Below, in pieces: positions 1 through 64,000 of a DNA stretch of 64,000 bases (position 1 is the first letter of the stretch; every line of letters starts with the position of its first letter). Source of the DNA: Mantamonas sphyraenae STR306 (lineage: Eukaryota; Protista; CRuMs); contig JAPMXV010000049.1 of NCBI GenBank assembly GCA_026936335.1, positions 434,001-498,000 on the forward strand. The letters are read 5' to 3'. Under the pieces are notes generated by a model. That model ran no database searches and was not told the DNA's origin. It worked only from the letters and a program-made list of their open reading frames with translations. Position numbers and translations under genes: made by a program.

Positions 1-224
1 CTACACCGTTCAACGACTGCAGGATGGAAAGGGGTGATCCGATCTGGCAGCTGGAAATGAACCTGCTCCTTCTTGTCCTTGTGTGTTGATGCAACCGTGT
101 GCATTGGAGCTGCCTGGGGAGCGCAATGGATCGAATGAGGAGAAGGAGACGAGCGGTCCTGCCACACGTCTCCTGGCAACGCAAGGCAGGACACGACAGG
201 AACAGGGACGATAGAGAGTCCCAT
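1..224 (-). CDS. Possible 5' end of a divergent gene running off the window (MGLSIVPVPVVSCLALPGDVW...)
   Basis: ATG at 224 (minus) opens a frame with no stop to position 1 and sits head-to-head with the gene at 250, like other divergent pairs here. No homology recognised. Confidence 0.25.
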   Translation of the reverse strand, partial: MGLSIVPVPVVSCLALPGDVWQDRSSPSPHSIHCAPQAAPMHTVASTHKDKKEQVHFQLPDRITPFHPAVVERC

Positions 225-249
225 GCCATGTCATATGTGCTCGTAGGCC

Positions 250-1125
250 ATGGACACAGACACAGACATCATGCGCCGGGCAAACCAGGCGGAAACAACG
301 TTGGAGATGTCCACCCACACCGTCCCTGTGCCCTCAGACACTGTGTGCATGGATCTGCAGATGGCTGCCAGCATGTTGGACGACGACGACGTATGGGTGG
401 ACACAGAGGGCAAGAAGGAGACCCTACAGGAGGCTGTGGAACGGTGGGAGCAACACGCAGACATCCCGCTCTCTGCACACACTCTGGTCAAACTGCGTGT
501 GTGTGTGCAAAGTGGAGTGTGTGTGCGTATGTGTTGGATGCCCCACACGGGTGCTGTGGCCCTGCAGACGGCCTCGGACTCCCCGTTGACCTCCGCACGC
601 GTGCGTGAGCTCCAACATGAGCTGGAACAGGAGTTGAAAGGCCTGGATGATGAAACAGACATGCCAGTGACCACTGCTGTGCAATGGGTGCTTGCACGGG
701 ACATTCAGGCGGAGGATATTAATACAGGTGATGATGACGACGTCTCCCTGGAATCCCCCTCCACCCCCGACCAACCACGCAGGATACGAGTGTGGCTCTT
801 TTCCCACCACATCTACTCCAACAAGAAGCGCACATCCATGGTCAAACTGGCTGCAAGCAACCTCTTGGGGGGTCTTCATCGCCACGGAAAACCAGGTCTC
901 ATTGTCCTCGAGGGAGTCGAGGACGACGTGCAGGCTGTGTTGGCAGTCATTCGCAGCTGGCCATGGCAGCATCTGAGTGAGAGGTGGCGACAGGAGGGAC
1001 TGCAAGACACGGATCTAGCCTTTCAGGGCCACTACGAGGAGGTGGACTTGCAGCTGGGCGATCTTCGTGCCCATCTGGCCTCCCTTGGCTTAGAAGAAGG
1101 GTTTGAACAAACATTTGGTCACTGA
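250..1125 (+). CDS. RWDD2: RWDD2-like protein (RWD-like N-terminal region + DUF1115 C-terminal domain)
   Basis: 291 aa ORF. The C-terminal motif RVWLFSHHIYSNKKR...GGLHRHGKPGLIVLEG...IRSWPWQHL matches the RWDD2A/B DUF1115 signature. Confidence 0.8.
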   Translation: MDTDTDIMRRANQAETTLEMSTHTVPVPSDTVCMDLQMAASMLDDDDVWVDTEGKKETLQEAVERWEQHADIPLSAHTLVKLRVCVQSGVCVRMCWMPHTGAVALQTASDSPLTSARVRELQHELEQELKGLDDETDMPVTTAVQWVLARDIQAEDINTGDDDDVSLESPSTPDQPRRIRVWLFSHHIYSNKKRTSMVKLAASNLLGGLHRHGKPGLIVLEGVEDDVQAVLAVIRSWPWQHLSERWRQEGLQDTDLAFQGHYEEVDLQLGDLRAHLASLGLEEGFEQTFGH

Positions 1126-1167
1126 ACGATGCCTCTTCTCCATTCCATTCCATTCGATCCTTTCACT

Positions 1168-3367
1168 TCAGAACCCGGCTTCGTCAAGCTTCTTGGGCAC
1201 CAACTCCTGCAGGGTGTCGAGGACACTGGGATCGGCAATGGTGGAGATGTCGCCCAACTTGTCGCCTTCCCTGTTGGCCAGCTTGCGCAGGATACGACGC
1301 ATGAGCTTGCCACTGCGTGTTTTGGGCAGGCCATGGACAATGAGGATGACGTCTGGTTTGCAGAAGCTGCCCAGGTTGGACTTGACCGAGTTGACCAGGG
1401 CTTTGACCAGACCCTCGCTCTCCTCCACACCCTCCTTCAGCACACAGTACGCAAAGAGGGCCTGGCCCTTGACCTCGTGCGGGATGCCCACCACGGCAGC
1501 CTCGGCAATGCCATCCACTGCAGCCAGGGCGTTTTCAATCTCACCCGAGCCCAGACGGTGGCCAGAGACGTTGAGGACATCGTCCACACGCCCTGTGATC
1601 CACAGGTAGCCATCGTTGTCACGCGTGGCCCCGTCGCCTGTGAAGTAGTAGCCTGGGTAGGGACGCATGTACACGTCCAGGTAGCGTTGGTGGTTGCCAT
1701 ACACCGTGCGAGCAAGCGAAGGCCAGGGTCGTGCCAGCACAAGGACACCCTTGCCTGGGCCTTGGATCTCCTCACCCGTTTGGCCATCCAACAGTTTGGG
1801 CTCCTGGCCAAAGAAGGGCAAGGTGGCAGAGCCCGCCTTGAGTGGGGTTGCTCCGGGCAGCGGGGTCAACACATGCCCTCCGGTCTCTGTCTGCCACCAC
1901 GTGTCGACGATGGAACACGTGCGGTTGCCCACCACGTTGTAGTACCATTCCCAGGCCGGCGGGTTGATGGGCTCGCCCACGGTGCCCAGCACACGCAGGG
2001 ACGACAGCGAGTGCTTCTTCACCGGCTCGTCGCCGTACTTCATCAGCGCACGGATGGCCGTCGGCGCCGTGTAGAAGGAGGTGATGTTGAGGCGTTCGAC
2101 CATGTCCCAGTACCGCGAGGCGTCGGGGTACGTGGGCACACTCTCAAACATCACCGTGGTGGCACGGTTGCCCAGCGGGCCGTACACGATGTACGAGTGG
2201 CCCGTGATCCAGCCGATGTCCGCCACACAGGCGTAGATGTCACCTGGTTTGTAGTCAAACACATACTTGTGCGTCAGCATGGTGTACAACAGGTAGCCCG
2301 CCTGCGTGTGCACCAGTCCCTTCGGGGTGCCTGTCGATCCGCTTGTGTACAACAGAAACAGTGTGTCTTCGCTGTCCAACCACTCGCAGGGACAGTACGG
2401 ACGCTGTTTGGCCATCTCCTCCAACAGGTTGTAGTCTCGCCCCTCCTCCATGGGCACCTGTGTCTCGGTGCGCTGCAACACAAACACACTCTCCACCGTG
2501 GGCGCATCCGCAAGTGCCTCGTCCACAATCTCCTTCAGTGCAATGCTCTTGGGTCCACGAAGGCCCTCGTTGGCCGTCACCAACACCTTGCACTTGGCGT
2601 CGTTCAGGCGGTCGGCCAACGCACGCGCACTGAATCCGGCAAACACCACACTGTGTGGTGCCCCCAGACGTGCACACGCAAGCATGGTGTACGCTGCCTC
2701 GGGCACCATCGGCATGTAGATGGCCACCGTGTCACCCTTGCCCACCCCTGCACTCTTCAGCACGTTCGCCACACGACACACTTCACGCTGCAGCTCCGCA
2801 TACGTGATCTCACGGTTGTCCCCTGCCTCATTGCCCTCCCACAGGATGGCCACTTGGTCCCCGTGCTCCTTTACGTGTCGGTCCACGCAGTTGTAACACA
2901 CGTTCAGCTTGCCGCCTGCAAACCAGGCCAGGTCTCCCTCCTCAAACGTCCTACCCAGGGTGTGTGTCAGTGACATCTACACCCCTCACCTTAACCCCCC
3001 CCCACTTCCCACGCCTCCTTTCCCACTTGCTTGCTTACCCCTGCTGTGTCTGATCAAAGTCCTGGAACCAGCTCAGCTCCTCACGTGCCACCTGCCGGAA
3101 AACGCCGGAAGAAAAATTCGTGCTTAAAACGTCAGCCCCTCTCTCCTCCCTTTTCTTACGTCTGCTCTCTGTGTGCCTCGTTGTGATCACACAGTGCACA
3201 GAGACGTATTGGTCACTGGAACTCACCGTGGCCCACCACTCTGTGTCCATGCTCTCTGCATACTTGCTTTCGTACGCCTCCATTCCTGACACGTGCGCCG
3301 TGTCCTTGATCCGTTCCACCACGTCGTACGTGGCGGCTGAATTCACGTCAAAATCGTTTGTGCTCAT
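1168..3367 (-). CDS. acs: Acetyl-CoA synthetase (AMP-forming); exons 3367-3227, 3091-3039, 2950-1168
   Basis: Motifs LYTSGSTGTPKG, ADIGWITGHSY, VDTWWQTETGG, YFTGDG and LPKTRSGKLMRR. Two GT-AG introns (GTGAGT...CAG and GTAAGC...TAG) join the exons in phase. Confidence 0.96.
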
Positions 3368-3492
3368 TGGGTCTCTCGTCTACGTTTGGTGTGTGCCTCT
3401 CGTGTTCTTGACGAAAACCAGCGACAAAGGGGTGCCTTCTCGTGCGCGCAGTGGCCGTCACCCAAAACACACCCACAACCACCCCCACACAA

Positions 3493-4091
3493 ATGTCCTA
3501 CGCTCAGCCTTCCCGTGAACAGATCATCGCCGAGGTGCGCGCTCGCGCCCAGCAGGCACAGTGGCAGGAGCTCAGCAGCCGCATGGGCGAGGCCTGCTTC
3601 GAGGCTTGCATTTCCAAACCCTCGTGAGTGTACCTGATTGCCCCACATCCCGGTGCCCCTTTTTTGTGTGTGTCGGTATGGCATTTTCCACACCGTTGTG
3701 GCTTCCTGTTTCCACCTGCGGACCCAACATGCTCTCTGTGACCACGTTGCCCCGCAAGCCGACGGACTTCGCTCGAATTTCCATGCCCCGTCCGTCCGAC
3801 GCCGGTCTGCCAACCTGCACCCTTGCCACCCAAAGCCCCACCCACCCGCGTCCTTCAAACAGCGCTTCAGAGTGTCGTCTCTGTCCCTACACTCCCGCCC
3901 ATGCCATGTCTTGTCCCTTCACAGGCCCCCGTACACATGCATCGAAACTCACCCTCCTCCCCCCGTCCTTCCTTCCCAACAGTTCCTCCCTCAGCAACTC
4001 GGAGAAGCAGTGCCTGGCCAAGTGCATGGATCGCTACCGCGACGCCTTCCGCGTGGTGTCCCAGAGCCTTGCCCAGCGCGCTGAACAGTAA
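3493..4091 (+). CDS. TIM13: Small Tim chaperone Tim13; exons 3493-3623, 3983-4091
   Basis: The spliced product has a twin CX3C motif (CFEAC...CLAKC) and KPSSSLSNSEKQCLAKCMDRY, typical of Tim13. Intron GTGAGT...CAG, phase 2. Confidence 0.9.
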
Positions 4092-4108
4092 ATCTATTGC
4101 CTTGATTT

Positions 4109-7015
4109 TCAAAACACAAACGCCTCTCCACTTCCACTGCTCTCCTCGCCTCCTTCTTCCTCGTCTTCATCTTCCCCGTCCTCGTCATCGTCCACTGCAA
4201 GGTCATCCACCACAAAGGGGGACACAGGCACCGCTGGCGAGTCGTTTGCTTGCAACATCAGCTTCTCCCTCATCCCCTGTACAAATGCAGGTGTGCGGAT
4301 GGGCGTCAAACGCTCCACAGAACGTGGTTTCTCACGTGTGCTGGCTGGTGGTGTGCGTGGCGCAAGCTGTTCCGCCGCAGACATCCGCGAGGTGTTGCCC
4401 ACGCCCAATTCGCTGTGTCCCGTGCGATTCAGCGCACTCTGAAGCAGTTGCGAACGCACATCCGCCCCGGTTCTTCCTCCTCCACCACCACCTCCTCCAC
4501 TGCCTGCCATGGGGCTCATCCCATGCACACTTGTGGGAGTGCTTGCTGCGCTGCCGCCTGCCCCTCCCCTTCCACCGCCACTGCCCGTCGTCATCATGCT
4601 CAGATTCACCTGTGTACGCACCATATTCAACGTCTTCTCCTTCACATCCAACTCCATGCGCATCTCCCGCACCTTGTTCCTCTCCCGTTGCATCTCCCTC
4701 TTCTCCCCTGCCAGTTTCCGCGCACGTGCATCCAGTTCCCGCTCCCGTTCCGCCGCCCAATCGCTCAGTTCCCTCAGATTTGCCTCCCTTGCGTCCAGTT
4801 CCTGCATGCGAGTCACAAAGCTTGCTTCCTGTCTCTCCACACGTTCTCTGGTGCGTGTGAATGCACGTTCCTGTGCCTCCACCTCTTCCGCACGCCTCTC
4901 CAACGCCCTCTCTCTCCTCTTCACATCGTCCTCCTTCTCCCATGCCTTGCGTTCCCTCAATCCAATCATCTGCTCCAGTTCCAGCGTCTTTGCCTCTCGC
5001 TCCACGCTGCGCCGCTCGATGGCTTCCGCCTCCCGCAGCCGTGCATCCACCTCTCCCCGCGTCTGTTCCAACAACACCTCCTGCTCATGTACAGTGGCCT
5101 CCCTTGCAGCCATGCGTTCCGCCATCTGCGCCAGATACGTCTCCTTGCGCTTCAAGGCCGGTTCCAACCCTGCCAGGTGCAACTCCCTCTCCCGCAATCC
5201 CTTTTCGTGTGCCTCCCGTTCCAGCAGCGCCTGCTCCAGTGCCACCAGCTGCTGTTCCTTGTGGTTGACCCTCTTTTCACGCTCCACAAGGTCCACCTCC
5301 TTGTCCTGCAGCTCCTGCATCCGCGTGCTGACCATTTTCAGCTTCCGCTCACCGGCCACTGCCTTTTGTGTGCGTTTGCCCAGCTTGTGGTTCTCCACGT
5401 CCAATTGCAATGCCTTTTGCTTCAGTGCCGCCTCCCGTATTTCCAGTTCCATGGTGCGCAGCGCCACCGTCTTTTCCCTCTCCTTGATCTCCCGTGCCTG
5501 TGCATGCAACACCTCCTTCTGCTTGGCACTCACCTCCACACTCTGTTTCTTCTGTGTCCGCAGATGCTCCAATTCCCTGTGGATGGACCGTTTGTGTGCC
5601 CCCAGCGACGGTTCCCCAAGCACACTCGTGTTGCCCAGCACGCTCTCGTACGCCAGTTCGTTGATTTCGCTTCCGGTGAAACTGATCACACCGTCGCTAC
5701 CCCTCCTGCCCCTGCTTCCCATGTCACTGTCGCTGTCTCCGTCTCCCAAGTCGATGTCGTGTCGTACCTTGAGCGCACGCAGTGTCGGCAGCTCCAGCTT
5801 TCCTCCTCCCCGGCCCCCGTCCTCAGCCCCGCTGCTGCTCCCATCCTCCTCCTCATCCTCGTCCTCGTCCACATCCAACCACTTGTGGGCATGGGACATC
5901 CACGCAGAGCCCTTTGGCTGCTCCTTGAAGAATCGTGCTTTCCGTGCCTTGAGCGACGACGACCCGCGTGTCATGTCTCTCCTTCCTCCTCCTCCGCCCC
6001 GCTGCTGCGACCTCCTCCCTTCCGGTGTGCTCTCCTCTGCACTCAGATCCGACAGTTGGATCGGCGAGTCCAAAGGCGGCCGTCTCATCGATTGACCCAT
6101 CATCACACTTCCCAGTGTCATGGGCCGTCGTGTGCTCCCTTGCGCCGCCGACCGTTGTCCTGCCGCCCCCACCACCCGGCCACCGCCCTCCTCCTCCTCC
6201 TCATCCGACAGCTCTTCCCACTCATCGTCGTCTTCCGAAAGACTGTCGTCCATGCGTGCGCCCACCCCTGCTGCGTTGCGTCGTGCATTGGCGGCCATGA
6301 AGCGTTGTTTGAGCAGGCCAAAAGATTGCACCTTGGACGAAGCCGACTGCAGACGCTTCGTCCGGCTCGACTCTTGCCCTCTCCTCCTGCTGCTGCTGCT
6401 GCTGCTGTTGTGCCTGCTGCTGCTACCCATTGGCCTTGCCCTTCTGCTACTGCTGCCTGCCTGTGTCCCATCCTCCTCCTCCTCCTCACTGCTTTCCTCC
6501 TCTTCTTCGCTGTCCATCAGCTGAAGCCGCTGCTCCGTTGACAAGCGACGTCCTTGACTGCCCTTCCCGCTCCCGCTGCTTCTCCTCCCGTCCCCCCGTC
6601 CTCCCCATCCCTCCCTCTCCCCTTCTTCCTCCTCGTCCGAGTCTGACAGCTCAAACCGAGCATGCATGCGTGTGCCATGGGCCTCCTTGCCACCACTCCC
6701 ACCTGCGTCCTCCTCCCCTTCGTCCCACTCTGTCTCTCCAGTGCGACCTTCCCCTTTGTCATCCTCCCCCTCCTCCTCCTCCCCCTCCTCCTCACTCTCC
6801 TCTCCCTCTCCGTGCCACTGTCCTCGTTGCGTCGCTTGGTGGTGTGGTGGTCGTGCTGGTCCTGCTCCGTGCTCTGCCATCGCTGCGTTCAGCAGCAACA
6901 CGTCGTCGTCCTCTTCCTCCTCATCCTCATCGGACGATCCCCTGGCTGTTTTGAGCTGTGATCGACGTAGACCCAACGCCTTGTCCTTGTCCACAAACAC
7001 AGACACCCGTTCCAT
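4109..7015 (-). CDS. Hypothetical low-complexity acidic / long coiled-coil protein (968 aa)
   Basis: Long ORF with an acidic, Ser/Gly-rich N-half and about 330 aa of E/R/K-rich heptads. No family recognised. Confidence 0.75.
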   Translation of the reverse strand: MERVSVFVDKDKALGLRRSQLKTARGSSDEDEEEEDDDVLLLNAAMAEHGAGPARPPHHQATQRGQWHGEGEESEEEGEEEEGEDDKGEGRTGETEWDEGEEDAGGSGGKEAHGTRMHARFELSDSDEEEEGEREGWGGRGDGRRSSGSGKGSQGRRLSTEQRLQLMDSEEEEESSEEEEEDGTQAGSSSRRARPMGSSSRHNSSSSSSRRRGQESSRTKRLQSASSKVQSFGLLKQRFMAANARRNAAGVGARMDDSLSEDDDEWEELSDEEEEEGGGRVVGAAGQRSAAQGSTRRPMTLGSVMMGQSMRRPPLDSPIQLSDLSAEESTPEGRRSQQRGGGGGRRDMTRGSSSLKARKARFFKEQPKGSAWMSHAHKWLDVDEDEDEEEDGSSSGAEDGGRGGGKLELPTLRALKVRHDIDLGDGDSDSDMGSRGRRGSDGVISFTGSEINELAYESVLGNTSVLGEPSLGAHKRSIHRELEHLRTQKKQSVEVSAKQKEVLHAQAREIKEREKTVALRTMELEIREAALKQKALQLDVENHKLGKRTQKAVAGERKLKMVSTRMQELQDKEVDLVEREKRVNHKEQQLVALEQALLEREAHEKGLRERELHLAGLEPALKRKETYLAQMAERMAAREATVHEQEVLLEQTRGEVDARLREAEAIERRSVEREAKTLELEQMIGLRERKAWEKEDDVKRRERALERRAEEVEAQERAFTRTRERVERQEASFVTRMQELDAREANLRELSDWAAERERELDARARKLAGEKREMQRERNKVREMRMELDVKEKTLNMVRTQVNLSMMTTGSGGGRGGAGGSAASTPTSVHGMSPMAGSGGGGGGGGRTGADVRSQLLQSALNRTGHSELGVGNTSRMSAAEQLAPRTPPASTREKPRSVERLTPIRTPAFVQGMREKLMLQANDSPAVPVSPFVVDDLAVDDDEDGEDEDEEEGGEESSGSGEAFVF

Positions 7016-7066
7016 CCCAGTGAGGCGCTACTTTGCCCCAACGCCCGCAACGAAAAGCTTCGCTAA

Positions 7067-7152
7067 GTGAGTTCGCCGCACATACACACCTTTCCCCCCC
7101 CCCCAGCCTTGGCTCACACGTTACTTACCTTCCCCAATCTTCCTCCGTCTAG
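7067..7152 (+). other. Probable 5'-UTR intron of the choline transporter-like gene
   Basis: GTGAGT donor at 7067 and a pyrimidine-rich ...CCGTCTAG acceptor ending 2 nt before the ATG at 7155. Confidence 0.5.
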
Positions 7153-7154
7153 CC

Positions 7155-9884
7155 ATGGGAATCGGACCTTCCGCAGAGGAGCGCGAACAGAACAACGAGG
7201 AGAAGCGTCGCCAGTACGCAAAGGACCTCGACCCGCATCCCGCCAGTGGCGACCGTTCCATGCAGGACATCATTTGCCTCATCCTGTTTGTTGGTACGTC
7301 CACTTTCCATGTTTGCCTGCCATCCACCCATGATTTGTCCACCCTCGTTCCCCTTGCGTGTGCTTGTGCCTCCAACACGAATTTCTCAGAGAGCGCGCGC
7401 TTCGCATGCCTCCTCCTCCTCCCACGTCGCCCCGCAACGTCATGTGCATCGCCGTCTGTCCCGCCGCACCTGTCTCCCCCGTCGTCCGTTGTCCCATGGC
7501 ATCTCCAACACACTGCTTGCATGTGTGCCACACCCTGTCTGTCCAACAACGTGGCTCCCAGCAACCGCTTTTTGGCCCCCTCCCCGCCCTTTTTCCTTAC
7601 ACTCACATTTTCCCCCGCCCCCGCAGTCTTCTGGATTGGCATGCTGGTGGTCGGTGTGGTAGCCTTGACAGTCGGTGAACCTGCTCGGTATGTGTCTCGT
7701 CCATCCCTCCCCCTATCGTAACCACCTGCGTCATCCCTCCCTCTCTTCTCCCGGAGCACCGTTTTCAGTTCGCCCCTCGTCAAATCCCGGAGCCCGTCTC
7801 GCCCCGCGTTCCCCTCCCCCGTTTCTGCGCCCTGCACACACGTGTTCCTACGTGCCACCGCAATGGCCATCCCTGCGCCTCTGCTGTGCCCCGTTACACC
7901 CACCTGTGTGCTCTGCCTATGATGCACACGCACACGTGTGCCTTGTGGCCCCTTGCACGTCAAACGCGCATACGCAAAGCGCTTTTGCTTTTTCCCGCAA
8001 ACTCGCTCCGTGTGTCGATCGCACTCGCTGACCCGCACGGTTGACTCGCACAGATTGGTGCTGCCGTCGGACGAAACGGGCCAGACGTGTGGTCTGGACA
8101 ACACGCGCTGGATCACCAAGGAGCAAGGTGGTCTGGACCTGACCAAGAAGGAGTACCTCTACCTGCCCAACACCGCCGACCTCAAGCGTCAGCAGTGTGT
8201 GGCTGCCTGTCCGACCACGGGCAGCATTGTGGAGAATGCTGCGCCCCTCCTCAACTCTGGAGGTGATCCCATCTGTGGCCTGGACAAGGTGATTTGCTAC
8301 AACGGTTTCAACGCCTCCATCGGCAACTACGTGGGCCTGGACTTTAAGAACTTCCCCGCCGTCTCTGTGGGCCGCAAGTGCTTCTGCCCCTACAAGACCA
8401 AGAGCTACCTCTTCCGCTGCGTGCCCGTCGTTGGCAACAACACCTCCGACGCGGAAGCCAAGAAGGTCGACAAGGCGGCCACCAACACCGATCTCGTGTA
8501 CACCGTGTTCAGCGACGTCGCACGTGGCTGGTGGGCCATCCTCATTGCCGCCCTCGTCACGGGTCTCCTGTGCTTCGCCTACATGTGGGTCCTGCGCAAG
8601 ATCTGCCGTGTCGTCGCCTGGGGCACCATCATCGGCGTCATCGTCATGCTTGCTGCCCTCACCATCTTTTGCTTCACCACCTCGTCTTCTCTCAAGGCCA
8701 AGGCCGACGATACCAACGACGATGGTGTGGCTCAGAACGCCCTTGCCTACGAGGTGCTTTCCTACATCTTTGCCGGCATCACTCTCATTGCCATCCTGGT
8801 CATCATCTGGATGCGCAGCCGCATCGAGATTGCCATCGAGCTCATTGAAGAGGCCACCATCTGCATGCAGATGTGCCCTGAGCTCATCTTCCTGCCCGTG
8901 CTCCTCTTTGCCGTCTACCTGGTCTTCCTGGCCTACTGGGTGACCATCTCTCTCTTCCTGGCTTCCTCCAAGATGTACAACCCGGCCACGGGCGACTTTG
9001 AGTTTGCCAGCCAAGTCAACGACATGATCTACTTCCATCTCTTTGGCTTCTACTGGACCACCAACTTCATCACCGCCGTCGCCTACATCACCGTCGCCGG
9101 CACCGCCGCAGCCTGGTACTTCACCCCGTACACCGACGAGGCCAAGCGCGAGGAGAAGGCTGGACTCGAGGAGGGCCAGACCTGGAAGGCTCTTGAGCGC
9201 ACCTGCAAGTACAGCCTGGGCTCCGCCGCCTTTGGCTCCCTCATTCTCTCCATCGTCCAGTTTGTCAGGAAGATGATTGAGATTGCCCAGAAGCGTCTGG
9301 AGGAGGCTGGTGGTGACAACATCGCTACCCGTGCCATTCTGTGCCTGTGCAACTCGTTCTTTGCCTGCCTGGAGCGTGTCATCAAGTTCATCAACCGCAA
9401 CGCCTACATCATGGTGGCCATTGAGGGCAAGAGCTTCTGCGTGTCTGCCTACAACGCCTTCAAGATTGTGCTGCTCAACCTGGCCCAGGTGACCGCCGTT
9501 GACGTCATTGGCGACTTTATGCTCTTCCTGGGCAAGCTGATGATCACCATCGGCGTCTCGCTCATCTCGGGCATTGTGCTCAGCAGCGACGAGAACATGC
9601 GCTTCTGGGTCATCCCCTGGCTCATCTGCACTCTGTTGGCCTACGGCATCTCGTCCATGTTTATGGCCATTGTCGAACTGTGCATCGACACCATCCTGCT
9701 CTCCTACATCATCGACCGCGAGAACCACGAGGACAACCTCGACGAGGCCTACATGTCCACCGATCTCAAGGAGAAGCTGGAGAAGTTCAAGGAGCAGCAC
9801 GAGGAGAAGATGGCCGAGAAGGCCAGGAAGCGTGAGGAGAAGAAGGCTGCCAAGGCTGCTGCCGCTGGTGGAGGCGACGCCTAA
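7155..9884 (+). CDS. Choline transporter-like protein (CTL/SLC44 family); exons 7155-7293, 7627-7687, 8054-9884
   Basis: N-terminal RSMQDIICLILF, CVAACP, KYSLGSAAFGSLI, FINRNAYIMVAIEGKSFC and CIDTILL motifs, with about 10 TM segments. Two in-phase GT-AG introns. Confidence 0.92.
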
Positions 9885-9930
9885 GTGTGTCGTCGTCCGC
9901 CCACAATGGATTCTCTCTTCCAGAACGACC

Positions 9931-9977
<47 letters not shown>
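9931..9977. repeat. (TCA)n trinucleotide microsatellite between convergent genes
   Basis: About 15 perfect TCA units seen directly in the sequence. Confidence 0.9.
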
Positions 9978-10036
9978 TTGCGCAATCAATCACCAACAAG
10001 CGTCGTCGTTGCAATTTCCATCCATTCCCGTCTCGT

Positions 10037-13000
10037 TCACGCCGCCGCAATCTCTTCTTCCTCCTCCTCATTGTTGCTGTTGTTGCTGTTGTTGCTGTTG
10101 TTGTTGCTAGCGGCCGCAGGTGACGACACAGCAGGCATTTGGGGCATGGGCTTGTCTGTGGCGCGTGCAGGCTGCTCCTGCTCCTGCTCCTTGGCACCGC
10201 CCTGGACGGCGAGCTCGATGTGCTCGTCGTCGTCCGTGGCCGGCTTGACCTTGTTGCGCATCTTCTTGAACATGCCGTTGGCCAGCAGGGTCCAAAACAT
10301 GAGCACAATGGTCATGACAATGACCAGGGTGTTGAGGAAGATCAAAAAGGCGCCGAGGAGCACCTTGTCGTAGCCCTCGTCTTCGGTGACGCCTGCCTTG
10401 ATCAGCAGACCGGCAAACAGACACAGGAACAGCTGGGTGAGGGCACCAAACTGCAGGTTGTCCTCGGTGTCGCCCACAAACGGTTGCAGGTACACGTGGA
10501 CCAGCAGGGCCACGAAACAGATAAACATGCCCACGGCCACCTGCGAGGTGGAGCCCGGCGCCACAAAGATCAGCACCGAGGTGAGCACCAGCTTGCGCAG
10601 CAGCTCCGTCAGCTCGTAGTACCATGCCTTGGGTTCGTAGCCGGCGTACAGGAAGCCGAAACGGGCCTCAAAGGCCGGGTCGCGCAGGTTGTCCCTGTTG
10701 CGGTAGAGGATGAAAAAGAAGATGACCGGGATGCCGATGGGGTAGACCAGGGTCATGAGCCCGGCGTAGGCGGCCATGGTGGCGTACTCGGGGTCGTCGC
10801 AGGACAGGCTGTAGTCGGCCACCAGGTAGTTGGTGCCGTCCACGTTCTGGCAGCGGAATGTCTTGACAATGGTCGAGGACACACCGGGGTACACCAGGAA
10901 GAGCAGGAACAGACCGCCCTTCACAAACTTGTCCGTAAACTTGCGCAAGACGTTGTTGCGTGCCTCGTCGTCCAGCTCCTCGTTGCGGTTCACCTTGTTG
11001 CGCAGGGCCACACGCATGATCAGGTACACCAGACCGCCAATGACACCCAACACAATGGGTGCCAGCGACACCGCAATCATGTTGCCGTAGTAGTTCTGCT
11101 GCACCGCACAGTCGATGCTAAAGATTTCCAGGATCTGAAAGTTGAAGCTGCTGAAGTAGCCGTAGAACTCGCTCAGGGCGGACGGCCACTCAATGTCCAT
11201 GCTCGTGTTGAACGAACTCAGGATCTGCCCAAACGACACCACAATCTTCAGCTTCGTCATCACCTTGGCGTGCTTGAGAAACTCCTGCACCGCCGCACCG
11301 AAGCTCTTGCCGGCCTTCTTGCCCGCGTCGCCTGCGCCGCTGCCGCCGCCTTGCTTCTTTGTGTCTCCATCCTCCTTGCCAGCCGCCATGTCGCCCTGAG
11401 CCTGGTCCAGGGCGTTGTCGTCCGCGTTCTTGAAGCTCTGGTACAGCGAGTAGATGGCAATGGCCAGGGTCAGGATGAGCAGGAGCACACCCACGACGGT
11501 GGTAAAGACGGAGCCCGACGAGGCACAGCGCACACACCCGGAGGAGGACTTGTGGTAGCCCGGCTTGCACAGGGCACACAGCTGGCCCTCGTAGCCCTCC
11601 AGGCAGGTGGAGTTGCTGCCACGCAGGCAACTCTCCGGGAAGGGACACTGGTAGAACTGCTTGGGCACCTGACCGGCGGCCGTGTTGGCGTGCCACCAGC
11701 CCTGCAGGGGTCCGTTGTACGTGCCTGCGGAGCAGTTGGCGCCACGCGGGCAGGGCAGACAGGCAGGCAGACCCGGTGTGGAGTATGTGTTTTCAGGACA
11801 CACGCTGCACTCGGCCTGGGCCGTGGCAGACTGAAAGGTGCCTGCGGCACACAGTGTGCAGTTGCTGGCACCGGCGGGTGCAAACTTGCCTGCGGGACAG
11901 GTGGCACACACGGAATTGCCCACGCCTTCCGCCGCCGTGCCCGGTCCGCATGGCTGGCATTGCTGCGCACCCGTGCTGGTGCCAAACGTGCCCGGTGCAC
12001 ACGGCACACAGGCAGACAGTCCCAGGCGGTCGGAGAACGTGCCTGCGGGGCAGGCGGTGCACGCGCTGGCGCCCGGCGCTTCGCTCACACTTCCGGCCGC
12101 ACACGGCGTGCACTCGGTGCTGCCCACCGTCGATTGGAAACGACCGGGCGGGCACGGGTCACACGTGCTCACGTTGGCCTGCGAGTTGCGCACGGAAAAG
12201 GTGCCGGTGGGGCACGAGTCGCAGGTGAGCGACGGCGTCGGGGTAATGGCCCCCGAACGGTACGTGCCCGTGCCACAGCACGTGCATGCACCCAGTGTGG
12301 AGCCACTCACCATGCCAGCCTGGCATTCAAACAGCTGCACTGCGTCCAGGCCCTCGCCCATGGACGACAGCGTGCGGCCTGCGTTCACGGTGGAACCCGT
12401 GCCGCGACGGCCAAACTTGCCCACACCAAAGCACACCAGGCGACCGCTGCACATGGCACACGGTCCCAACCCAGCCCAAAGGGCGGTGGTGCGACATCCA
12501 TAGCCCAGGCGGACCGAGGGGGTGGGCGATTTGGACGCCGACGTGGACAGGTACACCTCGCCTTGGGAGAAGGCACCGTCGCCCGTGCTGCCCGTGCCCA
12601 GTTGGCCATCCGAGTTGGAGGGACCCACACACAGCAGTTCCGGCGTGTTCTTGAACGCCATGCACAGGTGCTCCTGTCCGTTGAAGTTGCCCATGCTGAG
12701 CTTGGTGCACTCACGCGTGGGGGTAATGGGCAGTTGCAACACAGGCGGCGAGTTGCCACCCGTGTTGCCGTAGGTGGTTTGGAACACCGATTCCGAGCCC
12801 AGCTGGCTCGTTTCGCCCCAGCACACCACGTTGGTGCGGTTGTCCTTGGCGTGGCTCGCCTGCACGCGCACACACACGACGCTGGCACCACACGCCAACT
12901 CCTGCACCGTATACGTGGTGTAATTCAGCTTGAGGATGCGCGCAGCACTGCCGCCTCCGCCTCCGCCCTGCAGCAGCAGGGTGCCCGACGAGCCCCAGCC

Positions 13001-15468
13001 CACCAGGGTGCCGTTGCTGAGCAACACCACCACGGCGGAGCCCGGGCCGCTGCCGCTGGCCACACACCACTGGCTCACCGTGGCTGCGTTGGGACCCGTG
13101 GAGGGCAGGGTGAGTGCATCGGGCAGGGCGTCGCCCATGGTGCCGTTTTCGTGGCCCACGTCCACACTGCTGCTCTGTCCCAGCAGGTTGTTGTACGATT
13201 CGCCCCAGCACTTGATGCGACGGCCCGTGGTGGCACACCAGCCACCCGTGGGCTTGCCACTGGCCATGGACACCGTGGGCAGTGCCAGCAGACGCGTGGC
13301 ATGGAACCCCGTGCCCAGATCGATGTGAATCTGACGGTCTGCCGTCACGCGACGGTTGGTGATGTTGCCATACCCGGACGACATCTCATGGTTGTTGGTT
13401 TTCAGCACGGAAAAGTCGCCCAGGAGACGCACGGTGCCGTCGGCAAACACCACGCCGGTGTTGCCGTAGGGACGTCGGTTTTGGGTGTCGATAAACACCA
13501 GGTTGGCAGAGACGACAACGTCCACGGGCACCTTGCCCGGTCCAAAGTCCAACACGGGATTCTTGTTGCCCATCTGGAAGGGCTTGGTGCCACGGGACAG
13601 CGGCTGGTTGGCAGGCACGCCCAGCTGGCCGGCGTCGTTGGCACCCCAGCACTTGACGCGGTTGCCCGCCGTGGACGAGGTGTCGTACGAGACCAGCGCA
13701 CACGTGTGCACGTTGGTGTTGGACACCTTGAGCACCTCGTAGTTGCCCGTGTCGATGGCACACAATTGGTCGCCCATGCCCAGGCCGCCCTCGCCTGCAT
13801 CCTGCGCAAAGGGGCCCATCACACCGTTGTTGGCACCCCAACACTTGATTTGATCGTCGTCCAGCAGGGCACAGGTGTGACCCACACCGAGCACCACGTC
13901 CACCACAGTGCGGTTCTGGCCCAGGTCGATCACGGGCAGGTTGCTGCCCATGTGCGCCGGCGACACACCCAACACCTCCCCCACGGGGAAGTTCACGCCG
14001 AGCTCGCCGGCCTCATTGAAGCCCCAGCACGACAGGGTGCCGTCGGTAAACACCACACACGTGCGCAGTGTCTCGGAGCTCATGCGCAGCACCCGTGCGG
14101 GCTTGGGCAGATCCACGCGCGAGGCGTTCATAAAGATCTGCGGCGAGCCGTGCACGTAGCCCAGACCCAGCTGGCCCAATTCGTTGCTGCCCCACGTCCA
14201 CACACTGCCGTCGTCCAGCAGCACGGCGGCATACGGACCGGGTGACTCCTTGATGCCCGAGGGGATGGGAAAGCCAAACTGCGGATCGATGGTGGTCGTC
14301 TCTCGCGACGTCAGCGTGGGCGAGTAGCCGTCGGCACACGCAATGGAGGACAGCGTGCGACCGGCAGGCAGACCCGTCACCAGGAACTCGCCCTTGGTGA
14401 TGGAGCCAAACGAGTACGACAGGTAGTAGTTGTTGTTGATCAGGTCAAAGTTCACCCAGCACAACACGGACCCGTTGTTCTTCAACTCGCCACACATCAT
14501 GTTGCGCGAGCGGCACACGTTGTCCGTAAAGTACTGGTTCGAGTCGCGCGACGTCTTCAGGTTGTTGCCCATTTCGTTCGGCTGATCGCCCACGTACGAC
14601 GGCCCAAACCCACCGCCAGGGTACCACGGTCCCACCGCCGCCTGGGAGCCCCATCCCACAAGCGTGCCGTCGGTATAAAGCATGCCCATGGTACGTCCTC
14701 CACACACCATCTTCTTCGGGGTCGCTGGCGCAAGCGAAGGCAGCTCCAGCCACGGCGTTTGCCACGCCGTGCACGGTCCCGTCGTACATTGGAGTCCATC
14801 AAAGATGTTTGTCGGGTTGTTCGACGCCCAGCCTGTGCCTTGGAGGCCCCAGCAGCGCACGCGGTTCTCTGTGGTCAGAGCACACGCCGCCTCTTCTTTG
14901 ATGCAGAAATCCTTGATCTTGGTCTGGTTGCCCGTGCCATCGTCGCCCAGGTCAAGCGGCAGCGTGTTGGAACCCCACGTGTCACTGCTCAGACCCTGTG
15001 GCTGGACGGAGCCCACACCGTGCTTGGCATACGTGTTCCTATGCAGTGTCACGGCGCCGCCGAAATGAAAAAAACGGAGGATTGCACAAACGCGTCAGAG
15101 AACTGGTCGACCGTTGCAGAAAACGGGAACCTTTCCCGCTCCTCTATCTTCACTGTTCCGTGGCACTTACGTTCCCAAGCAGCGCAGTTGGTCGTTGCGC
15201 ATATAGCAAAAGTCCTCTCCGCCGCCCCACATGTTTTGGATGGGGCCAGCTATGCGCGTTCGTGCGGTATTGCGGTTTTGCGCGTGTGAGCAAAGATTGT
15301 TTGGCGCCCAAGGCAAAACATGCGCAGCCTCGGCGACGTTTGCACGCCATGCACCCACCGCATGGACACATTCATACGCATGCATGGCGCCCTCTTATCA
15401 TCATGCTTACCGTTCACCTGTGACACAGCCACGCAAATTGCAAGTAGCACGTAGACACGGATTGTCAT
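10037..15468 (-). CDS. Large cell-surface protein: signal peptide, RCC1/BLIP-II-like repeats, Cys-rich GCC2/GCC3 (ephrin-receptor-like) repeats, multi-TM C-terminus; exons 15468-15411, 15249-15171, 15038-10037
   Basis: Exon 1 encodes MTIRVYVLLAICVAVSQVN (signal peptide). Repeated HTCALL..IKCWGAN..GQLG motifs, then CxxCxxGTF repeats and about 8 hydrophobic segments including FGFLYAGYEPKAWYYE. Splicing restores an RCC1 repeat (LRCLGTNTYAKHG). Confidence 0.85.
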
Positions 15469-15544
15469 CAAAATTGCTTTTGTTGTTTTGGAGTGCGCGG
15501 TTGTTGGCTCTCACTGCACGCATCAGGAAGGAGACCATCACACA

Positions 15545-18217
15545 TCATCGCTTCTTCTTCTGCCCGACACGCACCGCCTTGCGAGACGACGTCTTTGCCT
15601 CTCCTGCATACTTCTTGCGCTCCTTCTTGCTCATGACATTCTTGTTGCGTGCGCCTTTGCCACCCTCCCAGAACTTGGAGCCCGTCTTGCCCGTAAGGCC
15701 GCCGCCACAGCTGCGACATGTCTCGTTGCTTGCCGACTGCGACTTGCAGCAGAAGCCGCACACCTGCGTGGCCGCATGTGTGGCTGTGTGTTTCTCCACC
15801 TTGTTGTGGCAGTCGTCACACGGGTACGCCTTGCCACAGCAGTTGAACCGGAACCAGCGGAAACTCTTTTTGTAGTGGCTGCATGCACCCATCTTGGGCA
15901 GCGCCGATCCGGGCTTGATTGCAGGATCGTGCACCGCTCGCGCTTTGCGTTTCTGTGCACGCATGCGCATCAGCGCCTCCCGCTCTGGATCGCCCGACCT
16001 GCGCACACGACTCAACTTGACTGTTTCCAGCGCCACACTCATGGATGCATGGCATCCCCTGCAGTTGACAGTGACGTTGCTTCCGGCTCGCAGGTCCTTC
16101 AGCTTGCTCTTCTTGCTGCATGAGAAGCACGACGCCATGTAGTCGGACGGCAGTGCATCAAACGCATGACACCCTTCGAGGTCCAGATAGCCTGCAATGG
16201 AGCTCGACTCGTGCATGTACGCAACGCGCAGCCCGACAGTCATTGTGCTTTCGCACTTGCCACACGGTACAGACCCTGTCGTGTTTCCAAAGATCCGAAC
16301 GTCCGACTTGCTGTTGCACTTGTTACATCCTAGCGTGATGCCCATCTGGTGTATCTCCAACACGCCTACCTTGGCCATCCGCAGCCCAATCAGGGCGATT
16401 TCCGTTCCTCGAGCGGCTGTGCTCATGCTCGATCGCAACGCACTGCCCAAGGCCGACTGCAACGCTGCCTCTTCATCCTCGTCCGCCTGTTCGTCGTCTC
16501 CTCCGCCGCCGCCACCTCCGCTGCTGCTCCCTTCGCCACCTTCCTGCCCGCCAATCAACACCATGTCGCCTCTCTCCTTCTGCAACTCTCGCTCCAAGTC
16601 AAACTCGGTGCCGTTCTGAAGTGCCCGTTGGGCTGCTTTGCGCAGTTTGTACAATTCGTTCAGCTCGTCCAGTGCCGTTGAGCTCTCCAGATCCACGCCT
16701 GCAATCCGCCTTTCAATTTCGGTCATGGAGTTGCGTGTCGTTTCCTCTGCACTCAGCTGCACGCGCGGTTGTTCCTCCACTCTGCTGGAAGATGATGATG
16801 AGGATGATGAGGATGATGAGGATGACGACGACGACGACGACGAGCTGCTGCTGCTGCTGCTGCTGCTGTTGTTCTTGGCTGCGTTTGCCCGGGTTGCCTT
16901 TCGAAGCAACGAAAAGGACAGACCATCGTCGTCACTGTCCTCCTCTTCCTCATTCTCTTCTCCGTCCTCGTTTCCCCCCTCTTCTCCTCCTTCTTGCGCC
17001 TGTGACTGTTCCATGGACGCCACTTCCGCATCAAACTCCTCTCGCTCCTTCTGTGCCTTGAAACTAATGATCTCCACGCTTCCCATGCGTGTTTGTTGCG
17101 TCTGGACCACTCTGTCGCGGGTTTCCATCACGCTGGTGCCCAAAAGATTCGTTTCAGCCGCCACTTCCTCGTCAATCAGCATTTCCTCCATGTTGTCGCT
17201 CAACCACTCCAGCAAACGCTGCACCATGGGCTCCCCAAGGATCTCCGCACCCATCATGTACAGCGTACGTGTGATGTTGTTCCTCAGCTTGCTTGCCAGT
17301 GTCCTGTTGGTCACGTAGATCTGGCACGGCTCCTGCATCGGATACAATTCACTCAGCACAATCTTGCAGTTCAACTCCTCCACGTCAAACGGAAACTCTG
17401 GGTCACTGGGTCTCACTGCGTACAACAGCGTGCGTTCCTTGCCCGCCCCTCCAATCACCTTCAGTTCATCTCCAAACTCGTCGCACAGCGCGGCGATTTC
17501 AAAGTCCAGCATCATCTGCCTGTCCTCCTCCGTCACCTCTCCCTCCTCCTCGCTCTCATCCTCCCCGTCGTCGCTCTCCTCCTCCTCCTCCTCGTCATCC
17601 TCCTCTTCGCCCTCCTCCTCCTCCTCCTCCTCTTCATCCGACGAGTCGGAAAGGTCGGAAAAGTCTTCCAACTCGGCATCCAGCGCCGCCAGATCTTCCG
17701 AATCCAGCTCCGCCACAAGCGCTTGCACGTCTTGGCCCTTGGCCACCTCTGCCTTGCTTGTCATGTCGTGGCCCGCCTCCTCCACCTCCTGTTGTTGTTG
17801 GTTGGACAGATCCAACACGTTTCCCTTGCGCTGTGGTATCGCTGTGGGTGCCGTCGGCGGCGGCGGTTGCTGCGTTTCGGCCGCCTTTGAGTTGCCGCTG
17901 CTCGCTGTGCAATTGCGAGAGATGTGGCCCTGTTCACCGCACTTGTAACACCTCACTGTGTTGTTGTTGCGTCGTCCGCGTCCCCGTGGCTTGCCTCGGC
18001 CCCTGCCCCGGCCCTGTTCCCCGTCTGCGGCGGCATTCGTCTTTGATTCCTGAGACGACTTCTCAGAAGTTGATCCTCGTCCCCGCGATCTCCCTCGTCC
18101 GCCCCTGCGTCCTCCTCGTCCTCCACGCCCTCCACCACGGCGACCATTGGAGCGGCTTGCCTCCGCTTGCTGCTCTGGTTTGCCTCCCTGGCCTTGGCTC
18201 CCCTGTTGCGAGGACAT
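15545..18217 (-). CDS. RGG / CCHC zinc knuckle / RWD-like / CHY zinc-finger protein (890 aa)
   Basis: RGG-rich N-terminus, CYKCGEQGHISRNC knuckle, PSDPEFPFDVEEL...YP RWD-like segment, CxxC ribbons, and C-terminal CHY motif CSHYKKSFRWFRFNCCGKAYPCDDCH. Confidence 0.85.
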   Translation of the reverse strand: MSSQQGSQGQGGKPEQQAEASRSNGRRGGGRGGRGGRRGGRGRSRGRGSTSEKSSQESKTNAAADGEQGRGRGRGKPRGRGRRNNNTVRCYKCGEQGHISRNCTASSGNSKAAETQQPPPPTAPTAIPQRKGNVLDLSNQQQQEVEEAGHDMTSKAEVAKGQDVQALVAELDSEDLAALDAELEDFSDLSDSSDEEEEEEEEGEEEDDEEEEEESDDGEDESEEEGEVTEEDRQMMLDFEIAALCDEFGDELKVIGGAGKERTLLYAVRPSDPEFPFDVEELNCKIVLSELYPMQEPCQIYVTNRTLASKLRNNITRTLYMMGAEILGEPMVQRLLEWLSDNMEEMLIDEEVAAETNLLGTSVMETRDRVVQTQQTRMGSVEIISFKAQKEREEFDAEVASMEQSQAQEGGEEGGNEDGEENEEEEDSDDDGLSFSLLRKATRANAAKNNSSSSSSSSSSSSSSSSSSSSSSSSSSSSRVEEQPRVQLSAEETTRNSMTEIERRIAGVDLESSTALDELNELYKLRKAAQRALQNGTEFDLERELQKERGDMVLIGGQEGGEGSSSGGGGGGGDDEQADEDEEAALQSALGSALRSSMSTAARGTEIALIGLRMAKVGVLEIHQMGITLGCNKCNSKSDVRIFGNTTGSVPCGKCESTMTVGLRVAYMHESSSIAGYLDLEGCHAFDALPSDYMASCFSCSKKSKLKDLRAGSNVTVNCRGCHASMSVALETVKLSRVRRSGDPEREALMRMRAQKRKARAVHDPAIKPGSALPKMGACSHYKKSFRWFRFNCCGKAYPCDDCHNKVEKHTATHAATQVCGFCCKSQSASNETCRSCGGGLTGKTGSKFWEGGKGARNKNVMSKKERKKYAGEAKTSSRKAVRVGQKKKR

Positions 18218-18270
18218 CCTGACACGTCGATTTGCTCCAACCGGCGCAAAGCATCCACACGGGCTTCCGC

Positions 18271-21200
18271 ATGTCCTCCCACGGCCCCAAGCTACTCACC
18301 TTTCAGGTGCAATCCCGCCTGGTGGCTGGTGTGCCTCTGGTGGATTCGGCCAATGGCCAACCCCTGGAGCTCACCGATGTCTTGCAGGCCCTCGACACCA
18401 AAACACGCAACCCGCCCAAGCGCCTCACAGGCATCATGACACACGACAACTACTACATATCTCCGTCATACAACACAGCAGAGGTCCAAGAGACCCTCGA
18501 CAAGCACCGTTCCCATGGGTTGGCCTTGCAAACTCTCGATGGTGTGTTGGTGTGCCCTCCCACCACCCCCCATCCCCATCCACCACCCCGCCGTTTGTGT
18601 CTCCTGTCCCGGTCTGACCCGTTTACGTGTGTGTTCTTGTCTCCCATCGAAACTCCATTGCCTGTCTCCTCCACCGCAGATGAGGACTATGAGGAGCGCA
18701 GAGACAAGGTGTTGGCCGATCTGGGCCAGCTGGAGTTGCCAAGGCAACTTGGCCCCACCCGTTCCTACAAACCGCCCCTGCGCGTCGACCAGGTCCACCC
18801 AGACATCTTTTTCATGTTCTCCGGCCCACTGGTCATGCGCAAGGACAAGCGTTCCCTCAAGGGTATCGCAGCGTTGGAGCTGCTTCTGGAATACGAGAAC
18901 CTTGTGGCAGGCTTGCGCGACACTCGTGGGTTGACCGGCATCCACATCCTTTTTGTTTCCATACGACACACTCTTAACCCCCCCCCCTTCACACACACAC
19001 ACACAGAGTCGCCGGTGTCCATTGCACCATGCAACGCCACCCAACACAACCTGCTGAGCGTGCAGAACAGCGGCTGCAAGATTTTACACTACTCTGGCCA
19101 CGGCGAGAAAGGCACGCTGCTGTTTGAGGACGACAGTGGGCTTGCAGTCAAGTACAGCATCGATCAACTCAAACTGGACTGGCGGGCCAGCGTCAACGCG
19201 TCCATCCAGCTGGTGTTTGTGTCTGCGTGCTACTCGGGCATGGTTGGCGACGCCTTTGCCGAACTCAAGGTGCCCCACGTCATCTCAGCCGGCGACGAAC
19301 CCATCAGCGACGACATTGCACGCGTGTGGTCGGTCACCTTTTACTCGTTGTTGCTGGAGGGCCACACCGTGCGTGACAGCTTCGACCGTGCCACCGCACA
19401 CACCAAACACAGGATGCACGGCCTGTTGAACCGGTCGAAACTCATGAACGAGACTGCCCTCTCGCAGTTCCGTCTGCTGCCCGACGACTCACAAGACCCG
19501 TCTCTGCACGACGTGGCCCTGTTTGAACCGGGCTCCATCGGCGACACCCGCGTGCTTCTGTCCAACAACGACGAGAAGGAAATGCTGCCCTCGCTGCCAC
19601 GCGACATTGTGGGTTCCAACATGTCCAAGAATGTCTACGAATTCCTGGCCTTTCTCACCAACACCCGCTCGCGCAAGTCGCGTCTGTTGTGTCTCCACGG
19701 TCGTGCGGGCATCGGCAAGTCCTTGACCGCCCTGCGTCTGGCACACTACCTGGCTGAACGCAAGACGTCGTATCCCGGACGCATCCATTGGGTCAACCTG
19801 CGCTACTGCAACCCGGTGGCCAGCAACAACATCCTCGAACTCCACGGCTCCTTTGTCGAGCCCATTGCCTCCCAGCTGCTCCAGGACGCCGATCTCCTCT
19901 ACGGCGTCAATCTGCAGTTGCCCCCGTGGCCACAGGTCACTGTCGTCCAGGTGCTCAAGGCCATCCAGCTGATTCGCCAGGCCACGGGCAACAAGCTGCT
20001 CCTCTTTCTCGACGACTGCGATCAGATGCTCATCACCGTCACCGAAGACGGCCAGAAGCGCCTCGTCGACTATTCCTTTGTCGACTTTCTCAAGCGACTG
20101 CTCAAACACGTCAACATTGTCCTCACAGCACGCATCCCGGTCATCCAGCTCGACTCGGGCTGCAACAAGTGGCAGTTTGAAGTCAAAGGCCTTGACGAAC
20201 GCGAAGGCTCCACTCTGGCCATCAAAAGTACGTCTTTCGTGTTCCACACCCCACCCCACACACCCCACCTTCTTACTCCATGCCGACTACCTTTTACTCA
20301 CACACACACTCACACAATCACTTGCAGATCTGCGCACCATCGACATTGACTCGGACGAAGCGAAATCGCGCATCTCCAAGATCCTCAGGCGGCTGGGGCC
20401 CATCTCACGCAAGTCAATCGTATGGTCGCCTATGAGGCTGTTGCAAACGTGCAGCATGGTTTCGGACGAGGTGATGGCGGCAAGCGACAGCGAGTTTGAC
20501 GCGTGGCTAAAGTCGGCCGAGGCAGAGCTCGCACGTCTGCAAACGTTGCCCCCACCGGTCACGTCGCTGGACAACATTGCCAACGACGACACGCGTGAGT
20601 TTTGGGAACGTGTGGTGGGTCAGAACACAATGATTGGCTGGGACGACTTTTTCGACAACGTGTGCGAACAACGCAGCTATAGCAAGTGGCGCTCCTTGTT
20701 TCGCGATTGGAAGACAGACAACAGTGTTGTGGCCAACTATTTCCGCAACCTGCTGCTGGTGCGTGACAAAGAACACACGGACGCAGAACAGGAATCGTCG
20801 TCGAGCAGCGGCAGCAGCAGCAGCAGCAACGCCAGTGGTGGCGGCGGCGGCGGTGGTAAGGGTGTGGCAGAGGTGCAGGAACAGATCCAAGTGGGCCACT
20901 TTGATGTGCTCGTCAAGATGATGGGCGGGATCAATCGCACTGTGGCGTCCATCAAGTCCATGCTGAACGAACCCTGGTTTGTCGGGTACATGACCAGATC
21001 CCAGGGCATCAAGAAACTGCTCACGCTGCCCCTGGACTCGCCGGGCATTGTGGACATCTGGGCTGCGGATGGCGAAGGCAACGACAAGGCCTTTGTGCGA
21101 TTGGAGGGGTCGGATGAACCGCGCGCCATCCAGTACCTTCACAGACACTTTGTGCTGCGTATCAGCACCATGGACAGTCCCAACTATGGCACCTGCATGT

Positions 21201-21442
21201 TGTGTGTGCTGAACGATGACTATGGCTTTGACCACGTGGCTGTGGACGACGTGGAGGACTCCCGCGGCAACCCCATGGTCCAGTTTCGCACGGTGCATCT
21301 TTCCGACGGCGCACAGGACCCTTACGCACACCTCGGCATGCATGCCACTGTGGCCGATCTCATCGACGCCGCCCTGGACAAGAAGCTCATCGATGCCACG
21401 CACAGCAACAACTACGGCGCAAAGTCGAGTCTGCGCATGTGA
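18271..21442 (+). CDS. CHAT protease - STAND ATPase - EF-hand/SH2 protein, paralogue 1 (~950 aa); exons 18271-18541, 18680-18925, 19007-20227, 20328-21442
   Basis: CHAT motifs ILHYSGHG..LLFED (~19087) and LVFVSACYS (~19222). Walker A GRAGIGKS (~19699), Walker B LLLFLDDCD, sensor IVLTAR. Then REFWERVVG..GWDDF and SH2 PWFVGYMTR...FVLRIS. Three phase-1 GT-AG introns give a continuous frame. Confidence 0.85.
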
Positions 21443-21490
21443 CCTGGATCACCAACAACAACAACACACAACAAAATCGCGCCGTTTCCT

Positions 21491-23227
21491 TTAGTAATGA
21501 CGTCCGTACACATCGTTTCCATCGTCAACCATGCCCAGTGCTGCCGCCAAGGCCTTGTCGGCGTCGGAGGTGGCGGTGACGTTGATGGGCATATCCAACT
21601 TGTTGCCAGCCAGCAACACCAGACGTTGAGCCAGTTTGTTGCCAGCCTCGGTGTAGGCCTCGTCAAACGCCCACGTCAGCTCGGCAGCAGCGTCGCCCAC
21701 CACAGCGTGCACGGCACCCACAAGCTTGCCCTCCGCTGTCAGTCCCACAAAGGCCACCTGTTCGGAATTGTCTGCGTCCAGCACCTCGTCCAGGGACGAT
21801 GAGGCCAGAGAGAGGGTCTCCAGATGGGCTTTGTCGTCTGCGGTGGCCTGGTGCACCTCCAGCTGCGACTCATCGCTGTCAATCAGGTTCCAGGCCATGG
21901 GCGTACCGCGCTCCACGTCCCTGCTTGCCACACGGCCCAACACGTCCGGAAAGTGTTCGGTGTGCATGCCAAACGAAGGACGGATCGACTTGACGTTCTC
22001 CCGCGTAAAGGGCTCGCCTGCCTTGACGTCCTGCACCACAAACAGCGAGCGGCGGAACGCCTTGTTGCTCTTCTCCTTCTTGCCCGACCCGCCAAACGTC
22101 ACCTTGCCGATCGATTTTTCCACAATGCGCACGGTGTCCACCATCTCCTTGAACTCTTGCGGCTCCAGTGAGAACGAACTGTGTGGGACAGCAGTGTGGG
22201 GAGGTGGGGGGGTCAGTACACAGCGAACGAAAAACGGACCCTCTGGTTTCCGTCCGGCCACACACACACACAGACACACACACACCGACGCACACTCAAT
22301 CAGAATGCTGCGCGATGAGATAGCAAGCAAGCAAAACACAGTGGGCATGCGTAAAAAGGAAAGGCAGTGCGAGCTGGCGTCTCTCTCGTACCTGTCGGGG
22401 CCCGGGATGCTGCGGTCGAGGGTAAAGTGCTTCTCGACAATGCGAGCACCCATGGTGACAGCGGCGACAGGAACAGCCACGCCGAGGGTGTGGTCGCTGA
22501 GGCCCGGGGTGGTGTTGAACGTGTTGGCAATGGTGTTCATGGTGATGAGGTTGGCATCCTCAGGCTTGGCAGGGTAGGCAGAGGTGCACTTGAGCACACA
22601 CAGTTGTGTGTTTCCGGCCGCTCGCAACACACGCACGCTCTCGTCGATGTCCGCCAGCGTGGCCATGCCCGTGCTCATGATGATCGGTTTGCCCGTGCGT
22701 GCAATGCGTCGCAGCAGCTGGTGGTCCGTCGACTCGAAACTGGCCACCTTGTACACAGGAGGGTCGATTTCCTTCTCCAAAAAGTCCACCGCCTCCACCG
22801 CAAAGGGCGACGTGAACAGGTCGCAGCCCAGCGAGTTGGCCAGCTCCTTCAACGGCTTGTGCCACTCCCACGGCGTGTATGCCTCCTGGTACAGGTCGTA
22901 CAGCGTGCGTCCATCCCACAGGCCCGTGTTCTTCACCATGAAGTAGTCGTTGTCACAGTCGATGGTGATTGTTTCCGGAGACAGCGTCTGCAGCTTGATG
23001 GCATCTGCGCCAGCTTCCGCGGCTGCTCGTACAAGCTTCTCTGCCATTTCGTAGTCTTGGCCATGGTTGCACGACAGCTCTGCAATGAAGTACGTCGGAT
23101 GGTCGGGGCCCACTGCACGGTCGCCAATGTAGAACGGCGGGTACTTTCCAAAGCCCCCGTCTGCCTTTCCGGCATCACTGCTGCTGTTGTTGTCGTTGCT
23201 GGAAGTGGTTGTGTTTGCGTTGGACAT
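21491..23227 (-). CDS. pseI: Pseudaminic acid synthase-like NeuB-family enzyme with SAF domain and C-terminal GNAT-like extension; exons 23227-22392, 22178-21491 (alternative ATG at 23290)
   Basis: Motifs IAELSCNH, GADAIKLQT, LWDGRTLYDLYQEAYTPWEWH (PseI-like), KPIIMSTGMA, GLSDHTLG, EKHFTLDR and FRRSLF. Removing the 213 nt GTACGA...CAG intron restores PGPDSSFSLEP. Confidence 0.85.
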   Translation of the reverse strand: MSNANTTTSSNDNNSSSDAGKADGGFGKYPPFYIGDRAVGPDHPTYFIAELSCNHGQDYEMAEKLVRAAAEAGADAIKLQTLSPETITIDCDNDYFMVKNTGLWDGRTLYDLYQEAYTPWEWHKPLKELANSLGCDLFTSPFAVEAVDFLEKEIDPPVYKVASFESTDHQLLRRIARTGKPIIMSTGMATLADIDESVRVLRAAGNTQLCVLKCTSAYPAKPEDANLITMNTIANTFNTTPGLSDHTLGVAVPVAAVTMGARIVEKHFTLDRSIPGPDRYERDASSHCLSFLRMPTVFCLLAISSRSILIECASVCVCLCVCVAGRKPEGPFFVRCVLTPPPPHTAVPHSSFSLEPQEFKEMVDTVRIVEKSIGKVTFGGSGKKEKSNKAFRRSLFVVQDVKAGEPFTRENVKSIRPSFGMHTEHFPDVLGRVASRDVERGTPMAWNLIDSDESQLEVHQATADDKAHLETLSLASSSLDEVLDADNSEQVAFVGLTAEGKLVGAVHAVVGDAAAELTWAFDEAYTEAGNKLAQRLVLLAGNKLDMPINVTATSDADKALAAALGMVDDGNDVYGRHY

Positions 23228-23377
23228 CTTTGGTGGTGGGATGTGCGGTCCAAGTTTTGGGATGCTAGCACCAGCGCGAGCCAGCGCCATCCACTCATCA
23301 TCTCACTTCCATGTGCATTCATCCTTCCAACTTCCATTTTTCTGTACCCATTCATCCCTCCCAACACCATCCTCCCT

Positions 23378-25711
23378 TCAGAAATCCTCGGCTGCACGCA
23401 GGTCCTGGCGGAATTGCAACGTGATGTCCACGGTGGTGCGCAACACCTCCATGGTCAGACTGTCGCCTCCATCCTTGGCCAGGGCCAGACCCAGACGCAC
23501 CACGTTCTTGATTTGGCGGCCGTTGAGCTCGTGCTTGGCCAGTTCTGCGGTATCGATGGACTCCAGATCGATCATCGTCTGTTCGCTGTCCTCGCCCTGA
23601 TACTTCTCATAGGCACTCTGCAGCAGGTTCTTCCACACCTGCTCACGTGCACTCTCGTCCAGCACGCTGTACTTGAGGGCCACGGTGACGCGGGACTCAA
23701 AGGCAGGGTCAAAGTCTTTCACACGGTTCGTGGTCAGAAACAGGGTGCCGCTGTGGTACTCAATGAGCCTCAGCATGACAGAGACCATGGCGTTGCGCAG
23801 GATGTCACTGTTGCGCTTCTCCAGAAACGTGTCTGCCTCGTCAATCAGCACCAACGCCTCCCACTTGGAACACAGGTCCAGCAACTCACGCAGACGCGTC
23901 TCCACCTGTTCCGGGTCCACACCCAGGTCACCAATGCTCACGTAGTACAGCGGCTTGTGCAGCAGCTCCGCAATCGCCTCTGCCGTCAGCGTCTTGCCCA
24001 CGCCAGGTGGTCCGTGCAGCAGAAACACGTTGGCTGCAGACTTGCCCTGCAGGATGTCCGACCATGTGTCCTGTGTGTGCAGCACCAACGCACGGATCAG
24101 CCGCTTGCGTGCCTCGGGCAACACCAGCTGCTCAAACGCGCGGTCGTTGAACTCGATCTCAGAGATGCCCGACACCACCACGTGGCCCCATGACTTTGCG
24201 TTCAGCGAGTAGCCCACCACAGAAGGCCACGTTTGCCACAGCATGTCCTCCGGCACCGACTTGAACGCAGTCAGTCCCTCCGGCCCAAAGAAGCGTGATT
24301 CCTCGTCCTCCTCGTCCTCCTCTCCCTCCTCACCCCCGTCACTGCCTTTGGCATCGTTGGAGGACGAGGATGAGGAAGAAGACGACGACGACGACGACGA
24401 AGAGGTTGTGCCCACTGCAGTGCCCATCCCCACCGTGTACTTTTGGTCGCGAGTCCACTGTTGGAATCGGTTCATGGCCAGAGCGTACGCACGCGACGGT
24501 TCATCGCCCCAACGTGCACTGCTGTGACCAAAGTCATGTCCCGTCTCATCGTCGATGATCATGCGCCCTCCTGACGGCAGCAGGTCGTTGTTGCTGCGAT
24601 TCAGCACACTCTTTCCTCGCTGAGTGCGGTGGATAAAGAAGGATCCTCGGTCGTACTGCACAAAACGTGAGCCACCCACCGCGTACTGTGCATACAGGCG
24701 TCCACGTGCGGTCATCTGCTCCATGTCCGACTCGGAGACCGGGGTGTACGCAAGCTTGGGCAATTCTCGCTGCCCCACCCAGCCAGACATCACTTCCTCC
24801 GCTTCCACCACACAGAAAGCACGTCCCACGCCAGCCACAAACTCCAGAGACATGTGAAACGACAGCTGGATGCCAAAGAGCGACTTGTGCTGCTCGTAGT
24901 ACGAGCTCAGCACTCGGAAGCCACAGTATGCACCTGCAAGTCCACCCGCACGTGCCTTGACCAATGCCCCAGGCACATACAGCTCACTCAGATACTCAAA
25001 CTCCACCACGCCCATGGCCAGGTTCGCACGCGCCTCCATCAGCTGCTGGTGATTCTGGCGTTCCACCACACGGATCAGACGCAGCAAACCGGGACACATC
25101 ACGATGGTCTCGTCCGTGGCAATGCGATATCCAAACGAGTTGAGCAGTTCCAAGAAGCGTCGCTTCTCCACGGGCGACTGCAGCGGGCCGCTCGGTTCCG
25201 CGTCGCCCTCTGCACCATTCTCGTACATCACACGTGCGTTGTACCGCTTCATCATCAGGTAGAACGAACGGAACATGCCCAGCGACAGGTACAGATGCCG
25301 GAAGGGGATCTTGTTGGCCATGTTGTTCGTGGAGATGAACTTGCGGACCACCACCAGCAAGCTCACCTCCAGCACCTTGCCATCCTCCAACAGCGACACC
25401 GTTTTCGGCATCACAATGCGAGAGCCTGTGTGGTTGAATGTGATGCTTGTGGGTCGCGTGTCCTCCTCGTCCTGGCCCATGCCGTCGCTGGCCAGCGCAA
25501 AAGGAAGGTGTTCATCATCGACATCATTGCCTTCATCTTCCGCCTCCATCGCGTACAACTCCTCGCCCTGGCCCAGAGCACTCAGCATTTGTGCGTGGGA
25601 TGCAAGGATCTCCGTATGCATTTCTTCTTCCGTCATAGGTGGTGTCTCCTTGCTGCTGGAGCTCGCCGCTGCGGCGGCGGCTGCCTTTTTCTTCTTGCCA
25701 AAAAGTGACAT
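23378..25711 (-). CDS. AAA+ ATPase of the type expanded in filamentous fungi (DUF7025-like N-terminal region), ~777 aa
   Basis: Walker A LLHGPPGVGKTLTAEAIAE, Walker B LIDEADTFL, and LFLTTNRVKDFDPAFESR and LNGRQIKNVV. The upstream VVGYSLNAKSWG motif is typical of this family. Confidence 0.88.
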   Translation of the reverse strand: MSLFGKKKKAAAAAAASSSSKETPPMTEEEMHTEILASHAQMLSALGQGEELYAMEAEDEGNDVDDEHLPFALASDGMGQDEEDTRPTSITFNHTGSRIVMPKTVSLLEDGKVLEVSLLVVVRKFISTNNMANKIPFRHLYLSLGMFRSFYLMMKRYNARVMYENGAEGDAEPSGPLQSPVEKRRFLELLNSFGYRIATDETIVMCPGLLRLIRVVERQNHQQLMEARANLAMGVVEFEYLSELYVPGALVKARAGGLAGAYCGFRVLSSYYEQHKSLFGIQLSFHMSLEFVAGVGRAFCVVEAEEVMSGWVGQRELPKLAYTPVSESDMEQMTARGRLYAQYAVGGSRFVQYDRGSFFIHRTQRGKSVLNRSNNDLLPSGGRMIIDDETGHDFGHSSARWGDEPSRAYALAMNRFQQWTRDQKYTVGMGTAVGTTSSSSSSSSSSSSSSSNDAKGSDGGEEGEEDEEDEESRFFGPEGLTAFKSVPEDMLWQTWPSVVGYSLNAKSWGHVVVSGISEIEFNDRAFEQLVLPEARKRLIRALVLHTQDTWSDILQGKSAANVFLLHGPPGVGKTLTAEAIAELLHKPLYYVSIGDLGVDPEQVETRLRELLDLCSKWEALVLIDEADTFLEKRNSDILRNAMVSVMLRLIEYHSGTLFLTTNRVKDFDPAFESRVTVALKYSVLDESAREQVWKNLLQSAYEKYQGEDSEQTMIDLESIDTAELAKHELNGRQIKNVVRLGLALAKDGGDSLTMEVLRTTVDITLQFRQDLRAAEDF

Positions 25712-25736
25712 GGAAAATTTGCGTTCAGTTGCTTCC

Positions 25737-28714
25737 TCAGGCGCTGCCCCACACATCCACTTTTGTCACCGCCAGGTCTGGATTCAGAATGCCCATCTGC
25801 ACGCCCTGGTCGATGAGATCGCGCAGAGACGAGCCCTCGAGCTTGTGCTGGCCCAGCGACACCTGCCAAGAGTCCTTGAGCCGCACCACCGTGTTGTCTT
25901 GCGTAAACGATACCCCGTTGCCCTGTGCATACACCATGGCCTTGCTGTGGCGCACACTGATGCGCACCAAGAACGCACCATCCTCGAAAGGCCCGTGCTT
26001 CTGTGCGTATGCGCCGATCACCGCGTTGGTCGTCTCGTACCCGTGGTAGTACGGCTCCTTGGCCAGTGCCGTCAACTCGACAAAAAAGTCCCTGCTGTAC
26101 GGTGCCACAACTGCCAGAAGCATGGCACATGTCTTCTCCAACACCCTGAAATCGTTCTCGTCCCTGTTTTGGCCGGGGGGCAGACACACCATGGACCTGA
26201 GTGCCAACAGATCATCTTCGTCATCGCCAATGCGTGTGTACACGGGCGATCCGTTCAGATCCTGCACAAACAACTCCCACATCTGCTCCTTGCTGCGTGT
26301 GCCAAACGTCAACGCCCAATCCGTGTTGGCCCTCTCGTCGCCAAGGTCCACCGGATCCACCTCCTTGCTGTAGTGGATGATCTCTTCGAGTTCCTTCAGG
26401 TGGTGTGTAAACACCCCCTCCATGTCGATGTGCCTCCCCTGTGCCCATTCGCGCTTCAGCAACTCCATCAGCATGCCCAGACGCATGGCGTTGCCCGAGG
26501 TGATGTGCAACACCGCACCCGACGTCTCGTACACCTTGCCTGTGTACAGTGAATCCGCACCCAGGTGGTCCACCCACACCTCGTCCACATACCGCACCAC
26601 AGGCACGTGCACGTGGCTCACCTGACCCTCCATCCTGAACATGGGCTGCCCACGACAGGTGATCAGAGCATAAACATTGCCCTGTAGCAGTCTGGTCAGA
26701 TAATTCACGGTCTGCTGGTCTGCCCTGCTCCTGCCCGAGTGCGCCTTGAGCAGATTCTGCGCCCCATCCAACACCAGCAGGATCGACTTGCCACCCTGTG
26801 TTTGCTCACGCAGCAACGCCTCCACATCCACGCCTCCTGTGTGGCCCCCATCTACGCCCATCTGGGCACCCAAACACACAGCCAGGGCACGTTCAAACTC
26901 GGCCACCGTGCTGACTTGTTCCAGCGACACCCACACCACACCTCCGCCAAACACACGCCTGTCGTTGAGCATCTGCGCAATCACTGCCGCAAAGTGCGAC
27001 TTGCCACATCCTTCGCTGCCGTAGAGCACCATCAGCTTCTTGCTCTGTCTCCGCAGCATGGTCATGGTCAGCCGCAGTTTGACAAACCGGTGCACGTCGT
27101 ACACCGTCCTGTACGCACGCTTCTCCCCATGCCACTCCTTGGGCAGCACCAGCCTGTCTGGCATTCCCTTTTGACTCAGCTGCAGTCCCGATGATGACGC
27201 TGATGCCTCGGTCGACGAGGTCACGCTCTGCATCGTGGTCCCTGTGTGCACCTCCTCCTCACCCTCGGGCAACAGCACAAACAGCGTCGAGTCGACACTG
27301 CTCTCCACCAACGCTTGGTCAAATGCCTCCTGCACGTTGCTCCCATTGGCCAGTAGAGACCAGAAGCGTCCTGCAAACGCAAGGCTATCCTCCGTTGTGC
27401 ACTCGTCCTCCTTCACCTTGCACACCACGTGTGGCACCCCAACATTGAGCAGGTACTGTGCCGTGTCCCTGCAATTCTCCAACAGGTCCACAAACACCAC
27501 TTCCGGCTTGCTTTTCGACTCCTCCAGCCGTTCTGTGAACCCTTTCACGCCACTCTTGCTGCTCTTCCGCTCTGACGAGTACATCGATCCACTGAATTCG
27601 TCCTCATACATCAACACCTCGCCCGCATTGCGGTAGGATCGTCCGTACAGATGCACCATGTGTTTGCCAAAATGGCACAGCGAGGCGAGATTCAGAGGCG
27701 CCTGAGCGAACCGAGCAAGGGGGAGGGGTTGCGTCAGCGATGTGTGTGTGCGTGCGTGTGTGTGTGTGTGTGTGTGTGCACCTGTACGTCCTCCACACAC
27801 ACAATGGATGGACACACCCAGCTACCTGCTCCTAGGAGTGTGCAGGGGAAACTCACCATTTTCAGCTCGGTCGGCGACACGACGGTGTCATGGAGCTGAG
27901 CGGCCAGGCGACGGTAGACTGAGTCAACATCCAGGGGCTGGAGGGGCAGACCCAGTTTCCGTGGCCAACCGTCGCCCCCGGATGTGGAGGAGAGGCTGGT
28001 GGGAAGTGGGAGGTCGTCGTTGAGGGCAGAGGGAACGTCGACCAAGCTTGCGCTGCTGCTGCCGTTGCTGCTTGTGGCCCACTCGTGCGCACGGAAGGAT
28101 CGTACGTCCTTGCCAGGCATAAAATTCAACACCTCCTGCTGGTACTCTGGATCCACGTCGCCAAACGTGTCCATGTCGATGTCCAGGGGCGAACAGTGCA
28201 GGAAAGACAAGGTCAGCTGTGCATCCAGCGAGCCTTTGGACGCAGACGACTCGCTCGTCTCCTGCTGCAGCAACGACGACGACAACGAACTGGACAGCGA
28301 CGTGGTCCCATCCAACGATGCACGTGACTTTGCAGCCAGTGCCACCTTGGCCACCAGAGGCTCGTCGCCCAGAGTGGCCACTTTGCCTTGCGTCCAGGGT
28401 GTGTTTGTGTCTCTCGCAGACGAGGAGGAGGAGGAGGAAGGCAAAGACGACACGGAGGATGAGCTCAGGGCAAGGTCAAACACCGTCACGGTTTGGTCAC
28501 TGGGCAGTTGCAGACGTTCCCCAAGCACACGTGCGAGTTCCTGCTTGATCTCCTCGGGCCCGTCGCTTCCACGCAGCCCAGCCAGCAGATACTGATTGAA
28601 ATGTGCATCGGCAATGTTGCTCACCTGCACGCGCACACTGTACAGCGCTTCACCGCCAGCCAGCGAAGACGACGACGATGACGAAGACGATGAGTGCAGC
28701 GGACCAAACTGCAT
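25737..28714 (-). CDS. CHAT(pseudo) - STAND ATPase - EF-hand/SH2 protein, paralogue 2 (~940 aa); exons 28714-27857, 27701-25737
   Basis: CHAT-fold motifs (SFLHCSPL, LMYEDE, GVPHVV, VQEAFDQA) are present but the catalytic segments read HLYGRS and VFVDLLENC. Walker A GSEGCGKS, Walker B ILLVLDGAQ, sensor ALITCR, SH2 PYYHGY...GAFLVRIS. One phase-0 GTGAGT...CAG intron. Confidence 0.8.
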
Positions 28715-28755
28715 CCGGCGGTTGTTTTGCTTTTTCTGTGTCGGCGCCACCGCGG

Positions 28756-28787
<32 letters not shown>

Positions 28788-28812
28788 AACCTTTCCCTGA
28801 GCCACATGCACG

Positions 28813-31800
28813 CTATCGCATCCCAGCCAATCGCATGGCTGCCCGTTTTGCTGCCACTCGCAATCCCACGCTGCCAACTTCGCTCCGCAAAAACCCTGCT
28901 GCTGCTGCCACCACCTGGTTGCTGTCCAACGCACCCGACACAAGCAACTGCTCGTTCTCTCTCAGGATATCCCTCACCACGCCTAAAGCCTCGTTGCGTG
29001 TCATCACGTCCACCTCCTTCACCACCACATCCGCAAACTTGCTGCTGCTTCCTGTGCTGGACATCTCATCGCTTGCCAGGCGCCGGAAGAACTCACTCAA
29101 ACGGTACGCATTGCCAACGACAAAGGATTCCAGGTGCGACTTGCACAGTTTGTCCTTGCGCAGGTGTGCAGGCAGATCGGTGGGGTTGCCTGTGCCCAAC
29201 GCAGACAGCACCTGTGCCACCAGCGTCAGGTTGTGCTCCGCCGCTTCCACCCTCTCCTGTGCCAGGTCGTCCGGAGGGCCCAGGTTCCACTTGTGGGGCT
29301 CCGTGAGAACGTGGACGACGAGCGAGGACATGACCAGGCGAGACAGGCTTGCACGCACCATTTTGCTGGACACCCCAAAGCGCACGACGATGACATTGGC
29401 CAGGGTGCGACACAATGCACACACCATTTCGGGCATGGAGTCACGTGCATCCAACAGCGCCTGCACGAGCACAAGTACGCCCTTTGCCAGCAGTTGTTTC
29501 ACGTTGCTCTTCTGCTTGCTTGCCTTCAGGCCATCCTCAGCCGTCACCAGCCATTTGCCCTTGCGACCCCACAGTGTGCCGATGTACGAACCCAGGGCCC
29601 CATGCACCCATCCACGCACTTCGGCGTCGTTGACAAACACACACCCGGCCATGCGGTACCCCAGCGTGCACGATTGCTGTCGTTCTCCTCCACAATGTCC
29701 TGCGTGAGTTGAGCCACCGCCCCACTCAATGCTCGCTCCCTGCTGTGTCGGAAACAGATGGAAAACAAAGCCTGCGCCACGCGCGGGCCCTGATCCTCCG
29801 TCACCGCCAGCTGGCACATGGTCACCATACGTGCTTCCATCACCCAGCGTTCCAGCACCGCGTCGTCGTCCAGCCACTGGGCAAACAGAGCGTAGCGTTC
29901 CTCAGGTCCACCCGCAGACAGCAGCTCAGTCACAAGTGCCGATTCACTCGACGTCGGTGGCACCAACGCGACGCAACCGTGTCGCAAATCACATCCAACG
30001 ACACCGTGCCCTGTCGCACCAGGCGACGTAGCAACCCACGCACCTGTTTGTAAAACGTGAGCGCGTCTGCGTGAAGATACGTGTCGAGTGCCATGGCTGC
30101 ATCGTCTGCCTCCTCCAGCACCAATGCCTGCACCATGCGACGTGGCAACACGCCTCCCGGGTACGTGCTGCACAGATCCGTCAGCGTGTCACACAGCAGA
30201 TCGATGGGCATTGCCTCCAGCTTTGTCCCACTTCCACCAATCCCTGTACCACTGCTTCTGTTGCCAATACTGCTACTGCTACTGCTGCTGCTGCTGCTGT
30301 GGTCCTCGCCACCCATCAAAGCACGCACAACACCAATCTTGGCCTCCACGCTGAACGAACCCGAAAACAGGTCCAGGTTGCGACTTCCATGCCGTGCCAC
30401 TCCATACTCGATTGCACTCACCAACGGACCCACAATGTCCAGTCGAGCCTGTGTGTTGAGTTGAATGTACGGCACCAGCACGTGCAACTCCTCCTCCCCT
30501 TCCTCCTCCTCCTCCTCCTCCCCTGTCCCTTGCTTCTTCCGTGTCTGAACATCATCCGCTCCCTCGTGTCCTTGCATGACCCCTGCGCCGTCGTCGGCAT
30601 CACCAACCACGACCTGCTGCCCTGCAACCTTGCCGTTCTCCTTTCCAGCACCTCCTCCACTCCCACTGCGCGGCGTCGTTGGCATGGCCACCTGCACCAA
30701 CGACATGCTTGTCCTCTGTTTCCCATGCAACAGAGATCCCGAACTGTGTTTGTGCTTGCTCAGCGACGCAGGTCGCTTCTTCTTTGGCAGCACAAAATGC
30801 TCGGCTGCCTCCGCTTCCTCCTCTTCCCCGTCCTCCTCCTCTCCCTCTCCCTCTCCCTCTCCCTCCTCTTCGCCTCTCCTCCCATCTCCTACCTCTGTCT
30901 CCTGGCCTTCTCTTGCCTCCAGATCCATCACCGAACGCGGGACAGCAATCCCCACATCGTCACGCACCATGGCCACACCCGCTCCTGCCCGCTCCCCTGC
31001 CTCTTGTCCGTTGCCGCCGTTGCCATCATCCGCACCAAATCCAACTGATCCTGAGACATGGATGCTCGGCCGTTGGCAGTGGATGCTTGTTCCATCCATG
31101 CACGCAGACGTGCCTGCAGCTCCCTGGGTCCCGCTCCACCCACACGTGTCCCTCCCACACCCCCCAGTCCCATCACTGTGTCCTTCTCTGGTTCGTCCGC
31201 CAGACGCATTTGGTCCTTGTGGAACTGCTGCGCCAGTGGGTTCTGGTCAACCAGCGCTGCCCACGCCTGGATCTGTTCCCGTTTCGACGCAGACACCCCT
31301 TCCATCCATGCCTCGATGTCCCCCTCCTGACCCTTGCTCAGTTCCTTCATACCACCCCTCTGTTCTCCTTGCTTGGCCCGTGCCGCGCGTGCCTGTGCCC
31401 GGCGCTGCACCGCTCTCCGTCGTTCCGCCGCCTTCTCCTCCTCCTTTGCCGCCGCCGCCTTGGCCATTGCCTCTGCAGACTGAACGCCCCACCGCGTCCT
31501 CTCTGCCTCTTCGCGTGCCTCGATGTTCCGTCGTGCCGTTTCCACTCGCTGTCTGCTCGTCTCCTGCACCCGTGCCGTCGCCGTGTCACCCACCGCCTCG
31601 CTTGGCGCCATCTTTCGTTTCAAGCTCTGCAACCGCACACGCGTCCGCTCCTCCGTCTGTCCACGCTCATCCCCACTTCGCCTCACGCTTGCCATTCCAT
31701 TGGCCACCATCCCTTGCCGTCCACTCTCCTCTGTGTTCCCTCTCCTCTCTCTCTCTCGGCGGTCAATTCTGTGTAGCTCGGCCCCCGCTCCTGCTCCTTT

Positions 31801-32045
31801 TCCTCCCCTGTGCGCTCTGTGTCCCGTCTTGGTCCGTACAATCGCTCTCGTTCCCTTTGCTCCTGTTTCTTCTCCAGTTCCTTGCGCCGTGTGGCCAGCC
31901 GCAGACGCCCTTGATCCATCTCAGCCCACACGCTCTCCAGTTCCCGCTCCTGCGCCGCAAACACCTTGCGCACGCGTGCAAGGTCCTTCGTACGCCGTGA
32001 CCTGGCCCCACGTCGACTCCGTCCTCCACCTGTTGTGCTCGACAT
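28813..32045 (-). CDS. Coiled-coil + degenerate RhoGAP-like + degenerate RasGAP-like protein; about 4 apparent frameshifts (~31750, ~31035, ~29974, ~29680)
   Basis: Five overlapping ORF pieces join with single-base shifts. RhoGAP-like segments AIEYGVARHG..LDLFSGS and DLLCDTLTDLCSTYPGGVLP. RasGAP-like segments MPEMVCALCRTL, VLTEPHKWNL, HNLTLVAQVLSAL and LESFVVGNAYRLSEFF. Confidence 0.6.
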
Positions 32046-32109
32046 TATCCTCCTGATCAACAAACAGCTTGCCTGCTCCTGCGCCCCCCGCACCATCCCC
32101 GTCTCGCCC

Positions 32110-35100
32110 ATGGTCAAGATCAAGGTCAATGTGGACGACCAGTGCGTCATGGTCCTGGCCAAGAAGAACCTCACTGTCGATGACATCCTTGCCAAGGTGG
32201 TGAAAACCTACAAGCAAAAGAGTGGCAACGACATTGAGCTCTCCGCCCTCGAGTGCGACGGCTCCATCCTCGACGGCGACTACACCGTCGAGGACCTCAT
32301 GGACGAGGACCTCATCCAAGAGGACAATCCCTTTGTGGCCGTCAGTACGTTTGGCGTTTCCACTTACCCGTCTCGCCTTCCCACCACACACTACCCGGGC
32401 GTCCATCTGCGCGCCGCAAGGTTTTTTCATCCATCCCGTCTCGATCGGGGAGCCCGCTCACACACACACGCGCACACTCGTCACAGTCAAACAGGGCAGC
32501 CCGCTGCCTCAGGAGAACCACTCGGTTGCCTCTTCGTCGTCGATGGCCAACAGCACATCCGCACCGGGCTCTCCAGCGCCCTCCACAGACGGCGGTCTCT
32601 CAGCGTGGGTTTTCCCCTCTTCCCGACGCCGCTCGCCGCCTTTCCCACCCTCGCTCACGCCTTGCCACGCTTGCCCATCCCCTTGTACTGTCTCCCATAC
32701 CAATCCTCGTACACGGGCCAATCTCCTTCCACCCCTCTCCGCAATGCACCCGCCCATGACCATCCACAGCGAGGGCTCCGAAGAATTCATCGTCTCCAGC
32801 TTCAGCACCTCGGCCGAGGACGAGTACCCGTCCTCGGGCTCTCGCCATGGTTCCTCCTCAGACTTTGGCGTCTCATCCTCCTCCTCCCTCAGCGAGTTTC
32901 CGTCGCGTCAGGGCCTGATGGACCGAATCCACGGCCTCAAGAGCACGGGCACCTCGGCCCGCGTGAAAAACATTGATCTCGGCTTCCTCTTCTCTTCGCC
33001 CCTGGTGTACACAGAAAGCTCGTCCTCCGAGCTCAAGGAGCTCCAGCTCCTCAATCTCCGCCAAGAGAACAAGATGCTCCTCAACGTGCTGGCCGAAGCT
33101 GGCGTCGGCGTCGTTGCCAAGCAGGAGAATGCCACCATCAACAACTTCCGCTTCCTCATCAACGACGGCTGCCGCGCTTTTCATTATTCCGGCCACGGCA
33201 TGCTCAACTCCCTCACATGTGCGTTCTCCACACCTGGGCTCCTCCCCGTTCCCCTCACCACATGCACACGCACACACACACATACACGCACACACGCGCG
33301 TACATACCGCCCAAGAGCGTTTTTTTTGGGGCCTAACGCAACTGCCGCATTGGCCGCGTTTGTTCTCGTCCCTACCCCGGCCCCTTGCTGCATGGCCTTT
33401 TGATGATCCACACAACCTCCCATTCTCTCACCTCAGCTCACACACATCACGACGCACACACGCCGCACCCTGGAACCTCCACCTCCAACCACAAAACAAC
33501 CCCGCGCACAGTTGAGGACCAGGTTGGACGAACGCACGACCTGGACGTCGACGACCTCAAGGTGCTCTTTTCCGCCGGCGGCACCAACTCGGTCACGTTT
33601 GTGTTTGTGTCCGCGTGCTACTCTTTCAACGCAGGCAAGACGTTTGTAGAGGCCGGTGTGCCCCATGTGGTGGCGGTCAAGCAGCAAAAGATCCTCGACT
33701 TTGTCTGCCGTGAGTTTGCCAAGCAGTTCTACTACAACCTTGTGACGGGCAAAACCGTGCAGCAGTCCTTCGACATTGCAAAGTCGTACATCAAGGCCCA
33801 GAAGCCAGACGTGCACCTTAAGGATCCCCACGCGGCCGCCGAGCTCTTTGTCCTCTTGCCCGAGGACGGCGACCACGACATTGCCATCTTCCCCGACCTG
33901 GACGAGGACGACACGCTGGAAGAGGTGGATCCGGTCAACACAACGGGCCTCCCACCCTACCCCAACATCTTTTACGGCCGCGGCGTCGCCCTCCACAACC
34001 TCATCAACCTCATGCACAAGGAGCAAACCAACCTCGTCACCGTGTCGGGCGAGTACGGCGTGGGCAAGAGCACCCTCGTCAACGCCATGGTCCACTACCT
34101 CAACGACAGGCGACGCTTCGAACGCGTGTTTTGGGTCGATGTAAAGGGCAAGCGCAACCTGGCTCAGTGCGTCACAACCATTGCACAGCGCATGGGTCTC
34201 AGTGGCTCCGAGCCAGAGGACATCAAGAAGTACCTTTTGGAAAACACGGGCCAGGACACGTCCGACAAAACCGTCCTCCTGGTCCTCGACGGCTTCGACT
34301 CGCTGCTGAAGAAGGTCACCGCAAAGGTGGACGACCTGGAAGAGGCCAGTGCAGGCGGCGCCGGCAGCAGCAGCAGCAACAGCAACAGCGGCGACGACGT
34401 GGACATCCTGGAGAATCCCGAAGCGGACCTTAGTCTCGACGACACCAGCGGCAGCAACGGAAGCGCAAAGGGCAAGCAACGTGAAATCACAACGTATACA
34501 GACGACGGCGTGTTGGACTTTGTGGGCTCGTTGCTGGACACCATCGAGAACCTCAAGGTGGTCATCACCCTGCGCGACAACATCGGCAAGCCCGTGGGCT
34601 CGCATGTGGCAGACAACTTTGAGGTGCCCGCCCTGACCCCGTATGCCTCGGCACAGGTGTTCCAGAAAATGGCGGCCCACCTGAGTTTGGACGAGCTCAA
34701 GCTGGAGCTGCAGAAGCACCGCTTCCCGCCCGGATCGCGCGTCAATGCCTTTATGCTGCTGTCGCTGCATCCTGTCATCCAGCTGCTGGCAGGCAACCCG
34801 CGACGCATCACACTGGCCGTGGCCAAGTTCAACGAAAAGGCAAATCGCTCGTTGCGGGAGCTGTACCAAATCTGCGAGAGCGACCTCCACGACGAGCTGT
34901 TTCGCGAGGGCGACGAGGTCGTGCAGAAGAAGGAGATTGCCATCGCCGACCCCGAGGGCAAGGAGGCTTGGGCGGATCTGTTTGGCCACAAGTTTGAGGT
35001 GGTCTGGTATGTGTTTATGCAGCAGATCATCAACAACTTTAACATCACGGCACAGAATCTGAAACTGATCAAGGGCCTTATTATTGACAAGAGCACAAAG

Positions 35101-35541
35101 AGTGGAGAGGAACGCGTGACGCAGGCCAGCTTCAACGTCTTTCTGAAGCTGTTTGGGCCCTATTCGGAGTCGTTCCAGACGGCGGTGAGCGTGCAGCAGC
35201 AGACCTGGTTCCACGGCGTCCTCACACGAGCCGACGTCATGAACAAGCTGCGCAACGACAGCGTGGGCACCTTTCTCATCCGCCTGAGCAACAACCATCC
35301 GGGGTACTACATTGCCAGCTACGTGGGCGACGAGAACGGACGCAAGGTCCTGCAGCAGATCATTGTGCAGAACAGCTACGAAAAGACGGGCCAGGTCGGA
35401 TACACGGTTCCCCAGAAGAACGAGTCGTTCAGCTCCCTCAGCGACTTTGTCCAACATTACCGATCCATCGGTGTGTTTTCCCAGGGCCACTCCTCCTTCT
35501 ACTCCTTCAGCGCCAGTCTCGATGGCGACGACGCGCTCTGA
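32110..35541 (+). CDS. CHAT protease - STAND ATPase - EF-hand/SH2 protein, paralogue 3 (~943 aa); exons 32110-32344, 32487-32604, 32770-33218, 33512-35541
   Basis: N-terminal ubiquitin-like segment. Splicing joins FHYSGHGMLNSLT to FEDQVG, followed by FVFVSACYS (~33610). Walker A GEYGVGKS (~34048), Walker B VLLVLDGFD, VVITLR, LAGNP. Then IADPEGKEAWADLFG..VVW..F...FNVFLKLFGP and SH2 WFHGVLTR...GTFLIRLS. Confidence 0.88.
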
Positions 35542-35665
35542 TGGGGTTGTGTCGGCCTGTGTGTGCAAAGAAACAAGATTCAAACAAATGAAGAACCCAT
35601 GTGTGTCACTATGTGTCTTTGTGTGTCTGTACGCGCGCGTGGCCAACCGAACAACAACAACAAGA

Positions 35666-38600
35666 ATGCGAGCTGCGATTTTGCTGCTCGTCGTCTTTGC
35701 GTGGACGGCCTGTGCCCGCGCCGCGTGCCCACCCCTGTGGGTGGACCAGGGACCGTTGGGAAATGACACCAACAATGGACAGAGCGCAGGCAGTCCCGTG
35801 CGCACATTCCAACGTGCCATGCAATTGCTGGGGACGTGCAGCGGCGGAGCGCAAGGGAACCCCAGCGTCCTGTACGTCGTGGAAGGCACATACTCAGACC
35901 TGGTGACCGTGAGCGTGGACAACGTGCTCCTGCATGGCTGGAAGCGAAGCGGCACATGGGTGCGCTGCCCACTGCGTCCGCCAATCAGTCAGCCGGGTGC
36001 GCCGAGAGAACCGCGCTGGAGACCAAGCTCGTGCGACTATGACGCACTGTCCAGCGTGAAACTGGAGCACATCAAGGTGGATGAGAACGTGGGCATGCTG
36101 CACCTGGACACTCTGACGGTGATGAAGCTGGAATCCACACGCAGGCTGGAGCTGTGGACCAACAACACGGGACTGGCCAACGTGTTCACCAACAACGGCA
36201 CCCTGCACCTGTACGACTCTTACATCGACTCGATGCTCTCCTCGCCATCGGCGACTGCTCAGTTCCAACTCGACGGTGTCACCATGGTGGACATGCAGTG
36301 GGTGCAGGTCAACAACTGGCGCCTCTCCGCAAGTGAGCTCACCACCTCCTTCACCGTCGCCCACTCCTGGATTTTCGACTCGTATACGTATCTGGGCTAC
36401 AACAGCAACGTGGGCAACAAGAACATGCAGGCCATGTTTGAGGACACGTTTATTGGCCTGACGACATTGAGTCAGCAACAGCTGTTTGCACTGGGCTTCT
36501 TCCTCAGGGCCACACAACTGCAAACACTGTCGTTTCGCACGTGCACGTTTGGACCTGCGCAGTACATGAGCAGTCTCGTCGACACGCTGGTGCTGCGTGA
36601 CATCACCGTGAACAACGTGGTGGCCCAAACCATGGGCAACTACTTCTGGGACTTTGAGCACAAGGACCCCACCACGCCGATGAACGTGGACGTGCAAAAC
36701 TTTGTGTTCAACAACAACGTCCATGTGCCCTACAGCTACCTGACCATGCGCCGAATCTTTCTGCACTTGCAAACGGACGGGGGAGGTCTACGAGGCACCA
36801 TGGTGGACATGCAAGCACGAGACGTGGTGTCCCACCTCACCGTGTTCAACATCCTCAACACCCAAACCCCGCCACGCTCAGCCACTCCCCTGTCCATTGT
36901 GCGCCTGTCGGGCGTCAACGTCAACAGCACGCTGATGACCCTTGTGCGTCCCCAACCCGGCCTTACGCTGGTCAACACGTCGGCACGCTTTGGCTCCGAC
37001 GTGCAAATGGTCATCAACGGACCCGAGTCGGATGTTGTGATGGAAAACCCCGACTTTGAGTCAAACACCGCCCTGTTTGCAGCCGCGTTTTTCTCCTCTG
37101 CACGCAAGCTCACCATCCGCAACGGACGCTTTGTGTTCAACCGCGTCAAGGAACTCAACTATCGCGACTCGAACACACTGCACAATGAGGTGGAAGAGGT
37201 CGCATACTGGTGGGACACGTCGATGGCAGACATCCGGCTGGTCCCCGGCTCGGGTGGTGCCATCGTCGTACGTCCGTCGCAGTACAGCTCGCTCACAGTG
37301 CCTGTGACACTGGAAATCGATGGTTTGGAGGCGTACAACAACCGTGCCACCCTCGGTGGGGCGATCTACATGGGCTACGCATCGTCGCCCAGCACTCACC
37401 TCAAGATCCGCAACGCAGAGTTTAACGGCAACTACGCGTCCCTGGGTGGCGGTGCCCTCGCGTGCGACGACCGTTTGCGCAAACCAGATGCGCCGAGCAT
37501 CGTGGACGTGGACAAATCGGTGGTGGTGATTGGGAACCTGGCTGGTGCACGAGGTGACGTGTTTTACAACGTGTACGACGCATGTGAGGTCAGAGGAGAG
37601 ACTCCGTGGCCCACAAGCAACCTATGTGGGTACACAGAGCTGAGTTCCCTGTCGCTGGTGTGGGACAAGTTGCAACGGACGTGCAACGTTGCCCCGTACG
37701 ACCCCACTCCGGTGGTGCTGTGGTTGGCTTCCAACATTGTGGCTGCATTGTCTCTGTTGAGCTTGGTGGTATCGCTTGTGTTGTTGCTGTCCCACACCAT
37801 GAATGCCGATCTGCAGACGACTCAGCAGCGCGTGAGCAATTTCGACTTTCGCACAGACATTGCCCAGCAGGATCGCCAGAACCCATCCTCGTTGTACAAG
37901 CGAGCCAAACACTGGAGTGGAGGTGTGTCATCGTGTCTGCTGCTGGTGTTCTTCATTGCGGCAGCCATTGTGTTTGCGTTTGAGGCGCAGGCGCCCGAGA
38001 GCGCGAGCGTGACCATGTCCCAGCAATCGACGCTGTCACAGCTGGCACGCAGCCAAACAGACAGGAAAACGTACGGGATCAGTTTTGGGCTGGGTATTGT
38101 GGGTGTCACGTGCACCCAGTTGCAATCGTCAGTCAAGGTGACACGCACGCTTGCGTTTGCGCCGCCACAGAACGCAGGTCCGCATGCAAAGGACAAGACA
38201 ATGGGCACAAAGATGGAGGACGTGGTGGCGAGGAACCGCAACGGGACGGGCAAGACAAACGCATGTGCGGTGACGTGGACGGATGAGTACGGGATTGTGA
38301 GCGCACAGACGCTGGACGTGGCGACCTACACGGTGTCGTTCACACGCACGCAGGATTGTCAGCCTGCCATGACACTGCTGATGCAGGCTGATCCGATTCT
38401 GTTGGGGCAGGAGATGCAGGTGGATCCGGCGACGCCCAGCGCAGAGTCGCTGAGTGCACGCAAGTACTTTGCAAACTCGCTGCTGTGTGCCGACAACGTG
38501 GGGGGACAGAACAACGTGCTGATGCAGTACCACGAGATGGAATTTGGCAACAACGCCAAGTATCCCGTGCGTGGCAACACCCTGTCGTTGCAGCCTCTCA

Positions 38601-39205
38601 ACAACGATGGCGGCCACTACGACTCCCTGCAGCTGCACTTTAGCATGAACCCTCTGCAAGAGCAGCTCAAGGTGACGCCCCAGAGTGCCCTCAACGTGAT
38701 TGTGCGCACCGTCTCTGTGGCAGGTTCCCTTCTTGCCGGCCACCCAGTCCTCCGCACACTCATCCGTCGCTACAGCGCCAAACTGTCCCATGCACAGGAC
38801 ATGCGCACGGGCACACTGCTCCATCTCATTCTGGGATTCATTGTCGGCGCTGCGGCCCCTGTGCTGAGCCATATCTTTGTCACCACGGGCGTGTCCATTG
38901 CTTCCCAGACGGCCATGTTGTGGATGGGCATGCAGTTTGGCTTGTCTGCCGTTCTCGTGGCTGCCGGTGTGCTGCTTATCTATCAGCTGCAATGGGAGCA
39001 GATGAACCTGCCAGCAGCTTCAGACACCACGTATCTGGGCATCACCAACTGGCTCTACATCAACTCTATCATCATTCTGTTCAGTGTCGCTGTCGCAGTG
39101 ATCCTTGCAGCCGTGCTCTGGTGGCGCACACGTGCACAGACCCATTCCGTTGTCGGGTCCACCAAGCGTCTCCTTGGCGACCCGCAGACCGACGAACGCC
39201 TGTGA
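35666..39205 (+). CDS. Secreted-ectodomain membrane protein: signal peptide, DUF1565-like start, right-handed beta-helix with GGAI repeats, multi-TM C-terminus (~1179 aa)
   Basis: MRAAILLLVVFAWTACARA signal, GNDTNNGQSAGSPVRTFQRA..VVEGTY, and NNRATLGGAIY / NGNYASLGGGALA repeats, with about 6 hydrophobic segments. Confidence 0.75.
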   Translation: MRAAILLLVVFAWTACARAACPPLWVDQGPLGNDTNNGQSAGSPVRTFQRAMQLLGTCSGGAQGNPSVLYVVEGTYSDLVTVSVDNVLLHGWKRSGTWVRCPLRPPISQPGAPREPRWRPSSCDYDALSSVKLEHIKVDENVGMLHLDTLTVMKLESTRRLELWTNNTGLANVFTNNGTLHLYDSYIDSMLSSPSATAQFQLDGVTMVDMQWVQVNNWRLSASELTTSFTVAHSWIFDSYTYLGYNSNVGNKNMQAMFEDTFIGLTTLSQQQLFALGFFLRATQLQTLSFRTCTFGPAQYMSSLVDTLVLRDITVNNVVAQTMGNYFWDFEHKDPTTPMNVDVQNFVFNNNVHVPYSYLTMRRIFLHLQTDGGGLRGTMVDMQARDVVSHLTVFNILNTQTPPRSATPLSIVRLSGVNVNSTLMTLVRPQPGLTLVNTSARFGSDVQMVINGPESDVVMENPDFESNTALFAAAFFSSARKLTIRNGRFVFNRVKELNYRDSNTLHNEVEEVAYWWDTSMADIRLVPGSGGAIVVRPSQYSSLTVPVTLEIDGLEAYNNRATLGGAIYMGYASSPSTHLKIRNAEFNGNYASLGGGALACDDRLRKPDAPSIVDVDKSVVVIGNLAGARGDVFYNVYDACEVRGETPWPTSNLCGYTELSSLSLVWDKLQRTCNVAPYDPTPVVLWLASNIVAALSLLSLVVSLVLLLSHTMNADLQTTQQRVSNFDFRTDIAQQDRQNPSSLYKRAKHWSGGVSSCLLLVFFIAAAIVFAFEAQAPESASVTMSQQSTLSQLARSQTDRKTYGISFGLGIVGVTCTQLQSSVKVTRTLAFAPPQNAGPHAKDKTMGTKMEDVVARNRNGTGKTNACAVTWTDEYGIVSAQTLDVATYTVSFTRTQDCQPAMTLLMQADPILLGQEMQVDPATPSAESLSARKYFANSLLCADNVGGQNNVLMQYHEMEFGNNAKYPVRGNTLSLQPLNNDGGHYDSLQLHFSMNPLQEQLKVTPQSALNVIVRTVSVAGSLLAGHPVLRTLIRRYSAKLSHAQDMRTGTLLHLILGFIVGAAAPVLSHIFVTTGVSIASQTAMLWMGMQFGLSAVLVAAGVLLIYQLQWEQMNLPAASDTTYLGITNWLYINSIIILFSVAVAVILAAVLWWRTRAQTHSVVGSTKRLLGDPQTDERL

Positions 39206-39293
39206 CAATTACTGTAAAGTAAGGTAGCCAATGCATGGTTTATTAGACCCTTCTCTAGGTTTCCCTTTGGTGTGGACAAAAAGGCGTTCAAAT

Positions 39294-39887
39294 TCACCTC
39301 ATCCGTTGCCGTTTGTGGTCCTGGGCTCGCTCGCGGCTGTGATCACCACCTTCACGGCCTCGCCCTCGCCCTCGTCCCCCACCGCGTCCTCCACGGCGGT
39401 CGTAGTCCCTGTTGCCGCCGTGTGTGGATCTGTTGTCATATGGACTATGTCTTCCACTGTCTGCACTACCGCGCCGTGCGTCGTGGCGGCCACGCTGGGG
39501 CGCAGGAGAGGCGGAGCGTGCCCGCCGCAGTTCCGACTGGAGATCATCGATTTGCTCCTGCTTGCGACGGAGCTCCAACACGGCCGTTTTGTACAAAGAG
39601 ACAATGTTGTGGAGCAGCACCTTCTTCTGCTTCTCCAATGTGTCTGCACGTTGTTTGTGCTCGTCCAGCTGTGTCTCCAGCAGCTGGTACTCCTGCAGTT
39701 GTGGAGCCACGTGCGTTGCTCCAGTGTCGTACAGGTCAAACCCATCGTCGCCGTCGTCCCCACCGTCCCTGCTGTCGTCCCCACCGCCCAGCAGATCCCC
39801 CAAATGGATGGTTGCCTGAGCCGTGGTTGCCTCCGCCTGCCCTGGAGCAGGACCAAAAGCGACGTCTGCCAACAGATCGTCCTCCAT
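39294..39887 (-). CDS. Small FLASH/CASP8AP2 N-terminal-domain-like protein with RG/RS-rich tail (~197 aa)
   Basis: FDLYD followed by the coiled coil LLHNIVSLYKTAVLELRRKQEQIDDL, resembling the FLASH LDIY motif and [20 protein letters not shown] segment. Confidence 0.6.
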   Translation of the reverse strand: MEDDLLADVAFGPAPGQAEATTAQATIHLGDLLGGGDDSRDGGDDGDDGFDLYDTGATHVAPQLQEYQLLETQLDEHKQRADTLEKQKKVLLHNIVSLYKTAVLELRRKQEQIDDLQSELRRARSASPAPQRGRHDARRGSADSGRHSPYDNRSTHGGNRDYDRRGGRGGGRGRGRGREGGDHSRERAQDHKRQRMR

Positions 39888-39991
39888 CACGTTGGTAACA
39901 CCGGCGCACGCAAACTCTCGTGTGAGAGAGAGAGAGTGAGTGAGTGTGTGTGTGTGTGTGTGTGATATATCCATTCATTTGCTATTGGCTA

Positions 39992-41788
39992 TCAGACCCG
40001 TCGTACATCCTCCGAGCCACCGATGCGGATGACGCGTCGTCGCTGGGCAACAAGCAGACCTTTGCAGCGGTTGAACAGGGCACGGCCATTCCATACGGCC
40101 AGAACCAAGAGTACAAGGGCACCCAGAAGGAGAACAAAGAGGAGGAGATTGTGACCGCATGTGAGACAGGTCCACAGAGAGGAACACGACGACGGGGTGC
40201 GTTGTGACCCCACATTGCCCGGTTCACCAGGGTGGCCATGGTCAGCACGCGTGATGGTGGAACACATGGGTTGGTCGACCCACCGCCAGTCGTAGAGCAT
40301 GGAGCGACGGTAGCAAGAGAGTTGTTGCAACCCACGCCAGCTGAAGCTGCATGGCTCGGGGGACAGTTGACGCACACAGCGGTGCTGCATGGTGACCACA
40401 TGCGGCGTCACACCCGTGCGCGCGTGCGCCACACGGCCGTAGGTCGAGCCGTCGCTGATGATGAGCTGGTCACACTCGCCGAGCAACCACAGATCGATGA
40501 GCCCTGCCTGCACACCTTCCACGGTGCTGCGCGAGAATGGTTCGTCGTACAATGCCAGCTGCGAGCCAAACATGCGGCGTGCGTTTCGTTTGGTGTCTTC
40601 CGAGTCTGTGGCCAGGAAGAAGCGAGTGTCTGCCTTCCGCCACCCCGACTGGGATTGCAAGACCCCCGCACACTTCCAGAAGAGTGTCTCTTGTTCGCTG
40701 CTCATGCCCACCCACGGGTGTGTACGTCGGATCTGCATGCCCACCGTGTAGTTGCCAAAGTGCGTTTGCTTGAATTGGCGGATTCGATCCCTCACCTCGG
40801 CGCTCGGCTGCAACAGAAACGCAGACAGGGCATTGAAGATGCGCGAGCCATCAAACAACCGCCGTATTGCCTCTTCATAGTGGCCATTTTGCGTCAGTAG
40901 CGGGGCAAAGTAGTCCCAGCTCTTGACAAACAGGAAGCGCTGGTCAAACGCAGACGTGAGTGGCTTGCACACCAGATCTTCGTAGTCCTTCTTCTCCAGC
41001 AGCTCCAATGAGCCGTCGGGCTGCGGGTGAGGTTCAAAGAACAGGTGTCTCTTGCCGCCTGCAGCATCCCACTCCTGCGCTGGCGACGACGGCCCGTTGC
41101 TCAGCCCATACTGGTTGTACGCTTCCTCAGGCTGCCATGCGAACGGCGTGTGCAATAACTTATCAAAGGCCGGCATGTAGATGGCTTCGCCTGCAGAGTG
41201 CGTACGCTGAGACACTTCCGGCCAGTCGATCAACAGGGCACTGCGCGTCACCAAACGGACAGGGCGTTGTGCGAGTCAGTGAGACGGGATTCACCAGCGC
41301 GCAACTCAACGTCGCTTCGGGATTTTTTCCTCCCCCATCACACGCGGCGGAGAAACCACTTACCGGTCGGTGACCAGAGCCAAGAGAAAGGTGGACACGA
41401 GCCCCTGCATGCGGTTTCCGGTGCCTGCCTCTTCCCAATTTTCAAAGACGACAAACTTGCGCTGGTGGGCCTCGAGTCCGGAGGACGGGTCAAGAATCTG
41501 TGCGTGTAGTTTCACATAGCGGGCCAGAAGCTGGTCGAGGTTGTCCACGCCGACAGCAAAGGTCTCTTTGGACGCGCTTGCTGCATGGGAGCCCGAATGG
41601 GACCAGGAGGCAGCGGGTGGAGCCTCCGGAGCGTCTTTCGGGGGCGGACTTGTCGCCACGACACCACTTCCGGTCTGCATGTAGAGGAGTCCAGACAGGC
41701 AGACGAGGAGCACGGTGACCAACAACACAGTGAGTGCACGAGAATGCCCTGCAGAGGTTGAGTTGAGATCAGTGTGCCGCACACGCAT
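39992..41788 (-). CDS. Fucosyltransferase, GT37 (xyloglucan FucT)-like; exons 41788-41364, 41240-39992
   Basis: Type II TM anchor. Splicing joins GTGNRMQGLVSTFLLALVTDR to ALLIDW. Also VGMQIRR, FFLATDS, IDLWLLGECDQLIISDGSTYGRVA and SPEPC. Intron GTAAGT...CAG, phase 2. Confidence 0.8.
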
Positions 41789-41859
41789 GGGCCGTGGACT
41801 GGAAGGCTGCGCTGGCCCGACCATCGGACACACAGGCCCACCCACCATCCTCCACACAC

Positions 41860-43317
41860 ATGCTGGCGGAATCACTGCTTCTGCTGTGTTTGGGTGGAGT
41901 GGCTCTGTACCTGCGGTCACTCAACCCTCGTCACGAGGCGAGGATATGGCAGGTGCAGCGGCTGGACCGTGAGGCTCCCTGGAACAGCCACGTTGTGGCT
42001 TCTCTTCGTCGTAGCTACATGGTGGCATACACATTGGTCATGTTTGGCGAATGGCTACAGGGACCCGCTTTGTATGCGCTGTACGCTCGCCTGGGCTTCT
42101 CAGTGCCCCAGATTGCCATCCTCTTTGCCATCGACTCCTTCTCCTCCATGATTCTGGGCTACCTGGCAGGCTCCCTCTCAGACAGGGTTGGCCACGCCGT
42201 CACCTGTCGTCTGGCAAGCTTCACTTATTTCCTTGCCTCGCTCACCCGCCTGGCCCCGTGGTTCTCCTTGCATTGTCTGGGTTCCGTGGCTGCCGGTGCG
42301 GCAAACGCCGTCGTCAGCACCTGCTTCGAAGCTTGGGTGGTCCACCAGCACCACACTCTCGGCTACGATGACCCAGGCCAGCTGGACAGTCTGTTTGCAT
42401 CCGCCACCAGCGCATCGGGCCTGGCCAGCATTCTCGCAGGGCTGCTAACTGCCCTTGCCCACTATGTTTTCATTGACACCCTCGTCGGCGCAACTGCCCC
42501 GTTTGTCCTCGCTGCTGCAAGCTTCCTGTGTGCCCTCGTGGTCATCACCTGTTGGTGGAGCGACCCCACGGTGACGTCGGGGTCAGGGAAAGCAATGGAG
42601 GATGCGATGTCGTCGTCGTCGTCGTCGTCGTCCTCCGAAGACTGCTGTGCAGTGTACTCTGCGCCGTGGCCTGCTCTGCAGAGGGCATTGGCAACCCTTG
42701 TGGCACAGCCTGCGCTGATGTCATTGGGAATGGTGCAGTCGTGCTTTGAGGCGGCCATGTACTTGTTTGTCTTTGCCTGGACCCCCTCCCTGAGACTGTT
42801 CCACACTCGTCGCCAATTGGGACTGGTCTTTGCCACCTTTATGCTGGCCATGATCATTGGCGCCCAACTGTTTCGTGTGCTGGCCTCGCGTAGTGGTCGC
42901 CTGCTCGATCTCACCGTCGCCGGTGCCCTCCTCTGCATGGGTCTGGCCACACATCTCTCCAACGGGGCCTACACGGGCGAAGGTGCCTATGTACTGTTGC
43001 TCCTGGCCTTGTGTGGCTTTGAATTGGCCTGTGGCCTTTATTATCCCGCGTTGGCGTCTCTGCGATCAAAGCATCTGCCTGACGACCAATACGCAGCCGT
43101 GTCCACTGCCTATCAGGTGCCCCTCAACTTGTTTGTGTGCACCTCATTGCTCATGTTCAGCGACAGCATGGCCCAGCGCACCGTCTCCCAGGTGCTCTTT
43201 GTCGCATGTGTCCTCCTCGTCGTGGCCCTGGTCGCCCTGCGCCTCTTTCGCCAACACGTTCTCGACACACCGTCCACGCGTGAGGCCACACGCAACGATG
43301 TCACATATTCTCGGTAA
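41860..43317 (+). CDS. MFSD5: MFS transporter, molybdate-anion transporter family (MFSD5/MOT2-like)
   Basis: Motifs YTLVMFGEWLQGPALYALY, FEAWVVHQH, QSCFEAAMYLFVFAWTPSL and FELACGLYYP, with about 12 TM segments. Confidence 0.85.
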   Translation: MLAESLLLLCLGGVALYLRSLNPRHEARIWQVQRLDREAPWNSHVVASLRRSYMVAYTLVMFGEWLQGPALYALYARLGFSVPQIAILFAIDSFSSMILGYLAGSLSDRVGHAVTCRLASFTYFLASLTRLAPWFSLHCLGSVAAGAANAVVSTCFEAWVVHQHHTLGYDDPGQLDSLFASATSASGLASILAGLLTALAHYVFIDTLVGATAPFVLAAASFLCALVVITCWWSDPTVTSGSGKAMEDAMSSSSSSSSSEDCCAVYSAPWPALQRALATLVAQPALMSLGMVQSCFEAAMYLFVFAWTPSLRLFHTRRQLGLVFATFMLAMIIGAQLFRVLASRSGRLLDLTVAGALLCMGLATHLSNGAYTGEGAYVLLLLALCGFELACGLYYPALASLRSKHLPDDQYAAVSTAYQVPLNLFVCTSLLMFSDSMAQRTVSQVLFVACVLLVVALVALRLFRQHVLDTPSTREATRNDVTYSR

Positions 43318-43458
43318 GCATACACAGTGAAAGAGAGAGACAGAGAGAGATAGGGGTTTGTCCATCATCATCATCATCATCAATACACACCTGGGGCCCC
43401 GCGCGGATTTTTCGCGTTTTCCACGCGCCATTTTGCAACGGCTTTGCTAACGCGTGCC

Positions 43459-46400
43459 ATGCAGACGATCTGGCAAGTAAGAGCTGGTTTAGCGAGAGCT
43501 CAGGACGCAACACAGGAAGTCCCGAGGAAACCGGGCGCACAAGGCGCAGTCGACATAGCACACGGCGGTCATATGGCCTGGATGATTCGGGCGAGCTGGA
43601 CTTTGACAAATTGATGTCGGAGCTGGACGACGAGGTGACCCCAGAGTCGGAGGGGCACAAGACTCTGAAGCGTACAAGCGGAAGTGGACGCAAGCGGGTG
43701 GAGGAGGAACCCAAGTACAGCTGGGAGCGTTCGGGAGGCCTGGGATTGAGTGGAGGAAGCAGCAGCCGGCGACGCAACAAGGAAGAGGAGGCCAGGGAGC
43801 GAAAGCGGGCACAAGAGGAGGCAGAAGCGAAGCGTAAACGGGATGAGGAGGCAGCAGCAGCTGAACGCAGGCGACGCAAGGAGGCAGAGGCAAAGGCAGC
43901 GGCAGCAGCGACGGCGGAGAAGTCGAAGAAACTCAAAGCGAGCGAAGAGGACGAATATGAGTACGGAGATGATGATTGGGACGACTTTGATGACTTGGAA
44001 GAACTGAGCATGACGGCAAGCAAACTGAGTGTGGATGCATCGCCGGCCCAGAGTGCAAGTGGCACGGACGAAGAACAACGACGACGACGACGACCACCAC
44101 CACAACAACAGTGCGCTCAATGTGAGTGTGCCCAAGATCCCGCTGGATGCAGAACAGCCAAGCGACGGCGGAAGCAGCGACGATGGCAGTGTGGGCGCTG
44201 AAGACATTGCACCACGGTCTGGACGGCGCGTGGCACCGTTGCCATCCGATGGACCCCCGTCACCCGGAGCGCCCTTGACACCACGTGCAGACGGTGGAGC
44301 CGCGACCAATGGGGGACGTGGCGGCTATGGTGCGGTGGGCAGCAGCGGGGTGACGAATGTGAGCACGGCGAGTGCTGTGAGCGCAGTGAGTGCGGCGAGT
44401 GATGATGTCACGGGGCCTCGCTCGTCGTCGTCGGTGACCAACACATCGCACAACTCGCTGGAGTTGAGCACATCCACACTGGGCTCCACCATGGAGACGT
44501 TGCGTCCTGTGAGACAGCCTCTGGCGCCGTTGAAGGAGGATGAAGCAGCGGCGGATGAGGAGGAGGAGGATGAAACGCACAGTGACGGAAGCAGTAGCGG
44601 CGAGAGCCACAAAGGAGGCGCCACGATTGTCTCGATGGCTCCAAGTGGAAGCACGGCGACTGAGGACGAGGACGACCTTTGGAAGGCTAGGCAGCAGTTT
44701 CTGAAGGAGAGTGCTGAGGAGGAGGAATCAGAGACGGAGGCCACGAAGGATGTTCCGGACAAGGAGAAGGAGAAGGAGGAGGAGGAGGAGGAGCAACATC
44801 AACAGTCGGGCAGCACGCAGAATGGGGACAAGATCGACATGGAAGGCAAGACGCTGAACCTCGACTTTGCTGACTTTGGCAAGCAATGGCAAGCATCTCA
44901 TCCGTCGACGCCGTCGAGCAAGGCAGCAGACAAGATTGTGGAGGGGCATACCCATGAGAAGCAGCAAACCAAAGAGGAGAAGGAGGAGAATGAGGAGGAA
45001 GAGACAGACGCGCAAGATGCAACAGTGGGGGACAGGAAAACGCAAGAAGCCGAGCAGAGGGCGGCACACGACAAGCGCATGGCCGAACTGATGGCAGGAT
45101 TGAATGTCAACACGAGCGGAAGTGGCGGTAAAGGAGGAAGTGCGGGGGGCACAAACGACCCATCGAGTCCTGACTGGTTTGATGCACACTTGAAGCATCT
45201 GCGCAAAAGCAGCGAGGTGGGCCTGGAACTGGCGTCGAACAGCGATGAGGAGGAGGAGGATGACGACGACATGACCGTGGATTCCTCTGTTGCAGAGTCA
45301 CCAGTGGCTCAGGGTGCGGAGTCTGCGTTTGTGTTTGATCGCAAGAATCTCGCCGGGGTGGTGGAACGCGATCGGCGCACCTCAAAGGCGGCCACGAAGG
45401 CACACAGCAACTCATCCAAGAGCAACACAACCACTGGTGGCAAGCACAGCGGTGGCAAGAGTGGCAAGAAGGTGACGACAAAGAAAGGCAGCAAAAAGGG
45501 CGGAGGTTATCAGGTGTCGTCGCGTCTGTACCCTGGCCCAGAAGCAGCCAAGAAGAAGAAGGAGGAAGCAGAGAGGAAGCGCCGGGGAGACGATGGGGAG
45601 AGCTCGCTGTTGTATGTGGGGGGCGGAGGCAGCGGCAAAAAGAGTTCGACGACGCTGCGCTCCAGCAAGTCGCCTCGTTCGTCGTCGACACGCAAGCGGT
45701 CGCATGGCACAGGTGTGGCTACAGGAGGAGGAGGAGGAGGAGGAGGATCTTCTGGGCGATCGCAGCAGCACGGTGGCAGCGGCGGCAGCAAGAGCAACAG
45801 CAAGGGTGGGCGTGCGTCGAAGCACCGCAACGACGACGACGTCGACGACAACGACAATGAGGATGACGACGAAGACGACGATGGCGAGGAGTTGCGCAGG
45901 GTGATGCAGGCAATGCTGAAGGACGACAAGAAACAAGAGGCGGCGCGTGCAAAGAAGCAGGAAGCGTACGGGAAGCGACTGAAAGAACTGGAAGAAACGA
46001 TTGACGAGACGCTGATGGAAGCACAGCTGAGCAATCTGCTGGCAAAGCAGCAAAAGGCAAAGGCAGAGACAGCCATGGCGGAACTGAACTTGTCGGCGAG
46101 CCTGGATGTGGCGTCGCTGCAGCAGCAGCAGCAGCAGCAGGCGATGGCACGTGGGAAGCGAACGGGGGGTGCAGGCGGAGGTGTGCGCAACAGCGTGGGA
46201 TCGATGATGACGGCTGGGGCGGGGCCGGAGAAGGAGAATGCGATGCGAAATAGCATGCTGGAAACGAGCGCCGAGTGGAGCAGCATCCGACGTGAATGGG
46301 CACAGATGTCACAGGCCAAGGCGGAAATCAAGGAACTGGAGTTTGAGAATCGGCTGGAGCGGCTGCAGTATGCGTTGGACAAGGCGGAGGAGGCGAAGCG

Positions 46401-49050
46401 GGAGGTGGAACGAGAAAAGGCCGCACAGCTGGCGTTGAAGGACAAAAAGATGAACGAAATGCGAGCAGGGTACGAGGAGCAGGTGAAGGAACTGCGCATT
46501 GCCAACAGTGAGTTGGAAAAGAGTGCAGCGGGCAACTCGCATGCAGCGTTCAAGCAGAGACTGCTGGCGGGCGAAGACATGGCAGGCATCAACCGGGAGG
46601 AGCTGGATGCGGTGCGACGCGAGTTGCAGGAACTGGAACGACTTGTGGACGGGTATCAGCGAGAGAACGAGCGTCTGGTGACGTCGAACAGAGAGCTCCA
46701 GGCGCAGGTGAAGGCGTTGCAACGCAGCAAATACGACGAAAACGAACGGTTGGTGGAGCAGATCAACATGCTGCAGACGCAGGTGGCCAACAGGGACGTT
46801 CACGGACACGGACACGGACACGGACACGGGAGCGAGGGTGGAGGTGGTGCTGTCGGTGCCGGAGGAGGCGCCGCTGCGGGCGGCATGGCAGCGATGCAGG
46901 AGAGGCTGCGGGAATACGAAGGGGAGATTGCACATCTTCGGAAGGAACTGACGACACGCGAGGAGGACTTTCGGTACGAATTGGACAAGGTGCGCGCGGC
47001 CAGCAGGAGGGAGGCGTGGGGAGGACAGCAGGAGATGGGAGAGAGCATGGGTCTGCGCGCGAGTCTGGGCGCAAGCAGCAGTGGCGCAGTGCGTGCACTG
47101 AAACTGGAACACGAAGAGGAAGTGGCTGCGTACGAGCGTCAGATCAAGTCGTTGCGTGCCAAGATCGAGTGGTACGTGGAGAACCAGGATTTGCTGACGA
47201 AGCATGAGATGACGATTCGGCAGCAGAAGATGACCATCAAACAGCTGGAAGAGGAGCTGCAAAAGGCGCTGGAGGAGAGCCGTGGCGAAGGGGCCGGGGC
47301 CGGAGTCACCGTGGACAAGAAGGGACGCGTGGTGCGTCGTACGCCGTCGCGGCCGGCCGATGTGAAGCGCATCCGAGAGCTGGAAGAGCAGGTGGCAGAG
47401 TTGGAGAAGGCTATCCGAGAGCGCAATCCCAACTCGATCACGGCTCTGATCGCAGCCAGCAACCAGGGGGCGCAGGAACAGAGTGTGGAGGTGAAATTCC
47501 TTCAGGATCGTGTGTCGCAGCTGCAGGAACAGTTGGCACTGAAGGACGAGGAGATGCAAGTCAAGGTGCGCACTCTGCGTCAGGAGTACGAAAAGACAAA
47601 GGCGATGTACGAGCGGCGAGACGAGGGTGGTACCAGCGGTGGCGTGGGAAGCGGTGGAGGTGGCGGAGGAGGAGGAGGAGGAGGAGGTGAGGGCAAAGGT
47701 GGACGTGTGGCGGAGCTGGAACAGCAGGTGGAGGAAATCCGGGCACACTTTAAGCGAAAGGTGCGTGATCTGGAGAGCAAGGTAAAGAGCACGGAGAAGC
47801 GGATGGAGCGGCCAAAGAGCGTGCGTCGAAGGAGAAGGAAAAGGCAGAGAAGGCTGAGAAGAAGGCAGAGCGGCTGGAGAAGAAGCTGGAGCGAAGCAAG
47901 AGCCATGCTGGGACGGCAAGGGTGAAGAGCAGCGGGTATGGACAGAGCAGCAGTGCACGCAAGTGTCCGACGACACCGAGGCGGAGGATCGCGAACGTGA
48001 GGAGCGGGAGCAGCAGCAAAGGCAGCAGGAGGAGGTTGAGCGGCTGGAGAAGGCGGTGCGCGACTGGAGGACAAAGTACGACGACGCAAGGGACGAGCTG
48101 GAGAGATTGCAGAAGAAGCAGGTGAAGAGTGGATCGGAGGAGAGCGGCGGCAGCGCAAGTGGCCGAGGGAAGGGTTCAGATGCACAGGAGCTGGTGCGTG
48201 CATTGGAGTTGGGCAGGAGTGCACGCGAAGCTGTGGAGCGGGCTGGGATGACTTGGTTGGACGGCCGGGAGAAGGGTAAGCATGCAGGAGACGAGCAGCA
48301 CGAGAACGAAGGCGGTGGATCGACGGTGGTGTGGCAGGTGTTGCATCAACTGCACGCCAACCTGAAGGAAGGCATGCGGGAGGTGCAGGAGCTGCGGGAA
48401 GCCAACGACGCCCTGGAAACGGCAGTGATGCAGCAAATGTTGCAGGGAGGCAGTGGGAGCAGCAGCAGCATAGCAGCGGCGGCGGTGGCAAGAGTAGCGG
48501 CGGCGGAGGGACCAAGAAGGGTGGGAAGCAGTCTTCGGCGTCGTCGGGAAGGACCAACAAGCACCTGGAAAAGATGCTGGACATGAACCGCAAGGAGGTG
48601 GAACGGCTGACGGCGCTGGTGCGTGCGTACGAAGAGCAGGAGACAAGCGAGTACAAACGGTCTCCTGCAGTGCGGCACGTGGAGATGCTGGAGGCCAGGA
48701 TCCACGAGATGGAGCTGCGACACCAGAAGCGTGAAAGCGACTTGGAGGATCTGCTCACGCGTGCCAAAACCTACTCACGCTTGGAGATGCAAAAGAGCCA
48801 ACAGGAGTTTGAAGCATTCCAGGCGCAGAAGAACAGGGAGATTGCACACTTCCAGAACGAGCTGGGCGACATTGTCGACCACCTTCGCAGACTCAAGACA
48901 GAGCGTGTGGAGATGCGCGAACGGATCAGCGTGTTGGAGCATGAGCTGGCTGTGGAGCGGCGCAAGAAGGCAGGTGGAGGCACCGGTGGTGGTGGTGGTG
49001 GGCGTGTGATCTTTGGCGGGGCCGACGGCAGCATGACGGTTGCGTATTGA
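43459..49050 (+). CDS. CEP162: Centrosomal protein CEP162-like; about 5 apparent frameshifts (~43461, ~44075, ~47807, ~47963, ~48470)
   Basis: Segments ELERLVDGYQRENERL, IEWYVENQDLL, ADVKRIRELEEQV..IRERNPNSITALIAA and QKNREIAHFQNELGDIV match conserved CEP162 blocks. ORF pieces rejoin by single-base corrections. Confidence 0.75.
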
Positions 49051-49081
49051 TATATACGAATGAAATGGATGAAATGGATGT

Positions 49082-49654
49082 TCAGTTGACAATGTCCATG
49101 AGCTCCACCTCAAAGACAAGGGAGGCGCCGCCCGGGATGGTGGGGGGTGAACCGCGCTCGCCGTATGCCAGGTGGGACGGGATGACCAGCTTGCGCTTCT
49201 CGCCAATGCACATGCCGTTGAGTCCCTGGTCCCAGCCCTTGATGACCTGGCCTGCGCCGAGGGTGAAGGTGAACGGGTCGCCGCGGTCGTAGGACGCATC
49301 AAACTGCTTGCCATCCTTCAGCAGCGTGCCACGGTAGTGCATCTTGAGCTTGTCTCCGCTCTTGGTCTTGCGCGTGCACTCTTCCGGGCGGTGCTGTGTG
49401 TTTGTTCCGGTGTGTTGGTGGTGTGTGTGTGTGAGCGTGTGAGCGCCACGAGGAGTTGTCAGGCGGAGAGGGTTTCCGTTTTGGCTGACGAGGCACGTGG
49501 CACAACGGCGCCCGACACAAACCGACATAGGCACACCTACCTTGACGCCAATGCGCAGCGAATCGACGCTCTCACGCTTCTTTGCCTCGACCACCGAGGC
49601 GGCAATCATGAGCAGCACAGCTGCAGCAAGGACAATGGCAAAGCTGAACTTCAT
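49082..49654 (-). CDS. FKBP2: Secretory-pathway FKBP-type PPIase (FKBP2/FKBP13-like, 141 aa); exons 49654-49541, 49393-49082
   Basis: Signal peptide, then LRIGVK joined to [62 protein letters not shown]. Phase-0 GTAGGT...CAG intron. Confidence 0.92.
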
Positions 49655-49721
49655 CGTGTGGGTTTCGGTGGCTGCGCGAGTGGATGCGCACCCTCTCCCT
49701 CTCATTGCACTCACACCGGAC

Positions 49722-52700
49722 CTACTCCTCCTCCGTGGGTGGCGGGGGAGGCGGTGCATCCTCGTCATCGTCGCTGCTTGTGTACTCTGCATCGTCCGTG
49801 GGTGGCGGGGGTGGCGGCTCGTCCACCTCCTCGTCCTCTTCATCCTCCTCGTCCTCCTCGTCCTCCTCATCATCCTCCTCCGCGTCTGCACTACCGGTGG
49901 CATCACCGGTCTCCACCTCCACGTCCTGGGCGTCCTGGTTGAGTGCCTCACGCTGGAGAAGAGCAAGCAGACTCTGTCGGTAGGCGACCTTGTCCTCGCG
50001 CAGACGGGCTTGCTCCTCCAGAGCCTGCTCCTCGTCGGCGGAAAATGGCGGGTTGCCATTCTCCCACACGACGTGCACCTGGCCAAAGATGCGGCCCACC
50101 TTTTCGTCGTTGAGGTGCAACTCTTCGAAAAAGGGCATTGGCTCGGGACCACAGGCGCCGGCCAGACTCAGGGTGGTCTGGCCCATCAGGTCATCCGAGC
50201 CAAACGTGTCCTTGTCCTTGACCGACACCAACAGACGCTGCTGCATCATATACGCCCTATCCGAGCGGAAGGGCTCGATGCGCGGCAGGTCCTTGTACTT
50301 GCCTCCATTGGTCATGTCCTTGTGTTGCCACACGGGCGACAGCGTCTTGTTGATGTGCGCTCCCGTGATGGCATCCTCCAGGAAGCTGGCATGCAGCATC
50401 ACGTACGGGTCGGCCAGGCCGTTGGCGTCGGCTGGGTGCAGGCCGTCCGCAGCCAACGCAGTAAAGACAATCTCGCAGCGTGACGACTGCTTGGGTGCCA
50501 CGGGTTTGCGCACGGGCACCTCAAACACAGCCAACACGGGTCGGTGGTCGCTGGTTTGGATGCTGGGCACGCTGCGGTACTCGAGCTGTTCGGGCTCGCC
50601 TGCACCGGGCAAGGTCTTCCACAGCACGCGGTCGCACCAGCTGGGAATGCGCTTCTTCTCCTCTGTGTAGCCGTCTTGGTGACGCAGCATCTTGTAGGTG
50701 GGGTCGAATTCCAGGCGGCCCTCCTGGAAGTCCAGAAAGACCTCTTCGTTGGCCACGGCGTTGATGAGCTGGTCCTTGTGACGCAGCTTGTGAAGTTCGC
50801 CCTCGCTAATGTGCTTCACCGTCGTTTCGTACTCCTCTTCGATGCGGAAGTTGAGGTCGCCGCACCAGAACAGGTAGTCGAATTGGTTGGTGATCTGAAA
50901 GTCGTTGTTGCCCATCTTCAGGCCGCCGACAATCTCGCGCACGTCGCGCTTGCGATCCTCCACATTCTTCTGGTGGGCGGCCAGGTGCGAGCCCACAAAG
51001 CAGAACGTGCTCTCCTGCACCTGGAAGGAGATGGCCACGCCGCCCTTGTTGCCTGCCACATGCGCAATGCCCGTCGCCTCGGTGCTATAGTGCACGTTGC
51101 TCACCAGCGGCTCCAGCTCCTTGCGAACCACCAGTACGCAGCGGATCTCCCACATGGATTGTTTCTCCAGCACCACAAAGTCGTCGCCAAAGTACGTTTC
51201 GATCTGTGTGAAAAAGTGCTTCTCGCACTCCACGCCGTCCACCGGCTCGTACTTGCACTCCTGCACGCTGATGAAGTAGACGTCGCAGCGTTCGTCGCCG
51301 TCGGTCAGCAGCCAGCTGGCATACTCCTCCACGGCGGCGGGGCCCGCGGCGTTGCCCATGTTCCAGGTGCCCACAAACAGGCGCACGTCGTCCACCTCAT
51401 CCGTCTGGTGCCGCAGCATCATCAGCTTGTACACAAAGTCCTCGCGGTCCTCGCCGCTGGTGAAGGTCATGGCGTAGTCGTCGGCGTTGCTGAACGACAG
51501 CGTCAGCTTCTTGCTATCCTTTGCGTTGCGGTTGATTGTGGTGATGTGTGCCGCCTCGTAGGATCCCTTGGCCTCGCCCTTGCGCGTCTTGCTGTACAGC
51601 TTGCCGTCCGTAAAGTTGATTTCCAGGGTGCGGTCGCGGCTGCCCATGCGTGCACCCTTGCGCACCTCAAACGTGTACCGCGATTGTTTCAGCAGGTCAC
51701 CGTCCGAAGCCTCAAAGTCCAGCTGCGAGAGTTCGTTGTCCCACTGCACGTGCACCTTGCCCGATACGGTGCCCACGGGCTCACCTGCCAAAAAGATGGT
51801 TTCGGAGAACTTGTGCGGGCGCAGACCGCAGGCATCGGCAGCGACACGGCACACGTGCCCATCACGTCGTCCTCGCTCATCTTGTCCCAATCGGTGATGG
51901 CCAGGAGGAGTCTGTTGCGTTGCAGGTGTGCACGCGAGCTGCAGTACTCCATGGGCTCCAGCACAGGCACCTCCTTGCGCTTCCAGTATGGCGTCAACGT
52001 TTTGGTTTTGACCTGGGTCTTGCTGGTGGCGGAGAGAAAGTCTGCGTGGAACACAATGTACGGGTCTGCCAGGCCGTTGCGGTCGGCTGCGTGGAGTCCT
52101 GAGCAGCTGAGGTCGGTGATCTGGATCTTGCACTTGCCCTGTGTGTTTTCCTCCACCACCGCCGGACGCACCGTAAACTCGTACACACCGTACACGGGAC
52201 GGTGGTCGCTGGTCAGCAGGTCCAGGTTGCTGTTGTAGGCAAGGCAGTCGACGTCGGAAGGCGCACCCGGGAGTGTGCGCCACAGAATGCGATCGCACCA
52301 CGCAGGGATGCGCTGCTTCTCCTCAGTGTACGTGAGTGCATGCCTATCCATCTTGTAAGTGGGTGCAAACTCGATGGGTGCTTCGTGGAAGCCGTAAAAG
52401 ACATCCTTGTGCAGCAGCCGCTGGGTGTTGAGCTGATCCAGCTCAAGGAGACCGTGGATCTGGCGCACACCGGTGACGTGGCTCTTGGCAAGCGGACCCT
52501 CGATGGCACGCACAATCAACTTGCGGTCGCCCTTGTGGTCGACCACCCAATCGCCCATGAGGTCGCTCTCAATTGCCAGCTCGCAATCGTTGACCTGGTC
52601 CTTGGCCACGCGTGCGTCGAGATCGACAGGCATGCGCAGCGGAATGAAGCCCTCTGGGTTGTGTTGCATAAAGTAGAGGCCGTCCGAGTCCTCGTACAGC

Positions 52701-54745
52701 GTCCAGAAGTTTGCCTCTTTGGCGCTGACGCTGTACTGCTTGTGCGACGTCGGGTGCACAAACTGCAGCGTGTCGTCCAGTGACGGGTGTTCCATGAGAT
52801 CGCACTGCACCTGTTTCTTGCCTGCCTTGACGTAGTACTGGTCGTTTACGTCCGAGTACAGCTGCCACTCCACGGACGGGTCGTCGACGCGCTGGCAGTA
52901 GCGCAACAGCGTGACGTGCTGTGCACCACTGCTGCTGGAGCTGGCGTCGCCCGACGTAGACACATCCTGGCTGCCGCCGCTGCCCTCGCTGGAAACCAGT
53001 GGGGAGGACGAGGAGGAGTCTGCGGGGAAGCAGACGACGACGAAGCGCCAGATGTGCCCTTGGCACCATCCTCGATGTACCACAGGCCGAGATCCTCTGT
53101 GCAGGGGCGCAGATGGAGTGGCTTGCGTGTTTGCGGGTCGACGGTGTAGGGGCAAGAGTTGAGGCCGAGGAGGCCATCGCGGTAGGCTGGGGTGTCACTC
53201 TCGATGGCCAGGAGGCAGAGGTGACGCTCAATGTCGATGCGGTAGTTGAGATCGCCTGCCCAAAACATGTAGTCAAACTGTGTGGTGATGTCAAACTCCG
53301 GGTTGCCCAGGCGCAGGCCCTGGATGATTTCGACAAAGTTCATCTTGCGGTCTGCAACATTGCCCTGGTGGGCGGCAAGGTGGGAGCCCAGAAGACAGAC
53401 AGAGGAGCCGTAGATGTTGAAGGAGCATGCGACGCCACCCTTGTTGCCCAGGACGTGTGCAATGCCTGTGGCTTCGCTGCCCATGTCGAGGTTGGAGATG
53501 AACTCGACGTGTTCGCTCTTGACCACGAGGGTGATGCGGATCTCCATCATGCTCTTTTCAGCCAGGATGTGGTAGCCTGTGGGCACGGAGTCAACGCCCG
53601 AAGTGAGCTTCTCCTTGCCCTTTGTGGAGGTGTCGATGCCAAAGTGGCTGGCGACGCAGTGACGCCAGTGCTCTTCGCAGTTCATGCCCTTGGTCTCCTC
53701 GTTGTCAGAGGGGGGCGAGTAGCTGCACTCCTGAACGGCAATGAAGTAGATGTCGTGGTAGGGTTCGGTAGGCAGCCACGGGGCGAGACCTTCAGCGGGC
53801 GGTGCAGCGTTGCCCATGTTCCAAGTTCCCACAAACAACTGCAAGGCCTGCTCCTGGGTGTCTGCCTCCTCCTCCTCGGTGCTTGTCTGGCTGGAGGTCT
53901 CGCTCTTTGAGTCGAGGGAGGCTTTGACCGGGAGAGTGCCCTGTGCGAGTGGTCATGGCGCCGTGAGGGCAGGCCGACAAAGCGTGTTCCGGGAGAGGGG
54001 CGATCGGCCAAGGTTTTTCTGCTGTCGTCAGCAAAACGTGGCGGCAGCAGCGGCGAGGGGCAACAATGGCACATGTGTGCAAGAGACAGGCGGCCAAGCG
54101 GTGCGTAGGCGAGTGCCTGGGCGTTGGGACAAGGCTCGGGTGATGGGCACGGGGTGGGAAAGAAATCGCGGACGGCGGGGTTGGCAACAAACACCCCCAA
54201 ATTGGCAAACGGCGGAACGTACGGAGTTGCGCAGGCTCATGGATCGTGCTTTGGTCTTGCAGCGCGTCATGGCATCCTGGAAGCGGGCGCGCTCTTCAGA
54301 ATCCTTGAACCAGACTGTCTTTTCCGAGTCGTCCACGAAGCTGAGGGTGAGTTTTCGGTTGTTGTCCTTGGACGAGTTGACGGAGACGACGTCCGAGGCG
54401 TCCCAGCTCTTGACGGCGTCGCTGCGCTTCTTGGGCAGCTCTGTTGCACATGGAAAAGGGAAGCACGTCCACAGAGGGTGAGTGTGTGATGTGTGGTGTC
54501 ATGCAAGTGGAGGCGTGTTCATGCGAGCCATGCGAGAGTGTGTGTGGGGGGGGGATTGCCGAGGGCTGGAGGGAACGAGCGAACGCACCGGTCTTCTTGG
54601 CCTTGAGATGGTAGAGGACACGCTCGTCAAGGTTGACGACAAGTTTGTGGGTTCCCTTGCTCAGGCCCGATCCCTTGTTGTCCACTGTAAACCACTGGGT
54701 GGGAGATGCAAGCGGAGAGCGCGGCGGCGTGCCGAGGGTGCTCAT
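49722..54745 (-). CDS. Inositol polyphosphate 5-phosphatase with internal duplication [PH-like - 5-phosphatase - C2] x2; exons 54745-54589, 54440-54223, 53940-49722; apparent frameshifts ~53025 and ~51838
   Basis: Two full sets of [24 protein letters not shown](A/C)GDLN(Y/F)RI, PTYK, P(A/S)WCDR and SDHRPV, each followed by a C2 domain (D.NGLADPY...KTL.P.W). Confidence 0.88.
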
Positions 54746-54798
54746 CGTCGAGGTTGCGTTGGGCGAACCACAGCAACGGTGAAGCCAAAAAGAGGGCA

Positions 54799-57778
54799 AT
54801 GACGGCACGCAGCAGATCCGACTCGCTGATGAATGCGTTGGCGCTGGAGCAGCCGAGCAGGAGCAAGAAGAAGCAGCCGTGGGAGACGGACCTGACTGAG
54901 GAGGACGACGGTGAGGAGGCGGGCCAGGGGTCGCACAAGCGGTACAATAGGCACCAACGCGTCGACTTGGGCCAGCTGGATCTGGCAGGAGTGATTCCAG
55001 GCTACGGCGAAACCGAGAAGGGCCGCAGCGAGGCCGGGAAGCAAGCGTACCGGGACGCCGAGGCGATAGAGACGGAGAGCCTGGCACGCGTTATTGACCA
55101 GGATCAGGAGAAGGACACAAGCGTGTCCAAGGGCGGCCTGCTGTCGTGGAAGGTATGTTTGTGCGGGGCAGAGTGCTAAAGCGCGCGTACGGGGTGCGGT
55201 GTGCCGGGAGCGAAGCCGCGCCAATGCGTTGAGGGAGGGCTTTTGCGCGTGGAAGCGGTTGTTGGGCGCCACCTGGTGAAGTAGGACACAACTGACACGC
55301 AAGCGGACGTGCATGTACATGATGCCACCCTGCAACGGCGGTGTGTATGGCACGTTCTGTGCGTGTACGCGGTTCAGCCACGGACGTTTCAAGGTCGAAG
55401 CCGCAAAGACGACGAGGAATTGGTCATCTCCGAACCGATTTCCACGACGACGCTCACCTTCAAGCGCAGATCCAACAGGCACTCGTTGAGCGACAGCAGA
55501 CTGCGCAAGCTCAACACACATCACGCCGACTCGATGATCGACCTGATGAGCCACACGAAGAAGCAAAATGGGCCCGAGGTGGTGTTGGAGGAAATCCCAG
55601 ACGTGAGTGTCGTGCTTGCCTGATTCCCGCGCGTTGTGTGAAGAGAGAGAGAGAGTGAAATCGTGGGAGAAACGGCAGAGCTCACAACGGACTAACATGT
55701 TGGCGTGGATGTGTTGTTGACGACACACACACACACAGAGCATCAAGCTGCTGAAGACGGGCGAACAGATCCCAGGCAAGATTGTCATCACCAACTATGC
55801 ACTTGCGTTCTACCCAGAAGTGGATATGTACATCGACAACAAGGGGCGCAAGCAACAGGTCGGGGATGAAGGCAGCGGTGTGGGAGGAGGCAGCACGGGA
55901 AACCGTTTCAACACGCTGAGCAGGTCGGGTTCAGGAGTGGGCTCCAGCAGGGGGAGCAGCAGCAGCAGGAGCCACACGAGCCAGGAAAGCGACGACGGAA
56001 GCACGCCGCAGGTGGTTGCAGATCCGTTGATTCCGCTGGGCAACATCGACCGGGTTGAGAAGCAGGGCGGCATGGTGAAGGACAGGGTGATTGAGATCCA
56101 GTGCAAGACCTTCCAGACGGTGCGATTCAACTTTGCAGGAAAAAGCAAGGTGCGCAATCAGGTGTACGATCTTCTGACGGCCAATGCGTTCCAGGACACG
56201 CTGAAGCTGTTTGCGTTCCAGAACGAGTGGCCCATCGACGACGAGCACCAAAACGGATGGTGTTTGTTCGACGTGCGTCGCGACCTGCGTCGTCAGGGCC
56301 TGGTGGTGGAAGACGACGCACCGCCGTCGGCGCTGTTGAGCACCGTGTTCTCGGAGGAGTTTGTGAGCAAGTCGATGCGCATCGGCGAATCGGCTCTGGC
56401 GCGACTGGCAGGGGAAGGAGGCAGCAGCAGTGGAAGCAGCAGCAGCAGCAGCAGTGGAAGTAGCAGTGGTGGTGGTGGAGGCAGCAGCAGTGGGGATGTG
56501 CAGGTGCCGGGATCGGACAAGTGGCGCGTGACGCGTCTGAACGAGTGGTATTATGAGTGCGACTCGTATCCACATCTGCTGTGTGTACCTGCGGCAATCA
56601 GCGACGAGGAGTTGAAGGCTGTGTTTCGGTTCCGCAGCAAGGGCCGCATTCCGGCGCTGTCGTGGATCCATCCACAGAACTCAGCTTCGCTGACTCGTTG
56701 CTCGCAGCCGCGTGTGGGATTGTCGCGCAAGCGGTGCACGGAGGACGAGGACATGTTCAAGGCCATCCTGAACGCAAACCCCAACTCGAACACCCTGTAT
56801 TTATTCGATGCGCGTCCCAAGGTCAACGCCAACGCAAACCAGCTGAAGGGCGCCGGTTTTGAGAACACAGACATTTACCAGAACTGCCAACTGGAATTTT
56901 GTGGCATCGAAAACATTCACGTGATGCGTGAGAGCTACAACAAGCTGCGTGACCTGTGCATGAACGTGCGCAACGAAAAGACCGAGTTTCTGTCGAAGCT
57001 GGAGAGCACGGGCTGGCTGATGCACGTGCGGCAGGTGCTGCTGGCCGTACGGGCCGTGGTGGAGCACCTGGACTTTGGCGACTCGGTGCTGATCCACTGC
57101 AGCGATGGATGGGACAGGACGTCGCAGATGAGCTCGCTGTCGATGCTGTGTCTGGACAAGTACTACCGCACCATCGAGGGATTTGCAGTGCTGATTGAGA
57201 AGGAGTGGCTGTCCTTTGGCCACAAATTCCAGCAGCGCAGTGGCCACGGTTCGGCAGACTCTACGGACAGCCAGCGCTCGCCGATTTTTGTCCAGTTCCT
57301 GGATGCGGCGTTCCAAATCATGGAGCAGTACTCGTGGGCGTTTGAGTTCAACACGAGCCTGCTGGTGTGCATTGGCAACCACTTGTACAGCTGCAGGTAT
57401 GGCACTTTCATGTACAACAACGAGGCCGATCGCTCGCGCAACGTTCTTTCGGACCGCACGGTGTCGCTGTGGACGTATGTTCTCGCCAACCAGGAGCAAT
57501 TTTTCAACCCCATGTACGATTCGCAGACAGAGGTGATTGCACCGCTGACTGGGGCGCATCGCATGAAGTTGTTTGAGGAGTTTTATCTGGAGAATGCAGA
57601 GCTGGACCCGGAGGATGTGCGCTTGGGCTTGCCGTCGGGCAAGTACGACGACATGCAGCACGAACAGGCACGCAAGCGTTTTGAGACACAGAGTGAGCAA
57701 GACCGCAAGCTGGATGAGATGGCCAAGCGGATTGCCGAGCAAGAGGCGTTGATTCGAAGGCTGCAAGGCGAGGAATGA
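54799..57778 (+). CDS. Myotubularin-family phosphoinositide 3-phosphatase (PH-GRAM + active PTP + coiled coil, ~872 aa); exons 54799-55152, 55378-55602, 55739-57778
   Basis: Catalytic VLIHCSDGWDRT, plus FRSKGRIPALSW, DARPKVNA, IENIHVMRES and EKEWLSFGHKF. Two phase-0 introns, with a branch-like ACTAAC at 55691. Confidence 0.93.
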
Positions 57779-57810
57779 GAGAGTTTGGATGGGGGAGGTG
57801 GCAGTCGCAA

Positions 57811-60800
57811 TCAATCTGAGGTTTCATCCGCGTCGTCATCGTTGTGCGCATTGGCGTTGGTGCGGCGTGTGTGTCTGCGTCCGCTCTCGATTTGGTGGAG
57901 TTTGCTTTGGAGCTCCGCAAAGGCGTCCGCCTGCTGAGCAGCCATGGCCACCTGACGTTGCTGTTCCAGCTGCAGCTCATTGACGCGCGCCTCGTACGAC
58001 GCAAGGATGTCTTCGTAGCGATTGCGCATGTCTGTCTGCAGGATGAGGCGAGATTCGCGCAGGCGGTTGATCTGTGTGGCGTACATGCGTTCCCGTTGCA
58101 TGGCAGCCTCCTCTTGTTGCCGAGTGCTGTGTGCATTCATCTCGTGGGCCTCGTTGAGCGTCTGCCGCAGCTGAACAATCTGCTGCTGGTCTTCTTCCTC
58201 CTTGAGCTGGGCCATCTGTCGTTCGAGCTGGACAATCTTGTTCAGGTCGGCCAGCTGCATCTCGTGCTTGGCATGCATGGCCTGCATCTGCGACAGCATG
58301 CGCTTGGCGTACTCTTGCTTGAGGAGTTCGACGGTTTCGCGAAAGAGGGTGTCGTTGGAGTGCTGGTGCGAGCTTTCGCTGCGTTCCAACTGTGCGTGCG
58401 CCAACTCCAGAGCCTGGATCTGTTCCACCAAACCCTGCACCTGTGCCTCTGCATGTGCAAACTCGTCCACGTGCACGTGCTCGTCCTGTGTACCGCCCAT
58501 GCCCCACGCGTCGTCGTTGGCCTCCTGCAGTTGTGCACGATTGATCCGCTGCTGCATGGCCGCACGGACTGTGTACACGCGCAAAGTGCACGCGCGTACC
58601 TGTTCGCCCATGACACTCCATCGTCGGTGTTCGTCGCGGTTGCGCCGCTGCCATTCGCGTTCCTTGCGAAGCGAGGCGTGTGCTTCGCGCAGCTGTTCCT
58701 CCATCACATCCAGTTTGCCCTGACTGACCTGATGCAGGGCTCGCTCGCGTGTCAACTCCTGTTCCAGCTCGTCTACAGTGCGTTGCATCGCACGCAATTC
58801 TTCGTTCTTGGTATTTACAGCGCCGCGCAAGCGGCCGACGCTCTTGCTCTTGTCCTCCAGTTCACGTCGCACCTGCTCGCTGGCCGCCCTGGCGTAGGCC
58901 AGCTCGTCTTCCAGCTCGCGCGCACGTCTCTGTCCACCTTGCACCTTGGATTCGCACAGCTCGTTGCGCAGCTCTTCGATGATGCCCAGATGTGTCGCCC
59001 GCTCGTTGGCCTGCTCCAATGCCGCCTCTCGTGCTTCCTGTTTGCACTGCTCCAGAGCCTCCTCCAACTCCAGTCCTCGCTGCTGGGCATCGACAAGCCG
59101 CTGCTTCAGGTCTGTGTTTGCACTGGCCTCGCCAGTGACCACCAGTGTTTCCAGTTTGTGCTGGGCCTCCAATTGCCGCTGCAACCTTCCACTCATCTGT
59201 GCAATCTTTCCCTGCGCCTGTGTACATTCTTTGCGCAGCATGTTGATTGTTTTGTCGTCTTGGGTGGCCTGTGCATTCAGGAGGCGCACACGCTCCTCGC
59301 TGCGTGCCAGTTGCTTCGCCAGCTCGTCTCGTTCCTGTGTGCGCGTCTTGAGCTCGCTGTGAAGGTGTTGTGTGCGCTCCTGCACTTGCAGCGATTCCAG
59401 TTGCCTGTGCATGCGTTCCTCGTCTACGTCAAAGACCATGGGTTCCAGGAGCGACTGTACGGTGTCCCTACTGCTAAGGCGTTGGCACTCTGTCTCAGCC
59501 TCTTGCTGCTGAGCTTGCATGGATTCCCACTCGGCCTCGCTGATGTTGGGTGTGGTGCCATGCAACACCTCTGCATGCTTGTTGTCCAGCTCCTCCAGGC
59601 GGCCCAGCCACGTTTCCAGCTGCTTCACCTTGCTGTCCAACACTTGCTCGTACCGATCCAGCTGTGTGTCCAGTCGCAACACGAGTCGGTTCTCTGTGGC
59701 TGCCTTTTGTTCCTGCAACAGTTGCTTGTGGAAGCGCAGGTCGGCGGCAACCTTTCTCACCTGTTCTTTCATGCTCAACACGCTCTGCCGCCTGTACGTC
59801 ACTGCGCTGGCAAACACAGGATCGTTCCATCTGTGCACGATGCGTTCTGACCCGGATGGCCGGGATGAGGATGAGGATGAAGATGAGGATGAGGATGAGG
59901 ATGAGGATGAGGATGAAGATGAGGATGAGGATGAGGATGAGGATGAGGATGATGTCGTTTCTGTTGTGTTGGCGCCGTAGTTATGGCCAATGGACACAGG
60001 TTTGCCCTCCAACCTCCGTTCGAGGTCGTTGAGAACCTGGTCGACGACGGTGAGGTATTCACGCTGCTCATGGACAGCCACAGGCGTTGTATCGTCCATG
60101 CCGTTGTCCGAGTGCACCATATCCATGCTCATATGCGTCATGGTCTGTGCAAACTCTTGGCTGTCGGTATTTCTGGTGCCATCCTTGTTCTGATTGTGTG
60201 CTGTTGCTCTCCCGTCGTCGGTGGTGCTGTCCCCAAGCAGCTTGTCGACTGGGCCGCCAATCGAGCCGCCAGCGCTCTCCAGCACGTCCCAGAATTCACG
60301 CTCCATTTTCCAGCGGCCATACGACGACCTGGCCCCGGTTTCACTATGCTGGCCATGCTGGTCGCTGCTGCGGTGGTGTTCGCTGCTGCTTTGGCCAGCC
60401 AGCGCGTTTGTGGAGCGTGCCGGGTGTTTGCTGCCGTCATGCGACGTGCTACGCGTCACTCCGCGTGTGTATGTGCCCGGTAGCCCACTTTCACTCGCGT
60501 GTGTCTCCTCTTCTTGGATGGGATGCAGTGTGCGCCTGCTGCTGGGCTTCTTCTTGGTTGTCGTGCGCGTCTTGCGGCGCGGTTTGGTGCCCAGTGGTGC
60601 TCTTCTGGCCGCGAACACGGCGTTTGTGGCCACTCATGTGTGAAGCAAGGCCCAGGACTCTTCCCGTGGCGCGCGTCCACTCGTCTTGCGCATCAAGTCC
60701 AGAAGGGGCGATCGTGCAGCAGCAGCCCGTTTCGTGTTTTGGCGCGTCTTCTTCTTCTTCTTCTTGGGTGTGCGCCTGCGAGGCTGAGGCGAGCTGGTGG

Positions 60801-60975
60801 CACTGGCATTGTCCCATGCCACCCGTTGCAAGTCTTCTTGCATGCTACGACGCATCGTCATGCCGTGGGGCGCGTGTGGCGACTCCCTTTCGTCGTGCTC
60901 GTTCTCGTCATCCTCGTCGTCCCACTGTTCCTCCTCGTCGTCCCACTGGTCGTGGTCCTCCTCGCCGTGTTGCAT
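57811..60975 (-). CDS. Hypothetical long coiled-coil protein; probable ATG at 60975 with an in-frame TGA at 60634-60636
   Basis: The 940 aa ORF (57811-60633) is directly in frame with an upstream ORF starting MQHGEEDHDQW. It has a poly-Ser tract and about 550 aa of heptads. Confidence 0.65.
59863..59953. repeat. (GATGAG)n hexanucleotide repeat encoding poly-Ser on the minus strand
   Basis: Near-perfect tandem array seen directly in the sequence. Confidence 0.9.
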
Positions 60976-61114
60976 CTTGCTGGTGCTGCTACTGCGTGTG
61001 CCAACCTCGGATGTCCAGTGTGGCGGATGCTCCCTTCCTTGGCACCGATGTTGTTGAAGTTTGGCTCTCGCGGCGCCGACACCGCCAACGCAACACAGGT
61101 GTACATTAGGATTC

Positions 61115-61765
61115 ATGGGCGGAAACACGTCGAAAGCAGGCGGCAAGACTCTGGCACAAGGATCGTCTGTACTTGCAGCGCAGCGGAATCGTGTGGCGGA
61201 GGGTTCAACCAAGCAGGTGGAGCAGCTGCAGGCGGAATCGGCCCGCAGCGCAAGCAACAGCGATGTGCAAACAGGAAGCACGATCCACGACAAGGACAGT
61301 GACTTTGTGGATGCCATCCGCACGATGCGTGGCAGCATCGAGTCGCGGAACGTGCTGTCGGGCACCGTGGAAGAGATGCAAACCGGACTTGCCACGCCGC
61401 TGCTCACGGGCGAGAGTGGCCAGATGCAGTTGACCATCAAGAGGGCGGGGAACAGGCCCCTGCCGCAAGCACGCGACTCTACTCCGGCCTCCTTTACAGA
61501 TACAGCCGACAAGGAGGAGGGCATGCTGCTCAACGAACAGATGCTCCACGTCTTTGCGCTCCGGCGCACAGACCCGGAACAATGGACAGCCGCTGCGCTC
61601 GCAGACAAGTTTGCTGTCGATGAGACCAAGCTTCAAAACCTTCTCAAGTACAACAACGACTTTGCGCTTGTGCAAAAGACGGACGGCACAGCTTACGGCT
61701 TCTGGAACACACCGGACCATGTGGAGACCACGACACAGAGCGAGCAAAGGGGATTGGGGTTTTGA
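61115..61765 (+). CDS. NDUFAF4: NDUFAF4-like complex I assembly factor (~216 aa)
   Basis: Myristoylation-type start MGGNTS, KDSDFVDAI, and C-terminal DPEQWTAAALADKFAVDETKLQNLLKY resembling NDUFAF4 PETWTAEKI...SLLKY. Confidence 0.65.
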   Translation: MGGNTSKAGGKTLAQGSSVLAAQRNRVAEGSTKQVEQLQAESARSASNSDVQTGSTIHDKDSDFVDAIRTMRGSIESRNVLSGTVEEMQTGLATPLLTGESGQMQLTIKRAGNRPLPQARDSTPASFTDTADKEEGMLLNEQMLHVFALRRTDPEQWTAAALADKFAVDETKLQNLLKYNNDFALVQKTDGTAYGFWNTPDHVETTTQSEQRGLGF

Positions 61766-61813
61766 TAGCGGGGGCTAGGGGGGGGGGGGTTGTTGCAATG
61801 ATGATCATTCACA

Positions 61814-63031
61814 TCACAACGGCTCCGTTTTTGCTCGCTTCAGCTGGCGACGAGGAGAAACACGAGGTGGTGAGTTGCTGCTGCTGCTACTGCTGCTGCT
61901 GCTCTCCTTCTTGCTCTCTTCGGTGTCCAGTGCGTCATAGTCGACATCGTCGTCCTCGTCGTCGTCCTCTTCGCCGTCATCGTCACCTTCCTCTTCCTCG
62001 TCCTTGATCCGCTTGCGTCCCTTTCCTTTGGACTTGCGTCGTGATGTAGGGAGTGATTGGGTGCGTTTGATGGCCGCCCCCCCAAGGGATCCGGCGGGAG
62101 TGCCGCTTTCGTACCAAATCCGCCTTTTGGCCTTGTCCATGAGCCAGGAACCCTTGGAGTACACCTGCAACCAGTGGTCAAACAGGCCTGGCTTGCTTCC
62201 GTGCAACAGAGACATCATCAGGGCCTCGTAGGGCACAGCAAAGCACAGCTCGAGGAAATCCGTGGTGTCAAAGCGAACCGTCTGAACAATGGCTTCGTTG
62301 GCTTCGTCGTCCACACTATCGTCGTCTCTTTTGTAGCCTGTGGCATATCCATCAATAGTGCCCAGATTTTGTGCGTCCACCTTTGCCTCGAGAGCGTCAA
62401 AGTGCGCCCTCATCTCTGAGATGTCGGGAACTTTGTCGTAGGCTTGCAGGACCTCGATGGTGGGAGTATATGGCGCAATACCTGCGCGATGGAGCACCTC
62501 GGCACGGATGTAGTTGCCCACGCCGTTGAATAGGCTCTGGTCGAGCATCACCTCGCAGACGGGCTGCTGCAGAACTCTCCGCTCTTCCGTCTTGGCGTCG
62601 AGCAGGTGTTGGACAAACTGTTCAAACTGGTGCACTGGGCACGGACTACGGTCTTCACTCCACGCGTCTGCATTGTCGACCTCCTCCCAGCGGCCAAATC
62701 GACGTGTGTCGACGTGTGCGAGGATGGCACCGTCTTCGCGTTCCAGCTGCAGGTGGGCATGCTTGTGCACATCCTCCGGATCCTTGTAGAAGCGCCATGT
62801 GCCACTCATACCCATTCCCATCAAAAGATGCTTGTTTGTTTCTCCCTTGGTCACAGGGAACATGGAGAGCATGAGCTGTTTGCCTCGACTCTTCGCGTCA
62901 ACCACAAACGGTGTGGCCACCTCCACATCGGCACACTTGTGCACAGCGCTCTTGGAGATGCGCACAAACGGTTTGTCAGCAGCAGCGTTGATGATGCGTG
63001 CCATCCAGGCAAGTTCCCCGAGTTCAGGCAT
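61814..63031 (-). CDS. NEIL1: NEIL1-like DNA glycosylase / AP lyase (Fpg/Nei family, ~405 aa)
   Basis: Catalytic N-terminus MPELGEL, RGKQL, GMSG, VDTRRFGRW, H2TH motif LDQSLFNGVGNYIRAEVL, and zincless-finger-like WLQVY...RRIWY. Confidence 0.88.
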   Translation of the reverse strand: MPELGELAWMARIINAAADKPFVRISKSAVHKCADVEVATPFVVDAKSRGKQLMLSMFPVTKGETNKHLLMGMGMSGTWRFYKDPEDVHKHAHLQLEREDGAILAHVDTRRFGRWEEVDNADAWSEDRSPCPVHQFEQFVQHLLDAKTEERRVLQQPVCEVMLDQSLFNGVGNYIRAEVLHRAGIAPYTPTIEVLQAYDKVPDISEMRAHFDALEAKVDAQNLGTIDGYATGYKRDDDSVDDEANEAIVQTVRFDTTDFLELCFAVPYEALMMSLLHGSKPGLFDHWLQVYSKGSWLMDKAKRRIWYESGTPAGSLGGAAIKRTQSLPTSRRKSKGKGRKRIKDEEEEGDDDGEEDDDEDDDVDYDALDTEESKKESSSSSSSSSNSPPRVSPRRQLKRAKTEPL

Positions 63032-63102
63032 GGTTGTGTGGGTCGTGGGAAGGGAGTGTGGCTGCGCTGGCGCATGCAGGGCAAAATATCGAGGGGCTGA
63101 GA

Positions 63103-64000
63103 ATGACCATTCAACGTGTGACGGTGAGCGACACGGAAAGTGGCATTCCACTGTTTGACCGCTCGTACCGCGTGTCGAACAAGTCTGCAGAGGCGACGGC
63201 GACACTCGTCAAGGCGCTGCAGCAGTTTGCCAGCACCATCGATGACGGCTCCGTACGCATGGTCACCTTTGGTGGACCGTCGTTCGAAGCGCGTCGCCAT
63301 CACCAGAAGAATCTGGGTGGTCTGCTGCGCACCAGCAACAAACCGGGCCGCAGTCCTCACCGCCGCTCGGGTTCATTATTGACACAGTCCCAACTGCAAC
63401 AGTACACGGACAAGGACGGTCGTATGTCCATGGTCTGCACCACATCCTCCAGTCACACCGTCTCGGTGTTTTTCAATCCCAGCAAGGTGTGTTTTGTGTC
63501 CTGTGTGGGCGTCCTCGTTGCTTGGCTCCCTCTCGCTTGCTTTCGCATCGCACTCTCTCTCGTTCACCTTGCCCATGGACCATCCTTCCCTTCCCCCCCA
63601 AACTGCTTATTGTTGTCGCCATCGCCACCTCACCCTTGCACTCACCCCACCCAATTCGCCTGGCGTCCCCATGTGCGGGGCTTTTGGACACAGGTGGAGA
63701 GCGAGCAGATGCAAGAGTTCAGCGACGGGGTGCACGCTGCGTTTGCCAGCGAGTTTGCAGAGCTGCTGGAAGAGATGACGACGCGGTGTGCAGGCGTGAA
63801 CCCAGACAAACCTGCGCCTGTGGAGTTGCAGGAGTGGATTGACGAAACCACGCGCAGCTTCGACAAAGAACTGGGCTCGCAGATCAAATCGGCGGGCATC
63901 ACCCTGAGCAAGGATCCCAAGGCCAGCACGTCGCAGTCCGAGGTGGTGCCGCTCATGGAGGCCGAAGAGTCAGAGTCCATTTCACGTGCAGACTCCATCA
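63103..64000 (+). CDS. Longin-fold-like protein, 3' truncated by the window end; exons 63103-63486, 63694->64000
   Basis: MTIQRVTVSDTESGIPLFDRSY...LVKALQQFASTI, then after a GTGTGT...CAG intron EQMQEFSDGVHAAFASEF, a longin-like secondary-structure pattern. The frame is open to the window end, so it is absent from the ORF track. Confidence 0.55.
   Translation, partial: MTIQRVTVSDTESGIPLFDRSYRVSNKSAEATATLVKALQQFASTIDDGSVRMVTFGGPSFEARRHHQKNLGGLLRTSNKPGRSPHRRSGSLLTQSQLQQYTDKDGRMSMVCTTSSSHTVSVFFNPSKVCFVSCVGVLVAWLPLACFRIALSLVHLAHGPSFPSPPNCLLLSPSPPHPCTHPTQFAWRPHVRGFWTQVESEQMQEFSDGVHAAFASEFAELLEEMTTRCAGVNPDKPAPVELQEWIDETTRSFDKELGSQIKSAGITLSKDPKASTSQSEVVPLMEAEESESISRADSI

Follow-up and report, generated by a model that had tools for sequence, protein, structure and literature searches.

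Can a single polypeptide read phosphotyrosine (pTyr) and answer it with proteolysis? This question is raised by three genes of Mantamonas sphyraenae STR306 (GCA_026936335.1), a deep-branching protist (CRuMs). They lie in a 64,000-nt window of contig JAPMXV010000049.1, the whole stretch analysed, to which all coordinates refer (position 1 is its first letter). The original prediction assigned them near-equal lengths and a common domain order, namely CHAT protease, STAND-type NTPase and EF-hand plus SH2. The GT-AG spliced models, which exhibit zero internal stops, correspond to proteins of exactly 950, 940 and 943 aa. Copy 1 (950 aa; 18271..21442, + strand; exons 18271-18541, 18680-18925, 19007-20227, 20328-21442) is composed of a CHAT domain with an intact catalytic dyad, an NTPase, an EF-hand, a divergent SH2 with an insert of about 35 aa, and a tail tyrosine. 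Copy 2 (940 aa; 25737..28714, - strand; exons 28714-27857, 27701-25737) exhibits a pseudo-CHAT, an NTPase, an EF-hand and an SH2, and no tail tyrosine. Copy 3 (943 aa; 32110..35541, + strand; exons 32110-32344, 32487-32604, 32770-33218, 33512-35541) follows the layout of copy 1 with an uninterrupted SH2. GC3 is of coding type in the exons (0.71-0.86) as against 0.50-0.64 in the introns, which are C-rich. Spliced models were assembled for frame and length; profile searches were run per exon, with an M. plastica protein serving as full-length stand-in.

This M. plastica protein (EP00003_P029258) is the best match of copy 3 (68% identity), and its transcript carries CHAT, STAND and SH2 within a single ORF. 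The same combination is found in one ORF in intronless genes elsewhere. In copies 2 and 3 the same exon holds both CHAT and SH2. The reading of CHAT and SH2 as separate genes was rejected in view of this exon sharing, with which the transcript evidence is in accord. The predicted domain order was borne out by profiles and predicted folds, which support a CHAT domain, a STAND-type NTPase and a Cbl/STAT-type EF-hand plus SH2.

The CHAT domain is recognized by Pfam in copy 1 (E-value = 8e-6) and copy 3 (E-value = 0.004, half exon), and an independent family HMM scores 125, 43 and 129 bits for copies 1, 2 and 3, respectively. The protease domain of the predicted M. plastica structure best matches SAVED-CHAT (PDB 8tl0; Z = 21.0, rmsd 2.8, 194 aligned residues). 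The catalytic residues are present in copy 1 (His 19099-19101, Cys 19228-19230, + strand) and copy 3 (His 33194-33196, Cys 33616-33618, + strand). As predicted, the two residues of copy 3 are on different exons: both the gene model (intron 33219-33511) and the M. plastica transcript, which runs uninterrupted through the corresponding exon junction, confirm this. The intron is in phase 1 and also occurs in the paralogues on contigs C51 and C73. The expectation of CHAT motifs in all three genes holds for copies 1 and 3 but not for copy 2, where arginine (27641-27639, - strand) stands at the histidine position and leucine (27482-27480, - strand) at the cysteine position. Across 40 homologues, His and Cys are each found in 37. 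A protease function is thus conceivable for copies 1 and 3 only.

At the other end of the proteins, Pfam identifies both an SH2 domain (E-value = 2e-11; 35206-35460, Arg 35281-35283) and a Cbl_N2 EF-hand (E-value = 3e-6; 34942-35178) in copy 3 (+ strand). It gives no SH2 match for copies 1 and 2, the SH2 of the former being interrupted by the insert and that of the latter highly divergent. Their assignment required family profiles and fold comparison: 27 bits for copy 1 and 38 bits for copy 2 (best shuffles 3 and 9), ESM matches of copy 1 that are SH2 without exception, and a predicted structure of copy 2 resembling Dictyostelium STATa (1uus, Z = 11.7). The family profile also matches STATa (1uur, E-value = 8e-18) and Cbl. 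The betaB motif reads FVLRIS in copy 1 (21149..21166, + strand; Arg 21158-21160) and FLVRIS in copy 2 (25956..25973, - strand; Arg 25964-25962). Arg betaB5 of the pTyr pocket is present in all three copies, as originally predicted, and so is Ser betaB7. Among 40 homologues the pocket is conserved at Arg betaB5 (40/40), Ser betaB7 (37/40) and Arg/Lys alphaA2 (37/40). From these residues, we predict that the SH2 domains of the trio are pTyr readers. The closest fold to the EF-SH2 unit of the M. plastica model is the substrate-binding module of Cbl (6xar residues 177-345, Z = 16.9).

A tyrosine is located 13 residues before the end of copy 3, in a C-terminal tail (35488..35541, + strand), and is a candidate STAT-like phosphosite. 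Such a tail tyrosine is present in all five dyad-intact Mantamonas paralogues, copies 1 and 3 included, so that a STAT-like reciprocal dimerisation is possible. Outside Mantamonas it is found in 8 of 37 members; a universal STAT-like tail is therefore not upheld. SAR members terminate in a STAT-like LYP-x-x-PK-x-x-AF motif.

How might a pTyr signal reach the protease? Between the two lies an ATPase detected by Pfam as NB-ARC in copy 3 (E-value = 1e-9), AAA_16/NACHT in copy 1 and NACHT in copy 2 (E-value = 2e-7). Of the STAND hallmarks originally listed, Walker A (copy 1, GRAGIGKS, 19699..19722, + strand; copy 2, GSEGCGKS, intact, 26997..27020, - strand), the hhhhD Walker B and the sensor-1 hhhT-x-R were identified in all three copies, but the exact G-N-P in copy 3 alone; the GxP motif is GNA in copy 2 and has no clear match in copy 1. 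The Walker A lysine is kept in 39 of 40 homologues, and the glycine and proline of GxP in 37 and 39 of them, respectively. The sensor-1 arginine is present in 10/40 only. The nucleotide-binding domain (NBD) and helical (GxP) domain of copy 3 (33970..34900, + strand) are not followed by a winged helix. The spacing from GxP to the EF-hand is 46-55 aa in five members (55 aa to the first EF-hand Trp in copy 3). A winged-helix profile that recovers 16 held-out long-tail sisters and the gene on contig C5 (E-value = 2e-16) matched none of 51 SH2-type proteins. C-terminal repeats (LRR/TPR/WD40/ANK) are likewise absent from the trio, with EF-hand and SH2 in their stead. The same protist subfamily includes TPR-type sister proteins with a winged helix, one being the C5 gene, and the SH2 occupies the position of their TPRs. 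The idea that an SH2 replaces the repeat sensor is thus correct as to position, but the winged helix (and arm) is displaced too.

The winged-helix (and arm) domain is the ADP-state lock of canonical STAND/NLR proteins. Because their ATPase is devoid of it, the three proteins are not canonical NLRs, contrary to the initial description as NLR-like, and an NLR-style sequence of sensor release and ring formation should not be taken for granted. According to such NLR logic, the SH2 would be an autoinhibitory sensor, and a pTyr ligand would trigger ADP/ATP exchange, ring formation and CHAT activation for defence or death. We consider this unlikely. The position of the SH2 agrees with it, as does the resemblance of the NBD and helical fold of the M. 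plastica model to ZAR1 (Z = 16.6) and Apaf-1 (Z = 14.5, alignment limited to residues 108-354); the EF-hand could also substitute for the winged helix, and fungal CHAT-NLRs cleave gasdermins (PMC10197012). However, no SH2-type member exhibits a winged helix, the sensor-1 arginine is infrequent, and the relatives checked in other protists occur singly amid housekeeping genes, whereas immune receptors are typically expanded. The lack of a winged helix in the 51 proteins is better matched by activation through clustering than by release of a sensor.

Another possibility is that the SH2 serves only for localisation or substrate choice, as in a Cbl-like adaptor with a protease in place of RING, activation being triggered by a different signal that acts via the ATPase or N-terminal segment. 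This would be consistent with the Cbl-like EF-SH2 fold, and with the existence of many relatives having the same core without any SH2. The N-termini of the family also vary freely (Ubl-like, CLU-like or none). Of the ubiquitin-like segment proposed for all three genes, weak, sub-threshold traces appear in copy 3 only (DUF2604, E-value = 0.003; Par3_HAL_N_term, E-value = 0.009), whose predicted exon 1 (32110..32344, + strand) may encode a ubiquitin-like/PB1-type domain and is related to exon 1 of the C51 paralogue. Copies 1 and 2 gave no profile match to a ubiquitin-like domain, and no kinship is detectable among the three N-termini. The tail tyrosine kept in the five dyad-intact paralogues argues against a purely localising role. 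The catalytic dyad and SH2 arginine are near-invariant in homologues and conserved together across supergroups, which fits a coupling of the two, though it is compatible with targeting as well. Overall, we regard an SH2 confined to targeting as improbable.

The trio represents three of about nine family paralogues in the genome (five dyad-intact, four dyad-dead), among which the C13 gene is intronless. Identity among the copies is 25-30% and their introns differ, in agreement with the high divergence originally noted. Copies 1 and 3 have their nearest relatives on other contigs, and the three copies are not mutual sisters in a quick tree with SH-aLRT support only, in which copies 1 and 2 sit on long branches (2.1 and 3.0 changes per site). 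A recent tandem triplication is ruled out by these identities, sisters and introns. Three of nine genes within 14 kb is above chance (P about 1e-4, post hoc). Since clustering was not observed among the relatives examined and the trio are not mutual sisters, it adds little in itself, and the view of an old and maintained cluster is not sustained. The long branches, the degenerate SH2 domains of copies 1 and 2, the lack of a detected M. plastica counterpart of copy 2 and the unrelated genes between the copies could instead suggest that copies 1 and 2 are duplicates that drift fast and are nearing loss, that an old local duplication left the cluster behind, and that the conserved family function rests with copy 3 alone. 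We find this very unlikely, as both copies keep intact frames of 940-950 aa with coding-type codon bias and retain Walker A/B and the SH2 arginine despite their divergence; a like pattern is seen in three further dyad-dead paralogues. Such drift may be partly true alongside a signalling role by clustering.

About 49 relatives were found outside Mantamonas, the named ones being from stramenopiles (oomycetes included) and Rhizaria. In other protists the same CHAT-NTPase core is joined to FHA, another phospho-reader. An assignment to a known bacterial defence family was rejected, PADLOC giving weak P-loop or CHAT matches only. The layout was presumed to be without characterised precedent, and we found no published description of it in the literature open to search, mostly papers accessible without subscription.

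The M. sphyraenae genome contains 13 SH2 matches, about four classical PTPs and many kinases with HRDLKxxN. The canonical tyrosine kinase signature HRDLAARN was not found in it, so the pTyr writer is assumed. In Dictyostelium STATc signalling, tyrosine phosphorylation is carried out by TKLs (PMC4196871). No candidate substrate gene was found near the trio, no conserved partner gene was identified, and the genome gave no match to gasdermin in Pfam, which is insensitive to divergent gasdermins. A death function thus has no direct support.

Taken together, the trio would belong, as diverged members, to an expansion of about nine genes specific to Mantamonas. The old protist family that expanded combines a CHAT protease with a STAND ATPase reduced to NBD and helical domain and with a STAT/Cbl-type EF-hand-SH2. 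With moderate confidence, we favour a model in which SH2 docking on pTyr clusters the proteins and proximity activates the protease. The pTyr would be written by a TKL kinase, either on a receptor or scaffold or, in Mantamonas, on the C-terminal tail of the protein itself. The SH2 would bind it through its conserved pocket, and the ATP-loaded NBDs, whose motifs are present, would stabilise the resulting assembly; we know of no tested precedent for oligomerisation without a winged helix. Proximity would then pair the caspase-fold CHAT domains of copies such as 1 and 3, as in caspases and the SAVED-CHAT filament, for His-Cys proteolysis of a substrate. Copy 2, which keeps the ATPase and SH2 motifs without dyad or tail tyrosine, may be a non-catalytic partner or a brake, in the manner of cFLIP towards caspase-8. 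The output could be defence, death or ordinary limited-proteolysis signalling. A more specific version is a STAT with a protease output: TKL phosphorylation of the tail tyrosine would lead to a reciprocal SH2-pTyr dimer that activates the caspase-family domain via the winged-helix-less ATPase, and paralogues that, like copy 2, have neither the tail nor an intact dyad would be one-way dominant-negative partners. This version is possible, though doubtful. If true, pTyr signalling would be coupled directly to caspase-like proteolysis, possibly serving death or defence, in a lineage situated close to the Amorphea base, with relatives in SAR.

The layout persists, its key residues intact, in CRuMs, stramenopiles (oomycetes included) and Rhizaria, and offers a definable and testable function for the SH2 domains of protists that have no canonical tyrosine kinases. 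A further question raised by it is how a STAND-derived switch works without a winged helix. The set of intact and dead paralogues provides built-in controls, and the oomycete copy a knock-out target in a tractable organism.

Compared with known systems, the trio resembles fungal and bacterial CHAT-NLRs (gasdermin-cleaving CHAT-NACHT/NB-ARC-TPR proteins) and bacterial Avs/NLR-related proteins in having an N-terminal CHAT with a His-Cys dyad ahead of a STAND-type NBD and a GxP helical domain. It differs from them in lacking winged helix, arm, repeat sensor and any linked gasdermin found, and in having EF-hand and SH2. SAVED-CHAT, a type III CRISPR-linked protease whose structure comes closest to that of the protease domain, becomes active when its ligand drives it into filaments (8tl0, entitled "activated SAVED-CHAT filament"); here the reader is an SH2 rather than SAVED, which binds cyclic oligonucleotides, and the reader is separated from the protease by an ATPase. 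Dictyostelium STATa/c and metazoan STATs share the C-terminal EF-hand/linker and SH2, and the tyrosine just after the SH2 of dyad-intact Mantamonas members may be a further likeness. In contrast to STATs, neither Pfam nor fold comparison reveals a coiled coil or DNA-binding domain, CHAT and NTPase fill the N-terminal part, the output would be proteolysis, and most SAR members have no tail tyrosine. The EF-hand-SH2 unit is that of the Cbl tyrosine-kinase-binding module and Dictyostelium SHK kinases, but is fused to a protease and an ATPase instead of a RING or kinase domain. By analogy only, active and catalytically dead paralogues side by side recall caspase-8/cFLIP and paired plant NLRs. Animals keep pTyr signalling apart from their caspase activation platforms, and adaptors connect the two machines. 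Here, reader, ATPase and protease are predicted to reside in one polypeptide, a layout that may let tyrosine phosphorylation directly switch on a protease.

The three neighbouring genes with the domain order CHAT, STAND-type NTPase and EF-hand plus SH2 were modelled with GT-AG introns as copy 1 (18271-21442, plus strand, 950 aa), copy 2 (28714-25737, minus strand, 940 aa) and copy 3 (32110-35541, plus strand, 943 aa). These lengths agree with the near-equal sizes stated in the original prediction. None of the models contains an internal stop, and third-position GC is of the coding type in the exons of all three copies, not in their introns. The window introns (e.g. 18926-19006 and 33219-33511) are C-rich, with CA repeats ahead of the acceptor. 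Two introns of copy 1 are stop-free and in frame, so that an unspliced reading would yield an inserted yet open protein. Searching the databases exon by exon, we found the best relative to be a Mantamonas plastica protein derived from a transcript. The catalytic His and Cys (the dyad) of the copy 3 CHAT domain do lie on separate exons, as had been proposed. The intron dividing them is doubly supported, since the M. plastica transcript crosses it and, in the paralogues on contigs C51 and C73, the same codon is interrupted by a phase-1 intron. The joining of exons 1 and 2 to the rest of copy 3 is putative because the M. plastica protein begins in the linker; the remaining junctions of the three copies are based on splice signals, composition and alignment.

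Profile searches identified SH2 (2e-11), NB-ARC (1e-9), Cbl_N2 (3e-6) and CHAT in copy 3, CHAT and NACHT/AAA_16 in copy 1, and NACHT in copy 2. With profiles made exclusively from non-Mantamonas relatives, every copy showed both CHAT and the NTPase. Copies 1 and 2 have divergent SH2 domains, which score 27 and 38 bits against a profile of the paralogues (best shuffles 3 and 9, respectively). The top ESM matches of copy 1 are SH2 without exception, and a predicted structure of copy 2, built on the family alignment and thus not fully independent, matches Dictyostelium STATa with Z 11.7. The predicted fold of the M. plastica protein (pLDDT 78) matches SAVED-CHAT (Z 21.0), Cbl EF+SH2 (Z 16.9), ZAR1 (Z 16.6) and Apaf-1 (Z 14.5). 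The proposed CHAT, NTPase and SH2 domains are thus supported by both profiles and predicted folds. The ubiquitin-like N-terminus fared less well: copy 3 exhibits a weak, sub-threshold match, and its segment is related to the first exon of the C51 paralogue (z 3.6). Neither copy 1 nor copy 2 has an N-terminus related to that of copy 3. The C51 gene (L030:1949-2938 in an excerpt of C51, minus strand) also carries an insert of about 70 aa in its EF-hand region, SAM-like by eye and with no Pfam match at E 0.001.

The SH2-type proteins carry a STAND ATPase in truncated form. A profile of the winged helix, built from TPR-bearing sister proteins, recovers 16 held-out long-tail proteins and a Mantamonas gene on contig C5 (E 2e-16), and matches none of the 51 SH2-type proteins. 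The spacing from GxP to EF-hand is 46-55 residues in five Mantamonas members, and the M. plastica model aligns with Apaf-1 residues 108-354 only. In Apaf-1 and plant NLRs it is the winged helix that retains ADP and keeps the protein closed. The SH2-type proteins are therefore NLR-like in look yet fail a defining feature, and they represent a CHAT-STAND signalling variant, not true NLRs. Release in the manner of canonical NLRs is unlikely with this element absent, and for the same reason the trigger mechanism probably differs from theirs. Many sisters ending just past GxP, some short ones of which may be fragments, bear LRR, FHA, SAM, UBA, kinase or receiver domains up front. The CHAT-NTPase core follows an N-terminal FHA, a phosphothreonine reader, in P0007 of Albugo laibachii and three more proteins; further CHAT-NTPase proteins carry LRR, SAM, UBA, kinase, receiver or cNMP-binding domains, and the family member P0101 exhibits two SH2 stretches behind the NTPase.

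Among the best matches, about 49 non-Mantamonas proteins combine CHAT, NTPase and SH2. Named carriers are Globisporangium (an oomycete), Paraphysomonas, Triparma, Partenskyella and Nonionella, most of the others being metagenome proteins; the architecture is thus present across distant supergroups. Key residues are conserved in the homologues (His 37/40, Cys 37/40, Walker A Lys 39/40, SH2 Arg 40/40). We found no description of the CHAT+STAND+SH2 architecture in the literature searched, and UniRef names the relatives merely "SH2 domain-containing protein". The architecture is real and apparently undescribed, consistent with the earlier view that no characterised protein was known to have it.

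Across 25,061,354 bases in 78 contigs of M. sphyraenae, the clade comprises nine genes: three in the window on C49, one each on C13, C51, C73 and C3, and two on C1. A quick tree groups them together (SH-aLRT 97), with two non-SH2 proteins also inside; copy 1 falls with C13 (SH-aLRT 86) and copy 3 beside the M. plastica protein, and the branch of copy 2 is very long. As predicted, the cluster copies have no intron positions in common, an intron of copy 3 being shared with C51 and C73 rather than with its neighbours. The copies are separated by unrelated genes, all on the minus strand: an intron-split NeuB/PseI-type sialic or pseudaminic acid synthase with a SAF domain directly downstream of copy 1 (21491-23227, NeuB E 5e-78), a fungal-type AAA+ ATPase (AAA, AAA_lid_13, DUF7025; 23378-25708) starting about 30 bases past the stop of copy 2, and a RasGAP-like ORF (28813-29877, E 0.002) that stops some 100 bases before copy 2 begins. 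Farther along, a pair of inositol 5-phosphatase-type ORFs (49725-53844, minus; 55820-57775, plus), one of which has PH and C2, lies near a myotubularin. A chance grouping of three of the nine genes within 14 kb is unlikely (P about 1e-4, calculated post hoc). The closest kin of copies 1 and 3 are off-cluster, and the three relatives examined on long contigs of other protists are single and intronless, with housekeeping neighbours. Most plausibly, the cluster is what remains of an old local duplication.

The dyad is intact in five of the nine paralogues. Copies 1 and 3 keep it, but in copy 2 His is replaced by Arg and Cys by Leu; by its sequence, copy 2 is a predicted pseudoprotease. Its Walker A, Walker B and sensor-1 motifs and its SH2 Arg remain. 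That copies 1 and 2 are decaying, to which their divergent SH2 domains might point, appears improbable. The other dyad-less genes are the C3 paralogue (L032:1736-7261, plus strand; CLU-like/helical front half, Walker A and SH2 intact) and the head-to-head C1 pair (about 14000-19800; L035:3018-5387, minus, and L035:7193-8839, plus), the SH2 part of the plus-strand gene not being found in the DNA stretch examined.

We give an even chance to clustering and activation driven by phosphotyrosine. The SH2 domain, whose pocket residues are present, would bind phosphotyrosine, the proteins would cluster, and CHAT domains with an intact dyad would be activated by proximity, with copy 2 as a possible partner. 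An SH2 acting solely as a targeting module is unlikely. STAT-like dimerisation through the tail takes half of the weight placed on phosphotyrosine-driven clustering. A tyrosine just past SH2, 9-16 residues short of the C-terminus, occurs in all five dyad-intact paralogues, the M. plastica protein and one dead C1 gene, and is absent from copy 2 and C3. Outside Mantamonas it occurs in 8 of 37 proteins, 27 of the 37 ending within 12 residues of SH2, so that dimerisation through the tail would at best be confined to Mantamonas.

Any role of the trio in death or defence would be an analogy borrowed from the CHAT systems of fungi and bacteria (PMC10197012); gasdermin gave no Pfam match in the M. sphyraenae genome. 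That genome contains 13 SH2 matches, five of them in the present family, about four classical PTP genes and 77 HRDLKxxN kinase motifs, several of TKL type, and no HRDLAARN. On C42 (396985-398181, plus strand) a single 1354-aa frame encodes an SH2 with a kinase domain immediately after it, which makes it a candidate writer of SHK-like type. Tandem, near-identical large kinases (1200-1600 aa) with catalytic-loop codons in common are found on C25 (109680-175215) and C2 (385909-398028). Dictyostelium is also without orthodox tyrosine kinases, and its TKLs Pyk2 and Pyk3 recruit STATc via its SH2 domain and phosphorylate it (PMC4196871).
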